A DNA stretch of 64,000 nt from Thermoplasmata archaeon (GCA_046484045.1 JAWOBZ010000080.1:28630-92629), one strand, 5' to 3'. Counted from the first letter of the stretch, positions 1 to 64,000 are shown. A program made the numbers and translations. The notes: a model not told the origin generated them from the sequence alone.

Positions 1-1176
1 ATGATAGAAGTTGCGTTGGAAGACGGCATAAGTTACGATTCATCCAATGTGGGTTTCACCGACGTTTCACAGAGCGACATGGTGGCGATACCGGACCCGG
101 ATACGTACAAGATCATGAATTACGAGAACGAAAAGCTGGCCGTCTTTTTGTGTAAGATGTACTGGCCGGACGGCTCTGATTTCGAAGGCGACCCCAGATA
201 TCTATTGGATACGACCATCAAGGGACTCCGAGAGGAAGGGATCTCAGTGCGTGTCAAGCCCGAGTACGAGTTCCATCTGCTCAAGGAGGGCTCTTACGAA
301 CCAATCGACGCCGGGCGGTACATCGACGGTAGAACCGGATACACCGGCATCATCGGAAAGCTGGCCAAAGTCATGAAAGAGTACGGGATCAGGGTCGAGA
401 AGATACACCACGAAGTCGGTAAGGGACAGTACGAGATCGAACCGCTTCCATACGATGATCCAGTGAAAGCTGCCGACGAGTTCGTATTCATCAAGGAGAT
501 AGTAAAAAAGGAGGCCCGTGAGAACGGTGCCCACGCTACTTTTATGCCTAAACCGGTGGTGGGGGATGCTGGAAATGGGCTGCACATTCACATATCCCTC
601 CTGAAGGACGGAGAGTACATGTTCTCTCCCAGCGAGCTCAATGAAAAGGCCAAGGGGTTCGTCGGAGGGCTGCTTCACCACGCAAAGGCGTTATCCGGCG
701 TGTGCTGCCCGACCATCAATTCATACAAGAGGCTCGTACCTGGATTTGAAGCACCCGTCTACATCTCATGGGGTGGTGAGAACAGGAGCGTTCTGGTCAG
801 GATCCCCGCCTACGGTAACGAGGAGGAGAAAAGAGGACGCGTCGAGTACCGAGCCAGCGACGCCTCCGCAAACATCTATCTGCTGTTGAACTCTCTGATA
901 ACCGCCGGTATAGACGGCATGAAAAGAGGGCTCGATCCGGGAGATGAAGTGAGGGAGAATCTTTACGATCTGAAGGAGAGGGAGATCCATGATATGGGTA
1001 TCGACGTACTGCCGAACAATCTTAACGAAGCGCTCAATCACCTAGAGAGCGACGAAGTTATAGCTAGATCTCTGGGAGAATCACTGCCTTTCTACCTGAA
1101 TCTGAAGCGGGAAGAGATACTGGAGTTCTCCAGGGACGTCACGGATTGGGAGATGGAAAGGTATATAGATTATTGA
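1..1176 (+). CDS. glnA: Glutamine synthetase type I, C-terminal ~390 aa (5' end lies outside the window)
   Basis: The translation carries GS catalytic-domain motifs (GDPRY, NGLHIHISL, region following ISWGGENRS). The ORF runs from base 1 with no start codon, so it is truncated by the window edge. Confidence 0.9.
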   Translation: MIEVALEDGISYDSSNVGFTDVSQSDMVAIPDPDTYKIMNYENEKLAVFLCKMYWPDGSDFEGDPRYLLDTTIKGLREEGISVRVKPEYEFHLLKEGSYEPIDAGRYIDGRTGYTGIIGKLAKVMKEYGIRVEKIHHEVGKGQYEIEPLPYDDPVKAADEFVFIKEIVKKEARENGAHATFMPKPVVGDAGNGLHIHISLLKDGEYMFSPSELNEKAKGFVGGLLHHAKALSGVCCPTINSYKRLVPGFEAPVYISWGGENRSVLVRIPAYGNEEEKRGRVEYRASDASANIYLLLNSLITAGIDGMKRGLDPGDEVRENLYDLKEREIHDMGIDVLPNNLNEALNHLESDEVIARSLGESLPFYLNLKREEILEFSRDVTDWEMERYIDY

Positions 1177-1202
1177 TATCATCACAAAATGGAGGTATAC
1201 AG

Positions 1203-1505
1203 ATGGAAGAAGCGATCAAGGAAGTAGAAGGAGAGAAGGACGAACACGAAGTCGTGGCTTACACACTTAGTACTTGTGGATGGTGCAAGAAAACCAAGAA
1301 ATTGCTCAAGGAATTGGGCGTAAAACACAAGTGTATAGACATAGACCTTCTATGGGGCAACGAAGGTAAGAAGATAAGGGAAGAGCTGGCTGAATACAAC
1401 CCGAAGATGTCCGCACCCACGGTTGTGATCGATGAGGGAGAAGAAGTGATCATAGGATTCGATGAAGAGAAGATAAGGGAGGTTTTAGAAGATGACGAGG
1501 AGTAA
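1203..1505 (+). CDS. Glutaredoxin-like / thioredoxin-fold CxxC protein
   Basis: The active-site motif TCGWCKK sits in a ~100-aa protein. A GGAGG RBS lies 9 nt upstream of the ATG at 1203. The ORF-track start at 1146 is probably an upstream extension. Confidence 0.65.
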   Translation: MEEAIKEVEGEKDEHEVVAYTLSTCGWCKKTKKLLKELGVKHKCIDIDLLWGNEGKKIREELAEYNPKMSAPTVVIDEGEEVIIGFDEEKIREVLEDDEE

Positions 1506-2028
1506 AGAAGAGATGTTGGAGTACGTAAAAAAGGATGCAGAAGAGAACGGATACTATGTATGCCCGGACGAGGACCTGCTGGATGACCTTATCGAAGGGC
1601 TCGTAGAGAACGAAGAGAGGTACGGCTACGCTTCCTGCCCGTGCAGACCAGGGAGCGGTGTGAAAGTCTATGACAGCGATATCGTCTGTCCGTGTGAGTA
1701 CCGGGATGCCGACGTAGAAGAGTACGGTATGTGCTACTGCGGTTTGTTCGTCTCCAAGGAAGTGAGCGAAGACCCGTCCAAGATGGGTTCTATACCGGAG
1801 AGAAGACCGGACGAGATAATAGATGCCGCTATGGGGGCTAGGGAGAAGAAGAAAGGGGGTGAACTAGATGAAATGGGTTTGAAGGGAGAGTCAGCCAAAA
1901 AGGATGAGAATGTAAAGGTCTGGAGGTGTACCGTGTGCGGTTACCTCGCTGCAAGAGAGGGACCACCGCCGGTATGCCCTATATGCAAAGCTAAAGCGGA
2001 GAGATTTGAAGAGTTCGACGTCGGTTAG
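1492..2028 (+). CDS. Ferredoxin:thioredoxin reductase catalytic-subunit-like protein fused to a C-terminal rubredoxin domain
   Basis: CPC...CPC...CYC spacing is typical of the FTR beta [4Fe-4S] site (CPCRPGSG...VCPCEY...CYCGLF). The C-terminus carries WRCTVCGY...CPICKA, a rubredoxin CxxC...CxxC pattern. The gene overlaps the glutaredoxin-like gene by 14 nt. Confidence 0.65.
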   Translation: MTRSKEEMLEYVKKDAEENGYYVCPDEDLLDDLIEGLVENEERYGYASCPCRPGSGVKVYDSDIVCPCEYRDADVEEYGMCYCGLFVSKEVSEDPSKMGSIPERRPDEIIDAAMGAREKKKGGELDEMGLKGESAKKDENVKVWRCTVCGYLAAREGPPPVCPICKAKAERFEEFDVG

Positions 2029-2087
2029 TTTAAAAAAATTAGTAAAAAAGGAAAGGGGTTTTCAGAATTTTAATAGGTTCAGCGAGT

Positions 2088-3269
2088 TTATATCAGATCC
2101 AATTCTTTACCGAGTTTCTCGTAGACTCTCAGGATCGTGTTGATGTCGTCCTTGGACATACCCGCGTTGATCTGGTTCCTGATCCGTGCCTTTCCTTTGG
2201 CTACCATGGGGAACACGATCGCTAGACCGAATATACCTTCTTCGTAGAGTCTATCTGCGAGCTTCTGAGCCTTCCTACTGTCACCGACCATCGCCGGTAC
2301 GATGGGGGTCTCGCTGTAGCCCGTGTCGAATCCCATGCTCTCCATCTCTTTCTTAAAGTAGTTGGTCAGGTCCCATAATTTCTTCACTCTTTCAGGCTCG
2401 TTCTCCACTATCTCCAGAGCCGCTATGTCCGCTGCTGCAACGTGAGGCGGGAACGCAGCGCTCAAGAGCCAACTACGTGATGTATTGTAAGCGTACTTTA
2501 CAAGATATTCCGTGCCAGCCAGCATACCTCCAAAGCCTCCGAATGCCTTGGAGAACGTTCCCATCTGGAAGTCGATCTTATCCTCTATGTCGAATTCCTT
2601 GGCGATACCGTGGCCGCCTCCCAGGACTCCTTCTCCGTGTGCATCGTCAACGTATGTCATGGCACCGTACTCGTCCGCTAGCTTCTGGATCTCTCCCATC
2701 TTGGCGATGTCGCCGTCCATGCTGAAAACGCCGTCGGTTATGACTATTCCTCTTCGATATCCTTCATCTTCCGCTTCTTTCAGGCACTTCTCTAGTTCAC
2801 CCATATCCGAGTGGCCGTAGATCATCTTGTCTGCTTTTGACAGCCGAACGCCGTCTATGATACTGCCGTGATTGAGCTCGTCGGAAATCAATACGTCCTC
2901 TTTACCAACAAGCTGTGGTATAAGGCCCGCGTTCACTGCGAATCCGGTTTGGTATGTCATCCCGGCTTCGGTGTTCTTGAAATCTGCGATCTTGTCCCAG
3001 AGTTCCTCGTGGATATCCATCGTTCCCGCGATGGACCAATCCGACCCTGCACCAGCGCCGTACTTTTTTACCGCTTCGATAGCGGCTTCTTTCAGTTTCG
3101 GATGGTTAGCCAAGTCCAGGTAGTTGTTTGACGCCAGCATGATACACTCTTTACCGTCAACAGTCACGTGAGGTTTGGACGGACCGTTTAAGTCTCTTAT
3201 CTTCCATGTCAGTCCTTCCTCTTTCATCCTGTGGTATTCCCTTTCTAGAAATTCCGTTTTCTCTTTCAT
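2088..3269 (-). CDS. PLP-dependent 2-amino-3-ketobutyrate CoA ligase / 8-amino-7-oxononanoate synthase family enzyme
   Basis: Class-II aminotransferase (alpha-oxoamine synthase) signatures are present, including the lysine region FSKAFGGFGG. The length of 393 aa fits the family. Confidence 0.8.
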   Translation of the reverse strand: MKEKTEFLEREYHRMKEEGLTWKIRDLNGPSKPHVTVDGKECIMLASNNYLDLANHPKLKEAAIEAVKKYGAGAGSDWSIAGTMDIHEELWDKIADFKNTEAGMTYQTGFAVNAGLIPQLVGKEDVLISDELNHGSIIDGVRLSKADKMIYGHSDMGELEKCLKEAEDEGYRRGIVITDGVFSMDGDIAKMGEIQKLADEYGAMTYVDDAHGEGVLGGGHGIAKEFDIEDKIDFQMGTFSKAFGGFGGMLAGTEYLVKYAYNTSRSWLLSAAFPPHVAAADIAALEIVENEPERVKKLWDLTNYFKKEMESMGFDTGYSETPIVPAMVGDSRKAQKLADRLYEEGIFGLAIVFPMVAKGKARIRNQINAGMSKDDINTILRVYEKLGKELDLI

Positions 3270-3367
3270 CTTATCTTCTCCGTGGATCGTATTATTCGTA
3301 TTATTTTTATCTCCCCTTGTAGGGATTTGTAACGTTAGTAGAAAAATACTTCGTACTTAATTCTTTC

Positions 3368-4909
3368 TCACGAATCGTTTTTTTCTCCCCATCCCCCTCC
3401 ACCTGGTGTTTTTATGATCAGGGCGTCTCCAGCCTTAACATCCCTGCTAACCCGGCTTCCCAATAGGATCTTTTCACCGCTTGAGAGTAAAATGTTCTCT
3501 CCTCGTTTACCGTTCCCTCCACCTTTCATCCCTTTGGGTTCGTGCTCCCTCCTCTCGGATTGTATGGATAGATGGCAGTCTTCCAAGAACTCTATCTCTT
3601 TGACTATACCATCTCCTCCTTTGTATCTCCCGGCTCCGCCGGAACCCTTCCTAAGTCTGTACTGTTTTACCCTGAGAGGATACTCGTTCTCCACGGATTC
3701 GATAGGCGTGTTCTGGGTGTTGGTCATGTGCACGTGGACACCGTCTTCCCCACCTCCCCTCCAATAAGCTCCGGCTCCGCCACCGATGGTCTCGTAGAAG
3801 GTGAAATTATCGTTTCCGATGGTGACGTTGTTCATGGTGCCTTGGGATTCTGCGGGTATCGTATCTGGAAGTACTTGTCGCAGGCATTTTAGAATGAGTT
3901 CGACGACTCTCTGCGACGTCTCCACGTTTCCGGAAGATACGGCGGCAGGCGGCTCTGGATTGAGTACGGTCCCCTTGGGAATATCGATGCTTATCGGTTC
4001 GTAACATCCGGCGGTTATAGGGATATCATCCGGTATCAAGCACCTCAGTACATAGTAAACGGCGGAGTGGGTGACCGGCGCGGGGGCATTGATGTTACCC
4101 TGGACCTGTGGGTGTGTTCCTTGAAAATCAAATCTCATCGCGTCCCCCTCCTTTTTCATACTCAGGTGGAGTTCGACCGGTTCCTTCCACTCCATGACAT
4201 CCATCTCTTTTACATCGAAGTCCTGCATCCCTTTGATGGCCTCCCTTGTTCTTTTTTCAGAATACCGGATAACATCATCTACAAACTCACCATAAGAATC
4301 CAGACCGAAACGCCGTACGGCTTTGGTGAACTCACTAGCTCCGAGTTCGTTTGCACCCATCTGTGCTCTCAGATCACCTATCCTCTCGCTGCTGCACCTT
4401 AGGTTCCTGAACATCTCCATAACATCTTCAACTATCTCTCCCTTGTCCATGATGTGCATGGGCGGGATCACAATACCTTCATCCTGGAGGGTCTTGCTGT
4501 CGCCGGGCATGGATCCAGGTGTTTTCCCTCCTATGTCCGAGTGGTGTGCCCTATTGACAACGTATCCCAAAAAATCTTCACCGGACCAGACCGGTTTTAT
4601 TATTGTGATATCGGGAAGGTGGGTACCCCCCTTGTACGGATCATTGAGTATTATCTGATCCCCCCGGGAAAGCTCACACCTTTCTACGGCGGCATCCAGG
4701 GCGTTGGGCATGGCTCCGAGATGCACGGGGATGTGTTCGGCTTGAGCTAACAGTTTCGCATCAGCCGAGAACAGAGCGCATGATTCATCCTTTCTTTCCT
4801 TTATATTCGGGGAGTAAGAACTCCTCTGGAGTGCCGCACCCATCTGTTCCGGGATGGAGACGAAAGCGTTCTTCATGACCTCGAGTTGTGTGGGAGATAA
4901 TTCGCTCAT
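3368..4909 (-). CDS. hyuB: Hydantoinase B / 5-oxoprolinase subunit
   Basis: 513-aa product with hydantoinase_B-type composition. It overlaps the upstream hyuA gene by 4 nt, indicating an operon. Confidence 0.8.
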   Translation of the reverse strand: MSELSPTQLEVMKNAFVSIPEQMGAALQRSSYSPNIKERKDESCALFSADAKLLAQAEHIPVHLGAMPNALDAAVERCELSRGDQIILNDPYKGGTHLPDITIIKPVWSGEDFLGYVVNRAHHSDIGGKTPGSMPGDSKTLQDEGIVIPPMHIMDKGEIVEDVMEMFRNLRCSSERIGDLRAQMGANELGASEFTKAVRRFGLDSYGEFVDDVIRYSEKRTREAIKGMQDFDVKEMDVMEWKEPVELHLSMKKEGDAMRFDFQGTHPQVQGNINAPAPVTHSAVYYVLRCLIPDDIPITAGCYEPISIDIPKGTVLNPEPPAAVSSGNVETSQRVVELILKCLRQVLPDTIPAESQGTMNNVTIGNDNFTFYETIGGGAGAYWRGGGEDGVHVHMTNTQNTPIESVENEYPLRVKQYRLRKGSGGAGRYKGGDGIVKEIEFLEDCHLSIQSERREHEPKGMKGGGNGKRGENILLSSGEKILLGSRVSRDVKAGDALIIKTPGGGGWGEKNDS

Positions 4910-6819
4910 GTATCCCCCTCCTTTTCCATGTACAACAGACCGTCCTTATCGACTCGCCATCTCCAACTGGGCGGGACCAATATAGTGGAATTAGAGTCCT
5001 CTATGACCGCAGGCCCTATGCCATTATCGTCGCCCTGCAGTCCCTTTCTATAATAGACTCTTGTCTTCATTCTACCCTCTGTGAACAGACATCTCCTGTC
5101 TGCAGGGTGCTCGACATCTTCGTATCCATGCGGTAGGATTTCTATACCGGTTTGCTTTTTCGACCTAACGTGAACCTTAACGACCTCTATTATCTCTCCT
5201 TCCTTGGAAAAACCGTACATATCCATGTGTTTCTTATGAAATCTGGACTCGATGTCCGAGATATCGCCTGTATATGTGAGATTGAGATGATAGCTCTGCC
5301 CTTTGTACCTGAGTCCCAGGATAATCTCTTCTTCCCAGCCCTCGTAGTGCGGTGCGATATCTTGGATGACTTCTTCTATCTCACTCTTGTTCGTCAACCT
5401 GGTGAAGTAAGTCCTGGTTTCATCCCTCACAAGATCTCCGGTCATCATACCGAAGGCGGAGAAAACACCGGGCAGGGGTGGGATTATCACCTGCGTGATG
5501 CCTAACTCATCGGCTAGACTTGCAGCGTGCAGAGGACCCGCTCCTCCGAAAGCTAATATGCTGAACTTTTCAGGGTCTAGACCCTTTTCGACCGTTATCT
5601 TCTTCATGGTCCTGCTCATGGTGGAGTTGGCTATGCGGTATATTCCGGTGATGGTTTCGTCCGCTGTCATGTCGAGGGCATCGGCCAGCTCTTCCAATTT
5701 CTCTTGCGCTTTGTTTATGTTCAGTTCCATCTTTCCCCCCACGAAGTAATCTGGATCTATGTAACCGGCGCACAACAGGGCATCGGTGACGGTCGGCTGC
5801 AGTCCTCCCTTCCCATAGCACACGGGTCCGGGGTCCGCGCCGGCACTCTGTGGACCGACCCTGAGTGCTCCGCCGGAATCTTTCCTAGCTATACTGCCGC
5901 CTCCGGCTCCGACGGTTACGATATCGGCCATCTCGGATTGTACGGGAAACGCACCTATAGTACCCTGGTCTTTCCATGATATCTCACCGTTGACGATAGA
6001 GCACATATCGGCGCTTGTCCCTCCCATATCGAACGTGACGATGTTTTTTATACCGGTGCATTCTGCGATGAATCGGCCTCCCGCCGCACCACCAGCGGGT
6101 CCGGATAGGAACGTATCCACGGGCTCAACTTTACTTGCAGTGTCTAGACCTCCGTTGGACTTCATTATCAAAGGTGTTTTGGGCAGTGAGCTGCTCAGTT
6201 CATCGAAGTAGTGCTTGACGATGGGTTTTAGATAGGCATCTATCAGCGTGGTCATCCCTCTTTCGTACTCTCTGTACTCTCCCGTCACTTCACAGGAGAG
6301 TGAATGTGGAACGCCGTACTTTTCCAGGATATCGCCTATCTTCTCTTCGTGCAATGGATTTTTGTACGAGTGAAGTAGGCATACCGCAGCGCACACCCCT
6401 TTTTGTTTCAGTGAACGGGCTAGATCGGTTATCTCGTTTTCATCTATCTTTTCGATAACCTCTCCATGGGGATCTGTCCTTCCAGATACCCCATGACAGT
6501 CTCCCTGTTCCAGAGGAGGCTTCTTTTTGGAAACGTGCAGATCATACAGATCCGGCCTCGTCTGGCGGCCTATGAACAGTATGTCTTCGAAACCACGGTT
6601 GGTGATAAAGGCGGTTTTTACCCCTTTACCCTCTAATAACGCATTTGTAGCCACGGTGGTTCCGTGAAATATGTCCCCCGTTATTTTTCTTCCATTTATA
6701 CCGTTTACAACGGATATGGAGGGGTTTTCCGGTGTGGAAGGAACCTTGTAGTAGGAAATATCCTCTTCGATCATAATGAAATCGGTGAAGGTTCCGCCAA
6801 CGTCGACAGACAATACCAT
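4906..6819 (-). CDS. hyuA: Hydantoinase A / N-methylhydantoinase A (ATP-dependent)
   Basis: 637 aa. The N-terminal motif VDVGGTFTD and glycine-rich sugar-kinase/Hsp70-like ATPase motifs (DMGGTS, GAGGGS) are present. Confidence 0.85.
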   Translation of the reverse strand: MVLSVDVGGTFTDFIMIEEDISYYKVPSTPENPSISVVNGINGRKITGDIFHGTTVATNALLEGKGVKTAFITNRGFEDILFIGRQTRPDLYDLHVSKKKPPLEQGDCHGVSGRTDPHGEVIEKIDENEITDLARSLKQKGVCAAVCLLHSYKNPLHEEKIGDILEKYGVPHSLSCEVTGEYREYERGMTTLIDAYLKPIVKHYFDELSSSLPKTPLIMKSNGGLDTASKVEPVDTFLSGPAGGAAGGRFIAECTGIKNIVTFDMGGTSADMCSIVNGEISWKDQGTIGAFPVQSEMADIVTVGAGGGSIARKDSGGALRVGPQSAGADPGPVCYGKGGLQPTVTDALLCAGYIDPDYFVGGKMELNINKAQEKLEELADALDMTADETITGIYRIANSTMSRTMKKITVEKGLDPEKFSILAFGGAGPLHAASLADELGITQVIIPPLPGVFSAFGMMTGDLVRDETRTYFTRLTNKSEIEEVIQDIAPHYEGWEEEIILGLRYKGQSYHLNLTYTGDISDIESRFHKKHMDMYGFSKEGEIIEVVKVHVRSKKQTGIEILPHGYEDVEHPADRRCLFTEGRMKTRVYYRKGLQGDDNGIGPAVIEDSNSTILVPPSWRWRVDKDGLLYMEKEGDT

Positions 6820-7343
6820 GTTTTGGTATCCGAGCTAGATATAAAATAGTTGTTGATTTCTCGATGATAACACCAGTTAATTTAAATACGTTCGCAGCGG
6901 CCAGTGTTTTTTAATAGAACGTTTTACACGTCTCCTTATCCACATATATAGGAAAAATAGCATTGTAAAGGTAAGGATATAGCCTGCAGCTAGAATTCCT
7001 TCATGAGCCGATCCTATGGGATCACCGAAATACATATATTTTGATCATTTATAAAACTTCGGTAGCGATTGATTTCTTATCCAGTAAAATCTATTTTGGG
7101 GGCTTATATAGTAAACGACCATTAAACTTATATAGAAAGTCTACCTTTGTATATATGCACATACGCGAGAATCTTACATCACGATAATCACCCTCCCTCC
7201 CTTTTTGAGTGAGTGGAGGATTCACCACATCACTATAACCTCCCCCTTCCCTTTTGCTATTGATTATAGGCAAATTATAAATAACATCTTGATAGGATAA
7301 GGTTTATAACTGAAAATATAATTATACGAAACGGTGAAAGAGA

Positions 7344-8057
7344 ATGCAGCCAGGACAGATGGGATACGATAGGGGAATAACGGTCTTCTCTCCAGACGGT
7401 CGGCTTTTCCAGGTGGAGTACGCCAGGGAAGCCGTAAAGAGAGGTACGACAACCGTAGGAATCAAAACAGAAGAGGGCGTAGCCCTTATCGTTGACAAAA
7501 GAGTTTCAAGTAAATTAGTTGAATCAAGTTCGATTGAAAAGATATTCAAGATCGATAGAAAGATTGGATTGGCAACCTCGGGACTCGTTGCGGATGCAAG
7601 GGTCCTCGTAGATCATGCCAGAGTTATGGCTCAGATCAATCGTGTTTCTTACAACGAGCGGATAGATATTTCCACTCTGGTCAAGAAGATATGTGATTAC
7701 AAGCAGACTTACACCCAGTACGGCGGCGTGAGACCCTTCGGAACTGCGCTTTTGGTCGCAGGGATAGACGAGGGGGGCGCACATCTGTATGAAACCGATC
7801 CAAGCGGTGCTTTTCAAGCGCTTAAAGCCAACAGCATCGGCATGGACCGAGAGGAAGTCCAGGAAGTCTTCGAAGAAGAGTACGAAGAGAACATGAGTCT
7901 TGAAGATGGCATCCAATTGGCGATCAAGGGATTGGACAGGGCCGCAGAAGGTGATTTGAACCCTGAATCTCTCGAGGTCGCGATCATCACAAAAGATGCT
8001 GATTTTCACACACTTGAGGAAGATGAGATAGAAAAATACACGAAATCACTGAAGTAA
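7344..8057 (+). CDS. psmA: Proteasome subunit alpha
   Basis: The N-terminus YDRGITVFSPDGRLFQVEYAREA is the canonical alpha-subunit signature. The gene is the first of the exosome superoperon. Confidence 0.9.
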   Translation: MQPGQMGYDRGITVFSPDGRLFQVEYAREAVKRGTTTVGIKTEEGVALIVDKRVSSKLVESSSIEKIFKIDRKIGLATSGLVADARVLVDHARVMAQINRVSYNERIDISTLVKKICDYKQTYTQYGGVRPFGTALLVAGIDEGGAHLYETDPSGAFQALKANSIGMDREEVQEVFEEEYEENMSLEDGIQLAIKGLDRAAEGDLNPESLEVAIITKDADFHTLEEDEIEKYTKSLK

Positions 8058-8069
8058 AGGAGGATTTAT

Positions 8070-8801
8070 TTGGGTAAAAAAGATTTTCAAAAGGAACACA
8101 CCGATACGCTGCTTGACGAGCACGTGATCGCAAGGTACAAGTCACACGGTAAGATCTTTGAGATCTTGATCAAGCCCGATGCCGTAGAGAAATTTCGAGG
8201 AGGAAAAGAGATCTCCATATTAGAGAACATGCCGGTGGACAAGATCTTTACCGACGCAAAGAAAGGTGAAGAAGCATCCAACGACGATCTTGAGGAGATC
8301 TTTGATACATCCGACGTCGAGGAGATAGCCAACTATATACTTGACCACGGCGATGTACAGATAACCACGGAACAGAGAAGGAAAAGACAGGAACAGAAGA
8401 TGAAGGAGATAATCAACAGGATAGTCCGCAATTCCATGAACCCACAGACGGGGACGCCACATCCACCGACGAGGATAGAGAACGCTTTAAAAGAGGCGAA
8501 TTTCCATATCGACCCGTTCAAACCAGTAAGTATACAGGTAGAAGAAGTGGTCGATGAGATCAAAGCCCTTATCCCATTGAGTTTCAAGAAACTTTCCGTA
8601 TCAGTCACCCTCAGAGGGGATTACTACGGAAAATTGTACAGTGACATGAAGAAGATGGGGACATTAGTTGAAGAGAACTGGCTCGACGATGGTAGATGGA
8701 ATGGAATCCTCAAGATTCCAGCGGGCATTAAGGATGAATTCTTCGATATGTTGAATAATAAAACGAAAGGTACAGCGGAGTTAGAAGTATTAGATGATTG
8801 A
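8070..8801 (+). CDS. sdo1: SBDS (Shwachman-Bodian-Diamond) family ribosome maturation protein
   Basis: 243 aa with the N-terminal FYSN-like domain (VIARYKSHGKIFEIL). Its position after psmA in the exosome superoperon is conserved. Confidence 0.85.
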   Translation: MGKKDFQKEHTDTLLDEHVIARYKSHGKIFEILIKPDAVEKFRGGKEISILENMPVDKIFTDAKKGEEASNDDLEEIFDTSDVEEIANYILDHGDVQITTEQRRKRQEQKMKEIINRIVRNSMNPQTGTPHPPTRIENALKEANFHIDPFKPVSIQVEEVVDEIKALIPLSFKKLSVSVTLRGDYYGKLYSDMKKMGTLVEENWLDDGRWNGILKIPAGIKDEFFDMLNNKTKGTAELEVLDD

Positions 8802-8859
8802 ATTGAATGATATAGAATGTAGGGATAAGATGAATAGATATATTTTGTGAGGTATTGTT

Positions 8860-9564
8860 ATGAGTGAAAATAAAAGAGAAGTTAAGAGAGAATTACTCCT
8901 GCCAGGAGATACTATTGAGGAAGAAGACGTTAAACCAGGCAGAGGAACTTTCAAAGATGGTAACGAAATCCACGCGTCAAAGTTGGGCGTTAAAACATTT
9001 CGTTCAGGTTACGTGAACGTCGCCGCACAGAGCGGTAGGTACGATGCCAAGAGAGGTGACAAGGTCGTCGGTACGGTTACAGATGTGAATTCATCCATAT
9101 GGATGGTCGACCTTAACGCACCGTTCCCGGCCGTACTGCACGTGAACGACGTTCCTTGGAGAGTAGAATTCGGAGACACTAAGAGTTACATAGACGTCGG
9201 AGACGCGGTCTTAGTAAAGATAGCCAACGTCGACGAGTTGAAGAAGATACAGATACGGATGGACGAAGAAGGGCTAAGAAAGCTCAACAGTGGACAGATA
9301 ATCGAGATAGCTCCTTCCCAAGTTCCCAGAGTTATAGGTAGAAAGGGCTCCATGATATCCATGTTGAAGAAGTACACCAACTGCAGGATATTCGTGGGAC
9401 AGAACGGAAGGATCTGGATAGACGGCGATCTAGAAGGACAGTATTTGGCAGTTCGCGCTATAAAGATAATCGAGGAAAAGGCACAGGTGGTCGGACTGAC
9501 CGAGATAGTCAAAGAATTTTTGAAGGATGAAACAGGTAAGGATTTAGAAGAGGAAGAGGAATAA
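8860..9564 (+). CDS. rrp4: Exosome complex RNA-binding subunit Rrp4 (S1 + KH)
   Basis: An S1 region (GDKVVGTVTDV) and a KH motif (VIGRKGSMISML) are present. No Zn-ribbon is seen, so it is Rrp4 rather than Csl4. It directly precedes rrp41. Confidence 0.8.
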   Translation: MSENKREVKRELLLPGDTIEEEDVKPGRGTFKDGNEIHASKLGVKTFRSGYVNVAAQSGRYDAKRGDKVVGTVTDVNSSIWMVDLNAPFPAVLHVNDVPWRVEFGDTKSYIDVGDAVLVKIANVDELKKIQIRMDEEGLRKLNSGQIIEIAPSQVPRVIGRKGSMISMLKKYTNCRIFVGQNGRIWIDGDLEGQYLAVRAIKIIEEKAQVVGLTEIVKEFLKDETGKDLEEEEE

Positions 9565-9583
9565 ATAATCAGGAGGATTTATT

Positions 9584-10348
9584 ATGGGTAGTAATAAAGA
9601 TATTGAATTGATTGATGAAGAAGGTAACAGACTAGATGGTAGAAAATTTGATGAATTGAGAGAGATAACGATCGAAGCGGGAGTGCTCAAAAGGGCCGAC
9701 GGTTCAGCTTATCTAACATGGGGTAAGAACAAAGTCATAGTCGCCGTTTACGGACCTAGAGAGATGCATCCGCGGCACGCCCAGGACCCGTCAAAAGCAG
9801 TGGTACAGGCGAGGTACAACATGGCCTCGTTTTCCGTTCCAGACAGGAAAAGACCGGGACCGGACAGGCGTTCCATGGAGATAAGTAAATTGTTGTCCGA
9901 AGCGTTGGAAGAAGTCGTATTTGTTGAACAGTTCCCACGCTCATCCATCGATGTTTTCATAGAGATACTGGAGGCAAGTGCCGGGACGAGATGTGCCGCA
10001 CTCACAGCGGCATCGGTAGCTTTGGCGGACGCGGGCATACCGATGTCAAATATGGTCACATCCTGCGCAGCCGGTAAGATCGGAGGACAGGTCGTACTCG
10101 ACCTAGGTAAAAAAGAGGACAACTTCGGACAAGCCGACGTTCCAGTCGGAGTAGTCCCCAGGACGGGGAAGATAACCCTTCTACAGATGGACGGCCACTT
10201 GACCGTCGAGGAATACGAACAGGTCATGGATTTGGCTATCAACGCATGCAGCGAGATTTACGAGATACAGAGAGAAGCACTGAAAAAGAAATACTCTACG
10301 AATCTAGAGGACTTCGATGAGATGGATGAAATACAAGAGGAGGACTGA
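9584..10348 (+). CDS. rrp41: Exosome complex exonuclease Rrp41 (RNase PH-like, catalytic)
   Basis: RNase PH domain with an RxDGR-type phosphate-binding region ([11 protein letters not shown]). Confidence 0.85.
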
Positions 10349-10353
10349 GAACA

Positions 10354-11148
10354 ATGAAAGAAATAATATCAAAGATAACAAAAGATTACCTATTCAGGTT
10401 GATGATGGACGGCAAGAGGATAGACGGTAGGGACATGCTCGAACACAGGGATATAAAGATTGAACCCGGATTCATAGGTACAGCCGAAGGCTCTGCTAGA
10501 ATCAAGCTGGGCGATACCGATGTCATCGTAGGCATAAAGATGGACACCGGTGAACCGTTCCCGGACACCCCGGATAAAGGCGTCGTCATCACATCCGCCG
10601 AATTGATACCGTTAGCATCGCCAAAATTCGAATCCGGTCCACCGAGAGAAGATGCCACCGAACTCGCAAGGGTGGTCGACAGAGGTATCAGAGAAGGAAA
10701 CGTAGTGGACGTTACTAAACTGTGTATTGAAGAAGGAGAGAAAGTATGGCTCATATTCATCGATATGCACATACTGGACTTCGACGGAAACCTGTTCGAC
10801 GCATGCGGCATAGGTGCCATGGCGGCGTTGATGAACACCATAGTTCCTGCAGAGAGACACGAGTTGGGCGATGATTATCAGCTTCCGATAGAACACACCG
10901 TTGTTCCCACGACATTCACTAAGATCAAGAAGCAGATCATATTGGACTCGAGACTAGAAGAGGAACAGATCGCCGAAGCAAGGTTGACGATAGGTACCAA
11001 CGAAGACGGAGACATAGTCGCTATGCAGAAGGGGCTGAGCGGTGTGTTCGACTACGAAGATACACTCGAGTGCATCAATAATTCCAGGAAGATAGGCGGA
11101 AAGATCAGGAAAATGTTGATAGAACTATCCAAAGAGGATAAAGTATAA
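10354..11148 (+). CDS. rrp42: Exosome complex subunit Rrp42 (RNase PH-like, non-catalytic)
   Basis: A second RNase-PH-like protein follows rrp41 immediately (RIDGRDMLEHR). Confidence 0.85.
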   Translation: MKEIISKITKDYLFRLMMDGKRIDGRDMLEHRDIKIEPGFIGTAEGSARIKLGDTDVIVGIKMDTGEPFPDTPDKGVVITSAELIPLASPKFESGPPREDATELARVVDRGIREGNVVDVTKLCIEEGEKVWLIFIDMHILDFDGNLFDACGIGAMAALMNTIVPAERHELGDDYQLPIEHTVVPTTFTKIKKQIILDSRLEEEQIAEARLTIGTNEDGDIVAMQKGLSGVFDYEDTLECINNSRKIGGKIRKMLIELSKEDKV

Positions 11149-11191
11149 ATATATTCATTGTAAAACAGAGTAGACAAGGGGCGTCATCAAG

Positions 11192-11440
11192 ATGGCTAAG
11201 AAGAAAAAAGTAGGAAGCACCGGTAGATTCGGAGCCAGATACGGTGTTAGAGTCAGAAGGTCTATCAGAGAGGTAGAGGATTCGCTGAGACAACATTACG
11301 AATGCCCTCGATGCCATCACGATAAGGTCAGGAGATTGAGTTCTGGGATTTGGAACTGCGATAAATGCGGTTTGAAATTCGCAGGCGGTGCTTATCGACC
11401 CAACCTTGGCAGAGAGATAAGGATGGAGGAGGAAGAATAG
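11192..11440 (+). CDS. rpl37ae: Ribosomal protein L37Ae (eL43)
   Basis: The C4 zinc ribbon CPRC...CDKCG sits in a basic ~80-aa protein. Its position in the superoperon is conserved. Confidence 0.85.
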   Translation: MAKKKKVGSTGRFGARYGVRVRRSIREVEDSLRQHYECPRCHHDKVRRLSSGIWNCDKCGLKFAGGAYRPNLGREIRMEEEE

Positions 11441-11442
11441 AC

Positions 11443-11577
11443 ATGTTCAGATGCGCTATCTGTAAAGAAAGGATCAAAGGAGACATCAGCACCGTCGGTA
11501 TACAGTGTGAGAACTGCGGTGCAAGGGTTTTCTACAAAGACAGGCCCAACGTAAAGAAGGACCTGAAGGCACGGTAG
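11443..11577 (+). CDS. rpoP: DNA-directed RNA polymerase subunit P (Rpo12)
   Basis: The 44-aa product carries CAICK...CENCG, a C4 Zn ribbon. The ORF-track version starts upstream at 11365, but the internal M at 11443 (MFRCAICKER) gives the canonical size. Confidence 0.7.
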   Translation: MFRCAICKERIKGDISTVGIQCENCGARVFYKDRPNVKKDLKAR

Positions 11578-11578
11578 T

Positions 11579-11809
11579 ATGATGCGTGCCACCTTGACAC
11601 TCGATAAAAAGCACTTGGATAAGAAGATGCTGGGTGCTTTGGAGCCCGAAGTAGAAGAGGGCATGAATCGGGTAAAGGCCAGCATCGAACACGATCCGCC
11701 AAGGATCTTGATAGAGGCAGAGGACAGCAGAGCTCTTAGAGCTGCTTTGAACTCTTACCTCAGATGGCTCGGAATAACTGACGAAATATCAGATAAATAC
11801 GCTAGATAA
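11579..11809 (+). CDS. KEOPS complex subunit Pcc1-like
   Basis: The 76-aa product matches the Pcc1 pattern ATLTL...EAEDSRALRAALNSYLRWL. It has the conserved position between rpoP and pfdB. Confidence 0.55.
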   Translation: MMRATLTLDKKHLDKKMLGALEPEVEEGMNRVKASIEHDPPRILIEAEDSRALRAALNSYLRWLGITDEISDKYAR

Positions 11810-11821
11810 GGAGGAAATATT

Positions 11822-12196
11822 ATGGTAGCATCACAGGAAGAATTACAAAACGAAATCGCAAAGGCACAACAACTCCAACAGCAGCTGCAGAACGTTCTCT
11901 CACAGAAGCAGCAGATGGAGATCAAGAAGAACGACCTTGAAAGAGCTCTTGAAGAGATCAAGGACCTCGAAGAAGATACTCCAATGTATCGGAATGTCGG
12001 GGAAAATATTCTCATCAAGGTGGAAGATCGGGGAAAATTGATCGAAGACCTCGAGGAACAGGTCGAATCCACCGAAGTGAGATTAAAGTCGTTTTCAAGG
12101 CAGGAAGAAAAATTACGAAACAACTTCCAAGAACTACAAAAAGAATTGAGTGCCAAACTCAGTGGAGTACAACCTGGTCCACAGACCGGGGGATAG
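11822..12196 (+). CDS. pfdB: Prefoldin subunit beta
   Basis: 124-aa coiled-coil protein with a central beta-hairpin (NVGENILIKVED) and Gln/Glu-rich helices. Confidence 0.8.
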   Translation: MVASQEELQNEIAKAQQLQQQLQNVLSQKQQMEIKKNDLERALEEIKDLEEDTPMYRNVGENILIKVEDRGKLIEDLEEQVESTEVRLKSFSRQEEKLRNNFQELQKELSAKLSGVQPGPQTGG

Positions 12197-13138
12197 ATGG
12201 GTTTACCCGAAGGGAAAAAAACGCTCTTCTTGAGTCATCAGAATGCAGACCCAGATGCAGTCGGTTGTCTGTATTTTCTACAGAGTCGGTATAGAGGAGA
12301 TATAGGTCTACCAGACGAGCCCGATAAAAGAGGGAAGAGGTTGGCTGATTATCTAGAGATGGAATACACTATTTGTCCCTCTCCTGAGGAGTACGAGCAG
12401 ATCGTGGTTGTCGATACTCCGGACCCTAAACAGCTCGAACCGATACCGATCGTTGAGGAAAAAACTACGGTTATAGATCACCACAGAGCAAATCTATGGG
12501 CGGGATGGGATGTCGAGATGATATATGAAGACAGGGGATCGTGTGCCGAGATAATCTACGAGATGGTCAAACCGAGAGATATGACGGAAAAAGAGGTCTT
12601 TGCACTCACCGCAGGCATATTGACGGATACATCGTACCTAAATCGTGCCGACGAGGGAACTTTTCGTATATTGTCAGAACTGTTTTCTCGCTCCGAGATA
12701 ACCATATCCCAGGTTAAAAGAGAGCTGTTTAAAAAAAGGACCTACTCCGAGAAGATATGCAGGTTGAAGGGAGCCAAAAGGAGCTCTTTCCAGAAGGTCA
12801 ACGGTTACCTTATCGCCTATACAAAAGTAAATTCATTCGAATCCTCTGCATGTGATATACTCTTGAAGGCCGGGGCGGATGTTGCCTTCACGGTATCTGA
12901 AAGAGATGATGGGATAATAATATCGGGAAGAACTCGAGATTCTATGCTTGAATTGGGGATGGACCTAGGAGCGATAATGAAGGTGGTTTCATCTGCAAAA
13001 GAAAGTGCCTCCGGAGGAGGACATCCCGGAGCGGCGGTTTTCAAAGGTAACTGCAACTCGGAACAAATTCTAAGAGAGCTCCTCGCCAAGGTCACGGAAG
13101 AGATAAAGAAGAACGGATGGTACCGGCGTAAGGATTGA
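12197..13138 (+). CDS. DHH/DHHA1 family phosphoesterase (NrnA-like nanoRNase/pAp phosphatase)
   Basis: DHH-region His/Asp motifs (LSHQNADPDAVG, VIDHH) and the DHHA1 GGGH motif (SGGGHPGAA) are present. Confidence 0.75.
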   Translation: MGLPEGKKTLFLSHQNADPDAVGCLYFLQSRYRGDIGLPDEPDKRGKRLADYLEMEYTICPSPEEYEQIVVVDTPDPKQLEPIPIVEEKTTVIDHHRANLWAGWDVEMIYEDRGSCAEIIYEMVKPRDMTEKEVFALTAGILTDTSYLNRADEGTFRILSELFSRSEITISQVKRELFKKRTYSEKICRLKGAKRSSFQKVNGYLIAYTKVNSFESSACDILLKAGADVAFTVSERDDGIIISGRTRDSMLELGMDLGAIMKVVSSAKESASGGGHPGAAVFKGNCNSEQILRELLAKVTEEIKKNGWYRRKD

Positions 13139-13140
13139 TA

Positions 13141-14214
13141 TTATCTCTCCAAATTTTTCTGCAGTTCTTTGAGATTATCTGGATTGACTTCGAAGAATCT
13201 TCTAACTGGTTCTAATAACTCGGAGAGGACATTTGCTACACCCTGCTTCAGATCTGCTGGGTGCAGTTCTTCGTTGACGTATGCATTTTCCAATTCTTCA
13301 TACGAGTCAAAGTGCATGTCACCACCCCACTTCTCCGGCCTATCGATATGAAGTTCACCGTTTTCAGGGAACACGATGAACCTACACATCTCTAAAATCG
13401 GGTTCCCTTCTACTTCCGGAGGGCAGTACGCCCCGTTGATCTTTTTCTCGATATCTTCGGGATCGTCGTGGATGAATATACAAGACTCCGGATCGCTTTT
13501 GCTCATCTTGCCTTCTGTCACAGAGTCCATCCTACCACCGCCCTTGAGACCGGACAAAATCGGTGTGTGTAGAGCTATGGGTTTCTTCCATCCCAGCTTA
13601 TCAGCGGTGTCCCTAGCCAGCATGTGTGCCCTTCTCTGGTCGATACCGGCATAGGCTACATCGACATCCAGTACGAAGATGTCGGTTGCCTGAAGTGATG
13701 GATATATCAGCATGGAGCTGTCTGCCTCCGTTTCATCGGTTTCTCTACCCATGATATCTACTGCCCTTCTTATCCTAGCTACCGAGTTAGCTTTTGCAAC
13801 TCTGAGCACTTTCCCCCAGTAATCCATTTTATCCATGATCTCACTTGCGAATATGAACTCGGTCTTTTTTGGATCGACTCCAAGGGCTAGAAAAGAATCG
13901 ATCAGGTATTTACCGCAGGTTTTTATGGTGTCTATGTCACCATTTAGCTTATCGTTTATGTATGCATGCCAGTCCGCTAGTAATATCTTGACGTCGAACC
14001 CGGCCTCCTGCATCTCTTTGATCTTACTGGCGCAGACCATCCCCTGTCCTACGTGCATAAGACCGGACGGCTCGAAACCGATATAAACCGATGGATTCTC
14101 TTTCTCTTCCAGCAATTCTTCCAGCTCTTCTTCCGTTACAACTTCCTCGACGTTGTGCATTACCAGCTCTAGCCTTTCTTCTATATCCATCGGCACGGGA
14201 TATATCGTGTACAA
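13141..14214 (-). CDS. tyrS: Tyrosyl-tRNA synthetase, archaeal class Ic (TyrRS/TrpRS family)
   Basis: A HIGH-like motif (IGFEPSGLMHVGQG) and KMSKS are present. The overall architecture resembles archaeal TyrRS (ILLADWHAY, AYCP..VEGNPI, RPEKWGGD, ELHPADLK). TrpRS is not fully excluded. Confidence 0.6.
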   Translation of the reverse strand: MYTIYPVPMDIEERLELVMHNVEEVVTEEELEELLEEKENPSVYIGFEPSGLMHVGQGMVCASKIKEMQEAGFDVKILLADWHAYINDKLNGDIDTIKTCGKYLIDSFLALGVDPKKTEFIFASEIMDKMDYWGKVLRVAKANSVARIRRAVDIMGRETDETEADSSMLIYPSLQATDIFVLDVDVAYAGIDQRRAHMLARDTADKLGWKKPIALHTPILSGLKGGGRMDSVTEGKMSKSDPESCIFIHDDPEDIEKKINGAYCPPEVEGNPILEMCRFIVFPENGELHIDRPEKWGGDMHFDSYEELENAYVNEELHPADLKQGVANVLSELLEPVRRFFEVNPDNLKELQKNLER

Positions 14215-14312
14215 TATGAAAATTTTGGTCAGTTCTCAACTAAAAGATTTATATAAAATATATAGAAATAAGTAAAGCTTATATGAGGAAGCAATAATCC
14301 TCAATCGATAAC

Positions 14313-15578
14313 ATGTCCGATAAATGGGATCTCTTCACTATGGACGATTTCGACCTGAGGGGAAGGACGGTCTTGTTAAGGGTAGATATAAATTCACCTA
14401 TCGATCCAAAGTCCGGCAGGATCCTGGATGACCACCGAATACGCAGACATCTTGAGACCATCAAGGACCTCGATCGATCAAAACTGATAATCATCGCCCA
14501 TCAGAGCAGGCCTGGGAAGAACGATTACACCACTTTGGATGCCCATGCCATAAGGATGAGTCAACTTTTGGGGAAGAGGGTGGAATACGTTGACGGTCTT
14601 TTCGACAGCCACGTTCGGACTAAGATCACGAATATGAAAGATGGAGATAAGCTACTGCTCGAAAACGCAAGATTCTATTCTGAAGAGACCTCTCTCAAGG
14701 GGAACAAAGATTGGAACAAACATCAGAACACACACATAGTTCAGAAGCTGGCTCCCATGATAGATTTCTTTATCCACGATGCCTTTGCTGCCGCTCACCG
14801 TGCACAGCCTACGCTCATCGGATTCTCCGAGGTGGTTCCTAGTTTAGCTGGAAGGGTGATGCAGAAGGAGATAGACGACATGGGGAAGGCATTTGAGGAC
14901 GGAATGAACCCGAAGATAGCCATACTCGGTGGCATGAAAGTCGATGACTCCATAGAAGTAGCGGACCACATGCTTGAATCCGGGGCCATCGACAAGATAC
15001 TGACAACGGGGGTGGTAGCTCAGTTCTTCCTTATAGCACAGGGGATAGATCTTGGTAAAGGGAGCATGGACTTCATCGATAAGGAGATCTCAGACTATGA
15101 AAAATTGGTAGAAAAGGCAAAGGATATGCTGGAAAGATGGGATGGAAAGATCAAGGTTCCAAATGCCGTAGCGGTCAACGATAACGGTACCAGGAGTGAT
15201 CTCAGCGTGGATAAGCTGCCCTCGGAACATCCCATATTCGATATCGGATTAGATACCGTAGTGGATTATGAAGAAGATATCAGAAATTCCAAATTGGTAG
15301 TGGTCAACGGTCCTGCTGGTGCGTTCGAGTACGATTCCTTCTCGATCGGCACTACAGAGTTGTTCAGAACGGTTGCTCACTCGGACGCATTCAGCATAAT
15401 CGGCGGGGGTCACTCAGTAGCGGTTGTAGAGAAGCTCGACATCGAAGGCGACATCGATCACATCTCAACAGGCGGCGGTTCGTGCATCAACTTCCTAGCT
15501 GGGAAAGAACTCCCCGGTATCGAAGCACTAGAAAAGAGCAAACGCATCTTCCGACAGGGACCCTTTCAGAAAAAATGA
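14313..15578 (+). CDS. pgk: Phosphoglycerate kinase
   Basis: 421 aa with N-terminal LLRVDINSP, and with GGGHSVA and STGGG motifs. Confidence 0.9.
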   Translation: MSDKWDLFTMDDFDLRGRTVLLRVDINSPIDPKSGRILDDHRIRRHLETIKDLDRSKLIIIAHQSRPGKNDYTTLDAHAIRMSQLLGKRVEYVDGLFDSHVRTKITNMKDGDKLLLENARFYSEETSLKGNKDWNKHQNTHIVQKLAPMIDFFIHDAFAAAHRAQPTLIGFSEVVPSLAGRVMQKEIDDMGKAFEDGMNPKIAILGGMKVDDSIEVADHMLESGAIDKILTTGVVAQFFLIAQGIDLGKGSMDFIDKEISDYEKLVEKAKDMLERWDGKIKVPNAVAVNDNGTRSDLSVDKLPSEHPIFDIGLDTVVDYEEDIRNSKLVVVNGPAGAFEYDSFSIGTTELFRTVAHSDAFSIIGGGHSVAVVEKLDIEGDIDHISTGGGSCINFLAGKELPGIEALEKSKRIFRQGPFQKK

Positions 15579-15735
15579 TATACGGGTATCTTTTGAATGA
15601 AATCATAATAGTAGATAAATGAATTTAAGTTATAAAACCGGTCAGCGGTTTCGTGGGAAATCGTGCAACGATTCCACTATACGAATCGAAATCCTACGGA
15701 TTTCGATGAGTAAGTGGGGTTTTGTGAAACAAAAC

Positions 15736-15810
15736 GCCACTATAGCTTAGCTCGGCTAAAGCGATGGTTTCGTAAACCATAGACCGTGGGTTCAAATCCC
15801 ACTAGTGGCT
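15736..15810 (+). tRNA. tRNA-Thr (anticodon CGU); no encoded CCA
   Basis: Hand-folded cloverleaf. Acceptor stem gccacta/tagtggc, anticodon stem atggt/accat with loop ttCGTaa, T-arm gtggg-ttcaaat-cccac. Confidence 0.85.
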
Positions 15811-15826
15811 TCCTCATTACTTTACA

Positions 15827-15840
15827 AGACCGTGGGTTCA
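15827..15840 (+). repeat. 14-nt direct repeat of the tRNA-Thr variable/T-arm segment (agaccgtgggttca), 17 nt downstream of the tRNA
   Basis: The sequence is identical to 15781-15794, which lies inside the tRNA. Confidence 0.8.
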
Positions 15841-15942
15841 CGAGCAAGAACACATTCTTGCGAGCTGTTGGAAGCTCTGCTTCCTATCCTCCACCCAATC
15901 AATTTTTATACTAATTTCATACTGTAGCAAGAGGTAAGACGG

Positions 15943-16416
15943 ATGCGCAGATACATATCTCTCTCGGGAAATTACTGGAAGACGCTCAACGGTCTTTGGG
16001 CAGTACTCAAAGAGAGCGACTTCCGCCCGGAAGAGGTCGTACTGATAACAGAGAAAAAATCGATGAATAAAGCGAAGAGGATCCAGAGGGACATGAAGAT
16101 ACTGATGGACAGCTACGACCTGCCGGAGGAAGTTGGGATAAAAAAAGTGGGCAACTCGGATTACAACGGAACTTCGAAGATCGTGACTGGACTCATCAAG
16201 GATAACCTGGAAGGGGATAATAAAAACGCACTGGACCTCACCGGAGGCAGTAAATTGATGGTCGCCGCCGCTCTTTTCACTCCAGATACAGGCAAGATAG
16301 ACCATATATTCTTCCTGGATTTCGATGAAGATGATGGCATAGAACTTCCTTATCCCGATATACCCCACGGATCCGTAGAACTCAAGGATCTAGTGGAAGA
16401 AAGGAGGCGGGTATAG
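15943..16416 (+). CDS. CARF-like (Rossmann-fold ligand-sensor) domain protein, standalone
   Basis: The N-terminal strand/loop ISLSGNYWKTLNG and the DLTGGSKLM motif match the two conserved CARF signatures (hxSxxG... and [DN]xTGG[TS]KxM). An AGAGGT RBS lies 8 nt upstream. The gene abuts the next gene (stop at 16416, ATG at 16417). Confidence 0.5.
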   Translation: MRRYISLSGNYWKTLNGLWAVLKESDFRPEEVVLITEKKSMNKAKRIQRDMKILMDSYDLPEEVGIKKVGNSDYNGTSKIVTGLIKDNLEGDNKNALDLTGGSKLMVAAALFTPDTGKIDHIFFLDFDEDDGIELPYPDIPHGSVELKDLVEERRRV

Positions 16417-17490
16417 ATGGAGGAAGTCTTCACTAAAAGAGATCTCATGATGTTCCTGAACGAAGTGAAGAGACAGGGCATCGATCACTTCACCGTGGTA
16501 GAGCCTTACTTCAAAACCAAGATGCTGGACATCGAATTGAAGGGAGGGAGATACGAGGTGACGCTATCAGGTAAAAGCGATTTCGGACCCTATCCGTCCA
16601 AGGACAAGTACTGGGACGTAAGCGATGTGCCTGATTTCTACAGCTACAAGGACTGCTTGATCTCGTCCGGTCTGGTCAAATTCGATAACTGGTCCAAGTT
16701 CGAAGATTGGATAGGTTACTTCTACAAGAGCGAGATCGATCCGAGCTTCGCCAGCAAGTCTATATTCCTCTCCATCGATACGAACATGGCATACTATCGG
16801 CTTATTTCTAGAAGATTTCCCATCGAGAACAACGGATACAACATACAGGCATCGGACTTCGATTACCTGCTGAGCTCGATCGTGGAAGGGGAGATCGACC
16901 ACCACATCAAGGACAAGTACAGCAACATGGACATCAAGATGATGGGGATGTACACTAAGATAGGTGATATCCGCTACAATTTCAATAACCGTGGAAAGCT
17001 GATGACCAGGAAGGCAAAATTCGCCACCCAGGAGTTGAATTACCTCAGAGGGAAGCTCAACGCGGCTAGAGTGAAAGGGAACGTATCTAAAACAGATTCG
17101 GAGAAGAACGATATCTGGATAATAGAATCCCTGGAGCAGTTCGGATGGACGAAGAACATCAACGTGGGCTTCATCTCAGCCGACAGGAACATGGGCAACC
17201 ACGCCGAAAATGCCGAGATACCGTACTTCATCCTGGAGATACCGCACAACATACCCAGGAAGAACGTGGTGAACGAAGACGTCATCAAGAATTTACTGCA
17301 CGACCTAGCACTCATATTCGGCGCGGTAAAACTACCCGAGTTGGAAACCACGATGTTCGGCGTGTGGGGGGGTAAAACGGACTTCGATTACCGCAACGAG
17401 AGCGTCAAAGCGTGGGTGAATCCTAATTCATCCCTGGAAAAAGGTTTGAAAAAGGATGTGAAGATACTTAGATCTCTGAAAGGACCCTGA
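16417..17490 (+). CDS. PIN-domain nuclease with an uncharacterised ~100-aa N-terminal domain
   Basis: IFLSIDTNMAYY (the first PIN Asp motif) plus downstream acidic positions (IIESLEQFGW, FISADRN). An AGGAGG RBS lies 9 nt upstream. Confidence 0.55.
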   Translation: MEEVFTKRDLMMFLNEVKRQGIDHFTVVEPYFKTKMLDIELKGGRYEVTLSGKSDFGPYPSKDKYWDVSDVPDFYSYKDCLISSGLVKFDNWSKFEDWIGYFYKSEIDPSFASKSIFLSIDTNMAYYRLISRRFPIENNGYNIQASDFDYLLSSIVEGEIDHHIKDKYSNMDIKMMGMYTKIGDIRYNFNNRGKLMTRKAKFATQELNYLRGKLNAARVKGNVSKTDSEKNDIWIIESLEQFGWTKNINVGFISADRNMGNHAENAEIPYFILEIPHNIPRKNVVNEDVIKNLLHDLALIFGAVKLPELETTMFGVWGGKTDFDYRNESVKAWVNPNSSLEKGLKKDVKILRSLKGP

Positions 17491-17502
17491 TGATCCGACG
17501 CC

Positions 17503-19647
17503 CTAGGGTTTTTTTATTTCGTAACGCAATTTACTCTCTAGATAACCGAAGGGTGCCAGTATCTCTCCGCCGACTCTATACAGATATCTTTCGTAGTAAG
17601 AGGTATCGTAATATTCATCGTGATAGCCCACTATAGACACCTTGTTTTTGTAGTTCTTACTTTTGGCATCCGTCACCACGTATCGGATCACCTGCCCGGG
17701 ATGCACTCGGATACCGTGTTCTTTGTACTGGAGCAGTGCCGCCTTGGTCTCTGTCATGTGCTCGTACTCCTCCGCACCCTTGGACGTTATCTTGGTGAAG
17801 TGCAGTTCTCCCATGTCGGCTTTCCCAGAGCGTATCTCTCTTGCGTATCTTCTTACTACGTCTAGATATCCATGGATGCCGTCGAATAGTTCTTTTCTGC
17901 TCGTGCAGTCCGACATCTGGCGCAGTATCTCTTTCTGACAGTTCTTGAACAGCGTCGGTGTGTCCCTTCTCCTTGCGTGGATACCTTTGAACTCGAGTTT
18001 ACCGTCCAGCAGTCCGAAATATCGATTCGGCACACCTATCTTCGGATCTCCTTTACTGCCCAGGAACACCACCCATGAGTACTTGCCCTCCTTCTCCAGT
18101 ACTACCTTGGTTTTCTCCTCGACTATGGATAACAACTCTTCCACTCGTTCCTCACCGCCCTTCAACCAAAGAGAGTCCACGATGCCGTGAACAACTTCGT
18201 AGCCCATATCCTGGGCCGTATCGGCGGCTTCCAGCAGTATATCCCTGCCGTAGGCGGTAATACTCTCGTGAACCTCGATGTTGCTGAAACGTGCTTTCTT
18301 GTACCCTGTGTAACCGAAGCAGGTAACCAGCAGCCATTTGAGCACCTTGGCTCTGTCTTTGAAGACTTCGTTATCAGGCGTGGACTTGTAGAGCTGTCTT
18401 CTTTCAACAACCGGCCCTACGACCTTCGGAATAAGTCCTCTCCTTTTATTGCAGACCTTGTACCCCAGCTCAGGGACTACGTGATGATCACCGCAGGTGC
18501 ACCCCAGAGTCTCTGGCGAGAGGTTGTACTTGTCGATGATAGAGGGATACATGCTGGCGAAGTCCAGCTTGATCAGGTCTTCGTGAACGCCGATTATCGG
18601 AGAGTAGATGTGCCCGCCTCTGTCTGAGAGTATCAGCTGTCTCATTGTCTTGAAGCGCTCGGTGATGTTCTTCTTCCACGGTATCAGGTATCCGTCTTTC
18701 ATCGCCTGGGCGATCTCCATCGCATCGATGGCACTACCCGGACTTCGGCGGGAGAGCCTCTGCAGGGGGATCTTTGACAACCTGGCGATCTCTATGAGGC
18801 CGTCGATGCCTCCTTCGCGGTACATGAAAGAGCTTTGTTCGTCTATGTGTATGCGGCCCTTGAGTGTGTATGTAGGCGGTTTGTAGAGCACCCTGCCATA
18901 GGAAACGTAAGATGAACCCTGCCTGGGGGAGTGCATCGAACGCTCTCGTCCAAGGCATAAGGACACCTCGTGAAGTTCACTCCGATAAGCAAGATAAGGT
19001 ATCAAAAACGTGTCTCCGCCGGAGGTGATGACTATATCTGGATCTATGTTTTTGATACCGTCGTTCAGGTCTTTCAGTATACTCTCTTCGTCACCGCGTA
19101 TATCCATATCATCCAGTGCTGCTGATCGGAGTGGATCGTCCATCCTAGGTAAACCATCAGATTCCGTTTCTACATCCAATCTCACCGTGCGTAGAGGTGG
19201 TTTAGAGTAACGTATATTATCGCTATCCTCCAGCTCCCGCCATCCGTGGTTCTTCTCGACCAGTGAAAAAGTGCTGATGTCGTTCTCTATGAGATATCTC
19301 TGGCCCAGCGGTATGTCGACGTTGTAGAAAAGGTATTTCTGGTAGCCGTTGAAGAAATCCAAAGCATCCGCGTTCTTTCTGGGATCGAAAACTCTACCGG
19401 GTGAAACACGCAGAACATCCCTTTCTTTTCTATCGTGGATATCCGTTATCCTCTTCTCCGAACAGGTCTCGAAACCCATCTTCTCGTAGTGCATTTCGGC
19501 TTCACGGTGATCTCCGTCTTTAGCTCTCAAGAAAAAGACCGGGTCGTAATCGACCAAGACCTTGTGGCAGTCCTTCTTAGTCCGGATCCAGAGGACCATC
19601 TTCCCCTTTTTCAAGTCGGGGTAGATGTCCAATATCCATCCCTTCAT
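17503..19647 (-). CDS. polB: Family B DNA polymerase with substituted catalytic residues (PolB2-like, probably inactivated)
   Basis: The N-terminus MKGWILDIYPDLKKGKMVLWIRT is archaeal PolB-like. Exo I DVETE is intact. The Exo II region DPDIVITSGGDTFLIPYL has L where the catalytic Asp is expected. Motif A DFASMYPSII is intact. Motif B KWLLVTCFGYTGY has lost the conserved N and S. Motif C reads HGIVDS instead of YxDTDS. Confidence 0.8.
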   Translation of the reverse strand: MKGWILDIYPDLKKGKMVLWIRTKKDCHKVLVDYDPVFFLRAKDGDHREAEMHYEKMGFETCSEKRITDIHDRKERDVLRVSPGRVFDPRKNADALDFFNGYQKYLFYNVDIPLGQRYLIENDISTFSLVEKNHGWRELEDSDNIRYSKPPLRTVRLDVETESDGLPRMDDPLRSAALDDMDIRGDEESILKDLNDGIKNIDPDIVITSGGDTFLIPYLAYRSELHEVSLCLGRERSMHSPRQGSSYVSYGRVLYKPPTYTLKGRIHIDEQSSFMYREGGIDGLIEIARLSKIPLQRLSRRSPGSAIDAMEIAQAMKDGYLIPWKKNITERFKTMRQLILSDRGGHIYSPIIGVHEDLIKLDFASMYPSIIDKYNLSPETLGCTCGDHHVVPELGYKVCNKRRGLIPKVVGPVVERRQLYKSTPDNEVFKDRAKVLKWLLVTCFGYTGYKKARFSNIEVHESITAYGRDILLEAADTAQDMGYEVVHGIVDSLWLKGGEERVEELLSIVEEKTKVVLEKEGKYSWVVFLGSKGDPKIGVPNRYFGLLDGKLEFKGIHARRRDTPTLFKNCQKEILRQMSDCTSRKELFDGIHGYLDVVRRYAREIRSGKADMGELHFTKITSKGAEEYEHMTETKAALLQYKEHGIRVHPGQVIRYVVTDAKSKNYKNKVSIVGYHDEYYDTSYYERYLYRVGGEILAPFGYLESKLRYEIKKP

Positions 19648-19897
19648 CTTTTAGCCTCCTTTCCAACCTGTCCAGGACGAGTTCGTGCTCAAGTAGTATG
19701 GAGATGAAAACCGATTCCATGGGATCGCTGTTGGCCTGGTACTGAGCGGCGGAGGCGTGCCTCTTCGCTTTTGTCATGAGCTCGTCGAATCTCTCACGCT
19801 CTTCCTTCCTGAGTGCTCGCCTGAACTTGCTCCATTCCGCTATTATGCTGTCCAGCTCCTGGCGGAACGTGGGAACGCTCTTACCCACCGCTCTCAC
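19577..19897 (-). CDS. Hypothetical small helical protein, operonic between the RadB-like gene and polB
   Basis: The 106-aa ORF overlaps the radB-like stop by 17 nt and the polB start by 70 nt. The polB RBS (AGGAGG) lies inside it. Its product has amphipathic-helix character and there is no homology call. Confidence 0.35.
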   Translation of the reverse strand: MRAVGKSVPTFRQELDSIIAEWSKFRRALRKEERERFDELMTKAKRHASAAQYQANSDPMESVFISILLEHELVLDRLERRLKDEGMDIGHLPRLEKGEDGPLDPD

Positions 19898-20366
19898 CCC
19901 CGTGATCTAAGAACAGTTCCGGCTTCTTATCTGCGACCACGCAGTAGAGCGAGAATTCGTCCACCGTACGCTTCAGCTCTTTGACCCCTGCAGAGCACAG
20001 CCAGATACCCTCGTCTTCGTTCATGTCGTCGTCTTGGAAGCGAGATGAGAAATCTATCAGGCCCAGGAACGATATGTCACCGCTGGTCTCCACTATCTTC
20101 CTCACGTCCTTAACCATGTTCTCTAGCTGGTAAGCGGTGAAGCCTCTGCCTACTATGGTCCTTTTGAGCACGTTGTTCTGGTCGTAACCGTACTTTTTGC
20201 AGATCCTGACCATCCAGTACGGATCTATCCTGGCGCTGCCGTCGATGACCAGGGCTCTGCCTCCGTTCTCTCCTATGCAGCGTACCGCTAGAGCGGTGAC
20301 TATCTGATGCTTCGTGGTCCGGAAGGCGCGTATCTCCCCTCTGTGCAAAGGATACTCCGCACTCAT
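19881..20366 (-). CDS. RadB/RecA-superfamily-like small protein with a degenerate Walker A
   Basis: It aligns by eye to the archaeal RadB core (VIDGSARIDP ~ VDTEGGFSP; FLGLIDFSSRF ~ Walker B hhhhDS). The P-loop position reads AFRTTKHQI and has no GxxxxGK[ST]. There is a TATA-like ttatac ~30 nt upstream of the ATG, suggesting a leaderless start. Confidence 0.5.
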   Translation of the reverse strand: MSAEYPLHRGEIRAFRTTKHQIVTALAVRCIGENGGRALVIDGSARIDPYWMVRICKKYGYDQNNVLKRTIVGRGFTAYQLENMVKDVRKIVETSGDISFLGLIDFSSRFQDDDMNEDEGIWLCSAGVKELKRTVDEFSLYCVVADKKPELFLDHGGESGG

Positions 20367-20438
20367 GTAATATCATAATTTAGCACTAAAGTATAAGAAA
20401 AGTATAGGTGGGGGGTGAAGTGAAAGTGATCCACTTTT

Positions 20439-21005
20439 TCAAGGTGTTATAACTGTTCCGTTTATGCTTTTTGAGGATCCACTAGTAGGGCACGTTTCGT
20501 ATGGCCGCCTGAGTACTTGGTCGGGCCGTTTTCCATCGGGAATATCTCTATTTATTTCGAATCGTGGAAATCCCTCTAAATCCTGGCAATCTATCTTGAA
20601 CGTCCATCTTACGATCTTCATAGTTTTATCCGTACCAAGAGGTATCTCAAAGGAATCGATCAAACTTTTATTTTCGCCTGTCCGCAATTCAAAAACTATT
20701 TTGCCACCACCTTTTTGCCTCAAGGTGAAGCCGTATCCGTAGGTTCTTTTCATATCTGCTGCGAATCCATCAGTCAATCTTATCAATATTTTATTCCATC
20801 CATCTACACTATTGTTCAGAATGACGGTTACTTGCACCGTTTTCTCAATTGTATCTAGATCAATATCTCCAGTCGTTCCCACACCTATACTAGAGGCTCG
20901 TTTAATCTTAGCAGGGGTATCGCCACCGTGGACCGCCGTAGAAGTTGAAATAAGGATACAGAGTACGGCGGACAGGGTGAAGAAGTTCAGGATGATATGT
21001 TTCAC
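20439..21005 (-). CDS. Secreted/lipoprotein-like hypothetical protein
   Basis: N-terminal signal peptide MKHIILNFFTLSAVLCILISTSTAVHG. No recognisable catalytic motifs. Confidence 0.5.
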   Translation of the reverse strand: MKHIILNFFTLSAVLCILISTSTAVHGGDTPAKIKRASSIGVGTTGDIDLDTIEKTVQVTVILNNSVDGWNKILIRLTDGFAADMKRTYGYGFTLRQKGGGKIVFELRTGENKSLIDSFEIPLGTDKTMKIVRWTFKIDCQDLEGFPRFEINRDIPDGKRPDQVLRRPYETCPTSGSSKSINGTVITP

Positions 21006-21132
21006 GATGGCGACCCCTTTGCGTTTATACGTTAAGATGGTCGCCCGAGATTTATATCAGTTCTCAGTAAATCAAAATCCGTTTCGTAACTCGAAATAAG
21101 TGTGTGAGAAAAACGATCTTGCCAAAAAATAA

Positions 21133-22575
21133 CTATTTCCAGTGCCAGCCAGACCCGTCTTCTTTGTCCTCGACCACGACGCCCATCTCAGCTAGTTCAT
21201 CCCTGATCTCATCCGCCAATCCGTATTCCTTCTTCTCCCTCATCTTCTGTCTGATCTGCAGGAGTAATCGGATGAACTCGTCGACTTCCACGGCTGTCTT
21301 TTCTCTACTATCCAAGCTTAAACCGAGGACTCTAGCGAGCTCTTTGAGCTTGTCCACCGCTTCTTCTATCAACTCTTTCTTGTTATCCAAGTTCTTGTTG
21401 ATCTTCTTGGAGAAATCGATCAGCTTGCTCATGGCCAGGGGTGTGTTCATATCGTCGTCCATGGCGGCTTCGAAATCGTTTTCGATATCTCCGATGTGCT
21501 CTCCCAGCTCGTTTCCTTCTCCGCCCTCAGCGGCCTCCGCCAAGCGTATCGTGTTGTAGAACCTGTCCAGCTTCTTCTTCGCTTCCTCTAGAGAGTTGAA
21601 GCTGAAGTCCGCCTGTGAGCGGTAATGTATGCTGGCATAGTAGGCTCGGATCACTTCGCCGTCGTATTGGTCCAGCAGGTCTGAGACAGTGTAGAAGTTA
21701 CCCTCGCTCTTGGACATCTTCTCTCCTTCCACGGAGATGTGCTCGCTGTGCAGCCAGAACTTTACCGGCTCTTCTTCTAGGTTATTCATGGCCATGTTCT
21801 GCGCCCTCTCGTTGGGGTGGTGCGGGAAGATGTGGTCTACGCCGCCTCCGTGTATGTCGAAGATCTCGCCCAGGTACTTGGTGCTCATCACGCTGCACTC
21901 CAGGTGCCATCCCGGGTATCCGAGGCTCCACGGGCTGGGCCATTTCATGATGTGCTCGGGTACGGCCTTTATCCACAGAGCGAAATCCAGCGGTGATCTC
22001 TTCTCCTGCATCTCCTCCTCGCTGACCCTTCCACCCGCCCCTTTCTTCATGTCTTCGATCCTCCGCCCACCCAACTCTGGATAACCGTGATCTTCGTAGA
22101 ATTTCATCACGTCGAAGTAAACGCTGCCGTTCTTCTCGTAGCCGTAGCCGTTCTCAATGATGCTCTTGATGCCTTCGATCATCTCTATCATGTGCCCCGT
22201 GGCCCTTGGTATAACGTCTGCGGGCTCCATGTTCAGGGCGTCCATCTCCCTGTAGAACCTCAGCACCTGCCTGGTCACCAGTTCCATAGGCTCCATCTGT
22301 TTCTCTTTTGCCGCTTTTTCGACTTTATCTTCTCCTTGGTCTGCGTCGTCCGTGAGGTGACCCACGTCGGTAATATTCATCACGTGGAAGACGTCGTACC
22401 CCTTCCACTTCAGGTATCTCTTCAGAACGTCCCAGACGGCATAGGTCTTCGCGTTACCTACGTGCATGTCCTCGTAGATGGTCTGGCCGCAGGTATACAT
22501 CCTAACCGTATTGTCTTCCAGCGGTTCGAATTCCTCCTCTTCGTTTCCCATGGTGTTGTAAAGTTTGAGCGTCAT
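21133..22575 (-). CDS. cysS: Cysteinyl-tRNA synthetase
   Basis: HIGH-type motif (HVGNAKTY), KMSKS, and a Zn-binding Cys near the N-terminus (YTCGQT). Confidence 0.9.
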   Translation of the reverse strand: MTLKLYNTMGNEEEEFEPLEDNTVRMYTCGQTIYEDMHVGNAKTYAVWDVLKRYLKWKGYDVFHVMNITDVGHLTDDADQGEDKVEKAAKEKQMEPMELVTRQVLRFYREMDALNMEPADVIPRATGHMIEMIEGIKSIIENGYGYEKNGSVYFDVMKFYEDHGYPELGGRRIEDMKKGAGGRVSEEEMQEKRSPLDFALWIKAVPEHIMKWPSPWSLGYPGWHLECSVMSTKYLGEIFDIHGGGVDHIFPHHPNERAQNMAMNNLEEEPVKFWLHSEHISVEGEKMSKSEGNFYTVSDLLDQYDGEVIRAYYASIHYRSQADFSFNSLEEAKKKLDRFYNTIRLAEAAEGGEGNELGEHIGDIENDFEAAMDDDMNTPLAMSKLIDFSKKINKNLDNKKELIEEAVDKLKELARVLGLSLDSREKTAVEVDEFIRLLLQIRQKMREKKEYGLADEIRDELAEMGVVVEDKEDGSGWHWK

Positions 22576-22663
22576 GATCGTAACGAGATTGATGGGAACG
22601 ATATTTGAAAGTTGTGTATGCCCTTGTAAATATTTTAATAGTGTTCAACGATATCCCAAATAG

Positions 22664-23668
22664 ATGAGCGGAAACATCAGCTACCCGGAACCCGACCAGG
22701 CCGTTCCACTGCATCTGAACGAGAACTTGTTCTTGGACGATGAATACTATGGCGAGTTGAAAGGGGTGATGGATGTAGAATTGAGCGGCTACCCGTCCCC
22801 CACCGGTGAAGGTCTTAGAAAAAAGCTTGCCGAGTACTACGGTTTAAGGGCGTCTCAGATCGTGATCGGCAACGGCTCCGATTCTATCCTGGATACGCTT
22901 TTCAAGATCACCATACCTACCCACGGTAAGATGGGGTATTTTACACCATCTTACGAGATGTACAAGTTCTTCGCTTCGAGGAACGGCATCCACTCCATCG
23001 AGATACCTCTAAGCTCGGACTTCGGCGTGCCCACCAACCACGATATCTTTGACGACATCGATACGCTGCTTGTCTGCTCTCCGAACAATCCTACTGGGTT
23101 ATGTATCGCCGATGACGTTCTTCGCAGGATACTCGATACGGATATCACCGTGATCGTGGACGAGGCCTACGTTGAATACTCATCCCAGGATTTTATCCCC
23201 TTACTCGAAGATTACGATAACCTTATTTTGGTTAGAACATTTTCCAAGGCTTGGGGCCTGGCGGGTATAAGACTGGGCTACAGCATCTCTTCGTCTGAGA
23301 TGGCTTTGGACCTGAGCGATATGATGCTTCCGTACAACGTCAACTGCCTTTCCCTTACCGTTGCTGAGAAAGCCCTGGATATGTCGGATCTAAAAGATGA
23401 ATCGATAAGAAAGACGGTCGAGGTTCGTGAATGGTTCAGAGAAGAACTCGAGATGTTGGATTTCAACACGATCCCCTCGGAATCGAACTTTCTGCTGTGC
23501 AGACCTCCTTCGGGTATAGAACCAAATTCTCTCTTCGAGCAGCTGTTGGAAGAAGGTTTCAGGGTCAGAATATTTGAAAGCAGGAGATTGGTGTGCTACA
23601 TGAGGATCACCATCGGTGAGAAAAAAAACATGAAGACGCTTTTAGAAGTGTTGGATGAAGTACTTTAG
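22664..23668 (+). CDS. hisC: Class I/II PLP aminotransferase (HisC / CobD family)
   Basis: NENL...SGYPSP, CSPNNPTG, IVDEAY, and the SKAWGLAGIRLGY lysine region are present. Confidence 0.7.
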   Translation: MSGNISYPEPDQAVPLHLNENLFLDDEYYGELKGVMDVELSGYPSPTGEGLRKKLAEYYGLRASQIVIGNGSDSILDTLFKITIPTHGKMGYFTPSYEMYKFFASRNGIHSIEIPLSSDFGVPTNHDIFDDIDTLLVCSPNNPTGLCIADDVLRRILDTDITVIVDEAYVEYSSQDFIPLLEDYDNLILVRTFSKAWGLAGIRLGYSISSSEMALDLSDMMLPYNVNCLSLTVAEKALDMSDLKDESIRKTVEVREWFREELEMLDFNTIPSESNFLLCRPPSGIEPNSLFEQLLEEGFRVRIFESRRLVCYMRITIGEKKNMKTLLEVLDEVL

Positions 23669-23785
23669 AGGATAAAAGAAATGATATTTTAGGTTTTAGA
23701 AAATCTTTGATCCGTTGCAGTATATCTTCTAGTATTTCAAGAATAGTAGAAAAACATATATGCCCTTCCCTTGGTAAATATCACG

Positions 23786-24307
23786 ATGGACGACATAGAC
23801 CCAGACTACGAAGAAGACCTGAAGAAGGAGAAGAAGTTCAGGAAGTATAAAATATTCGGAAAACTGGCAGGTATCATCATCATGGTCGGTTTCATCATCT
23901 GGATTTACCTAACTCAACCGTCACACACTATTGTCTATTATATCATCGCAGCGGTATACATGGTGTACACCACCTACAAACTGTTAAAGGAGATGGCACA
24001 GTACCATGCACTCATGGACGATCTACTGATAGAAGACGATCACATCGTGAAATACAACGACTCCATCAAGAGGGAGATAATGAGGATCCCTATCCAGAAG
24101 ATCAAAAAGGTGTACTACAACGTCGAAGGACTTCCCAGGACGTTGTACGTCGTGTATAAAAAAGACGGTAACCTGTTGGCCGAGAATTTCTATAAAACCA
24201 GGATCAAAGGGAAGAAGAAATTCATCGATATGATGGAGAAGAAGGGAGTTCTCATCGAAGACGAGATATCATTCGATGCCTTGAAAGAGATGATCGAATC
24301 ATCTTAG
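23786..24307 (+). CDS. Hypothetical membrane protein (2 TM + cytoplasmic domain)
   Basis: Two hydrophobic helices (AGIIIMVGFIIWIYL, IVYYIIAAVYMVY). The start is chosen at the internal ATG at 23786. Confidence 0.4.
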   Translation: MDDIDPDYEEDLKKEKKFRKYKIFGKLAGIIIMVGFIIWIYLTQPSHTIVYYIIAAVYMVYTTYKLLKEMAQYHALMDDLLIEDDHIVKYNDSIKREIMRIPIQKIKKVYYNVEGLPRTLYVVYKKDGNLLAENFYKTRIKGKKKFIDMMEKKGVLIEDEISFDALKEMIESS

Positions 24308-24314
24308 TTAAAAA

Positions 24315-25826
24315 TTATAGAAGCGGGTACTCTTCCAGTGTAGTCAGATCGTTCGAGTAGCACTCCCGGATATCGTCTATACCCAGCCTGAGCATCACCA
24401 TCCTTTCCAGACCGAGACCCCATGCGAGAACCGGATGTTCGATACCATGGGGCTTGGTGACCTCTTCTCTGAATATACCCGCCCCGCCCATCTCCAGGTA
24501 GTCGTCCTTGAATTTAGCGAACACCTCCAAGCTGGGCTCTGTGAACGGGAAGTAAGACGGTTTGACTTTCACGTCGTCGAATCCCATCTTTTTGTAGAAT
24601 TCTTTCATCAGTCCGATCAGCATGTTAAGATTGGCCCCCTTCTCCATAACGATACCCTCTATCTGGATGAACTGTGAAAGGTGGGTGGCATCAGTTGCCT
24701 CGCTCCTGAAATTCCAATCCAGCGAGAACGCCTTGACAGGAGGCTCCGTATGTTCTGATAAGTATTTGATCGAGCTGACCGTGGTATGTGTCCTAAGAAC
24801 GGCCCTCTGGGCTTCTTCCTTGCTCCACCTGTACCTCCAACCTTTCGACCTGCCGTCTCCACCGTCCTCGTGCATGCCCTTGATCTTCTCAACTATCTCA
24901 CCCTGGATCTCTATCTTCTCCGGATGTTTCATGTAAAAAGTATCCTGCAGATCCCTTGCGGGATGGTCCTGGGGTATGAACAGCGCGTCCATGTTCCAGA
25001 AGGTAGGTTGAACGAAATCGTGCTTCATCTCGGTGAATCCCATGTCCAAAAAGACCCTCCTGACCTTCTCGATCTCCCTACGAACCGGATGTTTCTTTCC
25101 GCCGTATCTAGTGGGTGCGAAGGCGTGTATGTCATAGGATCTGATCTCGGCTTCCTTCCAAGCACCGGTCCTGATTATATCGGGAGTGAGCTGGGATATC
25201 TGCGGCCGGATCTCGATGCCCTGGTCCACGATCTTTTGCCCTTTATCTGTAAGTTTCACTGTTCGAGATACCTGCTGTTTTTCATCGATTATTTCTTTCC
25301 TGGAAAGCAGTTTCTTTACCGTGTATTCGTCAACATCTTTTTCAGACAGTTCTCCCTCTTTGGCGAGTCTGAGTATCAATCTCTCGTCCTTTCCCTTCTC
25401 CTTCAGCGCCTTCCTACCCTTCTTTGTGAGCTCCAAGAACGTGTCTCCACCTTCCTTCCGCATATCCACCCAGCCCTTGTCTTTGAGCCACCCGAGAGCG
25501 ATCCCCGTCTTCTTTTTGTCGAGTCCGCTCTCTTCCTGCATCTCGGAGATGGTGCACCTTCCGCCCACCTTGTCGATGTACTTCAAAGCGGTCCTTTCGG
25601 GAAGGTCTTTCTTCGCCATGCTCTTCTTAGCCAGTGAATAGAATTTGGTCACATCCTCATCTACTTCCACAAGGGACTTTGAATTGAGCCACGAAACGGC
25701 GTTCATCACTTGGACCATCTGATCAAAGTCCCCGTTCTTTTGGATCTCTTCAGGGCTCCCCTCTCCACCTATCTCTCCGAGAACGACGAGTACTTTTTTT
25801 TCCAGATGACTCAAATCATCAGACAT
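24315..25826 (-). CDS. pheS: Phenylalanyl-tRNA synthetase alpha subunit (archaeal type, with N-terminal wHTH domains)
   Basis: Class II core motifs are present (FWNMDALFIPQDHPARD, FRSEATDATH, motif 3 GAGIFREEV...GLGLERM). Confidence 0.9.
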   Translation of the reverse strand: MSDDLSHLEKKVLVVLGEIGGEGSPEEIQKNGDFDQMVQVMNAVSWLNSKSLVEVDEDVTKFYSLAKKSMAKKDLPERTALKYIDKVGGRCTISEMQEESGLDKKKTGIALGWLKDKGWVDMRKEGGDTFLELTKKGRKALKEKGKDERLILRLAKEGELSEKDVDEYTVKKLLSRKEIIDEKQQVSRTVKLTDKGQKIVDQGIEIRPQISQLTPDIIRTGAWKEAEIRSYDIHAFAPTRYGGKKHPVRREIEKVRRVFLDMGFTEMKHDFVQPTFWNMDALFIPQDHPARDLQDTFYMKHPEKIEIQGEIVEKIKGMHEDGGDGRSKGWRYRWSKEEAQRAVLRTHTTVSSIKYLSEHTEPPVKAFSLDWNFRSEATDATHLSQFIQIEGIVMEKGANLNMLIGLMKEFYKKMGFDDVKVKPSYFPFTEPSLEVFAKFKDDYLEMGGAGIFREEVTKPHGIEHPVLAWGLGLERMVMLRLGIDDIRECYSNDLTTLEEYPLL

Positions 25827-25863
25827 GGTACCTCTCTATTAACTGATTGAATATATATTTTTA

Positions 25864-27384
25864 TCAGAGCATCTCTCCGATTACTTTTTCTACGTCCCTG
25901 ACCAACTCGCCGTTCACTATCGTCTCCTTGACGACATCTATATCTGGAGCCAACGGTCTGTCGGTTTCCAATGGAGGTACCTTAGCTCTTAATACCTCGT
26001 AAGCGGCTTTCACACCTTTGCCGGGCTCTAGCTCGTGAAATTCCAGACCCTGTGCCGCAGCTAGAAGTTCTATGGCTACGACGTACTCCACATTGTTAAG
26101 TATCTCCCTTGCCTGCCGGGCTGCGATGGTCCCCATGCTTACATGGTCCTCCTGCCCGGCTGAGGTTGGGATCGAATCAACGCTGGCGGGATGAGCTAGT
26201 ACCTTGTTCTCGGAAACGAGTGAAGCAGCGGTGTACTGAGCTATCATGAAGCCGGAGTTCAAACCCGGGTCCTTCGTTAGAAACGGCGGTAGACCGCTCT
26301 CTTGTTCGAACATCAACTTGTCGGTGGTCCTCTCGGATATGTTGCCGATCTCTGCGATCGATGCGCCGAAGAAGTCCATGGCTAGTGCAACCGGCTGACC
26401 GTGAAAATTCCCTCCGGAGATTATGTCTCCATTTGGAAACACGAGAGGGTTATCGTTCGCGGAGTTCATCTCGATAGATATGACCTTCTCTACGTAATCC
26501 ATCGTGTCCCTGGCAACTCCGTAGACCTGGGGCATGCATCTCAGGGTGTAGGGATCCTGCACCTTCTCGCAGTCCTTGTGTGATTCGATTATCTCACTGC
26601 CCGTTGTGAGAAGTCTAAGATTCTTGGCACACGCTATCTGGCCGGGATGTGGTCTTACACTGTGTATCCTCTCGTCGAATGCAGTGGACGTACCTCTTAG
26701 AGCCTCCAAGCTCATGGCGCTTGCGATCTGTGCCGCTTTGAGAAGCTGCCTTGCATCCCTTATAGCCAGGGCGCCTATGGCGGTCATAACTTGTGTGCCG
26801 TTCAGAAGGGCTAGACCCTCTTTTGCCTTGAGTTTCAGCGTGTCTATACCGGCTCTCTCCATCGCTTCGTCGCCCGGCAGCAGTTCTCCTTTATAAACCG
26901 CCTCTCCCTCTCCGATCATCACCAAAGACATGTGTGCAAGCGGTGCTAGATCACCGGAGGCTCCCACACTGCCCTTGCTGGGGATCACTGGGTGTACCTT
27001 CTTGTTCAGCATCTCGATAAGCGTTTCTATGACCTCGGGTCTCACTCCGCTGTATCCCTTGGCCAGAGTGTTAGCTCTGAGAAGCATCGTCCCTCTTACC
27101 ACGTCCCTATCCAACGGCTCTCCCACTCCACTTGCATGACTCAGGATCAGATTTCTCTGCAGTTCTTCTGTCTTTTCTTTATCGATCTTGACGTTGGAAA
27201 GTTCACCGAAACCCGTGTTTATCCCGTAGACACTCTCATCGCCCTTTTGTGCCTTCTCCACTGTATCACGGGAGTGATTTATTTTTACCAAACACTCATC
27301 GGATAGGGCGACCTCCTCGTCCAATCTCGCAGTACGATGTACGTCTAAAATACTCAAATTCTCTCCATCTACAGTTACTGTCAT
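25864..27384 (-). CDS. hutH: Histidine ammonia-lyase (MIO-dependent aromatic amino-acid lyase)
   Basis: GASGDLAPLAH carries the MIO-forming ASG triad. Length is 506 aa. Confidence 0.85.
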   Translation of the reverse strand: MTVTVDGENLSILDVHRTARLDEEVALSDECLVKINHSRDTVEKAQKGDESVYGINTGFGELSNVKIDKEKTEELQRNLILSHASGVGEPLDRDVVRGTMLLRANTLAKGYSGVRPEVIETLIEMLNKKVHPVIPSKGSVGASGDLAPLAHMSLVMIGEGEAVYKGELLPGDEAMERAGIDTLKLKAKEGLALLNGTQVMTAIGALAIRDARQLLKAAQIASAMSLEALRGTSTAFDERIHSVRPHPGQIACAKNLRLLTTGSEIIESHKDCEKVQDPYTLRCMPQVYGVARDTMDYVEKVISIEMNSANDNPLVFPNGDIISGGNFHGQPVALAMDFFGASIAEIGNISERTTDKLMFEQESGLPPFLTKDPGLNSGFMIAQYTAASLVSENKVLAHPASVDSIPTSAGQEDHVSMGTIAARQAREILNNVEYVVAIELLAAAQGLEFHELEPGKGVKAAYEVLRAKVPPLETDRPLAPDIDVVKETIVNGELVRDVEKVIGEML

Positions 27385-27432
27385 CGAAGGGTGATTGACA
27401 AGATATACTTTAAAATTCTCCCTATATTCATC

Positions 27433-27906
27433 CTATAGATTGACTCCTCTCTGTCCCTGATAGTTACCCGATCTTTCGGCGTAGGATTTCTCACTAGATG
27501 CATCCAACTTGTGTAACACCATCTGAGCGAAGGTCTCTCCGATGGGGACTTCTATTTCCTTGTGCGAGTTGAAGGCGCTCAGGGTTAGATTACCCTCGAA
27601 ACCGGCGTCTATCATACCGAAGGATGCTAGGACTCCTTTACGCGCCCAAGTAGTTCTTATCCACAGCTCACCTGCAACATCGGGTGGGAATTTTACGTAC
27701 TCCTTGGTGGAAACAGCGAACCAAGTGTAGCCCGGGATCACCGCTTTACCCTCTCTTTCCGACCTCCTACCTTCGACGGAGATCTCATCTATGGTAAGAT
27801 CATATCCGTTGGGCGTTAGATTCTCCTCTCTGTAGTCCTCGATCACCAGCGTTTTGTCGTCCAGCATCTTGGTTATTTGGGCATCGGATAGTATCATATT
27901 ACTCAC
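27433..27906 (-). CDS. dcd: dCTP deaminase / dUTPase-superfamily enzyme
   Basis: 157 aa with a Dcd-like N-terminus MILSDAQI and the beta-clip motif GMIDAGFEGNLTL. Confidence 0.75.
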   Translation of the reverse strand: MSNMILSDAQITKMLDDKTLVIEDYREENLTPNGYDLTIDEISVEGRRSEREGKAVIPGYTWFAVSTKEYVKFPPDVAGELWIRTTWARKGVLASFGMIDAGFEGNLTLSAFNSHKEIEVPIGETFAQMVLHKLDASSEKSYAERSGNYQGQRGVNL

Positions 27907-27984
27907 CGAGAAACACGGTTATAGGAATCGGTTTTGTGCTAATCGATAAAGCTTATTAACGATGATGATTTAAAGATTTCTCAT

Positions 27985-29535
27985 ATGTTAGATCCGGACT
28001 TTTTGGAAAAATTGAACGTCGAGAAGCTCCTATCCACTGCGAAAAACGGGGACTACGAATCCAAAAAGTTCGCTATCAAAGCGCTTGGTATGTTGAAAGA
28101 GGAAAGAAGTGTCGACATTCTGAGAGAGATCGCTTGGAACAGCGAGTACACCTTGATCAGAGGCAATGCCATCTGGGCGCTTGGTGAGATAGGTAGTACC
28201 GAGGACGCTTCGGATCTAAAACACCTGGCACTCTATGATGTGGATGAAAGTATAAGGATCAGTTCGATAAAGGCACTAGGCTACATCGGTGATAAGTCGG
28301 TCATAAGGGACCTGATCAATCTGGTGGTTCACGACCCGTCTAAAAATGTGCGTTTGGCTGCTGCATGGGCGTGTTCTGAATTGGATCCCGATATGTCTTT
28401 GAAAGAGATAATACCGTGGTTGAAGAAACCGGATGCGGAAGTTAGAGGGTACGCCGCTGAAGCGATGGGTATGATACAAACGGATACTTCTTTAAAATAT
28501 CTCATACGTGCTTTGAAAGATGAGAAAGTGGTCGTTAGACGGGCCGCAGCTAGGTCCCTGGGACAGATCGGCTCTGAAGAGGCGGTTCCCGCCCTGGTCG
28601 AGTGCCTCAACGATGTGGATGATAGGGTGAGAAGGGCTGCGGTCAAATCCATGGGCGAGATAGGTTCTGACCAAGCGGTACCAGATCTGATAGAATCCCT
28701 TCGTAAAAGTGGGGACCGGATATTCAAAGGCATGGTGGTATGGTCTCTTGGAATCATCGGAGATGATAGAGCAGCAAACATTCTAAACGAACTGCTCATC
28801 CACGACGAATATATAATAAGAAAATCGGCCATCTGGGCACTGGGTGAGATATGCTGTACCGATCATATCGAGGGGCTCATCGAGGGGCTCTATGACAAAC
28901 GAGACGATATGAGGAAAGAAGCGGCAGAAGCACTGGGTAAACTCGGTGATCGCAGGGCGGTTTTCGAGCTTCTTCGTGCTCTGAATTATCATGATCCAGG
29001 CGTGAGAAAAGATGCCGCTTATGCCCTGGGTGTGCTCGGGGAAGATATCGCCGTTAAATACTTGAAGGCATTGTTATCGGACCCATCTCCACAGGTCAGA
29101 AAGGAGACTGTGATAGCTCTCGGTAAGATAGGTAACGAATCACCAGTCACCGACCTTATACGTTTGCTCTACTACGATGATCGGCAGTTAAGGCAGTGTG
29201 CCGCCTGGGCTCTTGGCTGCATCGGTGACGAGATGGCGGTCGCGGACCTCGTAACTATATTGAAGGACGAGGGCCCGCATGTAAGGGGTGAGGCGGTAAA
29301 AGCGCTGGGCAAGATCGGTGATCCAGATGCTTTGGAAAATCTGATCGATGTTTTAAGTGACGACAATAGATGGGTAAGAAAATACGCGGTAAGGGCTCTC
29401 GCCGAGATCGGGGGTGAAAAATCGATGATGAGTTTGATAAGAGCATTCAATCAACAACCTCCGTGGCTAATGGACGATATCTTGGAATCCCTCTTTATTT
29501 TAGAAAAGAAACATTATTCAGGGAAGAGAGTGTGA
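27985..29535 (+). CDS. HEAT-repeat (PBS-lyase-type) protein
   Basis: About 16 tandem ~31-aa repeats of the form AxWALGEIGxxxAvxxLixxLxDxdxxVRxxA. Confidence 0.75.
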   Translation: MLDPDFLEKLNVEKLLSTAKNGDYESKKFAIKALGMLKEERSVDILREIAWNSEYTLIRGNAIWALGEIGSTEDASDLKHLALYDVDESIRISSIKALGYIGDKSVIRDLINLVVHDPSKNVRLAAAWACSELDPDMSLKEIIPWLKKPDAEVRGYAAEAMGMIQTDTSLKYLIRALKDEKVVVRRAAARSLGQIGSEEAVPALVECLNDVDDRVRRAAVKSMGEIGSDQAVPDLIESLRKSGDRIFKGMVVWSLGIIGDDRAANILNELLIHDEYIIRKSAIWALGEICCTDHIEGLIEGLYDKRDDMRKEAAEALGKLGDRRAVFELLRALNYHDPGVRKDAAYALGVLGEDIAVKYLKALLSDPSPQVRKETVIALGKIGNESPVTDLIRLLYYDDRQLRQCAAWALGCIGDEMAVADLVTILKDEGPHVRGEAVKALGKIGDPDALENLIDVLSDDNRWVRKYAVRALAEIGGEKSMMSLIRAFNQQPPWLMDDILESLFILEKKHYSGKRV

Positions 29536-29541
29536 TGTCGA

Positions 29542-30489
29542 TTGAAAGTCGTTGACAAAACTAAACCTATAGAGCGATTGAGTTCTAAATACATCACCGT
29601 TCTCGTCTTCTCGATGGTGCTCTGGGGCCTTTCTTTTCCCGCCATCAAATTGGCTCTCGAGGAAGTCGATCCCATAACTCTGGGCTTGATGCGGACCCTT
29701 TTCGGTGCCATCCCGTTCTCTATAGTCGTGTTCAAAAAACTCGGCACCAAGTACGTGTTGAGATCCTTGAAAGAAGACCCTTATCCCTTCACTGCCATCG
29801 CACTCTTTCAATTCTTCTTACCGTTAGCGGCTCAGAACGTCGGTATGAACATGATGGCCCCGGAGACCGCCGCATCACTCAGCTCAATCATCCAAGCAAC
29901 ATCCCCCATATTCGGCCTGTTCTTATCCGCTATGATATTAAAAGAGTACATCGGATTGAAAAAGGCCTTCGGAGCTGCGATAGCCCTGAGTGGAACGATC
30001 TTGTTGGTCACTAGAGGTGGGGTCGTTCTCAGCGGGTCTGATTTCACCGGAAATATGCTTCTTCTAGCCAGCGCGGTTTTCTATTCGATTTCGGGGGTCA
30101 TAACCAAGCAGGCATTGAATAAACACGAGCCCGAGAAGGTGATAACCCTCGCCTTGATCTTATCATCCCTATTCTTCTTGCCAACGGCACTTCTTACCGA
30201 GAATATTCATAATTTAGCTTCCGTATCTGTTTTCAGCTGGACGCTGATGGCTTACCTAGGGATCATATGTACTGGGATAGCTCTTTTCTTATGGTATGTA
30301 GTCTTGAAAAAGAACCAGCTCTCCAAGCAGATACTGTTCACTTACTTGATCCCCCTCTTCGGAACCGGCTTTTCTCACATCTTCCTCGGTGAAAGCATGG
30401 GAGTGAAAACCGCCCTTTTCGGTATTGTCATTATCGCCGGGATATCCATAGCCCAGTACGAAAAAAAACGTGAAGCTGAAGATGGATGA
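29542..30489 (+). CDS. EamA/DMT-superfamily transporter (10 TM)
   Basis: Two EamA-like halves with ~10 hydrophobic helices. Confidence 0.7.
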   Translation: MKVVDKTKPIERLSSKYITVLVFSMVLWGLSFPAIKLALEEVDPITLGLMRTLFGAIPFSIVVFKKLGTKYVLRSLKEDPYPFTAIALFQFFLPLAAQNVGMNMMAPETAASLSSIIQATSPIFGLFLSAMILKEYIGLKKAFGAAIALSGTILLVTRGGVVLSGSDFTGNMLLLASAVFYSISGVITKQALNKHEPEKVITLALILSSLFFLPTALLTENIHNLASVSVFSWTLMAYLGIICTGIALFLWYVVLKKNQLSKQILFTYLIPLFGTGFSHIFLGESMGVKTALFGIVIIAGISIAQYEKKREAEDG

Positions 30490-30648
30490 TCGATGTTATC
30501 TACAGCACGAGTGACCGCAACTGGGACAAAGCCAACATCCTTCACGCGGTTGAAGTTCTTCTCCACATTTAGGGCATTCTATCTCCATGTTAAACGATGA
30601 TCATCAAGATATATAAGTCTAAAATAGGGTGGGTAGGGTGAAAGTAGT

Positions 30649-31977
30649 TTAAGAAACAATTACAACTGAAATGTCGTTGACGTTCGTGTTGCTTTCGAAC
30701 TCGATGGAATCACCCAACTCATCGAAGAAAATCTCAGTTTGATGTTCGTTAAGAGCTTTTTCTGCGTTCAGTGAGGAACGGTATATGGTCATACCATCGG
30801 CTATAGCTCCCGATTTTCCCACCCCATCCACACCGTCTGTATCTATACTTGCCACGACTATGTCCCTTCCTCTTATCTCTTGGGCAAAACTTAGAACGAA
30901 CTCCCTGTTCGGTCCGCCTTTCAACTCTGTATCCATCTTTTTTTTCATCTCCACCGTCATCTCACCACCGATTATCAGTGCCGCCGGTGTTTTTATCGGG
31001 TTGCCGCTTTTCTGTATCTCCACAGCTATACTTGCCAGAGGTTTCGCCACCTCGGTCGCTATACCCTGATTCTCCGATGTCAAAAGCCAGTTGGTAAGGT
31101 TTTTACTTTCTGCAACGGCTTTTACTTTCTGGAGCGCGATCATGTTGCTCCCCACGAGGAAGTTATTCGCTTCGACCCTCTTCGGTGTCTCTTCTATCTC
31201 ACCGCTCTTACCCATGGAAAGATGGACCCTGATAGATTCTGATACTTTATCCCACAAGTCATATCTCTTTATGACCGCCACCGCATCTCCATATGTAGAT
31301 GGATCTGCAACGGTGGGACCGGATGCCACATCGGTCAGCTCATCTCCTACCACGTCGGAGATGATGAGAGAAATTATTTGATTTCCGTCACTGCACAAAT
31401 CAGCTGACCTTCCACCTTTCACCTTGGATAGATGTTTTCTCACCGTGTTGATCTCACTGACGTTGGCACCGCTCTCCAACATCATCTCATTCAGTTCTAT
31501 AATATCTTTGAGTTCGATATCGTCGTGGGGTAACGTGTAGAGTGATGATCCGCCTCCGGATACCAAGAAGATGATAATGCTGTTCTGTGCGGAACTTATC
31601 TTATCGTATATCTCTTTGGAATGTCTAATATTTTCTTCTGAAGGGAGTGGGTGCGTACCGGATCTCACTTCCACGTTTAGATCCCCTGCATCCATGTGTT
31701 TTTTATTGGTGATGATAAGCCCGTCATCTATTTCGAGCTCTGAGAAGGGTTTCGCCATGGGCACGGAGGACTTTCCTATACCGAACAGCAGGATCTTATC
31801 GTAAGAATCTAACTCGAATGTTTCGTCTTTGACTTTTAAAACGTTATCTTCGATGGATATACTATCTTCAACTAATTTCTCTGGATCGGCTCCTTTTACA
31901 CCTGCCATGAGCATCTCGATCGCTATCTCTCGCATCTCCGGAATTTCCATATCACGAGTGGTAATTACAAGTAGCAA
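30649..31977 (-). CDS. Glycerate 2-kinase, MOFRL family (GckA-like)
   Basis: DUF4147/MOFRL-type motifs (IFLVSGGGSSL, IIGGEMTVEM). Length is 442 aa. Confidence 0.7.
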   Translation of the reverse strand: MLLVITTRDMEIPEMREIAIEMLMAGVKGADPEKLVEDSISIEDNVLKVKDETFELDSYDKILLFGIGKSSVPMAKPFSELEIDDGLIITNKKHMDAGDLNVEVRSGTHPLPSEENIRHSKEIYDKISSAQNSIIIFLVSGGGSSLYTLPHDDIELKDIIELNEMMLESGANVSEINTVRKHLSKVKGGRSADLCSDGNQIISLIISDVVGDELTDVASGPTVADPSTYGDAVAVIKRYDLWDKVSESIRVHLSMGKSGEIEETPKRVEANNFLVGSNMIALQKVKAVAESKNLTNWLLTSENQGIATEVAKPLASIAVEIQKSGNPIKTPAALIIGGEMTVEMKKKMDTELKGGPNREFVLSFAQEIRGRDIVVASIDTDGVDGVGKSGAIADGMTIYRSSLNAEKALNEHQTEIFFDELGDSIEFESNTNVNDISVVIVS

Positions 31978-32350
31978 AAATATTTTGTGTTCTTTTATCT
32001 ATCGATGTTGAACGAGCTCGTCCAAAAATCACCGGAGATTTTTCTAAAGCTCTTTAAAATCAAAGATTTCAAACGAGCTTATCAGAAATCAAAGATTTCT
32101 AAATGCTCGTTAAAACAAGTTGAACGAGCTTCACAAAATGCTAACGCATTTTCTTCGCCTGCCAAAACAAGTTTGGCAGACCCGGGGGGATTCTGGTCAC
32201 AATCACTCGCTTTGCTCGTGATTCTAACCGCTCGTGAAGCAAAGCTACACCCCCTGCTCGGAATTGTTCACTAAGTTCACAATTCCAACCGTTCATCTAT
32301 TTTTCCAAAATAGACTCACGAACCCAAGGGTTCTCACCCCCTCACATAAA

Positions 32351-32424
32351 CGAGCTCGGGGGGATTCGAACCCCCGTCCATGGCTCCGAAGGCCATAAGG
32401 ATATCCAGACTACCCTACGAGCCC
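32351..32424 (-). tRNA. tRNA-Arg (anticodon UCG); no encoded CCA
   Basis: The reverse complement folds as GGGCTCG...ATGGC-cTTCGGa-GCCAT...GGGGG-TTCGAAT-CCCCC-CGAGCTC-G. It has a G2:U71 wobble and anticodon TCG. Confidence 0.85.
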
Positions 32425-32640
32425 AGAAATGATATAAATCTATGAAGGGACTCATAACCGTCCATGTATTAATAATTTTAATTTATTATTTTTAATTTAT
32501 GGGATGTTCCACGCTATCTTATACGGACGCTATACATCTAGCCACTGCACTAATGGCTGATTGTGATGTTTTGTATACTGGTGATCCAATTTTTAAAGAT
32601 ATAGATGAGATCGAAAACGTAGTTATCCCATGCTAGTTCA

Positions 32641-33117
32641 TCAAAGCAGCGCCCGGATATCCTCCGCTACCTTATCCAACTGCTCCCTTTCCCTGCGAAT
32701 AAAATGTTTTTTCTTATCGTATTTGAACTCGAAGCCATCTCCCTCGAATCTCGGTACTAGGATGAGGTGATGATGGAAAATCTCCTGACCGGCTTCTTCA
32801 CCGTCAGCTATGAACCAATTTATGCCTTCACTCTTGTAATCCGATCTTATTATGGCATCCGATACTTTTCTAGCGATCTTGGTAATATGAAGGTGGGTTT
32901 CTTCATCCAGATCCTTCAGATAGGGTATGTGCTTTTTAGGTATGACCACCATCTGACCATCGTTAACTGGATAAAGATCCGGGAAGACTATCACTTTGTC
33001 ATCTTCGTATACCAGGCTGACCGGTGATTTCCCTTCTACTATCCTGCAGAACACACATTTAGACTCATCTTCTTTCGTCATGATATCATCAAACTCCTTT
33101 TTGATCACCCAATTCAT
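32641..33117 (-). CDS. HIT-family hydrolase
   Basis: Histidine triad HHHLILVP and an N-terminal CVFCRI nucleotide-binding region. Confidence 0.75.
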   Translation of the reverse strand: MNWVIKKEFDDIMTKEDESKCVFCRIVEGKSPVSLVYEDDKVIVFPDLYPVNDGQMVVIPKKHIPYLKDLDEETHLHITKIARKVSDAIIRSDYKSEGINWFIADGEEAGQEIFHHHLILVPRFEGDGFEFKYDKKKHFIRREREQLDKVAEDIRALL

Positions 33118-33333
33118 GGTATGTCGTCATCCCTCCGTAGATGACCCCAGCTATGCCCATTATGATGATTATGGCGCCTATAATCAAGTTAATAGATCTG
33201 CCCGCCATGGTATCATACCAATTAACTCAAAATATATTAAGTCTCCTAAAAAAATAATGAGTAGCCCCAGGGCGGATTCGAATAAAGATAATATGGGAAA
33301 TTTATATAAATGTGTATGTACATATATGTACCC

Positions 33334-33549
33334 ATGTCAAAGAACATATCTATCTCCGATGATGTATATGAGTGGCTCAAAGAGATGAAGGGTGCCGACA
33401 GCTTTTCATCCATAATCAGAAAATTGGGTAAAGGGGGCAATTTAGAAGACATTAACGGATTGAACATCCTGGAGGACTGGGGTAAGACCAAAAACGAATT
33501 AAAGAAAATGAGCGATAAAGAATGGGAGCGGTTGGAAGATGCTGCTTGA
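33334..33549 (+). CDS. vapB: Putative antitoxin (VapB-like) of the downstream PIN toxin
   Basis: Small (~71 aa) acidic protein whose stop overlaps the vapC start by 11 nt. The internal start at 33334 (MSKNISISDDVYEWL) is preferred over the ORF-track start. Confidence 0.5.
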   Translation: MSKNISISDDVYEWLKEMKGADSFSSIIRKLGKGGNLEDINGLNILEDWGKTKNELKKMSDKEWERLEDAA

Positions 33550-33922
33550 TACTACAGTGATGGTAGACATCGACAGGGGTATAGAAGAGAGAAAGATGGA
33601 TCACCTCATATCTCTATCTCCGCACATAGTTTCATCCGCTACCGTTATGGAGATATCGACCGGGTTCTTCAGATCTGATCGAAAAGCGATATTGTTAGAT
33701 GAGTTCATATCTCCGCTAACTATTATCCCCATCGATCAGAAAGTGGCTAGAAAAGCGGGAAAGATAGCTGCTAACTTGATCGAAAAGGGTAAAAGGATAG
33801 AGATCAACGATCTGTATATAGCTGCCACCGCTCTGTTACATGAAGAAACGATTTTAACTACTGATGTTAAGCATTATAAAAGAATAGAGGGTCTGGAAGT
33901 AGCAAACTGGGGAGATGTGTAG
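33539..33922 (+). CDS. vapC: PIN-domain toxin VapC
   Basis: The first PIN Asp lies in MLLDTTVMVDI. The conserved D/E/D positions fit (LTIIPID, TTDVKHY). Confidence 0.75.
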   Translation: MLLDTTVMVDIDRGIEERKMDHLISLSPHIVSSATVMEISTGFFRSDRKAILLDEFISPLTIIPIDQKVARKAGKIAANLIEKGKRIEINDLYIAATALLHEETILTTDVKHYKRIEGLEVANWGDV

Positions 33923-33934
33923 TGAGTATTACTA

Positions 33935-34387
33935 CTATCGTGGCATAACGATGTATCCTAAGCTCTTAAAATCATCATCAAAAGAAAATATATGTCCGAT
34001 GTCATACTCATCCATATATACCGCCGTACTCCAGTCCACGAAAGATAACTTGTTTTCTTCCCTTTTTAACCTATTCCATACAACTTTAAAATTCAACGAA
34101 GAGAAAGGGTGTATGATGACGTTTGAGTTCAACACCCTCTCTACGATATCCACAGCAGCATCGTAGTTATAATTATAACGAAGAAAGGTATAAGTCTCCT
34201 GTAAAACCATCTCAGACGTGTGTATCGACCCGAAACTGAGTTCGTTCTTTTTATTTCTATCGACAAAGGATCTTGCTTCCTCGTGATGTTTATCTTTTTT
34301 CTCGTTTAAGGCTATCCATGCACTAGTGTCAATAAAAATAGAGGGGTAGTCTCCCGCCATACTTTTACTTCCCGTAAAGTACTTCAT
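33935..34387 (-). CDS. vapC: PIN-domain toxin (second VapC-like)
   Basis: IFIDTSAWIAL is the first PIN motif, and FSFDDDF is the C-terminal acidic motif. An upstream RHH gene overlaps it. Confidence 0.7.
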   Translation of the reverse strand: MKYFTGSKSMAGDYPSIFIDTSAWIALNEKKDKHHEEARSFVDRNKKNELSFGSIHTSEMVLQETYTFLRYNYNYDAAVDIVERVLNSNVIIHPFSSLNFKVVWNRLKREENKLSFVDWSTAVYMDEYDIGHIFSFDDDFKSLGYIVMPR

Positions 34388-34619
34388 CTATTGTAGTATC
34401 TTTTATCTTGGGTTCATCTTCTCTAGGGTTTGAACCGAAGCATGGTGATCTCCAATCTACTTTCTTTTTTTGGACTTCTTTATGAAGCAATTTTCTCAGT
34501 AGAGAGGATATACTCTCATCTTCCTCCTCAGCGATGTTTTTGATAGTTTCAACTTCATCATCTGGAACCTTAGTACTCAATACTTTATCTGACATTGGTA
34601 TGCCAAGGTATACCTCCAT
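34365..34619 (-). CDS. vapB: CopG/RHH-like antitoxin (VapB-like)
   Basis: The 84-aa product has an N-terminal beta strand followed by helices (TKVPDDEVETIKNIAEEEDESISSLLRKLL). It is operonic with the downstream PIN gene. Confidence 0.55.
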   Translation of the reverse strand: MEVYLGIPMSDKVLSTKVPDDEVETIKNIAEEEDESISSLLRKLLHKEVQKKKVDWRSPCFGSNPREDEPKIKDTTIDEVLYGK

Positions 34620-34759
34620 ATAAATATTTTTTCACATCAAATCCTCATATTTTCTTAGCACATATCAAACGCAACAGATTTTAGGCTATTGTAATATCGT
34701 ATAAAATCTGTCCATATATTAAAAACCTAGACAATTATCTATATCTTAGCATTAAAAAG

Positions 34760-34832
34760 TAGCCCCGGGCGGATTCGAACCGCCGTTACGAGGACCAGAA
34801 CCTCGTATGATTGACCACTACACCACGGGGCT
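34760..34832 (-). tRNA. tRNA-Gln (anticodon CUG); no encoded CCA
   Basis: The reverse complement reads AGCCCCG...CGAGG-ttCTGgt-CCTCG...GGCGG-TTCGAAT-CCGCC-CGGGGCT-A. Acceptor, anticodon and T arms form cleanly. Confidence 0.85.
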
Positions 34833-35054
34833 AGTGAACGAAGTGAGCTAGGTCCGTGGAAGGAGGAATCTGTGATTCCTGTGCACCACGGGGAATTTGC
34901 TCTGCAAATTTCCCGAGTTGGTTAGAAGCTCTGCTTCTGACAAACTACGGGGCTTTTTTCTTACTCTCTATTCAGGGCTCTCCGATATCGTAACCCCTTA
35001 AAAATATTATTGGTGCTTATAGCTCGAAAACCAGATTTATATATCCGGAAGTAA

Positions 35055-35270
35055 TTGGTGATTCGATTCACCATGAAGATAACGGAGATGCTCGCCATAG
35101 CTCTATTTGCCACTGGTCTATCTCTAACCGCATGGCTTTTGATCTATTTTATAACCGGTGGGAATAACTCGTTCTTCAGCTCATACTACTCTGCATTGAT
35201 ATTTCCTCCCATCTTCGTAGCTTTGATATTGTTCATCAGATACTTGGCGAGGAAACCAAAAAGGTTATAA
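35055..35270 (+). CDS. Small hypothetical membrane protein (2 TM)
   Basis: The 71-aa product has two hydrophobic segments. Support comes from composition only. Confidence 0.3.
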   Translation: MVIRFTMKITEMLAIALFATGLSLTAWLLIYFITGGNNSFFSSYYSALIFPPIFVALILFIRYLARKPKRL

Positions 35271-35298
35271 TCTTTTTCTTCGAGTGGGTGAAACGTTC

Positions 35299-36300
35299 AT
35301 GAAACTATCGGATTTTGATTACGAACTGGACAAGTCGAAGATAGCCCAGAGACCCATGCGACCCAGGGATGAATCCAAACTCTTCTACCTTAAACGAGGA
35401 GGGCATGAGCACTTGCGATTTCATGATCTACCCGGACTGCTCCAAGAAGGCGACGTTCTGGTGAGAAACAGATCAAAAGTATTCCCGGCACGAGTCAATG
35501 GTAAAAAGGACACGGGAGGAAAGGTCGAGATCCTGTTCTACAGTGAAGTAAAAAAGGGTTGGGAATGCCTCGTTAAAGGCAAGAACATCAAGGAAGGTAG
35601 AGTGCTGGTCGTGGAGGGGGAGACCCTCGAAGTGGTAGAAAATCTGGATGGAGGACATTTTATCTTGAAATCAGACAATATCGAGGAGTTGATCGCCACG
35701 CACGGCGAGATGCCGACGCCACCGTACATAAAAAAAGATCTGGAAGAAATGTCGGAGTACCAGACGATCTACGCAGAAGAAGAAGGTTCCATAGCTGCAC
35801 CCACCGCTGGATTTCATTTTACCCAGGAAGTATTGAATGAGATAAGAGACAAAGGTACGGATATATACGACGTGATACTTCACGTGGGGCCCGGTACATT
35901 CCTCCCGGTGCGAACGGATGATGTTGAAGAGCATGACATGGAGAGAGAATGGTATCGGATACCGGAAGATACCGCAGAAGCGGTCACCAGAGCTAATAAA
36001 GAGGGCAGAAGAGTGGTTTTGGTCGGAACAACGACGGTCAGAGCTATAGAATCCGCGTCGGAGAACGGAGAAGTCAAAGCGGAAGAAGGATGGGCCGACC
36101 TTTTCATATATCCCGGTTATGAATTCCAATCGGGTATGGACCTGCTGCTCACCAATTTCCATTTACCAAAATCCACCCTGATAATGCTGGTGAGCGCCTT
36201 CGTAGGTAGAGAACGTATATTGGACGCTTACAGGGAAGCCGTGGATAAAGACTACAGATTCTACAGCTTCGGGGATGCCATGCTGATCGAGGGGGTATGA
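35299..36300 (+). CDS. queA: S-adenosylmethionine:tRNA ribosyltransferase-isomerase
   Basis: The N-terminus MKLSDFDYELDKSKIAQRP is the canonical QueA start. Its length matches ~340-aa QueA. Its stop overlaps tgt by 4 nt. Confidence 0.8.
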   Translation: MKLSDFDYELDKSKIAQRPMRPRDESKLFYLKRGGHEHLRFHDLPGLLQEGDVLVRNRSKVFPARVNGKKDTGGKVEILFYSEVKKGWECLVKGKNIKEGRVLVVEGETLEVVENLDGGHFILKSDNIEELIATHGEMPTPPYIKKDLEEMSEYQTIYAEEEGSIAAPTAGFHFTQEVLNEIRDKGTDIYDVILHVGPGTFLPVRTDDVEEHDMEREWYRIPEDTAEAVTRANKEGRRVVLVGTTTVRAIESASENGEVKAEEGWADLFIYPGYEFQSGMDLLLTNFHLPKSTLIMLVSAFVGRERILDAYREAVDKDYRFYSFGDAMLIEGV

Positions 36301-37385
36301 TGCTGGAGTTCGAGGTCGAAGAAAAGGACGGAAGAGCTAGAACGGGCGCTATGACGGTCAACGGTAGGAAGGTTAATACACCGCTTTTCATGCCCGTGGC
36401 GACAAGCGGGGACGTTAAAACGCTCATTTCCAGTGATCTGAAAAGCCTCGGAGTCCAAGCCTTGATAACAAACGCCTATCATCTTCTGATGAGACCGGGG
36501 ATCGAGATAATCGAAGAACACGGGGGTCTCCATGAATTCATGAATTGGGACGGAGTCATCTTCACCGACAGCGGGGGGTTCCAGATGATACGCAAGGGTT
36601 TCGATAAAAAGGTAGACAAAAAGGGGGTCCACTTCAAATCCGAGATAAACGGAAAGGAACTCTTCATCTCACCGGAGGAGGACATCGAGATCCAGAAAAG
36701 GCTCGGGTCTGACGTTGCCATGTGCTTGGACTACTGTCCGTCGTATCCAGCGGATCAAGATGAACTCGAGATGTCGGTGGATAGGACGACTAGCTGGGCG
36801 GAGAGATGCAGAAACGTTGACGGGGACATATTTGCCATCTCGCAGGGCGGAACGGATCCAACGTCGCGTGAAAGGAGCTGTCTGGAGTTGAGCGAAATCG
36901 ATTTCCAGGGCTACGCACTCGGCGGGCTGTCGATAGGAGAACCCGCCAGGGACATGTACCGTATGACCGAGATCGCAGACAGTGTATTTCCAGAGGATAG
37001 ACCCCGTTATCTCATGGGACTGGGATCACCCGTAGATATCTTAGAGTCCATAAAAAGAGGTGTGGATATATTCGACAGCGCCTATCCGACCAGGAACGCA
37101 AGGCACGGCACGGTGTTCACCTCTAGAGGCAAGATTAACGTCGAGAAGGGTAGATACCGAAGGGACAAAGGTCCCCTGGACGACAGCTGTGGATGTGAGA
37201 TCTGCGAGAACTACTCCCGAGCATATATCAACCACCTCAGTAGAGCCAACGAGATAACGTGGATGAAGATGACTACCATCCACAACCTGTATTTTATACT
37301 CAAGATGATGGAGGAAGCGAGAGCGTCTATAGCAAGGGGTGAATTCGAGGATTACTTAACAGAATTCAAAAATAATTACGGGTAA
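36297..37385 (+). CDS. tgt: Queuine/preQ1 tRNA-guanine transglycosylase, bacterial-type (no PUA domain)
   Basis: The 362-aa product has FMPVATSG, FTDSGGFQ, GGLSIGEP and the zinc site CGCEICENYSRAYINHL (CxCxxC...H). Confidence 0.85.
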   Translation: MMLEFEVEEKDGRARTGAMTVNGRKVNTPLFMPVATSGDVKTLISSDLKSLGVQALITNAYHLLMRPGIEIIEEHGGLHEFMNWDGVIFTDSGGFQMIRKGFDKKVDKKGVHFKSEINGKELFISPEEDIEIQKRLGSDVAMCLDYCPSYPADQDELEMSVDRTTSWAERCRNVDGDIFAISQGGTDPTSRERSCLELSEIDFQGYALGGLSIGEPARDMYRMTEIADSVFPEDRPRYLMGLGSPVDILESIKRGVDIFDSAYPTRNARHGTVFTSRGKINVEKGRYRRDKGPLDDSCGCEICENYSRAYINHLSRANEITWMKMTTIHNLYFILKMMEEARASIARGEFEDYLTEFKNNYG

Positions 37386-37418
37386 GATTTTTATCCGTCG
37401 ATGTCATCCTGTTGTTGA

Positions 37419-38681
37419 ATGTCCGGTAAATGCATCAAGTGTGACGAGGAAATCGATGATTTTTTCCTGATATGTTCAGATTGTGCGAGAGGACTCTTTT
37501 CAGACAATATGTTTTGGATAGCCGCCAGTCCGGTGATCGGACCGCCTGTAATAGACAGGTGTAAAGAGGATTCCGAACCCACGCTCACTATCGGTGAGAG
37601 ACCGGGAGACGAGCTTCAGTTCAGAGGGGGTAAAAAAACATTGGCAGAAGTCAAGGAACTCATGGAAAAACGTGGAAGTTCGTACTCCGAAGAAAATATC
37701 TTTCAGCGATACGATCGTATACTGGTTGAGATGGGGGTTCCGAAGCACATCGATTTTGACCATTACATCTATTCCAGGGAAAGCGTCAGGGTATTCACGG
37801 AGATATTTTTTGCCGTGGAAGAGATTCGTGAGGACAATAACGCATCTTTGTACGCACCTGGATTGTTCCTTAGACTTGGTAACCTCCTTCATTATACATC
37901 TAAGAAAACCGACGACAGTGCATTCGAACCGAAGTTCAGACATAAGGCCGTCGACGACCTCGTCGAAGAAGCTAAGAGCTACTACGAAATCGCAGAAAAA
38001 CTATCTGAAAAACCCGATATCCACGGGTATAATAACCTTGGAAAACTGCATCTCGACAACGGTGAATATGAATCCGCAAAGGATAATTTCCAAAGGGCTC
38101 TGAGGATCGACAAGGACAACTTCGATACCAGGATAGGACTGACCAAATCTCTGATCGGTCAAGAGCAGCCTGAAGAGGCGGAGAGGGTGGTCGACCAGAT
38201 GCTGAAAAAATTCTCCGATAAACCGGATGTCTGGTATCTCAAAGGCGATATCTCGTTCGTAAAGGATGTTTGGGGCGGTGCGATCCAATTCTATAATCAA
38301 GCACTTTCCAAAGACGATACCTTCCATAAAGCGAGGATGGCAAAAGCAAAGGTGTTCCATGAAAAGGGGATGCTTCAGGAGGCAAATGACGAACTCGATG
38401 ATCTCATAGAGAAGGATGAATCCAATGCCGAGGCTTGGTATATGAAAGCGGATATATTGGACAGGATGGAAAAGTGGGGTGGAGCTATACAGTGCTTGAC
38501 TCAGGCATTGTCTCTCGACCCACAGATGATCAGAGCGTGGGATCTCCAGGGAGATATATTGGTGGAACAGGAGCAGTTCGAAGAAGCCTTCGAGGCCTAC
38601 AATACTTCATTGAAGATATATCCTAATAGAGAAGAGATCGTCAAAAAGAAGAAAGAATGTGAAGAGATGATGGATCAGTGA
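37419..38681 (+). CDS. TPR-repeat protein with an N-terminal C4 zinc ribbon
   Basis: CIKCDEEIDDFFLICSDCARG lies at the N-terminus. About 8 TPR-like 34-aa repeats follow (AWYMKADIL..., AWDLQGDIL...). Confidence 0.7.
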   Translation: MSGKCIKCDEEIDDFFLICSDCARGLFSDNMFWIAASPVIGPPVIDRCKEDSEPTLTIGERPGDELQFRGGKKTLAEVKELMEKRGSSYSEENIFQRYDRILVEMGVPKHIDFDHYIYSRESVRVFTEIFFAVEEIREDNNASLYAPGLFLRLGNLLHYTSKKTDDSAFEPKFRHKAVDDLVEEAKSYYEIAEKLSEKPDIHGYNNLGKLHLDNGEYESAKDNFQRALRIDKDNFDTRIGLTKSLIGQEQPEEAERVVDQMLKKFSDKPDVWYLKGDISFVKDVWGGAIQFYNQALSKDDTFHKARMAKAKVFHEKGMLQEANDELDDLIEKDESNAEAWYMKADILDRMEKWGGAIQCLTQALSLDPQMIRAWDLQGDILVEQEQFEEAFEAYNTSLKIYPNREEIVKKKKECEEMMDQ

Positions 38682-38685
38682 CGGT

Positions 38686-38853
38686 TTAAACCGGCCATCT
38701 CCATTTTGCCAGTTCTATAACCACTAAACATGCTACAGCTACGATAAGGATCAATCTATGATCAAACTTGGGTCCTTTGGACTCTTCTTCATCGAAATAG
38801 CGCATCAATCCTGCTGCGGATTGAAAACCTCCGCCGCCTTGTTTTGCTGACAT
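38686..38853 (-). CDS. secG: Preprotein translocase subunit Sec61-beta (SecG, archaeal). It is below the ORF-track size cut-off.
   Basis: Hand translation gives MSAKQGGGGFQSAAGLMRYFDEEESKGPKFDHRLILIVAVACLVVIELAKWRWPV (55 aa). The AGLMRYFDE motif and the single C-terminal TM are typical of archaeal Sec61-beta. Confidence 0.65.
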   Translation of the reverse strand: MSAKQGGGGFQSAAGLMRYFDEEESKGPKFDHRLILIVAVACLVVIELAKWRWPV

Positions 38854-38897
38854 TGTTATCATATTATAGGCATGATTATTTAAGGATTACGTTCCAT

Positions 38898-40457
38898 CTA
38901 CCTTAGTTTTTTACCGTTCTTAAGGGTAAGCATGCTCGTGGAACCGCTCATCTTGATGAGTTCCTGCAGTGCGTTGGCATATTCCATGCCCTCCGAATTC
39001 AGTAATTTTTTCACGTAGCTCGAGAGGTACTCACCGGACTCGATCTCGTGGGAGTTGAATTTCCACTTCTTGGTGTCGCCTTTGTCTAAGGCGGCGAGAA
39101 AACCGAAAGCAAGTGATTTCATCCGCGTGTCAGATAGATTGGAATTATCTATCTGCCGTAGTACGCTGTCCTCACCCTTTATCTTGTAGAGCCTAGCCAG
39201 GTCGTTTGCGAGCTTGGCCTTAGGAGGCAGATCTTTGAACTCTGGCAGAGAAGACAACCTATCTTTTTCTTTCCTTTTACTCATGGCCTTCCGAAGTACG
39301 TCCCTCGGATTAACACTGGATTCGTGATACTTTTGATAGATTTGTTCCGCCATCCCATCATCGTTAGTGATTGTTTTTATTAAATCCAGTGCTCCCTCGT
39401 CCCAGACCTTCTCTAGAAGTTCGTTCACGGTGCCCTGCTCCAGGACTATCGAATTAGCAGATTCGATGGCTTTTTTGATCACTTCCTCCTCCCAACTCTC
39501 GTAATCGAACTGCCTGAGCAGTGCTCCCATATCACTCCCATAACAGTAATCTCCGACTATGTAAACCCGCGATCTATCCACCAGTGTTTTCATGGCGTCC
39601 CTTTTATACTTTCTGAGCAGTTCGCGATCCGAGGTTTCTCCACGCTCGTATGCCTTGACCAGATCTTTGTCCATTGAAATGTTCCTATCCAACTTACATT
39701 CAGAGCAGTCCGTCCTGCACATCATGTTGTACCTCGTGGAAATTTCGAATGACTTTGAATTATCCTTGGATATCATCCCGCGGCTCAGATGATGCACTAG
39801 ATTCTTGTTGTTATCAGCACACCTAGAACACAGTTTCAGAGTGAGTCCGGCGGCACTCCAGTCGATCTGTATGTATGATCGGTCACCGTTGGTTATGTGG
39901 GGACAGATTATCTTGTCACCCCTCTTCCTCATGTTGTACGGTAGAGAATCCAGCGTATTTTTGACGTATCCATTCGGTGGATTGTCCTTCTTACCGGTGC
40001 AAACTATATTGTCATCCCATGAGTAGAAGTAAAATCCCTTTTTTGCTTCGAAAGAATATGCCAAAAGCCTGAGGTGTGGATCGTTAAAATGCTGTACACC
40101 GATGAGCCTTTCTTCGTTGGCATTCCCTCTTTTTGCGTATGATATCTTTCCGTCTGGTGTCCTGGTACTAGCGAGCAAAGGCGCTTTATGTGTCAAAGCC
40201 AGGAGAAGTGTACCGGCGACGGCTTTGGCGAGGTCGGGCCCTTTGTTAGAGTATTTTTTTAGATACTCTTTGTCTTCTTTGTGTTTAACTATTTTTTTGA
40301 TATACTTTTCAGCTCTACTGAATTTGCATAAAAAACAACGGCCCTCACATTTCGGTATGACTTTCAAAGGGTCTTTTGCCAGTTTTCTAGCGTTGTTTAT
40401 CAGCTTTCTTTCCTGCACCTTGCTCGCACGTTTGGGTCTTTTTCTTCGCATTGCCAT
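38898..40457 (-). CDS. Hypothetical basic, Cys-rich (multi zinc-ribbon) protein
   Basis: 519 aa. The N-terminus is Lys/Arg-rich. Several CxxC pairs are present (CEGRCFLCKF, CPHITNG...CSRCADN, CRTDCSECK). There is no confident family assignment. Confidence 0.45.
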   Translation of the reverse strand: MAMRRKRPKRASKVQERKLINNARKLAKDPLKVIPKCEGRCFLCKFSRAEKYIKKIVKHKEDKEYLKKYSNKGPDLAKAVAGTLLLALTHKAPLLASTRTPDGKISYAKRGNANEERLIGVQHFNDPHLRLLAYSFEAKKGFYFYSWDDNIVCTGKKDNPPNGYVKNTLDSLPYNMRKRGDKIICPHITNGDRSYIQIDWSAAGLTLKLCSRCADNNKNLVHHLSRGMISKDNSKSFEISTRYNMMCRTDCSECKLDRNISMDKDLVKAYERGETSDRELLRKYKRDAMKTLVDRSRVYIVGDYCYGSDMGALLRQFDYESWEEEVIKKAIESANSIVLEQGTVNELLEKVWDEGALDLIKTITNDDGMAEQIYQKYHESSVNPRDVLRKAMSKRKEKDRLSSLPEFKDLPPKAKLANDLARLYKIKGEDSVLRQIDNSNLSDTRMKSLAFGFLAALDKGDTKKWKFNSHEIESGEYLSSYVKKLLNSEGMEYANALQELIKMSGSTSMLTLKNGKKLR

Positions 40458-40494
40458 TCAATTCCTCGTGATATCGGTATATATAATTTACTTT

Positions 40495-40698
40495 TCAATC
40501 TCCTCTAAAATAGAGTCCTACCGGTTCTCTGGTGTACTTTTTGGTCTTCCTGGCCTTCACTATAGATGCGGCCACGGCGGTCTTATTCGGTAGACTATCT
40601 GCATTCGTGATGCCCTCGTTGAGCGCTATACGGTTCAGCTCTTCTCTTGTGTGGTTATCCACCAGCTCGTCTACTTCCTCCATATTACCATCTAACAA
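40495..40698 (-). CDS. Small hypothetical protein (SAP/Rho-N-like helix-extended motif)
   Basis: 67-aa ORF containing ELNRIALNEGITNADSLPNKTAVAASIVKARK. Support is weak. Confidence 0.3.
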   Translation of the reverse strand: MLDGNMEEVDELVDNHTREELNRIALNEGITNADSLPNKTAVAASIVKARKTKKYTREPVGLYFRGD

Positions 40699-40759
40699 TC
40701 ATACAACCAATATTTTACTTTTTGGCATGAAAACGAAAACTATATTAGTTTTACATAGA

Positions 40760-41725
40760 ATGATGAGCAAGATGAAGGACATTTGGACGGAGAAGTACAG
40801 ACCGCAGACATTGGACGAGGTTTTCGGGCAGGAACAGGTGGTCGAGAGGTTGAAAGCCTATGTTAAACAGGGTAATATACCTCACCTCCTATTCGCCGGA
40901 CCTGCCGGAACGGGTAAGACCACGTCTGCCATAGCACTTTCTAAGGAGATATTCAAGGACAAATGGAAGTCGAACTTCTTCGAGTTGAACGCCAGTGACG
41001 AAAGGGGTATCGACGTTATCAGGAACAAGATCAAGGAGTACGCCAGGACGAGTTCACTGGGTGCAAGGGGGTTCAAAGTGATCTTCATGGACGAGGCGGA
41101 TTCACTCACTTCAGAGGCTCAAGCGGCGCTCAGGAGGACCATGGAGAAGTTCTCCAGCAACTGCCGGTTCATACTGTCCTGCAACTATTCATCCAAGATC
41201 ATCGATCCCATACAATCCAGATGTGCCGTATTCAGGTTCAGTAGATTGACCAAGGAGAACGTAAGAAAATGGATCCAGCACATCTCGGAAGAAGAGGGGT
41301 TGACGGTGACCGAGGATGCTGTGGAAACTCTTATAAGGATAGCCGAGGGGGATCTCAGGAAGGCGACCAACCTCTTACAAATATCCGCTTCAACCACGTC
41401 CGAGATCACGGAAGAGAACGTTAGACTGAGTGCCAACGTGGCGAAACCCGGTGACATCGAGGAGCTGATAAAGATCGCTATAGAGGGAGAGTTCATGGAA
41501 GTAAGAAACAAACTCCAGGACCTCCTGATCGAGTACGGTCTCTCCGGCTCCGACATCGTCAAACAGATACACCGCACGATATACGACATCCCCATGGACA
41601 ACGAAAGGAGGATGATGTTGGTGGACAGGATAGGTGAAGCCGAGTTCAGGATAGTCCAGGGCTCGAACGACATGATCCAACTCGAGGCTCTGCTGGCCAA
41701 CTTCGCCTTCGAGGTTGAAGATTGA
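40760..41725 (+). CDS. rfcS: Replication factor C small subunit
   Basis: WTEKYRP, the Walker A motif GPAGTGKTT, DEAD-like FMDEADSL, and SRC (SCNYSSKIIDPIQSRC). The start is placed at the internal MMSKMKD rather than the ORF-track start at 40532. Confidence 0.85.
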   Translation: MMSKMKDIWTEKYRPQTLDEVFGQEQVVERLKAYVKQGNIPHLLFAGPAGTGKTTSAIALSKEIFKDKWKSNFFELNASDERGIDVIRNKIKEYARTSSLGARGFKVIFMDEADSLTSEAQAALRRTMEKFSSNCRFILSCNYSSKIIDPIQSRCAVFRFSRLTKENVRKWIQHISEEEGLTVTEDAVETLIRIAEGDLRKATNLLQISASTTSEITEENVRLSANVAKPGDIEELIKIAIEGEFMEVRNKLQDLLIEYGLSGSDIVKQIHRTIYDIPMDNERRMMLVDRIGEAEFRIVQGSNDMIQLEALLANFAFEVED

Positions 41726-41727
41726 AC

Positions 41728-42156
41728 CTATTCTCCGATGATCTTTACAGTGATCTCTCTTTTTCTTGCCGGTACATCCATATCGCACAAGATTATCTGC
41801 TGCCACGTGCCGAGCTTCAGTTTTCCGTTAGAGATGGGTACGGTCAGACTGGGTCCTATGAAGGATGCTCTCACATGTGAATGACCGTTCCCGTCGTGCC
41901 ACTTTTCGTGATGTTTGTAGTACATATCTTTGGGGAAAAGTCTGTCCAGTGCTTCCGGCAAGTCGTGGAGTAGACCCGGTTCGTACTCGATGGTGGTGAT
42001 AGCCGCCGTGGAGCCGGAGACGAAGAAAAGTGCGATCCCTTCTTTGATCCCTGTTTTTTTGACGGCCTCTTGACCCTGGTTTGTGATGTTCTTTATGTCC
42101 AGTTCCTGATGTGTCTTTACGTGGATAGTGGTCTCTGCTACTGTCATGGTCGTCAA
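41728..42156 (-). CDS. yjbQ: YjbQ/UPF0047 family (secondary thiamine-phosphate synthase-like) protein
   Basis: 142 aa with the typical N-terminus ...TIHVKTHQELDIKNITNQ and the HVRASF region. Confidence 0.7.
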   Translation of the reverse strand: MTTMTVAETTIHVKTHQELDIKNITNQGQEAVKKTGIKEGIALFFVSGSTAAITTIEYEPGLLHDLPEALDRLFPKDMYYKHHEKWHDGNGHSHVRASFIGPSLTVPISNGKLKLGTWQQIILCDMDVPARKREITVKIIGE

Positions 42157-42401
42157 ATCGAAGTATGAAATATACCTGTTTTGGTCGTTTTTCCGTCTGA
42201 CGAACCGTCATACTTGTGTTTATTAGTTCGTTTTCGAACGATTATTTTATTTCTAAGACCATAATTATTTCATTTTTGGACCACTGGCTTTAATCAATTA
42301 ATAATCGGTATACACGTGAAAATCGTTTTATTTTTTTACCAAAAGATATATATATATTTAAAATATAAACTGAATTGCAATATTCCAAGGAGGAATATGA
42401 A

Positions 42402-45119
42402 ATGAATGTGAAAAAAATGAATAAAAGAATTAGTGTACTAGTATGCGCTATGCTTATGATGTCTTTGGTAGGACTTTTAGTTAGTCCTGCCCAGGCAGAA
42501 GACATAGCAGACAATCCCGACGATAGAGATGACTTTGTACGATTAGTAAGCACAACAAGTGATACAGGTGCCGCAGGTGATTACATAGACTGTTATGTAG
42601 GAGAAGAAGACGTTAGATTCGGACTGGAAGTTCAGTCGCTGCAGTATGGTGACGGAACTGGAAAGAACGTATCTAGAGTTTGGGTAGAATTGGATGTCAG
42701 CGCGCCCATATCCTGGGAAAACAGGGAAGAGACTCCAGGAGCACAGGGCGCAGACATGAGTGGAACTGAACCCGCTGCCAACTCGACGATAGTTTTCGGT
42801 GTCGACAGCGACGCATGGTACAATGCAAGACCGTTCGAGTTCGACGTTGACCCAGATGCCACACCCGGCGAGTACAGCATGACAGTGACTATCCACTACA
42901 GGTACGTAGACGAAACAAACACGGGACAAACCACAGAGCTCGAAACATGGATCCTTTTCGACATCATGGATAACACCATGGTCGATGATGGACAACCTGA
43001 TCTGTGGGCTGGAGAAGACTTCCAGCCGATAAGCTTCGACGTTGACCCAGATGCAGGAACGGTGAACATAGAAGATACGCACGTCACACTTGACGAAGCC
43101 AGTATCTCACCATCAGTAGACATCACCATCAGGGACGAAACCGCATTTATTCCTGGTGTATTAGCCAATCCAGACACAGCTAACTACAGATTCGATGTCG
43201 GAGCTGACGTACCACCGGATATCTACAGTGTAGATTACACACTCACAGCCATGAGAGCTGGAGTTGAGATCGAAGAAACTGGAAGAGTAAACTTCACAGT
43301 CGAATACACACCGAAAATAGAAGTGTCATACGATCCGATAGAGATAGAACAGGGAACTCTGACGTCAACGTTTAACGTTACCTTCGAGAACGTCGGCAAC
43401 GTGGACCTTAGTCAAGTGTATGTCGGTCTCAACGACGATCAAGACTATTTCCCAACCAAAGTTGAACATTACGAATACGGTGACGCTGTAGGTCCTGGAG
43501 CTTATTTATTGGGCGACGGCGATCTCGCAATAGCTGGTTCTGAGAGCATGACCTTCGGAATCGGATTCCACAGATACCTACAAGAAGGAGACCACAAACT
43601 GGAATTCAGATGGGACGGTTGGTATTACAACGACGGTTCCACTGGAGATCCAAGCTCTTACGAGCACATCGGTGTTGATTGGGCCGATGCAGACCCAGAC
43701 ACAGCATTCTTATACAATGTAGTTGCAGATAACCATGAATATGATAACCCTGGAGGAGACACTATCATTGGAGCCGCAGACCCATGGACAGAGCCGTATG
43801 CGATGATGTCGGTAGTTGACGAAGTCATAGACATGGAAGGGACCGCAGTAGGCAGTGTAATACTCGACGGAGATATCACATATGTACAGTTCCAAGTTAC
43901 GATATTCAACTATGAACTCGTAGATTTCAAGGATATCGAAGCCGTCCTGAACGTAGGAAGCGGAACTCCGTTCTTCCACCCACAGGACCACACGGCTACC
44001 ACGGTAGAGATGGACAAATCAGTATCAGATACAGAGATAGCTGCTTACGATCCAGCTACAGGTGACCCGGGAGAAGCTGATTTATCCTTCAACGTGGACA
44101 CCAACGACGACTTCGTTGCTGATACATTGTCCGGTAATGCTCACGCATACGCTGGAATAGTAACCATCAATAGGATGGTCAACGAAGACACACTGGAAGA
44201 GGTAACCAATCAGGACGTACCGATAGACGGAGAACTAGAAGGACTCGGACCCAAGATGGTCGTAGAAGGAACACTAGAGGATGACAAGGTCAAAGCCGGA
44301 GAGATGTTCAACCTGACCTACACACTTTCAAACCACGGCGACGACGTAGCTAGAGACGTATGGATGACCATGCAGCCCGAGTTATACGACAACGACGACT
44401 GGACGATCCACGATGGATTCATAACTGCCATCGCATCCGACAACGAAACGATGTCGATGTGGGGCATGTCAGAAGCCACAAACACAGAGTACTCCGAAGT
44501 GACCCTCGAAAACCTCGGTATCAACGATGCCAAGGAGATCGTCGAACTGCACATGTACGTGGAAGGTGCACTTTCCTCACCACAACCGCACATTTGGACG
44601 ATGTACGTCGGCGAACTCGCACCCGGTGAAGAGATCGAAGTGACCTGGCAGATGGTATCTGACAGGGACATGGAGATCGGAAAACCGTACCAGGAAGACA
44701 TCGAAGTTACTTGGATGGATTCAAACGGTGCCAACGATACACAGGTATTCCCAACTACCATCAGAACACAGAGTAAAGGTGAAACCTACGAGCCAAGCAG
44801 TGGATTCGCAGGAACTTCAACCGAAACCGGCTTGATAATCGTGTTCATCATAATCGTGATAGCACTACTGCTCATCGTTATGATGACTACGAAGAAAGGC
44901 GGTAAGAAAGAAGAGCCTGAAGAGGAAACCTGGGAAGAACCTGAACCAGAACCAGTGATGGAAGAAGAGACAGTCGAAGAAGAACCTTGGGGCGAACCTG
45001 AAGAGGAATCTTGGGAAGAAGAACCCGAAGAGGAATCCTGGGAAGAAGAACCCGAAGAGGAATCCTGGGAAGAAGAACCCGAGGAAGTCGAAGAATCCAA
45101 AGAAGAGGAAGTCTGGTAA
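42402..45119 (+). CDS. Large secreted cell-surface protein (S-layer/adhesin-like) with a C-terminal TM anchor and acidic repeat tail
   Basis: Signal peptide MNKRISVLVCAMLMMSLVGLLVSPAQA, an AT-rich strong promoter region and GGAGG RBS upstream, C-terminal TM LIIVFIIIVIALLLIVMM, then an (EEPEEESWE)n tail. Confidence 0.7.
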   Translation: MNVKKMNKRISVLVCAMLMMSLVGLLVSPAQAEDIADNPDDRDDFVRLVSTTSDTGAAGDYIDCYVGEEDVRFGLEVQSLQYGDGTGKNVSRVWVELDVSAPISWENREETPGAQGADMSGTEPAANSTIVFGVDSDAWYNARPFEFDVDPDATPGEYSMTVTIHYRYVDETNTGQTTELETWILFDIMDNTMVDDGQPDLWAGEDFQPISFDVDPDAGTVNIEDTHVTLDEASISPSVDITIRDETAFIPGVLANPDTANYRFDVGADVPPDIYSVDYTLTAMRAGVEIEETGRVNFTVEYTPKIEVSYDPIEIEQGTLTSTFNVTFENVGNVDLSQVYVGLNDDQDYFPTKVEHYEYGDAVGPGAYLLGDGDLAIAGSESMTFGIGFHRYLQEGDHKLEFRWDGWYYNDGSTGDPSSYEHIGVDWADADPDTAFLYNVVADNHEYDNPGGDTIIGAADPWTEPYAMMSVVDEVIDMEGTAVGSVILDGDITYVQFQVTIFNYELVDFKDIEAVLNVGSGTPFFHPQDHTATTVEMDKSVSDTEIAAYDPATGDPGEADLSFNVDTNDDFVADTLSGNAHAYAGIVTINRMVNEDTLEEVTNQDVPIDGELEGLGPKMVVEGTLEDDKVKAGEMFNLTYTLSNHGDDVARDVWMTMQPELYDNDDWTIHDGFITAIASDNETMSMWGMSEATNTEYSEVTLENLGINDAKEIVELHMYVEGALSSPQPHIWTMYVGELAPGEEIEVTWQMVSDRDMEIGKPYQEDIEVTWMDSNGANDTQVFPTTIRTQSKGETYEPSSGFAGTSTETGLIIVFIIIVIALLLIVMMTTKKGGKKEEPEEETWEEPEPEPVMEEETVEEEPWGEPEEESWEEEPEEESWEEEPEEESWEEEPEEVEESKEEEVW
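45000..45080 (+). repeat. Three tandem copies of a 27-nt unit (gaagaggaatcYtgggaagaagaaccc) encoding the EEESWEEEP repeats
   Basis: Exact or near-exact tandem units are seen directly at 45000-45026, 45027-45053 and 45054-45080. Confidence 0.9.
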
Positions 45120-45158
45120 GTCTTGAGAGCTTTGCTCGAAAGATATCGAGAAATCCTC

Positions 45159-45225
45159 AAGGATTTCTGGTAAACTTCCGGTAAAACAAAACCTTTAAAC
45201 CCTTTTTTTTCTTTTTTCTATTTCT
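45159..45225 (+). terminator. Hairpin (agaaatcct-caa-ggatttct) followed by a long T-tract, downstream of the surface-protein gene
   Basis: A perfect 9-bp inverted repeat is seen at 45159-45181. ccctttttttttcttttttc follows at about 45205-45225. Archaeal terminators are oligo-T. Confidence 0.4.
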
Positions 45226-45291
45226 TAAGATTTTCGTCCAAAGTTTTCCAAAAATTTTTACCCTCTAGAACTCATACCCTCTTGAATCTAC

Positions 45292-46554
45292 ATGTTCGGT
45301 AAACTAGACGTACCAACTATCAGGGAAGCGAAGAAGAGGGTGAGAGCAAGGAATAGATTCTTCGTAGTGTTATCGGTGATCTTCGTTCTTTTCTTGTTCT
45401 ACGTACTTTTTTGGATCATCATATTCCCAGGTCCCAAGCGATTGGACTTCACCAAGACCCTTTTGTGGAGCGGTGCTACCTTCGTTCTGTACATCGGAGC
45501 GAAGGCGTTAGGACGTTTGTTCTTGAATAAGATGATCAGTGCCTGGGAGAGCTTGGATGATTTCGATCCTGAAGAGAAGGTCGGCGGATTCAAGGTTGGT
45601 AAGATCAAGGGATACACTAAGAAGATAGCGGACGATATGGGTATCGACGGCGAGCCGGTCAAGGTATGCACCATGGATTCACCGATGCCCAACGCGTTCG
45701 GTCTCCTGTGGAGGAACGTGATCTGCCTTGACAGGTCGTGGCTGCGTATATTGGATGAACAGGAACTGAAGGCGCTTATAGCCCACGAGTTGACCCACCT
45801 GAAAATGAAGAAGACCCGACCCATGTTCTCGCATCCCACGTTGTTCAGCTTCGTTATATTTTTACAGATATCCGTGCTGACGTCCCTTTTCTTCTTCTAT
45901 GAAGTGTCTGATTATTACTTCAGGTTCATGACGCTTTTCTTCATCTTCCATTGGGTGGATATGATGTTCCTGTTGTTACCTTTGAAATCATCCAGGGCGG
46001 AAGAGCATCTGTGTGATTGGTCGGCGGTCAAGTACACAGATATCTTTGGTGCTGTCAACCTCATGCTGAAGCTGGGACAGAGGTACGAAGCCATCAACAT
46101 AATCAACGCCGCCATAAGCGAGATGAAGAAAAAGTACCGGATCCCTCTTTCCGACTACGTCCAACTCCCACAGATGATCGATAAGAACATAAAACGGTCG
46201 AAGATAGACCCGGAGGGCATCAGAGAGACTGTCAGAGAGACCGTAGAGGATATGGCGGCAGAGAATGGATGGAAAAAGGCTACATTCAGCTTTTCGACCG
46301 GCGGAGGAGACAGCTTGTTCAGCGGTAGAAATAGACACAAAGTCGACTGGATCCAGTACGACAGTCACATAATGGATTTCAGATTAGATGAGAAGGAACT
46401 ACCACAGTTTATAGAGGACATAAAATCAGACAGGAAAAGCTTCCTCTTCGACGCCAAGATAGATTCCTATAAGGACTCACACGGCACCCATCCTACCATA
46501 AAACAGCGCGTCCTGTTCCTTTGGAAGAACTACAAGAACAGAGCGGTCAGCTGA
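45292..46554 (+). CDS. Membrane zinc metalloprotease, M48-like (HExxH)
   Basis: The HELTHLKM (HExxH) motif lies between multiple TM helices. Confidence 0.55.
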   Translation: MFGKLDVPTIREAKKRVRARNRFFVVLSVIFVLFLFYVLFWIIIFPGPKRLDFTKTLLWSGATFVLYIGAKALGRLFLNKMISAWESLDDFDPEEKVGGFKVGKIKGYTKKIADDMGIDGEPVKVCTMDSPMPNAFGLLWRNVICLDRSWLRILDEQELKALIAHELTHLKMKKTRPMFSHPTLFSFVIFLQISVLTSLFFFYEVSDYYFRFMTLFFIFHWVDMMFLLLPLKSSRAEEHLCDWSAVKYTDIFGAVNLMLKLGQRYEAINIINAAISEMKKKYRIPLSDYVQLPQMIDKNIKRSKIDPEGIRETVRETVEDMAAENGWKKATFSFSTGGGDSLFSGRNRHKVDWIQYDSHIMDFRLDEKELPQFIEDIKSDRKSFLFDAKIDSYKDSHGTHPTIKQRVLFLWKNYKNRAVS

Positions 46555-47329
46555 TACTTCTTACCTCGTCCATCAGTTCTTTCACCTTTTCCACGGAAAC
46601 TGGGTTATGGATATCCTGGTTCTCTTTTATTGAGGTTCCCACTATGGCTCCGTCGGAGTTTTTCAGGACGTTGATGGCGTTGTTAACGGTTAAACCGGAG
46701 CCTATCAGCACCGGTGCTTGTACAGAATCTTTCGCCCTCTTCAACTCGACCAAGTCCACGGGTGTACCGGTCTCCTCCCCGCTGATGATGATACCGTCGG
46801 CTTTCCCTCTTATAACAGCGTCTCTGGACCCTTTAACTATATCTTTCGGATAGATCTGATCGCCGTGCTTGACGTGGATGTCGGCCAATATGCCGGCCTT
46901 TATGTCGAGGGCGTTCTTATATCGATGGATCTGGGCGGCTTCTCCCTCGATAATACCCTGCTCCGTCGCCGTTACGCCGGTGTACACGTTCACCCGGATG
47001 AAGTCCAGGTTGAGGACTTTAGCGATGCCAAGGGCGGCTTCCCAGTCGTTCCTGAGTACGTTAACACCCACGGGGACGTCCACTATCTTCTTTATCTCAC
47101 AGCAGGCCATGGTCATGGCGGCCACGGTCTCTTTGGACACCTTCACCGAGAACGGCATGTCACCGTAGTTCTCCACGAGGATGGCGTCTATACCTCCCTG
47201 TTCGAGGTTTCGGGCGTCTCTAAGCCCGCTCTTCATCACGTGATTCATACCCTTATAACCGGATTTTCCCGGCAGAGGGGGCAGATGTACCATCCCTATG
47301 ATCTTCTTCTTATCACCGAACCTTAACAT
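46547..47329 (-). CDS. BtpA/SgcQ family TIM-barrel protein
   Basis: The N-terminus IIGMVHLPPLPGKSGYKG is characteristic of BtpA. Confidence 0.7.
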   Translation of the reverse strand: MLRFGDKKKIIGMVHLPPLPGKSGYKGMNHVMKSGLRDARNLEQGGIDAILVENYGDMPFSVKVSKETVAAMTMACCEIKKIVDVPVGVNVLRNDWEAALGIAKVLNLDFIRVNVYTGVTATEQGIIEGEAAQIHRYKNALDIKAGILADIHVKHGDQIYPKDIVKGSRDAVIRGKADGIIISGEETGTPVDLVELKRAKDSVQAPVLIGSGLTVNNAINVLKNSDGAIVGTSIKENQDIHNPVSVEKVKELMDEVRSIS

Positions 47330-47362
47330 GTTCTATGATTGTGTTTCTATGGTTTAACGTTT

Positions 47363-47379
47363 TTGAACCATGTCACTTC
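47363..47379 (+). repeat. 17-bp direct repeat tttttgaaccatgtcac (left copy; the right copy is at 49127-49143), bracketing the DUF234 ATPase gene
   Basis: The same 17-mer appears in the same orientation in both intergenic regions flanking 47562-48932. Confidence 0.8.
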
Positions 47380-47561
47380 TTATCCAAGAACTTCTTGATC
47401 TCTTCCTCATCTCGCTCTTCAAAAGTGCAGATTGACCCCAGATCTTCAACCTATATTAATTCACGGATATCAAATATTTTCGAAGTTGTATAGCCAGAAT
47501 CAAATATTACAATCTCGTATTTAGACCGCGGTCATAACTATTACTTGTAGGTGTGTTATAT

Positions 47562-48932
47562 TCATACTAAGATATCTTCTAACTGGTGAAGTATGATATC
47601 ATCTCTTCCTTCGGATCTATCAATAAGTTTCTTTTCATATCCTGATCTTGAGAATAGACCAAATGTCTCTTCACGACTATCATTTCTCCATCTGACCTGA
47701 GCGGCTTTCCTTTCTAGCTTTTTCAACACTCCGATGTCGACCTTATCTTTACTCCATTTACATTCTCCCAAAAAGATCTGGTTGTCTTTTTCATCGAGCG
47801 CAACTATGTCTATCTCGTTTTCTTCGTGCCACCACCGACCAATTTTATTATATTCATATTTGCGTTTTACGGCTTTCAGACATACATCCTCAAATATCCT
47901 ACCCATATAATGACTGTAATCTTCTTTTACAGTATCTATCACTCCATCTGGGTTTACCTCGATCTGGCTCATATTAGGATAAACAAAGGTGATCCAGAAA
48001 CGGAAATAATTATCCTTTAATTTGTATAGGAAATTTCTCTGTTTTGGCTTTTCAGTTACTGGATATTCCTTATAGATTATATCCAATCTGTCCAAGGAGT
48101 TTAGATACTTATTGATATTTGTGATGGATATTTTACTTTTAGAAGATATCTCTGAAAGTTTGGTAGCACCGTCTATTATGGATTTGATGATGTTAAAATA
48201 AGTATTGGGCTTTCTTAATTCCTCTCTAAGCAATATCTCCGCTTCCTCGTAGAGTATATTCAATTTATTCAGGAAGGTGCCCTGGATATTATCGTAGAAA
48301 CCTTTCTTCGGGTCGAATTCTTTTAGATAGAAAGGTACGGCTCCAATCGCACCGTAAGTTTTTATCAAATCTTCCTGTGAATAATCTGGTAGGAATTCAC
48401 TTAGTTTCATTATGGGTATCTCGTCTACCTTGAGCTGCCCAGTTCGACGTCCATACAGTGGACTGCTGTAATCGAGCACCTCCTTTTCCATCATACCTAT
48501 GGAAGAACCGGTTAATACGAGGAAGATGTTTTCTTCACTCAGCACCTCATCCCAGATGTACTGCATCTCGGACAATATCTCTTTGTTCTCCTCGATCCAA
48601 TAGGGAAACTCGTCGATGATGAAGACGAATTTTTCTTGCGTGGATATCTTGTCGACCATGTTTATGAACAGCTCAGAGAGGGAGTTGGTTTCTGGAAGGT
48701 AAATATCGTGTTCTTTCGCAAGTTCATTCCTTAATCTCTCGACTTCAAGAGAAAAATCCTGTTTCCTAGAGAGAAAGTAAAAATTTGGTTTATCCTTTGA
48801 AAACTCCTTGGCTAGGGTGGTCTTACCGATCCTCCTCCTTCCATAGATGATAAAAAAATCAGAGCCTTCGCTTTCGTACCTCTCTTCGAGTCCGTCGAGC
48901 TCGTACTCCCGATCTATGAATTGTAGTATCAT
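47562..48932 (-). CDS. Archaeal AAA+ ATPase (Arch_ATPase + DUF234)
   Basis: FIDREYELDGL...YGRRRIGKTTL (Walker A) and Walker B IIDEFPY are present. Length is 456 aa. Confidence 0.75.
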   Translation of the reverse strand: MILQFIDREYELDGLEERYESEGSDFFIIYGRRRIGKTTLAKEFSKDKPNFYFLSRKQDFSLEVERLRNELAKEHDIYLPETNSLSELFINMVDKISTQEKFVFIIDEFPYWIEENKEILSEMQYIWDEVLSEENIFLVLTGSSIGMMEKEVLDYSSPLYGRRTGQLKVDEIPIMKLSEFLPDYSQEDLIKTYGAIGAVPFYLKEFDPKKGFYDNIQGTFLNKLNILYEEAEILLREELRKPNTYFNIIKSIIDGATKLSEISSKSKISITNINKYLNSLDRLDIIYKEYPVTEKPKQRNFLYKLKDNYFRFWITFVYPNMSQIEVNPDGVIDTVKEDYSHYMGRIFEDVCLKAVKRKYEYNKIGRWWHEENEIDIVALDEKDNQIFLGECKWSKDKVDIGVLKKLERKAAQVRWRNDSREETFGLFSRSGYEKKLIDRSEGRDDIILHQLEDILV

Positions 48933-49180
48933 AATACTTAGTATTACGCTACTATGTTATATATTTTTTGTCAGAAAGTATTTCTTCATGCCTTCCGTCC
49001 GTGTGACCAGTGCCCTCTATCTGCTCTTAATCGACTGTTTGATCGTCGTTGTCACCGTCATCATCTACTTCACTATCACCGCTACTTCCCATCGTTTCAT
49101 CCTACATATATGAAATCAGTCATGTCAAATATTTTTGAACCATGTCACAACTTTTATAACCTTCATGCAATCGGTGAACG

Positions 49181-50062
49181 ATGCTCGACTACTTGATGTC
49201 CAAGATAGTTTGGATAATCGCCGCAGTGGTGCTCACCGCCTCAGTCATCGGAGTCTACAACTGGCAGAGGCATTCCATGGAAGAGGTGGAGCTCGAAGAG
49301 AGGGCGAAGGGTATCTCGGAGATGGTGAACCGGATCTGCACTACGGACGGAGAGATCAAGCTGTTAGCGTCCAGCAACGAGAGCAGGGATCCAGATATCT
49401 ACTTGGAACCGTCGATAAACGGTCGGGTATATCAGCTGCAGTTCACACCCTCCGGTTTCTACTTAAAACAGGGTGACAAGATCATCTGGAGGGACTTCGT
49501 GGAGAACGTCCACATGATGAACCCTGCGTTGATAGGCGAAAACGATTACTCCCTGGTGAGCCAAGTCGACAGCATCGACCACGACCTGTCGATCTCGTCG
49601 GGTGAAAACTTCTACATCATGTCCAAGGGGTACAACGGGGTCTACGAAGTCTTCATCTACTCGGAAGATTCGGAAGGGGTCGTGGCTGAGACGAAAACGG
49701 TGGGCAGCGTCATAGCGGATTTCTTCCAAGTTAGGCCGTCCAAAGGTAATCTTAGCTACAACAAAACTGCCAACGACACCTTCAAGGGCGATATTACATT
49801 TCAAACGGACTGCCTTTTCCTCAACAACAATACGGAACTGCCGTGTCCCATACCGAAGGTACATCTGTGGAACGTGAGCTCTGAAAATATATCTGATATC
49901 AATATCACCCAGATGGACGAAGAGCACAGTAGATTACAAGTCCATAAGAACGAAAAGGTCCATCTGAAAAGACAGTTGTTATACATCGATGGAAATTTTA
50001 CAGCACATAGATTCATCTACACGGATCAAGCTTCTGTGATCTCTCCGGCGACCAGGTGGTAG
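49181..50062 (+). CDS. Hypothetical N-terminally membrane-anchored protein
   Basis: The N-terminal hydrophobic helix KIVWIIAAVVLTASVIGVY is followed by a ~270-aa extracytoplasmic region with N-glycosylation sequons. Its 3' end overlaps the giant gene by 37 nt. Confidence 0.45.
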   Translation: MLDYLMSKIVWIIAAVVLTASVIGVYNWQRHSMEEVELEERAKGISEMVNRICTTDGEIKLLASSNESRDPDIYLEPSINGRVYQLQFTPSGFYLKQGDKIIWRDFVENVHMMNPALIGENDYSLVSQVDSIDHDLSISSGENFYIMSKGYNGVYEVFIYSEDSEGVVAETKTVGSVIADFFQVRPSKGNLSYNKTANDTFKGDITFQTDCLFLNNNTELPCPIPKVHLWNVSSENISDINITQMDEEHSRLQVHKNEKVHLKRQLLYIDGNFTAHRFIYTDQASVISPATRW

Positions 50063-53000
50063 TCCGGACCCTTGACTCCGAATTCCACCTTGGACCTACC
50101 CATGTCTTTGCCTATCAAGGACGCTATCGCCGGGACGTTGGCTGAGAAGAAACCGGTGTATTTACCCTTGCCTACTTCCACTCCAAGATACGTGTCGTCC
50201 AGTATCTCCATGGGAAATTCATTCGTTGAACAGGAGGGTTTTTTATCGACTATACTCATGATCAAGTTCTTGATAGCGGTAGCTATCCAGGTGACGAAAG
50301 ATGCGATGGATTCACCACCTGTCAAAGCGAAAGTGAGTGTCACTTGGACTTCGTTCACGGTGGCTTGGAAGAAGAGCACCAGTTCCTGCACCACTTCCTT
50401 TATGAACTCGATGACCTCTTCGATGAACTTCATAACCATGGTTTTGACGAAGTTGATGATGTAGTCCAAACTGAATTTTGTTTTGCCCATCTTATCAGCG
50501 GTGTCTCTGAACGCACTGTTCACCAATCCCACTAGAATATCCCCGAAGCTCTCGTTGACATCTAAGTAAACTATCTGAAAACCAAGGTCCACATCGCTCA
50601 CAACAACGGGACCGATGGGGAACCTCGCTTCGTTTATACCTGTGTATTCTCCCAGGGTCACTTCGGTTTCGTTTTTCGGTGTTTTTCTCTTTGGGATGGT
50701 CAGGTTGACGTAGGTGCCGTCCCCCTCCTTTCCATGCAGACCCTGGCACTGGAACCATGCGGGGTATATGCTCGGTGACTCGTGGAACGGGTCCGCCAAC
50801 GGGTCCACCTGCCAATCGATATCAGTCTTTCCCACCCGTATCTTGCCGAAAGCGATCACGTCGCTCTCGAGAACGTTGAGGTTCAATCTGTAAGAAGTTC
50901 CGAACAGCTCACCGCCCAGGCTTATGTTGACGTACCTCGTCACGTTGTTTTCATACTTTGGAATCGAGGTCTCGTATCCGTCCGCGGTGACGTTCACCAT
51001 ACTGGACAGCCCGGTTATGGACAGGATCTTGTCCAAACACTTCAGTTTACCCTTGTCTTTCAGCTTGTCCAGTAAACTTTTGGCCTTGGGTCTTAAAAGG
51101 TCATTGATCGTGCTGTTGATAACGTCACCCAGCTTCTGGACCAACTTGGTGGCGTACTCTTTCAGTTTGTCCACCAGTTTATCGAATAACTCCATGATCT
51201 TTTCGATACCGTCTATGAGGTACGAAAGTGGCTTCTTGATGTACTTCCAGACTTTGTTCAAAAAGTTCATCGCATCAGAAAAAACGTCGTCGGAGAGCTT
51301 GTACTTGACTCCCGCCAACTTCCAGCCTGAATAAACCGTCAGCTCCAAAGAGAAAGAGATGTTCTCGGTGTGGTTCATCCAGACGTACCTGGGTTCACCG
51401 TCCTCTATGAGCGTAGGATCGGCCCTGCTGACGTTGTAATCCACCTCTATCGGGTCTATCTGTATCTTCCAATCCGTGCTGAACGGTCTGCTGGATATCT
51501 TGTTTACTTTCGTGTAGTGGACCCCTTTGGGCTTGCTTATATCGATCCTGTTGTCCAGTGAGATATAATCCGGCGTACAGTCGAATCTGAGCTTGAGCTC
51601 CCGCTCCCCTTCACCGTGTGAGAAACCAGCGGTTGTATCCACGGGTAAACGGTACTCCAGGTTGCTCATCTGACCTCCCATTATCATCTGGGTAGTCGTC
51701 GTTTTTAAAAACGATGACGCAAGCTCGAAAAGGGAATCGGTCATACTGCCTCCCCCTATTATCGACCATACCTTTCTCTGAAACAGGTTGCCCTGGATGT
51801 GCTCACCGTTCTTACTGGTCTTGAACTCGACGTGTTCTGCCTTCTTCAGTGAATTACCGTATAGGTCTTCCACGTCCGTGATGTTGAACCAGTAGCGCTG
51901 GTCGGACTCGAATTCACCATGGTGTAGGGTGATCATGGTCCCGTCTGCGTTCATATCGTACTCCCAAGACCCATCGTATGGATGGCACGTGAACTCCAGA
52001 CTGCTCTCTTTTATGGGCTCACTGAAAACGATGTGAAGTGGTATATCGGAGAGATACCGCTCGTTACCGTCCTCTGGACAAACGGCGATAACCTCCGGCC
52101 TGGTTGATTCCTTGATCTTGAACACGAATGGATTCGATATCCCCTCTGATATCCTCAGGTCGCTGCCGTTCTCGTCCTCTCCCTTTATGAACACCTTGTA
52201 TTTTACGCCGATTTCGAACGTTTCATGCGATATGACGACTTCGTCATCACCCACCCACGCGAAAGAGATGTTGGTTGTGTGGGGCTGTACGGACAGGTTG
52301 AAAGTGGTTTTGTTGATGGGTTTGCTGAACCTCACCCTTATGTTCTCGTTCTTGGAGATGTTCTCCGAACCGTTTACTGGGTAAGTGTAGGTGATCTCTG
52401 GAAGGTCTATCGACTTGGTCCTGTAATCCGCTGAGAAGAGAGTAGTACCGGTCCCTTCAGCTGTGACCGCGGCGCCGTCGTATCTGCTCTGCAGAGCGGA
52501 CAGATCGAACTCCAGGTCGATGTCGGCGCCGGGCGGGAAGGGTTCATGGTCCAGAACGAGTCGTTTACCGTTCTTTTCGAAACTATACTGCCAGGTGAGG
52601 TTGGAATCGATGAGATCTTGGATGCCGGTTGAAAATTCCACCCTCTCGTCGAAGGTCATGATTATCGAGCTCTCGACAGTTATCTCGCTGCCCGAGGACG
52701 GGTAGATACCGGTGACCTGTGGATACATCATGGTGGTCCAGGTGATGTCCTGGGGCTGCATCAAAGATGAATTCGTCCCGTTGTCCACGTCCTTAACACC
52801 ATCTATGGTCAGCTCGTATTCAGTGTAACGGAAGTAGAATTCAGATGGTGTCAATACCGCCCGGGTATCGTTATCATGCCAATTGACCGTGAAATCGACG
52901 TTTGGTGAGATAGAGTATGCCAAAGATTTCGTGTCCACTTTCTCGCTGAAGGTGACGGTGATCTCCTGGTCGGTGTTCCAGCTGTTGTTGCTGCTGGGTA

Positions 53001-55956
53001 AGATGTCCAGCACCCTCGGTCTGTTATCGACGAGCACCTGCACCGTGGTGTTATCGTGTCCCCCGCAGTCGTCCCAAACATCCAGAGTTACGTTGTAGGT
53101 ATCGGGTGTCATGAAAGTGTGGTTCACGTTCTTTCCCGTCTCATTTGTCCCGTCACCGAAGGTCCAGATACTTTGGATAACGCTGCCGTCGGGGTCGGTG
53201 CTGTCGCTATGAAAAGCCATCATCTCTGTTTCGGATGCAGGTGATGGTGAAACGCTCCCTATCTCTGCTTTCGGTGGTAGATTTACGAATATCTCTACAC
53301 TGTCCGAGTGAGTGAATCCGTCTTCGTCCACGACCTCGAATGTGATGACGTGCGTGCCGGGTGAGAGAAAACCGGCCGACATGTTGAAGTCCTCTTTGTT
53401 GGATAGATGACCGTCGATGTTCGATATCCACGATACCATGGAGGCGTTCACCCCGGTGAGATCGCCTTGGAATGATATCACGTGCTGTCCCCTGGTGGCT
53501 GGGTCCGGTGTGATATCCTCGATGTAGACCGTGCTTCGACTCCTGGTTTCAGTTCTTTTATGAGCTTGATAGTTCTTCACGGACGTGTTATACTGGTAGG
53601 AATCCAGTGCTTGGATGATCAGACCGTCGGAATCCGAGTGCTGGCTGTCTTCGTTCACCTCGCTGATCTCCCGGTCCCTTATATCATCGAATGCGGCCTC
53701 GACCTCTGGTTTTAGCTCCTTTTGGAGATCTTCTATTTTGGGACCTGAGAGTGTGCCTCCCTTCTGCAAGATATCGGCTATCTGCTGTTTATCTAACTCG
53801 CCGTCTCTTTTCCAGACGTAGTCGCACTCCGTGTTCGCCTTTCCTACCTTCACTTCAGAACTAGTTACGTCGTACTCCAGGTATGGATTAGTGTGACAAG
53901 ACAATTCTTCGGCGGTCCTTTGAGCCGTTGAATCAATCACATCCTTCTTTTGTGACAGAGAACCGTATTTTTTCTTTAAAAATTTCTTTAGGTCGTTGAT
54001 GCGTGGATCTCCCTCTTCATCGTGGAGAACGTCCAAGACGGCATCGACGATCTTCCCCGGATTATCCTGGTAGTAATCCATGGTTTCATCGATGGAGCTG
54101 GAGACCGCATCGTTGAGTTCTTTGAACAGCGATCTTCTATCGTAGGGATCGAGTTCCAACTTGGTGTATTTAGTCAATATCTCCTCCAATCCCGGGTCCT
54201 CCAGTACCGATTCGATGAACTTGGAGATCACCTCTTTTACCGCACCCCTGATGTTCTCCGCTTTCTTCTTGCTCTCCTTTTTGTAGTGGTCGTCGTAGAA
54301 CTCCTGCCAGTGCTTGTCGTTGTCCTCCAAGAGGTCTCTAGGGGTGAACATCAACTTTCCTTCGTCGATGGTGACTTTGACCTCTTTCTCTATGAAATCG
54401 TATCCGTAGAGCACTTCTGCGCCTCCACAGCGGCCGTAAACCGGTTCTCCGTCATCCTCACCCTTGACAACGGACTCGTTGCACGTGTGTCCGTGTTCCC
54501 TGTGAACCGTGCCGTGACCGCAGTCGTACGTGTACCATCTGTGCTCCGGGGATTTCAGCCTGATCCTGATCTTTAGGGTGTATACCTCTTTGAAATTCGG
54601 CGGTAGATTCGGGTATCCAGATATCGTTTTTCCGTTCATCTCGTCGTACACGTAATAATTCGATTTGAGCGTGTTGGTGTTCATAAGACCGGCGGAGATG
54701 AAATTCTTGGCCACCCAGTTCTTGACGGTTTCCACCTGTTCCGGATTAATTTCATCCTCCTCCCCAGATAAGAAATGAGAGAATATGTCCTCCGACCCCT
54801 CTTTCATGTCTTCGTAGATGTCGACGAGCGCCTGATATGCCTTGAACCCAATGTTTGCCACCTCCATATAGTGGAAGTAATCTAGGTACTTGAAAACGAA
54901 CTGATCCGACAGTGCGTTTATAGCTTGGGAGATCACCGCCGTTAAGTTGATGTCAGTCGAGTCCTCGCGCTCTACGATCTCTCCATCGTATCCGTAACCG
55001 TAGTACAGAGATACGATATCACCAGGATCGATACGGCCTCTCTGGATGTATTCGTCCACCAGTTCCCGTATAGTGCATGCGGCTTTGGTGGTTCGATTGG
55101 ATATCTCTCGGACGGATCCATCGTCGAAGGTCCTGTACTGGTAAGCTGTCTCTAAAAGGAAGGCCATGTTAACAGCCAGCTCGACGTCTTTCTTCGTGAT
55201 TATCTCGCTTGTGGCTTTGCAGGACGAGTTATCGATGTTCTCGTACTTTCTCATCCCGTAGCCCATCAACGTCCTGTACTGCGCTAGAGTGGTGATGATG
55301 TAGTCCGTGATCCTGGCCACGTGGCTTTGTTCTCCGGAGAGCTGTGAGTTAAAGGATGAGCACTTCTTTTTCAGGAACGGATACGGCACGTCCACGTCGA
55401 TGGTGAAATCTTTTTCTTTGTCCATGGAGAGGCCTTTGGGATTCTTAACTCTTAGAGAGATCGACCCCTCAACCTTGTACGCGTAGGTCTCGTTGTTCTT
55501 GTCTAACTCACCCGGTTGGTCGTTGGATACCCTGTCGTATCCTCCCCTGTCCTGGACCGTTTTGTTTATGGAGTCCGTCTCTTCGAATTTGATGTCCATG
55601 GAGAGGCTGTGGTTCAATATCTTTACAATGGCTCCCGGGACTTTTTTTTCCTCGTACTCATCCATAAAGTCTTCCGTCCGATTCTGGAATACTGTTGAAA
55701 CTGACATGTCCTTCCTGTTGGCTTTGTATGCACTCCTGACGGCCAATAGTTTGATCCTGGACTTCAGTGCATCGAGTTCGTTGTCCGCTCTCTCCTCGAG
55801 CTCGGATATCTCGTCGGCCCTGAGCTCGTTCTCGTAGCTGATCATCTGTATCCTAGATAGGTAAGCTACCGCTAGAACCGACAGTAATACAATTAGCACT
55901 CCTAAAAGGGCGAAGGATACGGTACCAACGTCTTTTCGGTCACTTCTAAAGATCAT
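50026..55956 (-). CDS. Giant (1976 aa) cell-surface protein with PKD and Ig-like domains and an N-terminal TM/pilin-like anchor
   Basis: The N-terminus is RKDVGTVSFALLGVLIVLLSVLAVAYL. The PKD signature is WTFGDGTNETGKNVNHTF...DDCGG. Repeated beta-sandwich-like segments are rich in N-x-S/T sequons. Confidence 0.7.
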   Translation of the reverse strand: MIFRSDRKDVGTVSFALLGVLIVLLSVLAVAYLSRIQMISYENELRADEISELEERADNELDALKSRIKLLAVRSAYKANRKDMSVSTVFQNRTEDFMDEYEEKKVPGAIVKILNHSLSMDIKFEETDSINKTVQDRGGYDRVSNDQPGELDKNNETYAYKVEGSISLRVKNPKGLSMDKEKDFTIDVDVPYPFLKKKCSSFNSQLSGEQSHVARITDYIITTLAQYRTLMGYGMRKYENIDNSSCKATSEIITKKDVELAVNMAFLLETAYQYRTFDDGSVREISNRTTKAACTIRELVDEYIQRGRIDPGDIVSLYYGYGYDGEIVEREDSTDINLTAVISQAINALSDQFVFKYLDYFHYMEVANIGFKAYQALVDIYEDMKEGSEDIFSHFLSGEEDEINPEQVETVKNWVAKNFISAGLMNTNTLKSNYYVYDEMNGKTISGYPNLPPNFKEVYTLKIRIRLKSPEHRWYTYDCGHGTVHREHGHTCNESVVKGEDDGEPVYGRCGGAEVLYGYDFIEKEVKVTIDEGKLMFTPRDLLEDNDKHWQEFYDDHYKKESKKKAENIRGAVKEVISKFIESVLEDPGLEEILTKYTKLELDPYDRRSLFKELNDAVSSSIDETMDYYQDNPGKIVDAVLDVLHDEEGDPRINDLKKFLKKKYGSLSQKKDVIDSTAQRTAEELSCHTNPYLEYDVTSSEVKVGKANTECDYVWKRDGELDKQQIADILQKGGTLSGPKIEDLQKELKPEVEAAFDDIRDREISEVNEDSQHSDSDGLIIQALDSYQYNTSVKNYQAHKRTETRSRSTVYIEDITPDPATRGQHVISFQGDLTGVNASMVSWISNIDGHLSNKEDFNMSAGFLSPGTHVITFEVVDEDGFTHSDSVEIFVNLPPKAEIGSVSPSPASETEMMAFHSDSTDPDGSVIQSIWTFGDGTNETGKNVNHTFMTPDTYNVTLDVWDDCGGHDNTTVQVLVDNRPRVLDILPSSNNSWNTDQEITVTFSEKVDTKSLAYSISPNVDFTVNWHDNDTRAVLTPSEFYFRYTEYELTIDGVKDVDNGTNSSLMQPQDITWTTMMYPQVTGIYPSSGSEITVESSIIMTFDERVEFSTGIQDLIDSNLTWQYSFEKNGKRLVLDHEPFPPGADIDLEFDLSALQSRYDGAAVTAEGTGTTLFSADYRTKSIDLPEITYTYPVNGSENISKNENIRVRFSKPINKTTFNLSVQPHTTNISFAWVGDDEVVISHETFEIGVKYKVFIKGEDENGSDLRISEGISNPFVFKIKESTRPEVIAVCPEDGNERYLSDIPLHIVFSEPIKESSLEFTCHPYDGSWEYDMNADGTMITLHHGEFESDQRYWFNITDVEDLYGNSLKKAEHVEFKTSKNGEHIQGNLFQRKVWSIIGGGSMTDSLFELASSFLKTTTTQMIMGGQMSNLEYRLPVDTTAGFSHGEGERELKLRFDCTPDYISLDNRIDISKPKGVHYTKVNKISSRPFSTDWKIQIDPIEVDYNVSRADPTLIEDGEPRYVWMNHTENISFSLELTVYSGWKLAGVKYKLSDDVFSDAMNFLNKVWKYIKKPLSYLIDGIEKIMELFDKLVDKLKEYATKLVQKLGDVINSTINDLLRPKAKSLLDKLKDKGKLKCLDKILSITGLSSMVNVTADGYETSIPKYENNVTRYVNISLGGELFGTSYRLNLNVLESDVIAFGKIRVGKTDIDWQVDPLADPFHESPSIYPAWFQCQGLHGKEGDGTYVNLTIPKRKTPKNETEVTLGEYTGINEARFPIGPVVVSDVDLGFQIVYLDVNESFGDILVGLVNSAFRDTADKMGKTKFSLDYIINFVKTMVMKFIEEVIEFIKEVVQELVLFFQATVNEVQVTLTFALTGGESIASFVTWIATAIKNLIMSIVDKKPSCSTNEFPMEILDDTYLGVEVGKGKYTGFFSANVPAIASLIGKDMGRSKVEFGVKGPDYHLVAGEITEA

Positions 55957-56017
55957 TCTCCAAGGAGTCCGAATTACGAATGGTATAAACTTTTTTCGAC
56001 CGTCCTGTTCTCTCGAT

Positions 56018-56224
56018 CTATTCGAGTTCGAATTTACTCTCTAGCTTCCTTTTGTTGATAATATCCTTAAAATCGGTGGTTTCGAACTCGGGGAATTCCT
56101 CGAACTCCTGTACATACATCTTCTTTGCCAGCTCTCTGATAACGGGGTTATCGCTGAAGGCAATAGCCAGCTTCAATTTGTTCCTGGTCAGGCATCTATC
56201 CTCTTCGCTCATATGTCCCACCAC
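56018..56224 (-). CDS. Small hypothetical protein
   Basis: 68-aa ORF. Coding potential only. Confidence 0.3.
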   Translation of the reverse strand: MVGHMSEEDRCLTRNKLKLAIAFSDNPVIRELAKKMYVQEFEEFPEFETTDFKDIINKRKLESKFELE

Positions 56225-56357
56225 CTGTCAGTCGTATGACAAGTGCATCCATAATAGATATTGATTAAGTTATATTTATAATTTTATTATATTATATATT
56301 GGACTACGTAGTGAGATAGAAAAATTCGGATGAAGTGGCGGTTAGTCCTCAGCGGAG

Positions 56358-56531
56358 TCAGTAGAAGGCCTTTTCAACTTCCATCTGTATGTCTTCGTAG
56401 ATGGTCTCCATCAAGTACTCCAGGTCATCGCCTTCGAACTCGAAATACCTTCCCATGGCACTCTGCACTTTGGCCCTGTATCCACTACCGTTTTCGACTA
56501 TTTCGATTGAACAGACTGCTTCTTCCACCAT
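56358..56531 (-). CDS. UPF0150/HicB-like small protein (below the ORF-track cut-off)
   Basis: Hand translation gives MVEEAVCSIEIVENGSGYRAKVQSAMGRYFEFEGDDLEYLMETIYEDIQMEVEKAFY. This fits the hhIE..EDGGYxAxV...G pattern of HicB-type antitoxin N-domains. Confidence 0.4.
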   Translation of the reverse strand: MVEEAVCSIEIVENGSGYRAKVQSAMGRYFEFEGDDLEYLMETIYEDIQMEVEKAFY

Positions 56532-56671
56532 TAATTAGGCGCACCCGGGTGTGGTATAAATATTTTTGGTTTGGATAAAACGATATATATGGGAAAATCC
56601 ATAGGGTATGCAAGTGATGACAAACCCCTAGCTGAGCGATAAGCTGTGATGAAGATTTTGAGTTCTGAAAA

Positions 56672-56896
56672 TCAGGGTTCTATGGTCTCGTATTCGTCGA
56701 TGGAATAAGGCTGCAGCACCAGGAGTGCGAATCCCATCCAACCGATGACAAAGATGGATAGAAATATATTGTCGATCCAGAACATGTGGTTGATAATAAC
56801 GACTAGGACCGGGATGATCACCGATATCAGCATGTAGAACAATATCTTCAAGTCAGATCTCTGTTCTGCCATCGGAGAATGAAATATAGGGGTCAA
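56672..56896 (-). CDS. Small hypothetical membrane protein (2 TM)
   Basis: 74-aa product with two hydrophobic helices. Confidence 0.3.
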   Translation of the reverse strand: MTPIFHSPMAEQRSDLKILFYMLISVIIPVLVVIINHMFWIDNIFLSIFVIGWMGFALLVLQPYSIDEYETIEP

Positions 56897-56913
56897 TAAA
56901 AACTTTTTGGGAG

Positions 56914-57213
56914 TTATTTTCTTGCCGTGAGTATCAGTCTTTTGGCGTTTTCGTCGTATGGAGAGCCGTGGAGGTCGCCGTAAGCCTGGATGCCTACGAA
57001 GCCTGCTTTTTCAAGCATCTCTTCGAGCTCGTGTGCGGAATACAGCCTGTGGTCTATGGCGAATTCGTTGACTTCTCCTTGATCTATGGTTATCCATCGG
57101 TTGGACATGCGGCTCCAGTCGTCGGTGACGCTTCTCTCTTCAAGGTAGTATACACCGTCTTTCTGGTACCAGTCCCTCTTCTGGAAGATCCTGGCGATGA
57201 TCTCTTTTCCCAT
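56914..57213 (-). pseudogene. C-terminal fragment of a class I SAM-dependent methyltransferase (truncated)
   Basis: The 99-aa ORF ends ...RLYSAHELEEMLEKAGFVGIQAYGDLHGSPYDENAKRLILTARK, typical of the last strands of a Rossmann MTase. There is no upstream room for the SAM-binding motifs, because the next gene ends at 57262. Confidence 0.45.
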
Positions 57214-57261
57214 AATAATGCTGATGGTTTCATACCTTTAGGATGTCGATATCCGGGTCCG

Positions 57262-57906
57262 TCATCCACATCCCTCTTCGTAAAAAAACGGGAACATGTC
57301 TTTCCTCAGTTTCGCCATCCTCCCGTCGGGGTGGGTGAACACTACGCCCTCTACGTAGCCCTTCTCTTTTGCTGTGTCGTACTTCATGTTGTGTGTTTTA
57401 GCGTAGAACAACGGAATGAGATCTTCCTTGAACCATTTGGAGATGGATTCGTAGGTCTTGGGGTATTTACCCCATGAGTGGTAAACGAGTTTTTCTCGAC
57501 TGTAGGTCGAGAACGGGATCCACAACCGCTGGTCTAGGTCGTATTTATTTTCCCTCCATTTAGGACTGGGGCCCACCAGTTCACCGAAATGCTGCCCGTC
57601 TTCTAGGTCATCCATGTATCCCTTGGAGTAGGAGTTGATCAGTCCTTTCATTATGAACGCCCCCTGCTTGCTGAAGAACGGGATCCTGTTCATCCTGTTC
57701 CAAACCTCGACGATCTCTCCATCTTCGATAATTATCGATACGTTGGTGCCGTCGAGCTTTTCGACCGCCATGACGGAGTCGTCCTGGAAGACCCATTCGT
57801 AGCCTTCGTTTATCTCGTCGATGACGACATAGTTGTCGTTCTCGTCATGTTCCCGGACAAATGGGCTGTGGAGCTTCGGCATGTTCTGAGCTTTGTACTC
57901 GGTCAT
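57262..57906 (-). CDS. Minimal ATP-dependent RNA/DNA-ligase-like nucleotidyltransferase (Rnl2/Rnl5-like)
   Basis: Motif I VEKLDGTNVSI (KxDG), motif IV-like EGVVFTHPDG and motif V AKLRK. Length is 214 aa and there is no OB domain. Confidence 0.55.
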   Translation of the reverse strand: MTEYKAQNMPKLHSPFVREHDENDNYVVIDEINEGYEWVFQDDSVMAVEKLDGTNVSIIIEDGEIVEVWNRMNRIPFFSKQGAFIMKGLINSYSKGYMDDLEDGQHFGELVGPSPKWRENKYDLDQRLWIPFSTYSREKLVYHSWGKYPKTYESISKWFKEDLIPLFYAKTHNMKYDTAKEKGYVEGVVFTHPDGRMAKLRKDMFPFFYEEGCG

Positions 57907-58053
57907 CTGTTATCACCGTAGTTTTTGTATTATAGAGCTGATTTTTAAGGCTTTTCGAGGGGGGCGGGTGAATGTGGGGGTTGGGTGAGATTGGGGGTAA
58001 GAGGTATAGTTGATGGGGGTAAAATTCTTGATAAAGTGGGTTATCTATAATCA

Positions 58054-59007
58054 TTATCGAGGCAAGTTCGTTAAACCTTCAAAAGACTCTACATAAACCT
58101 CGTGTATCTTTTCTGCGGCATTTTCTATCTGCACCATCTCTTTATCCGGCAGAGAGATCGCATCTCCTATCATTTTCCCTACGACCCTAGGGGTGCTCAC
58201 CATGACTTCTTCCTTAATATTCAAACCCTGGTATGGTGCTGCCACGGGGAGTATCTTATTTTCATTTAAAGCAATAGAACGTAGTATATCTCTAAAGGAA
58301 ACTGCCGGCCCCATCCTTGTTCCTCCACTGGTCTTGATAATTTGTCGGGATATCTCCTTTACATGCTCTTGGATTTGTTCTATATCCAAGGATCCGTTCG
58401 TTTCTCTCAGATATCGTTCCAAAGGCATCCCGTGTATTTCAACGGTCGACCACAGGAACACGGCGTCCTTTCCGTGCTCTCCGCCTACGAAACCTTTTAT
58501 GGATGTTATGGGGACGTCGAGTCTTTTTGAGAGCTCCGCTCTGAAGCGAAGGCTTTCAAGGTTCGTACCCGTGCTGATCACCCAGTCTGCGTTGGATAGT
58601 TTCTTAAAGAGGGTCGCCATGGCGTCCACCGGGTTGGTAACCACGACATAGTACGCATCTGGGTTCGTGGGACCTACGGCTTCCGCGATGTCTTTTATTA
58701 TCCTGGCGTTGGCTTCTGTTAGATCCGTTCTATCCTTCATGTCCTTGGTCCTCGGTGCACCGGCCGTTATCAGGACTATATCCGCTCCTTCTACTGAATC
58801 ATCTTCATCGTATGATACAACATCAATGTCGTTTTCTGTGCTTCCTAGAGAGTGTCTCACCTCTTCTGCTATCGATCCCGCGAGTTCAGGCTTCGTATCC
58901 ACTAAGGTCAATCTGTCTATCCATCTCTCGTGTGCCAGCAGGAGAAGGGTGGCCCTACCGACTCGACCCGTTCCGACGACCGCCACGTGTTTTCCAGAGT
59001 CGATCAT
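58054..59007 (-). CDS. mdh: Malate / L-lactate dehydrogenase (LDH/MDH family)
   Basis: The N-terminus HVAVVGTGRVGRAT is a Rossmann NAD-binding region. The ITAGAPR region and a catalytic H-containing region are present. Confidence 0.85.
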   Translation of the reverse strand: MIDSGKHVAVVGTGRVGRATLLLLAHERWIDRLTLVDTKPELAGSIAEEVRHSLGSTENDIDVVSYDEDDSVEGADIVLITAGAPRTKDMKDRTDLTEANARIIKDIAEAVGPTNPDAYYVVVTNPVDAMATLFKKLSNADWVISTGTNLESLRFRAELSKRLDVPITSIKGFVGGEHGKDAVFLWSTVEIHGMPLERYLRETNGSLDIEQIQEHVKEISRQIIKTSGGTRMGPAVSFRDILRSIALNENKILPVAAPYQGLNIKEEVMVSTPRVVGKMIGDAISLPDKEMVQIENAAEKIHEVYVESFEGLTNLPR

Positions 59008-59046
59008 GAGTTGACAAAAGATATTCTCGTATAAGTTGATTTGGTC

Positions 59047-59418
59047 TTAAGCTAATCTGTCTGCGCCCTGGTAGACTTCTTTTACGGTGAGTACTGCGGC
59101 TGCATGGCCCGGGAACCTGGGTTCCAACCATCCCCTCATCTCCTCGTAGACCTCTCCTTCCGTGTGGTAGGAGATGGTCCCTTTGATCTGGAAGGATTCG
59201 TGGTCGTCGGTGATGAACAGTATCGAGCCGTGGCTTCCGTTCTCTATGTTCGTTCTTGTTTTATCGAAGTAGTTGTCGGCGATGACGAACTGCTCTTCGT
59301 TCCGTTTTTTGATGCAGCTCACGTAGATCGCATTGGGTTCTCCGTTCCTGTTGACTGTTGCGAATACTGCTGGCCCTTCTCTTTTTTCCCATCTAACTTC
59401 TTCTGGTAAGGCTGTCAT
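59047..59418 (-). CDS. Pyridoxamine 5'-phosphate oxidase-like FMN-binding split-barrel protein
   Basis: AVFATVNRNGEPNAIYVS...FVIADNYFDKTRTNI is typical of the PNPOx-like family. The internal start at 59418 is used. Confidence 0.6.
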   Translation of the reverse strand: MTALPEEVRWEKREGPAVFATVNRNGEPNAIYVSCIKKRNEEQFVIADNYFDKTRTNIENGSHGSILFITDDHESFQIKGTISYHTEGEVYEEMRGWLEPRFPGHAAAVLTVKEVYQGADRLA

Positions 59419-59518
59419 ATGTGATCTCTCCTTTGGGTTGGGAAGATGTGGTTGGTTTATAAAATTATGTTGGGGGGTACTGGGGGAAATTTTATATGTT
59501 ACGTATATCATCTAATAC

Positions 59519-60340
59519 GTGATTATCGTGAATAAAAGTATAAATCTCGGTCCATTGGAATCAAAACTCCTATTCGAGTTGGAAAAGAGAGGTAAGTTTT
59601 TGTTTGATTTCAAGGATTCAAAAGACATATTGGATACTTCAGATTCATCCGTAGCCAATGTTCTGTATAGGTTGAGGGAAAAGGATAGAGTTCAAGAGAT
59701 ACAGAAGGGGAAGTACGTATTGAATCCAGCTAGATCAGGTTTGGAGGGTGAATGGATGGAAAACTTATATCTCATAATCGATCACATAGTGGATGATTAT
59801 TACGTCGGTTTCTGGTCAGCCATGAGTTACTGGGACCTGACTGAACAGATCCCCGTTGTGACCCAGGTTGCTTTAACTAAAAGGAAGAGGCGAGTAGAAT
59901 ATCTAGGTCAGGAAATCAAGTTCATCAAGATATCTGGAAAACGGTTTTTTGGAGATGTGAAAAAGGATGTTGAAGATGGAAGTTTCTATATATCTTCATT
60001 AGAGAAAACCGTTGTGGATGGTCTGACGTATCCGCAGTATTGTGGAGGGTTGTATGAAGTTTCCAAGGCGTTGTGGAACTCCCGAGAGATCATCGATTGT
60101 GAGAAAGTCTTTAGATTCCTAAATAGGTTGGATATGAGTGCGGTTACCAGGAGGATGGGGTATCTTTTGGATGTGCTCGATATCAAAAAAGATTTGAAGG
60201 ATAAATTAAGAGATGAATATAGTGGTTTCAGATGGTTGGATCCCTCTTCTTCCAAACCGGACTTTATTTATAATAAGGAGTGGGGTCTTAAATTGAATAT
60301 ATCTGATAAAGAAATGTTGGGTTGGAGAGTGCTACGTTGA
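59519..60340 (+). CDS. abiEi: AbiEi-family antitoxin / transcriptional regulator (type IV TA)
   Basis: An N-terminal wHTH (VANVLYRLREKDRVQEIQKGKYVLNP) plus a C-terminal AbiEi-like domain. Its 3' end overlaps the abiEii start by 19 nt. Confidence 0.7.
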   Translation: MIIVNKSINLGPLESKLLFELEKRGKFLFDFKDSKDILDTSDSSVANVLYRLREKDRVQEIQKGKYVLNPARSGLEGEWMENLYLIIDHIVDDYYVGFWSAMSYWDLTEQIPVVTQVALTKRKRRVEYLGQEIKFIKISGKRFFGDVKKDVEDGSFYISSLEKTVVDGLTYPQYCGGLYEVSKALWNSREIIDCEKVFRFLNRLDMSAVTRRMGYLLDVLDIKKDLKDKLRDEYSGFRWLDPSSSKPDFIYNKEWGLKLNISDKEMLGWRVLR

Positions 60341-61092
60341 AGATGGATGAACTGAAGAGATTATCTGGAAGAAAGAAAATCCCCCAAGGGATCATCTATA
60401 AGGATTACGTGATAACAGTGATCCTAGAGGATATATCTAGGAAGGATTATAAGGAGGATTTGATCTTCAAAGGAGGTACCTGTCTAAAAAAGATATATTT
60501 TGATGAAACGAGATTTTCTGTAGATATAGATTTCACCTGCACTCGTCAGAAGGTTTCCGACGAACTACTTACTGACCTCAAAGGGGATATAGAGGATAAA
60601 ACGGTCAGAGGTGTATCCTTCGGAGGTATAAAAGAGGATCGTGGTTGGGCAGATAGTGTCAGTTTCAAATTAGGATATTACGATCTAAATGAACATCCCA
60701 ACAGTGTTAAGATAGACCTGAGTTTTAGAGAGCAGCCGATCTTAAAGCCTGAAATTAAGCACGTGTTGATTCCAGATTACGGGAGGATCGATAAGTTCGA
60801 AATGTATGTTTTCCCTCTAAAAGAGATTCTATCAGAAAAAATTCGCGCTCTTATTACAAGGGGAGCTGCGAGGGATGTCTTTGATGTGTGGTTTCTTTTG
60901 AAAAATGGTGTGGAATTGGATATTAGCTTGGTTGAGGAGAAGATGGATTTATATGATGAAGAATTCGACATGGAGGAATTTATTGATAAGATCGGTGAGA
61001 TGGAGAGTAAGTGGAAACGTGACCTGGGGATGCTCGTGCCGGAGGCACCAGGATTCGAAACTGTTAAGGAAGAGATACGTTCGATCCTTTAG
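60322..61092 (+). CDS. abiEii: AbiEii/AbiGii-family nucleotidyltransferase toxin (DUF1814)
   Basis: DLIFKGGTCLKKIYFDETRFSVDIDFT is the hallmark of the family. Confidence 0.8.
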   Translation: MESATLKMDELKRLSGRKKIPQGIIYKDYVITVILEDISRKDYKEDLIFKGGTCLKKIYFDETRFSVDIDFTCTRQKVSDELLTDLKGDIEDKTVRGVSFGGIKEDRGWADSVSFKLGYYDLNEHPNSVKIDLSFREQPILKPEIKHVLIPDYGRIDKFEMYVFPLKEILSEKIRALITRGAARDVFDVWFLLKNGVELDISLVEEKMDLYDEEFDMEEFIDKIGEMESKWKRDLGMLVPEAPGFETVKEEIRSIL

Positions 61093-61185
61093 TTCATGTA
61101 TTATGTTATATTGTGAAATAAATCATTTAAATTTCAAATTCGAAACAGAGTTCGAAATGAAGGGGGGGCGTGTGAGGAAATTGAT

Positions 61186-61626
61186 TTATTTATCATCTAA
61201 CCTTTTTTCCAACGCATCGATTAGTATCTCTATGATCCTTTCGATATCATCTAGGTTTCTGAAAAGGTAATCTTGAGCGATATCCCTTCCCCTGTATATG
61301 ATATCGCTTCTGAGTAATCTTAAGTCGTCTATAAGATGGGTATATTGATATTCTATAAGATCTGGTTCTATGTCGTTAATATATGAGATCAAACATTCAT
61401 GACTGTAACTTTTGTATCCATCTAATGCTAATAATGCGGTCAATAGTTCCTTGATAGCTTCATAATACGATTCCAACAAAAGTTGAGGATATTCGTCTTC
61501 TTTCCTTTTCTCTATGGATTTCATCCTACGTTTTGCCAGGATTAAAAGAGATCTAGCCTGCTCTGGATTCTCTTGAATCTCCTTCACTTTCTTCTTTTCC
61601 TTACAATCTTCCCAATCTTTCATCAT
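61186..61626 (-). CDS. HEPN-like protein, putative partner of the upstream MNT
   Basis: The 146-aa helical protein overlaps the MNT stop by 4 nt. An R-x4-[HY] motif candidate is LRSDIIYRG. No canonical H is seen. Confidence 0.45.
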   Translation of the reverse strand: MMKDWEDCKEKKKVKEIQENPEQARSLLILAKRRMKSIEKRKEDEYPQLLLESYYEAIKELLTALLALDGYKSYSHECLISYINDIEPDLIEYQYTHLIDDLRLLRSDIIYRGRDIAQDYLFRNLDDIERIIEILIDALEKRLDDK

Positions 61627-62147
61627 ATCACTTTTAGGAAACCGTGTAGAACGATCCCGTTAGCCAACGAGTTTCTTAACTCTTCGTTCACGTTGTCGAT
61701 GTCAGGTTCGTATAAAAGGTTTATTTTCCTGTTCAGTTTTTCTTCGTATTCGTTTAAGTTCAAGTTTGTCTTCTTTGATTGGATGAACAAGTCTATATCT
61801 CCGTTGGTGTCGTCTCTTCCAGAGGCAGCACTACCGAATAGAACTAAACAGTTCGGTGTAGATTGATTTTTTATTAAATCTATCAGTCCAGATGTTTTTA
61901 AACGTATTAGTAGATCGTTGACCTTGTAGGTTCTAAATTTATCGTTTATTACAGCACGGTATCCTTTGTAGAGTCCATCTTCATTCGATTCGATAAGGTC
62001 CTCTTCGATCAGCTTCAGTAGATGACTCTTTACCGATGGGTGGCTGATGTTCACTTCTCTTGAGATCTCCCTAAGATGCCATATCTTGTTCGGCTCGTCG
62101 AAGAAAACCTGTAGGACTTTGTATAGATTTGATGATCGGTATATCAT
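61623..62147 (-). CDS. Minimal nucleotidyltransferase (MNT) with an N-terminal wHTH
   Basis: LVLFGSAASGRDDTNGDIDLFI matches GSx9-13DxD of the Pol-beta NTase fold. A palindrome at 62151-62181 upstream may be an operator. Confidence 0.75.
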   Translation of the reverse strand: MIYRSSNLYKVLQVFFDEPNKIWHLREISREVNISHPSVKSHLLKLIEEDLIESNEDGLYKGYRAVINDKFRTYKVNDLLIRLKTSGLIDLIKNQSTPNCLVLFGSAASGRDDTNGDIDLFIQSKKTNLNLNEYEEKLNRKINLLYEPDIDNVNEELRNSLANGIVLHGFLKVI

Positions 62148-62347
62148 ATTACCACCTGGTATAATATTTTACCAAGTGGTATTAATAGTTACCGGTTTGA
62201 GATACTAAACGTGAACTTTGTGGAGTGGCGTGTTTATCGAAACAGAGTGCGAAATGAAGGAGGGAGACAAACACTTTTCCAAAATCTGTGATGATATTTT
62301 TTTGAGTGTGATTTTGAGTTGTCTTAAGTTTTTAGTATTTACTCTGA

Positions 62348-62842
62348 TCACTTTTCATCCAATTCAGTACGCACTTTTTCGTACAGTTCATCGCTGATCC
62401 AAAAACCTGAATCCCTTAAAGTATCCAAGTGTTCTATTGGATCCTTCAATTTATTCAATTTTGCAGCCTTTAAAAGTAGGCCTATAACTCCGGTTATTTG
62501 CAGATCATGATTTCTAGCCAGTTCCCTAGCATCGTACTCATCTAACAAGATGATATCTGCAGATTCCTGAATAGCTAAAACAATTGCCTCTGATTCACCT
62601 TCATCTACATCTTTAAAGAATGCTGTTTTTAGATGTATATTCTCTCTTTTTATTTGTTTTACATATATCCATTCAGCATTTTCTATGTCCCTTGAATCCT
62701 TTCTATCTCCACCCTCTACAACGCATTCTTCGTAGACCGCTTCAGGGATGAGTACTTCATCGAATAGTTCATTTAAGATCTCTAGAAGCCCTATCTTCGA
62801 TAGGTGAATCAATGGAGAAGAATTACTGACCGCGATTGGCAA
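62348..62842 (-). CDS. DUF3368 PIN-like nuclease domain protein
   Basis: The N-terminus VSNSSPLIHLSKIGLLEIL and the acidic ILLDEYDARE motif are typical of DUF3368. The upstream UPF0175 gene overlaps it by 20 nt. Confidence 0.65.
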   Translation of the reverse strand: MPIAVSNSSPLIHLSKIGLLEILNELFDEVLIPEAVYEECVVEGGDRKDSRDIENAEWIYVKQIKRENIHLKTAFFKDVDEGESEAIVLAIQESADIILLDEYDARELARNHDLQITGVIGLLLKAAKLNKLKDPIEHLDTLRDSGFWISDELYEKVRTELDEK

Positions 62843-63077
62843 ATTCGATGTCCTCCTTCAATTCCCTCTCATCATAGTGTCTTTCTATCTTCCTTTTTTT
62901 AAGTTCATCTATAAATTCCCATTTCCCCATCTCTGCCAACTTCCTCGCTTTACCGAGAGATATTATTCCCCTTTGGTAAAGAGCTAAAGCTAGTTCTAGT
63001 TTTAGCATCTTTTGCCTATCTTTCTTGGGGAGTTTGATAGCATTCAATATCTCTTCGCCTATCGATATAGATTCCAT
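62823..63077 (-). CDS. UPF0175-family small protein (antitoxin-like partner of DUF3368)
   Basis: LELALALYQRGIISLGKARKLAEMGKWEFIDEL matches the UPF0175 pattern. Confidence 0.65.
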   Translation of the reverse strand: MESISIGEEILNAIKLPKKDRQKMLKLELALALYQRGIISLGKARKLAEMGKWEFIDELKKRKIERHYDERELKEDIEFANRGQ

Positions 63078-63401
63078 TTTATCCTGTTTTAAATAGAGTA
63101 GTGAATAGATTTAAAACTTTTCATCTTTGAAAATTTTTGCATAGTGCGAAATGAAGGAGGGGGCGTATGGATAAAATAGTAAATTTTATACATGCGTGAG
63201 GAACAGGGTTCCTAACAGTGTGAAATAAGAAAAAAAGTGAACCGGTAAAATAGGGTTGTCTTTCACAATTTTATTCGTGCAATAGATACTTTGTAATCTT
63301 CCCCTTTCCTTCGTGATATTGTTTGTATTGAAATATCTAGATAAGAGCTCCGGTATGCTGTTAATTCTGTTGAAATCCATATAAACAGTATTCCGTTCTC
63401 A

Positions 63402-64000
63402 CTACCCTTCACTTTTTTTTATTATACCGTGACCGGCTTTGCCGTCCACCTTAACGAGCAGAGGTGATGAAAGACGTAGGTGCCTCACGTACCGTTCCTT
63501 GTTCTCAGCGGGCATATCATCCATCCAAGTCCAATCAACGAAATCCTCCTTCGATTTGTTAGCAATTGTAAGGTAAGGGATCCCAAGAGATGTAATGTTG
63601 TGAAAGAAATGAGAGCCCTGTGAAGGGTCCACCCGTATGTCCATGATCGGAGTTTCCACTATGGCCCTTACTCCGGCCATGTGGCCCCAATTGACCGGAA
63701 TACCAAGCCATTTGTCGTTGCTGCCCCATCGGCCCGGACCGATGAGTAGATAGGGCCTCCCGTTCACCTTTTCGTTCATCTCACCGATCTCTTTGGCGAT
63801 GTTAACGGTTTGACTTCGATCAAAGGTTTTGGGTGGCACATAGACGATGTCATATATATCGTTAAATTTTCCGTTACCAAGGGCTTTAGAGGAATAAATA
63901 AGGCACCCCTCTCGTTCGTTATCTTCAATAACAACATGATTGTGCTCTTTCATAGAGAGAAATGGTCTTATCTGCAGTATGTAAAACACCAGATCACCAT
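63402..64000 (-). CDS. Hypothetical protein, C-terminal portion (5' end beyond the window)
   Basis: The long ORF runs to the window edge. Conserved-looking segments such as LLIGPGRWGSNDKWLGIPVNWGHMAG are present, but no family is assigned. Confidence 0.4.
   Translation of the reverse strand, partial: GDLVFYILQIRPFLSMKEHNHVVIEDNEREGCLIYSSKALGNGKFNDIYDIVYVPPKTFDRSQTVNIAKEIGEMNEKVNGRPYLLIGPGRWGSNDKWLGIPVNWGHMAGVRAIVETPIMDIRVDPSQGSHFFHNITSLGIPYLTIANKSKEDFVDWTWMDDMPAENKERYVRHLRLSSPLLVKVDGKAGHGIIKKSEG

Follow-up and report, generated by a model that had tools for sequence, protein, structure and literature searches.

Direct repeats with mosaic arms at the junctions of two toxin–antitoxin cassettes downstream of abiEii in a Thermoplasmata archaeon

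Introduction

Few archaeal genes are as mobile as those of toxin–antitoxin (TA) and small defence modules. To our knowledge, the movement of two-gene units without a mobility gene of their own is largely unexplained. Integrons account for canonical attC cassettes and have recently been reported in archaeal MAGs. Tandem integration by tyrosine recombinases at one att site gives arrays with hybrid-arm direct att repeats, in which cargo-only segments may lack an integrase. Archaeal integrated elements and, reportedly, tycheposon arrays in Prochlorococcus (bioRxiv 10.1101/2020.12.28.424599) are examples. The integration site in tandem att-site arrays is usually the 3' end of a tRNA or protein gene, and an integrase is carried by some of the members at least. 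The pdif modules of Acinetobacter plasmids are often TA pairs, have sites of about 28 bp and depend on a chromosomal recombinase acting in trans.

A XerA/dif system has been described in archaea (PMC2958812). CALINs are defined as integrase-less sets of at least two attC sites less than 4 kb apart, and archaeal cases occur in MAGs (Ghaly et al. 2022, PMC9668308). Restriction-modification (RM) gene units carry no mobility gene, and their insertion gives target duplications that are long and variable in length; no archaeal case survived the screen for such insertions, which was part of a bacterial study (Furuta et al. 2010, PMC2853133). The locus described here was compared with these systems. 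It lies in a 64,000-nucleotide stretch of the genome of an uncultured Thermoplasmata archaeon, the whole of which was analysed and is referred to as the window.

Results

Gene content

An earlier note on this DNA had described a cassette-like island at 56000-63400. The compositionally distinct part was found to be 59450-63400, flanked by housekeeping genes (PNPOx/mdh on one side, a PpsA-like gene on the other). The features of this part and of the gene that follows it are listed below.

59450..63400, no strand: low-GC islet, GC 0.33-0.43 against 0.45-0.52 in the flanks, with three TA/defence modules
59519..61092, + strand: abiEi (59519-60340) and abiEii (60322/60337-61092), within the low-GC islet, running convergently towards the cassettes
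61178..62236, - strand: cassette e1, HEPN toxin (61186-61626) and wHTH-MNT antitoxin (61623-62147), bounded by junction repeats A and B
62265..63139, - strand: cassette e2, DUF3368 PIN-like toxin (62348-62842) and UPF0175 antitoxin (62823-63077), bounded by the cores of B and C
63402..64000 and running beyond 64000, - strand: C-terminal part of a PpsA-like PEP-utilising enzyme, which follows the array and is not an integrase

The abiE genes were matched by Pfam (AbiEi_1, 4.7e-10; AbiEii, 1.2e-34) and by PADLOC (AbiEi, 3e-73; AbiEii, 3e-55), and the adjacent AbiEi antitoxin and AbiEii nucleotidyltransferase toxin constitute an AbiE system (type IV TA / abortive infection). In e1, the MNT protein has a Polbeta match (Pfam, E=1.6e-8) and an N-terminal wHTH, and the HEPN match is marginal (Pfam, E=2.3e-4, just under the cut-off); the two genes overlap by 4 nt and form a HEPN/MNT pair. 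This cassette carries its own promoter/operator region, with TACC-N4-GGTA palindromes at 62149-62181. The genes of e2 form an overlapping VapBC-like pair (Pfam UPF0175, E=1.6e-25, and DUF3368, E=5.1e-12; PADLOC PDC-S70, 1.7e-43) with its own TATA-box promoter. Each of the two intervals contains only its two TA genes, and neither includes the integrase that an att-flanked element would carry for itself.

Most gene calls of the earlier note were recovered (RNA_ligase domain, Ldh/Mdh, PNPOx, AbiEi/AbiEii, HEPN marginally, wHTH-MNT and UPF0175/DUF3368). The exceptions were a 'HicB-like' gene at 56358-56531, for which no Pfam match was obtained, and a 'truncated MTase' at 56914-57213, for which the only match was sub-threshold (Methyltransf_23, E=0.02). 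The statement that no integrase is visible in the window agrees with a Pfam scan of about 58 ORFs of the 64 kb, several of them matchless, in which no Phage_integrase, resolvase or transposase domain was found. The island had also been thought to continue beyond 64,000, where an integrase was to be sought. No extension is visible past about 63400, and the first gene after the array is the metabolic PpsA-like one.

Junction repeats

Three repeat copies were defined.

61140..61177, + strand: junction repeat A (intact form), L1 TCGAAACAG, core AGTTCGAAATGAAGGGGGG and R1 GCGTGTGAGG
62237..62264, + strand: junction repeat B, L1 and core (AGTGCGAAATGAAGGAGGG), then unrelated sequence
63140..63170, + strand: junction repeat C, unrelated left flank, core and R1-like GGCGTATGG

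A repeat search of the window placed A, B and C in one direct-repeat family, all on the + strand and within 2.1 kb, with lengths of 19-38 nt. Their common core, AGTNCGAAATGAAGGRGGG, is absent from the rest of the 64 kb. The 15-nt core CGAAATGAAGGRGGG gave three perfect matches against 0.30 expected at <=2 mismatches, a count reached in 0/100 shuffles, and the 24-nt left-plus-core pattern gave two matches against 0.00 expected (0/100 shuffles). No further occurrence of the three copies was found in the other 61 kb of the window, which includes another TA locus (a PIN pair at 33.5-34.4 kb). The exact 19-mer was found in no other archaeal context in 596 Gb of genomes or in JGI metagenomes, and its matches there look chance-level.

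Copy A is located just downstream of the abiE pair, with the abiEii stop 48 nt before it, the HEPN stop codon 9 nt after it and convergent genes on either side. For copy B, the MNT ATG is 90 nt away and the DUF3368 stop 84 nt; for copy C, the UPF0175 ATG is 66 nt away and the PpsA-like stop 232 nt. The start-to-start spacings are 1097 and 897 nt, and each interval corresponds to a minimal promoter, antitoxin and toxin unit. Since e1 and e2 come from unrelated TA families, the repeat is not part of a duplicated gene. No TIR was detected at the ends of e2 (p=0.55). The repeat lengths are unequal (36-38 nt for e1, 22 nt for e2), unlike the fixed-length target duplication of a transposon or MITE.

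The motif sequences quoted in the earlier note were located where it had placed them, and its recurring junction motif holds for these three same-strand copies. Two further sites that it listed are G-runs. The site at 57954-57985 has only GGGGGGCGGGTGA in common with copy A (p about 0.05), and that at 59455-59485, called a weaker element, is unrelated to the motif (local alignment at shuffle level, p=0.4). The element was said to stand at 'almost every module boundary' and was found at 3 of at least 8. Matches to the right-half pattern GGGGGCGTGTGA with 2 mismatches were at chance level (5 found, 3.1 expected), as was the supposedly 'permuted' ggcgtgt at 62226-62232, a 7-mer with 7 occurrences on the + strand (p=0.15).

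Mosaic arms

The three copies form a mosaic in which A is L1-core-R1, B is L1-core-R2 and C is L2-core-R1. A and B have a stretch of 28 nt in common with 2 mismatches, A and C one of about 30 nt, and B and C only the 22-nt core, CA(G/T)AGTGCGAAATGAAGGAGGG, with 1 mismatch. Joining the left part of B to the right part of C gives a product that matches A along 36 alignment columns, apart from 2 mismatches and 1 indel. The core is identical in B and C, and A deviates from it at 2 positions, which is consistent with a later event placed inside an earlier one. The mosaic is defined by short arms (L1-specific, about 6 nt; R1-specific, about 8-11 nt). Direct repeats with arms from both partner sites, as found here, are the hybrid-arm arrangement of an att-flanked element. 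Such arms are expected if the UPF0175/DUF3368 pair entered a second A-like site, leaving HEPN/MNT between 36-nt repeats.

attC features

An attC identity of A, B and C is not supported: no R''/R' boxes, conserved hairpin or integrase were found, and the copies are far shorter than attC. Regex searches for R'' (RYYYAAC)/R' (GTTRRRY) pairs gave 0 in 55900-64000 on both strands (spacing 40-150 nt) and 8 in the whole window. When both strands of the junctions, for which attC-like hairpins had been suggested, were folded as ssDNA, no fold was conserved among the three copies. The stem of copy A was weak (6+4 bp, z about -2), copy B formed none (z +0.7 and +1.1), and the strong stems of copy C were beside the motif, not within it. 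Rfam scans gave no match even at E<=1.

A parallel locus

An archaeal ENA contig, L047, carries a UPF0175/DUF3368 cassette that is 85%/72% identical to e2 in amino acids and follows a distant abiE pair. Nucleotide identity is about 78% from the TATA box to about 50 nt past the stop; homology begins at the TATA box and is lost within about 50-60 nt of the stop, which places the window repeats just beyond the conserved unit. The layout is as in the window, but the repeat sequences differ. Three sites again form a mosaic, with X1 comprising rep1 and rep2, X2 rep1 only and X3 rep2 only. X1 and X2 are alike in rep1 over 43 nt (88%), X1 and X3 in rep2 at 27/32 positions, and X2 and X3 are unrelated to one another. 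These repeats are clearly significant (0/1000 shuffles). A MazE-like/truncated PIN pair is located between X2 and X3, and the folds of the L047 sites have z scores of -1.4 to +1.5. The repeats overlap the stop codons of two unrelated genes, which argues that they are duplications and not convergent regulatory sites.

The motif AAACAGA(GT)NCGAAATGA is common to A and B of the window and X1 of L047, at or near the putative crossover (p about 0.004-0.008 when only the sites are compared); across whole intergenic regions the likeness is not significant (p 0.06-0.1). The homologous cassette stands in opposite orientations relative to AAACAGA..CGAAATGA in the two genomes. Together with the differing flanking repeats, this argues for a cassette without a conserved att site of its own. 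Around solitary homologous modules used as controls (L035, L039 and L073), no flanking repeats were found.

Discussion

The evidence tips modestly towards A, B and C being junction repeats, either att-like direct repeats or target duplications, from two successive insertions of small, promoter-bearing TA cassettes at one short sequence downstream of abiEii. What the data show directly are the repeats with their mosaic arms, the compositional islet, the cassette homology and the parallel locus. This cassette reading is drawn from three copies and two putative events, in one genome plus one parallel locus. None of the contigs retrieved showed an empty site, a circular junction or a presence/absence polymorphism. 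In the older event, the HEPN/MNT cassette would have entered a site of about 36-38 bp, leaving A and a second copy, A'. In the younger event, the UPF0175/DUF3368 cassette would have entered A' at the 19-22-bp shared core and split it into B (left arm and core) and C (core and right arm). The recombining enzyme would act in trans, since it is encoded neither in the cassettes nor in the 64 kb. A circular or other mobile intermediate is our inference, as are the succession of the two events, the preference for this site and the type of recombinase. A second insertion inside the repeat of the first, which recurs in the unrelated contig L047, suggests that the site attracts insertions, and it seems to be a hot spot rather than a random target. 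A more speculative extension, which we consider somewhat unlikely, is a cassette-capture system unrelated to integrons in Thermoplasmata. In it, a trans recombinase would recognise a short linear core of CAGA(NN)NCGAAATGA type downstream of abiE, stack promoter-bearing TA/defence cassettes there and remake a usable site at every junction.

Insertion with a long, variable target duplication (20-70 bp) and without true site specificity, possibly dependent on host repair, is somewhat unlikely; re-use of the spot would then be due to coincidence or spacer neutrality. It would accommodate the variable repeat lengths (22 and 36 nt in the window, about 5 and about 70 nt in L047), the homologous cassette flanked by different repeat sequences and in different orientation in the two genomes, and the lack of TIRs and of a mobility gene, and it has a bacterial precedent (PMC2853133). 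It is opposed by the position of the second insertion inside the first's short repeat in both genomes, for which the joint chance is roughly <1% (a rough estimate from targets of 36 and 70 nt in a spacer of a few hundred nt). Both hot spots, moreover, are just downstream of abiEii and have AAACAGA..CGAAATGA in common at the junction. A shared regulatory or transcript element is distinctly unlikely, whether as an operator or upstream promoter element of the minus-strand TA operons, which the earlier note had offered as its alternative, or as the point at which short antisense RNAs or peptides begin on the plus strand. The core does contain ATG AAG GRG and an AAGGAGG Shine-Dalgarno-like string, B and C lie upstream of the MNT and UPF0175 starts (90 and 66 nt, respectively), A and C each have a TATA-like ATTTAAA box ahead of them on the + strand, and the ATG in copy B begins a 47-aa hydrophobic ORF. 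However, copy A stands between convergent stop codons with no downstream gene on either strand, and the distances to promoters and start codons vary. Starting at the three ATGs, the ORFs run for 37, 47 and 7 codons with only 4 residues in common, and the copies have neither an Rfam match nor a common fold. The motif is absent from the PIN pair and from homologous modules elsewhere, and the L047 repeats overlap stops of unrelated genes. A regulatory element also does not account for A matching only B on its left flank and only C on its right.

The locus resembles integron arrays and CALINs in its small, self-contained, integrase-less cassettes, often TA, placed head to tail with a junction site in one orientation; all three repeats come after the 3' end of a unit on the minus strand. 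Among the annotated cassettes of archaeal and bacterial integrons, TA is the commonest class, and most archaeal integrons are CALINs (PMC9668308). A canonical cassette array of this type, with the motif as part of attC and IntI encoded elsewhere, is nevertheless very improbable. The shared sequence is linear, short (19-38 nt) and without R''/R' boxes; copy B and the L047 sites are unfolded, the folds of A and C differ, no IntI was found in the 64 kb, and no attI is nearby. Homologous cassettes have different junction sequences in two genomes; unlike an attC, the site is therefore not carried along with the cassette. What stands of the cassette reading in the earlier note is the general idea, for three of its sites and two cassettes, that self-contained modules formed the junctions when they were inserted; its integron-like attC reading is not supported. 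Equally little weight can be given to chance similarity or to the relic of an old local spacer duplication unlinked to module arrival. The region is AT-rich, the 37 G5+ runs in the window are near the composition-predicted number, and two of the five sites in the earlier note are at chance level. Against this, the motif matches were reproduced in none of the 100 shuffles, the copies are exactly at module boundaries, and the same three-site mosaic occurs in L047, where the 1000 shuffles gave none.

Under the favoured reading of two nested insertions, the closest likeness to RM units is an addiction-type unit without a mobility gene, flanked by variable direct repeats tens of bp long. RM-unit repeats correspond to one copy at the uninterrupted site, whereas the window is known from the filled arrangement alone. 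The units here are TA pairs in an archaeon, and the double use of one short site, seen in both genomes, implies a site preference that the RM study did not report. Compared with tandem att arrays, the site is intergenic, without tRNA similarity by eye, and no integrase was found in the 64 kb. The window copies are all direct, whereas pdif sites alternate in orientation. Sites of the dif type are 11-6-11 imperfect palindromes, to which copy A alone comes near: by eye, the symmetry is 8/11 in A (TCAAATTCGAA-ACAGAG-TTCGAAATGAA), 6/11 in B and none in C. No convincing dyad symmetry was read from the three sequences.

That a nested, repeat-bounded layout recurs in a second genome, where the junction sequences are different, points to a route of cassette movement besides integrons. 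This route could be a site-preferring trans recombinase or an archaeal counterpart of the long target duplication seen with RM units. If confirmed, the exact junctions make the question of cassette movement testable; for now, it is a clearly delimited lead that falls short of a demonstrated system. No genome with an empty locus was found, and even the closest relatives of the PpsA-like gene next to the array reach at most 56% identity. The Logan contigs (L001, L002, L015 and L034) are all 100% identical fragments of the window arrangement.

Gene content of the islet

The window was an ordinary archaeal chromosome, encoding glutamine synthetase, proteasome alpha subunit, SBDS, exosome subunits, prefoldin, PGK, PolB, several aminoacyl-tRNA synthetases, RFC and three tRNAs. 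Exact protein matches were obtained to NCBI MFO7992012.1 and MFO7992013.1 (Thermoplasmata archaeon MAG). An accessory island of about 8 kb had been proposed in the earlier note. A distinct low-GC islet was found, but of 4 kb (59450-63400; GC 0.33-0.43 vs 0.45-0.52 in the surroundings), comprising three modules: abiE, HEPN/MNT and UPF0175/DUF3368. Most gene calls made in that note at 56-64 kb were confirmed with Pfam and PADLOC; 'HicB-like' and 'truncated MTase' were not. The note had the island continuing beyond 64,000. The partial gene at 63402-64000 encodes the C-terminal part of a PpsA-like enzyme and is not an integrase. A plasmid or virus origin was rejected, blastn giving no match in either collection.

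Features of the window and of the islet region
33539-33922 (+) and 33935-34387 (-): convergent pair of PIN-domain genes
47562-48932 (-): archaeal ATPase_2/DUF234 protein, PADLOC candidate PDC-S27, directly left of the region
50026-55956 (-): protein of 1976 aa, PKD and Big_5 domains, likely located at the cell surface, directly left of the region
56-64 kb (Pfam/PADLOC): RNA-ligase-domain protein
56-64 kb (Pfam/PADLOC): Ldh/Mdh-family dehydrogenase
56-64 kb (Pfam/PADLOC): PNPOx-like protein
56-64 kb (Pfam/PADLOC): AbiEi/AbiEii pair
56-64 kb (Pfam/PADLOC): HEPN (marginal) and wHTH-MNT partner
56-64 kb (Pfam/PADLOC): UPF0175/DUF3368 pair
61140-61177 (+): junction repeat A
61178-62236: A-B interval (cassette e1), with HEPN, MNT, promoter and operator
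62237-62264 (+): junction repeat B
62265-63139: B-C interval (cassette e2), with promoter, UPF0175 and DUF3368
63140-63170 (+): junction repeat C
63402-64000 (-): C-terminus of a partial gene for a PpsA-like PEP-utilising enzyme, running off the window end

A further stretch of lower GC (0.41-0.42), at 32000-36000, holds tRNA-Arg, tRNA-Gln and the two convergent PIN-domain genes. It may be another small accessory patch and is without a copy of the junction motif.

Junction repeats A, B and C

The sequences quoted in the earlier note were all present where it had placed them. Of the five G-rich sites that it had joined into one motif, only A, B and C were interrelated. All three lie on the + strand and have the core AGTNCGAAATGAAGGRGGG in common; three perfect 15-mers and two 24-mers were never reproduced by shuffles. 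The motif was not found in the remaining 61 kb of the window, the second PIN-protein locus (33.5-34.4 kb) included. The other two sites did not hold: similarity to the motif at 59455-59485 was no greater than that of shuffled sequence (p=0.4), and 57954-57985 had only GGGGGGCGGGTGA in common with A (p about 0.05). Runs of five or more G occurred in the window at the frequency expected from composition. The ggcgtgt to which the note had pointed upstream of B is a common 7-mer; read as a decayed remnant of a fourth copy immediately left of B (GGCGTGT), it was not significant.

An exact 11-nt match to the motif centre (AGTTCGAAATG) was seen at 60793-60803 within the abiEii coding sequence (about 0.03 expected by chance). 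Four runs of 5-6 G in 66 nt make 57954-58020 quadruplex-prone; this tract separates the mdh stop codon from the RNA-ligase-like gene. Two independent Logan contigs terminate inside it, at 57981 and 58021, owing either to a fall in coverage at G-rich DNA or to a breakpoint between strains. The RNA-ligase-like protein had no record in the Logan collection.

A and B are alike over TCGAAACAGAGTNCGAAATGAAGGRGGG (28 nt, 2 differences) and unrelated beyond it on both sides. A and C share a stretch of about 30 columns, from CA.AGT through GGGGGCGT.TG. B and C have identical cores and only 22 nt in common, CA(G/T)AGTGCGAAATGAAGGAGGG. The left part of B joined to the right part of C aligned to A over 36 columns with two mismatches and one indel. 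The arms, which are short, are thus mosaic, with left arms L1 and L2 and right arms R1 and R2 combined as L1-core-R1 in A, L1-core-R2 in B and L2-core-R1 in C. Both e1 and e2 are minimal two-gene units with their own promoter, from unrelated TA families. On the gene (minus) strand, each repeat comes after the 3' end of a unit (PpsA-like gene/C, e2/B, e1/A).

Two strong hairpins, GCGTATGGATAAAATAGTAAATTTTATACATGCGT and GGAACAGGGTTCC, were predicted directly right of C (63163-63214; fold z=-5.3), within the 232-nt tail of the PpsA-like gene. They may act as a terminator or form some other structured element. Two TACC-N4-GGTA palindromes (62149-62160 and 62170-62181) closely precede the start codon of wHTH-MNT. 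A 58%-identical homologue (contig L035, 2077-2110) is preceded by palindromes arranged in the same way, and they likely serve the winged-helix domain fused to MNT as an operator for autoregulation. An inverted repeat matching at 12/13 positions, CGATTAGTATCTC / GAGATACTAAACG, has one arm at 61218-61230 inside HEPN and the other at 62199-62211 upstream of the MNT promoter (p=0.003 vs shuffles, before multiple-test correction).

A parallel locus

More was learned from DUF3368 homologues, at 65-75% identity. An ENA contig (L047; GC 0.46) carries a UPF0175/DUF3368 cassette with protein identities of 85% and 72%; its DNA is about 78% identical to e2 over a stretch that begins at the TATA box and ends about 50 nt beyond the stop. 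Immediately ahead of this cassette is a distant abiEi/abiEii pair (27-28% identity), and the sole direct-repeat family in that 4 kb of the contig flanks the cassette.

Repeat sites of L047
1513-1582: X1, rep1 and rep2
2365-2407: X2, rep1 only (43 nt, 88%)
2886-2917: X3, rep2 only (27/32)

X2 and X3 had no mutual similarity; the interval between them holds a MazE-like gene and a truncated PIN-like ORF. The three-site topology is the same as in the window, with different sequences. In L047, the stop codons of both abiEii and DUF3368 overlap rep1, which is therefore a duplication and not a convergent signal. Folding was not found at X1-X3, and the L047 repeats had no match in viral contigs.

The string AAACAGA(GT)NCGAAATGA occurs both at the window sites and in X1; in either locus it coincides with, or adjoins, the presumed point of exchange. 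The similarity was significant when the test was restricted to the sites (p 0.004-0.008) but not over whole spacers (p 0.06-0.1), and is treated as a lead. Orientation of the string relative to abiE is the same in both loci, and opposite relative to the homologous cassette.

Proposed insertion model and alternatives

The evidence best supports reading A, B and C as junction repeats left when promoter-bearing TA cassettes inserted twice, one after the other, at a single short site downstream of abiEii. Cassette e2 would have entered a second A-like site (A') by exchange within the core, splitting it into B (left) and C (right); the mosaic arms are the pattern expected from such an entry. Cassette e1, in turn, would lie between two copies of a site about 36 nt long. 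B and C are closer to each other than A is to A', suggesting that the two events differ in age. The inferred events number two in the window and two in L047, and in both genomes the second insertion would have landed inside the short repeat made by the first. By a rough estimate, such re-targeting is unlikely under random targeting, which implies that the site attracts insertions. Attraction could act via sequence recognition by a trans-acting recombinase or via some property of the repeat. Pfam scans of about 58 ORFs in the 64 kb, several of them without any match, detected no recombinase in cis.

The cassette-junction idea of the earlier note was borne out in part, at A, B and C. Its integron analogy held for the layout and not for membership. 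In the screen of PMC2853133, on restriction-modification gene units, no archaeal case passed. Archaeal integrons have been described with canonical attC sites, detected by bacterial models (PMC9668308). The window sites lack both attC features examined: no RYYYAAC...GTTRRRY pair was present on either strand of 55.9-64 kb, and the folding of junctions A, B and C for attC-like hairpins, as the note had proposed, gave no hairpin common to the three copies. The homologous cassette has different repeats and opposite orientation in the two genomes, which argues against a cassette-borne attC-type site. For a transposon, e2 lacked terminal inverted repeats at its ends and the duplication lengths were unequal. 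A dif-like site was rejected as well: A fits the 11-6-11 arrangement with 8/11 symmetry, B reaches 6/11 and C has none in that register. We place the arrangement close to a known kind, the repeat-bounded insertion of selfish gene units.

A shared promoter or operator, which the note had offered as an alternative, is unlikely: the stop codons on either side of A are convergent, and the spacing of the copies from start codons and TATA boxes is not constant. No match to a known RNA in Rfam was obtained, even at E<=1. A conserved small ORF at the core ATG was rejected, as the three ORFs (37, 47 and 7 codons) had nothing in common. The 47-codon ORF (62254-62397, +), opened by the ATG within B, has a hydrophobic stretch (ILSVILSCLKFLVFTLITF), is antisense to the DUF3368 3' end, has no Pfam match and is not conserved at A or C.

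Searches of other genomes

The 19-mer AGTNCGAAATGAAGGRGGG gave 12 matches in genome contigs and 18 in metagenome contigs, all single with unrelated flanks and hence rejected as true further copies; three Methanolliviera-type matches are within coding sequence, all of one oxidoreductase gene. A 17-mer gave 25 single matches in viral contigs, taken as a count only. Exact-pattern scans (596 Gb of genomes, JGI metagenome contigs and IMG/VR; flanks compared for the genome and metagenome matches) returned no other archaeal locus with the motif.

The window arrangement was present in three sequencing runs, and Logan contigs L001, L002, L015 and L034 are 100% identical fragments of it, without variation. 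The retrieved Logan contigs all have this arrangement, with no sign of an empty site, a circle or polymorphism between strains. Contigs end near the repeats at 63222, 63181, 62250 and 57981; nothing was drawn from this, since contigs from these samples are short in general. Homologues of the PpsA-like gene beside the array reached at most 56% identity, leaving no usable relative for an empty-site comparison.

Among other homologous cassettes, that of L073 is solitary and without repeats. In L044, the cassette is part of a TA array of 10 kb. The junctions of this array have a repeated element of another kind, non-coding and about 270 nt long, present three times, each after a cassette (2-230, 2521-2868 and 4234-4516). 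In another genome (L043), the cassette adjoins the same element (1059-1402), which also occurs in L045 and L046. It is conserved between two contigs of GC 0.46 and 0.33 (nhmmer E 1e-27 to 1e-63), and its short units include TTCGTACACGAnCnnCGTCAGGT and ATTACAATCnCCGTCnG. A terminal inverted repeat of 11 nt is present in one copy. No Rfam match was obtained. It may be a different cassette-junction site. Window 63260-63330 was suggestive by eye as a relative of this element; nhmmer found none in the window.

The motif was rejected as part of the HTH-MNT module: the homologues (53-58% identity, at most 58%; L035-L042) are solitary modules with neither motif nor flanking repeats. L035 also carries three tandem copies of a 19-nt unit, TAATATATGGTCGGCACAA (1890-1946), about 160 nt upstream of the solitary HTH-MNT/HEPN module.
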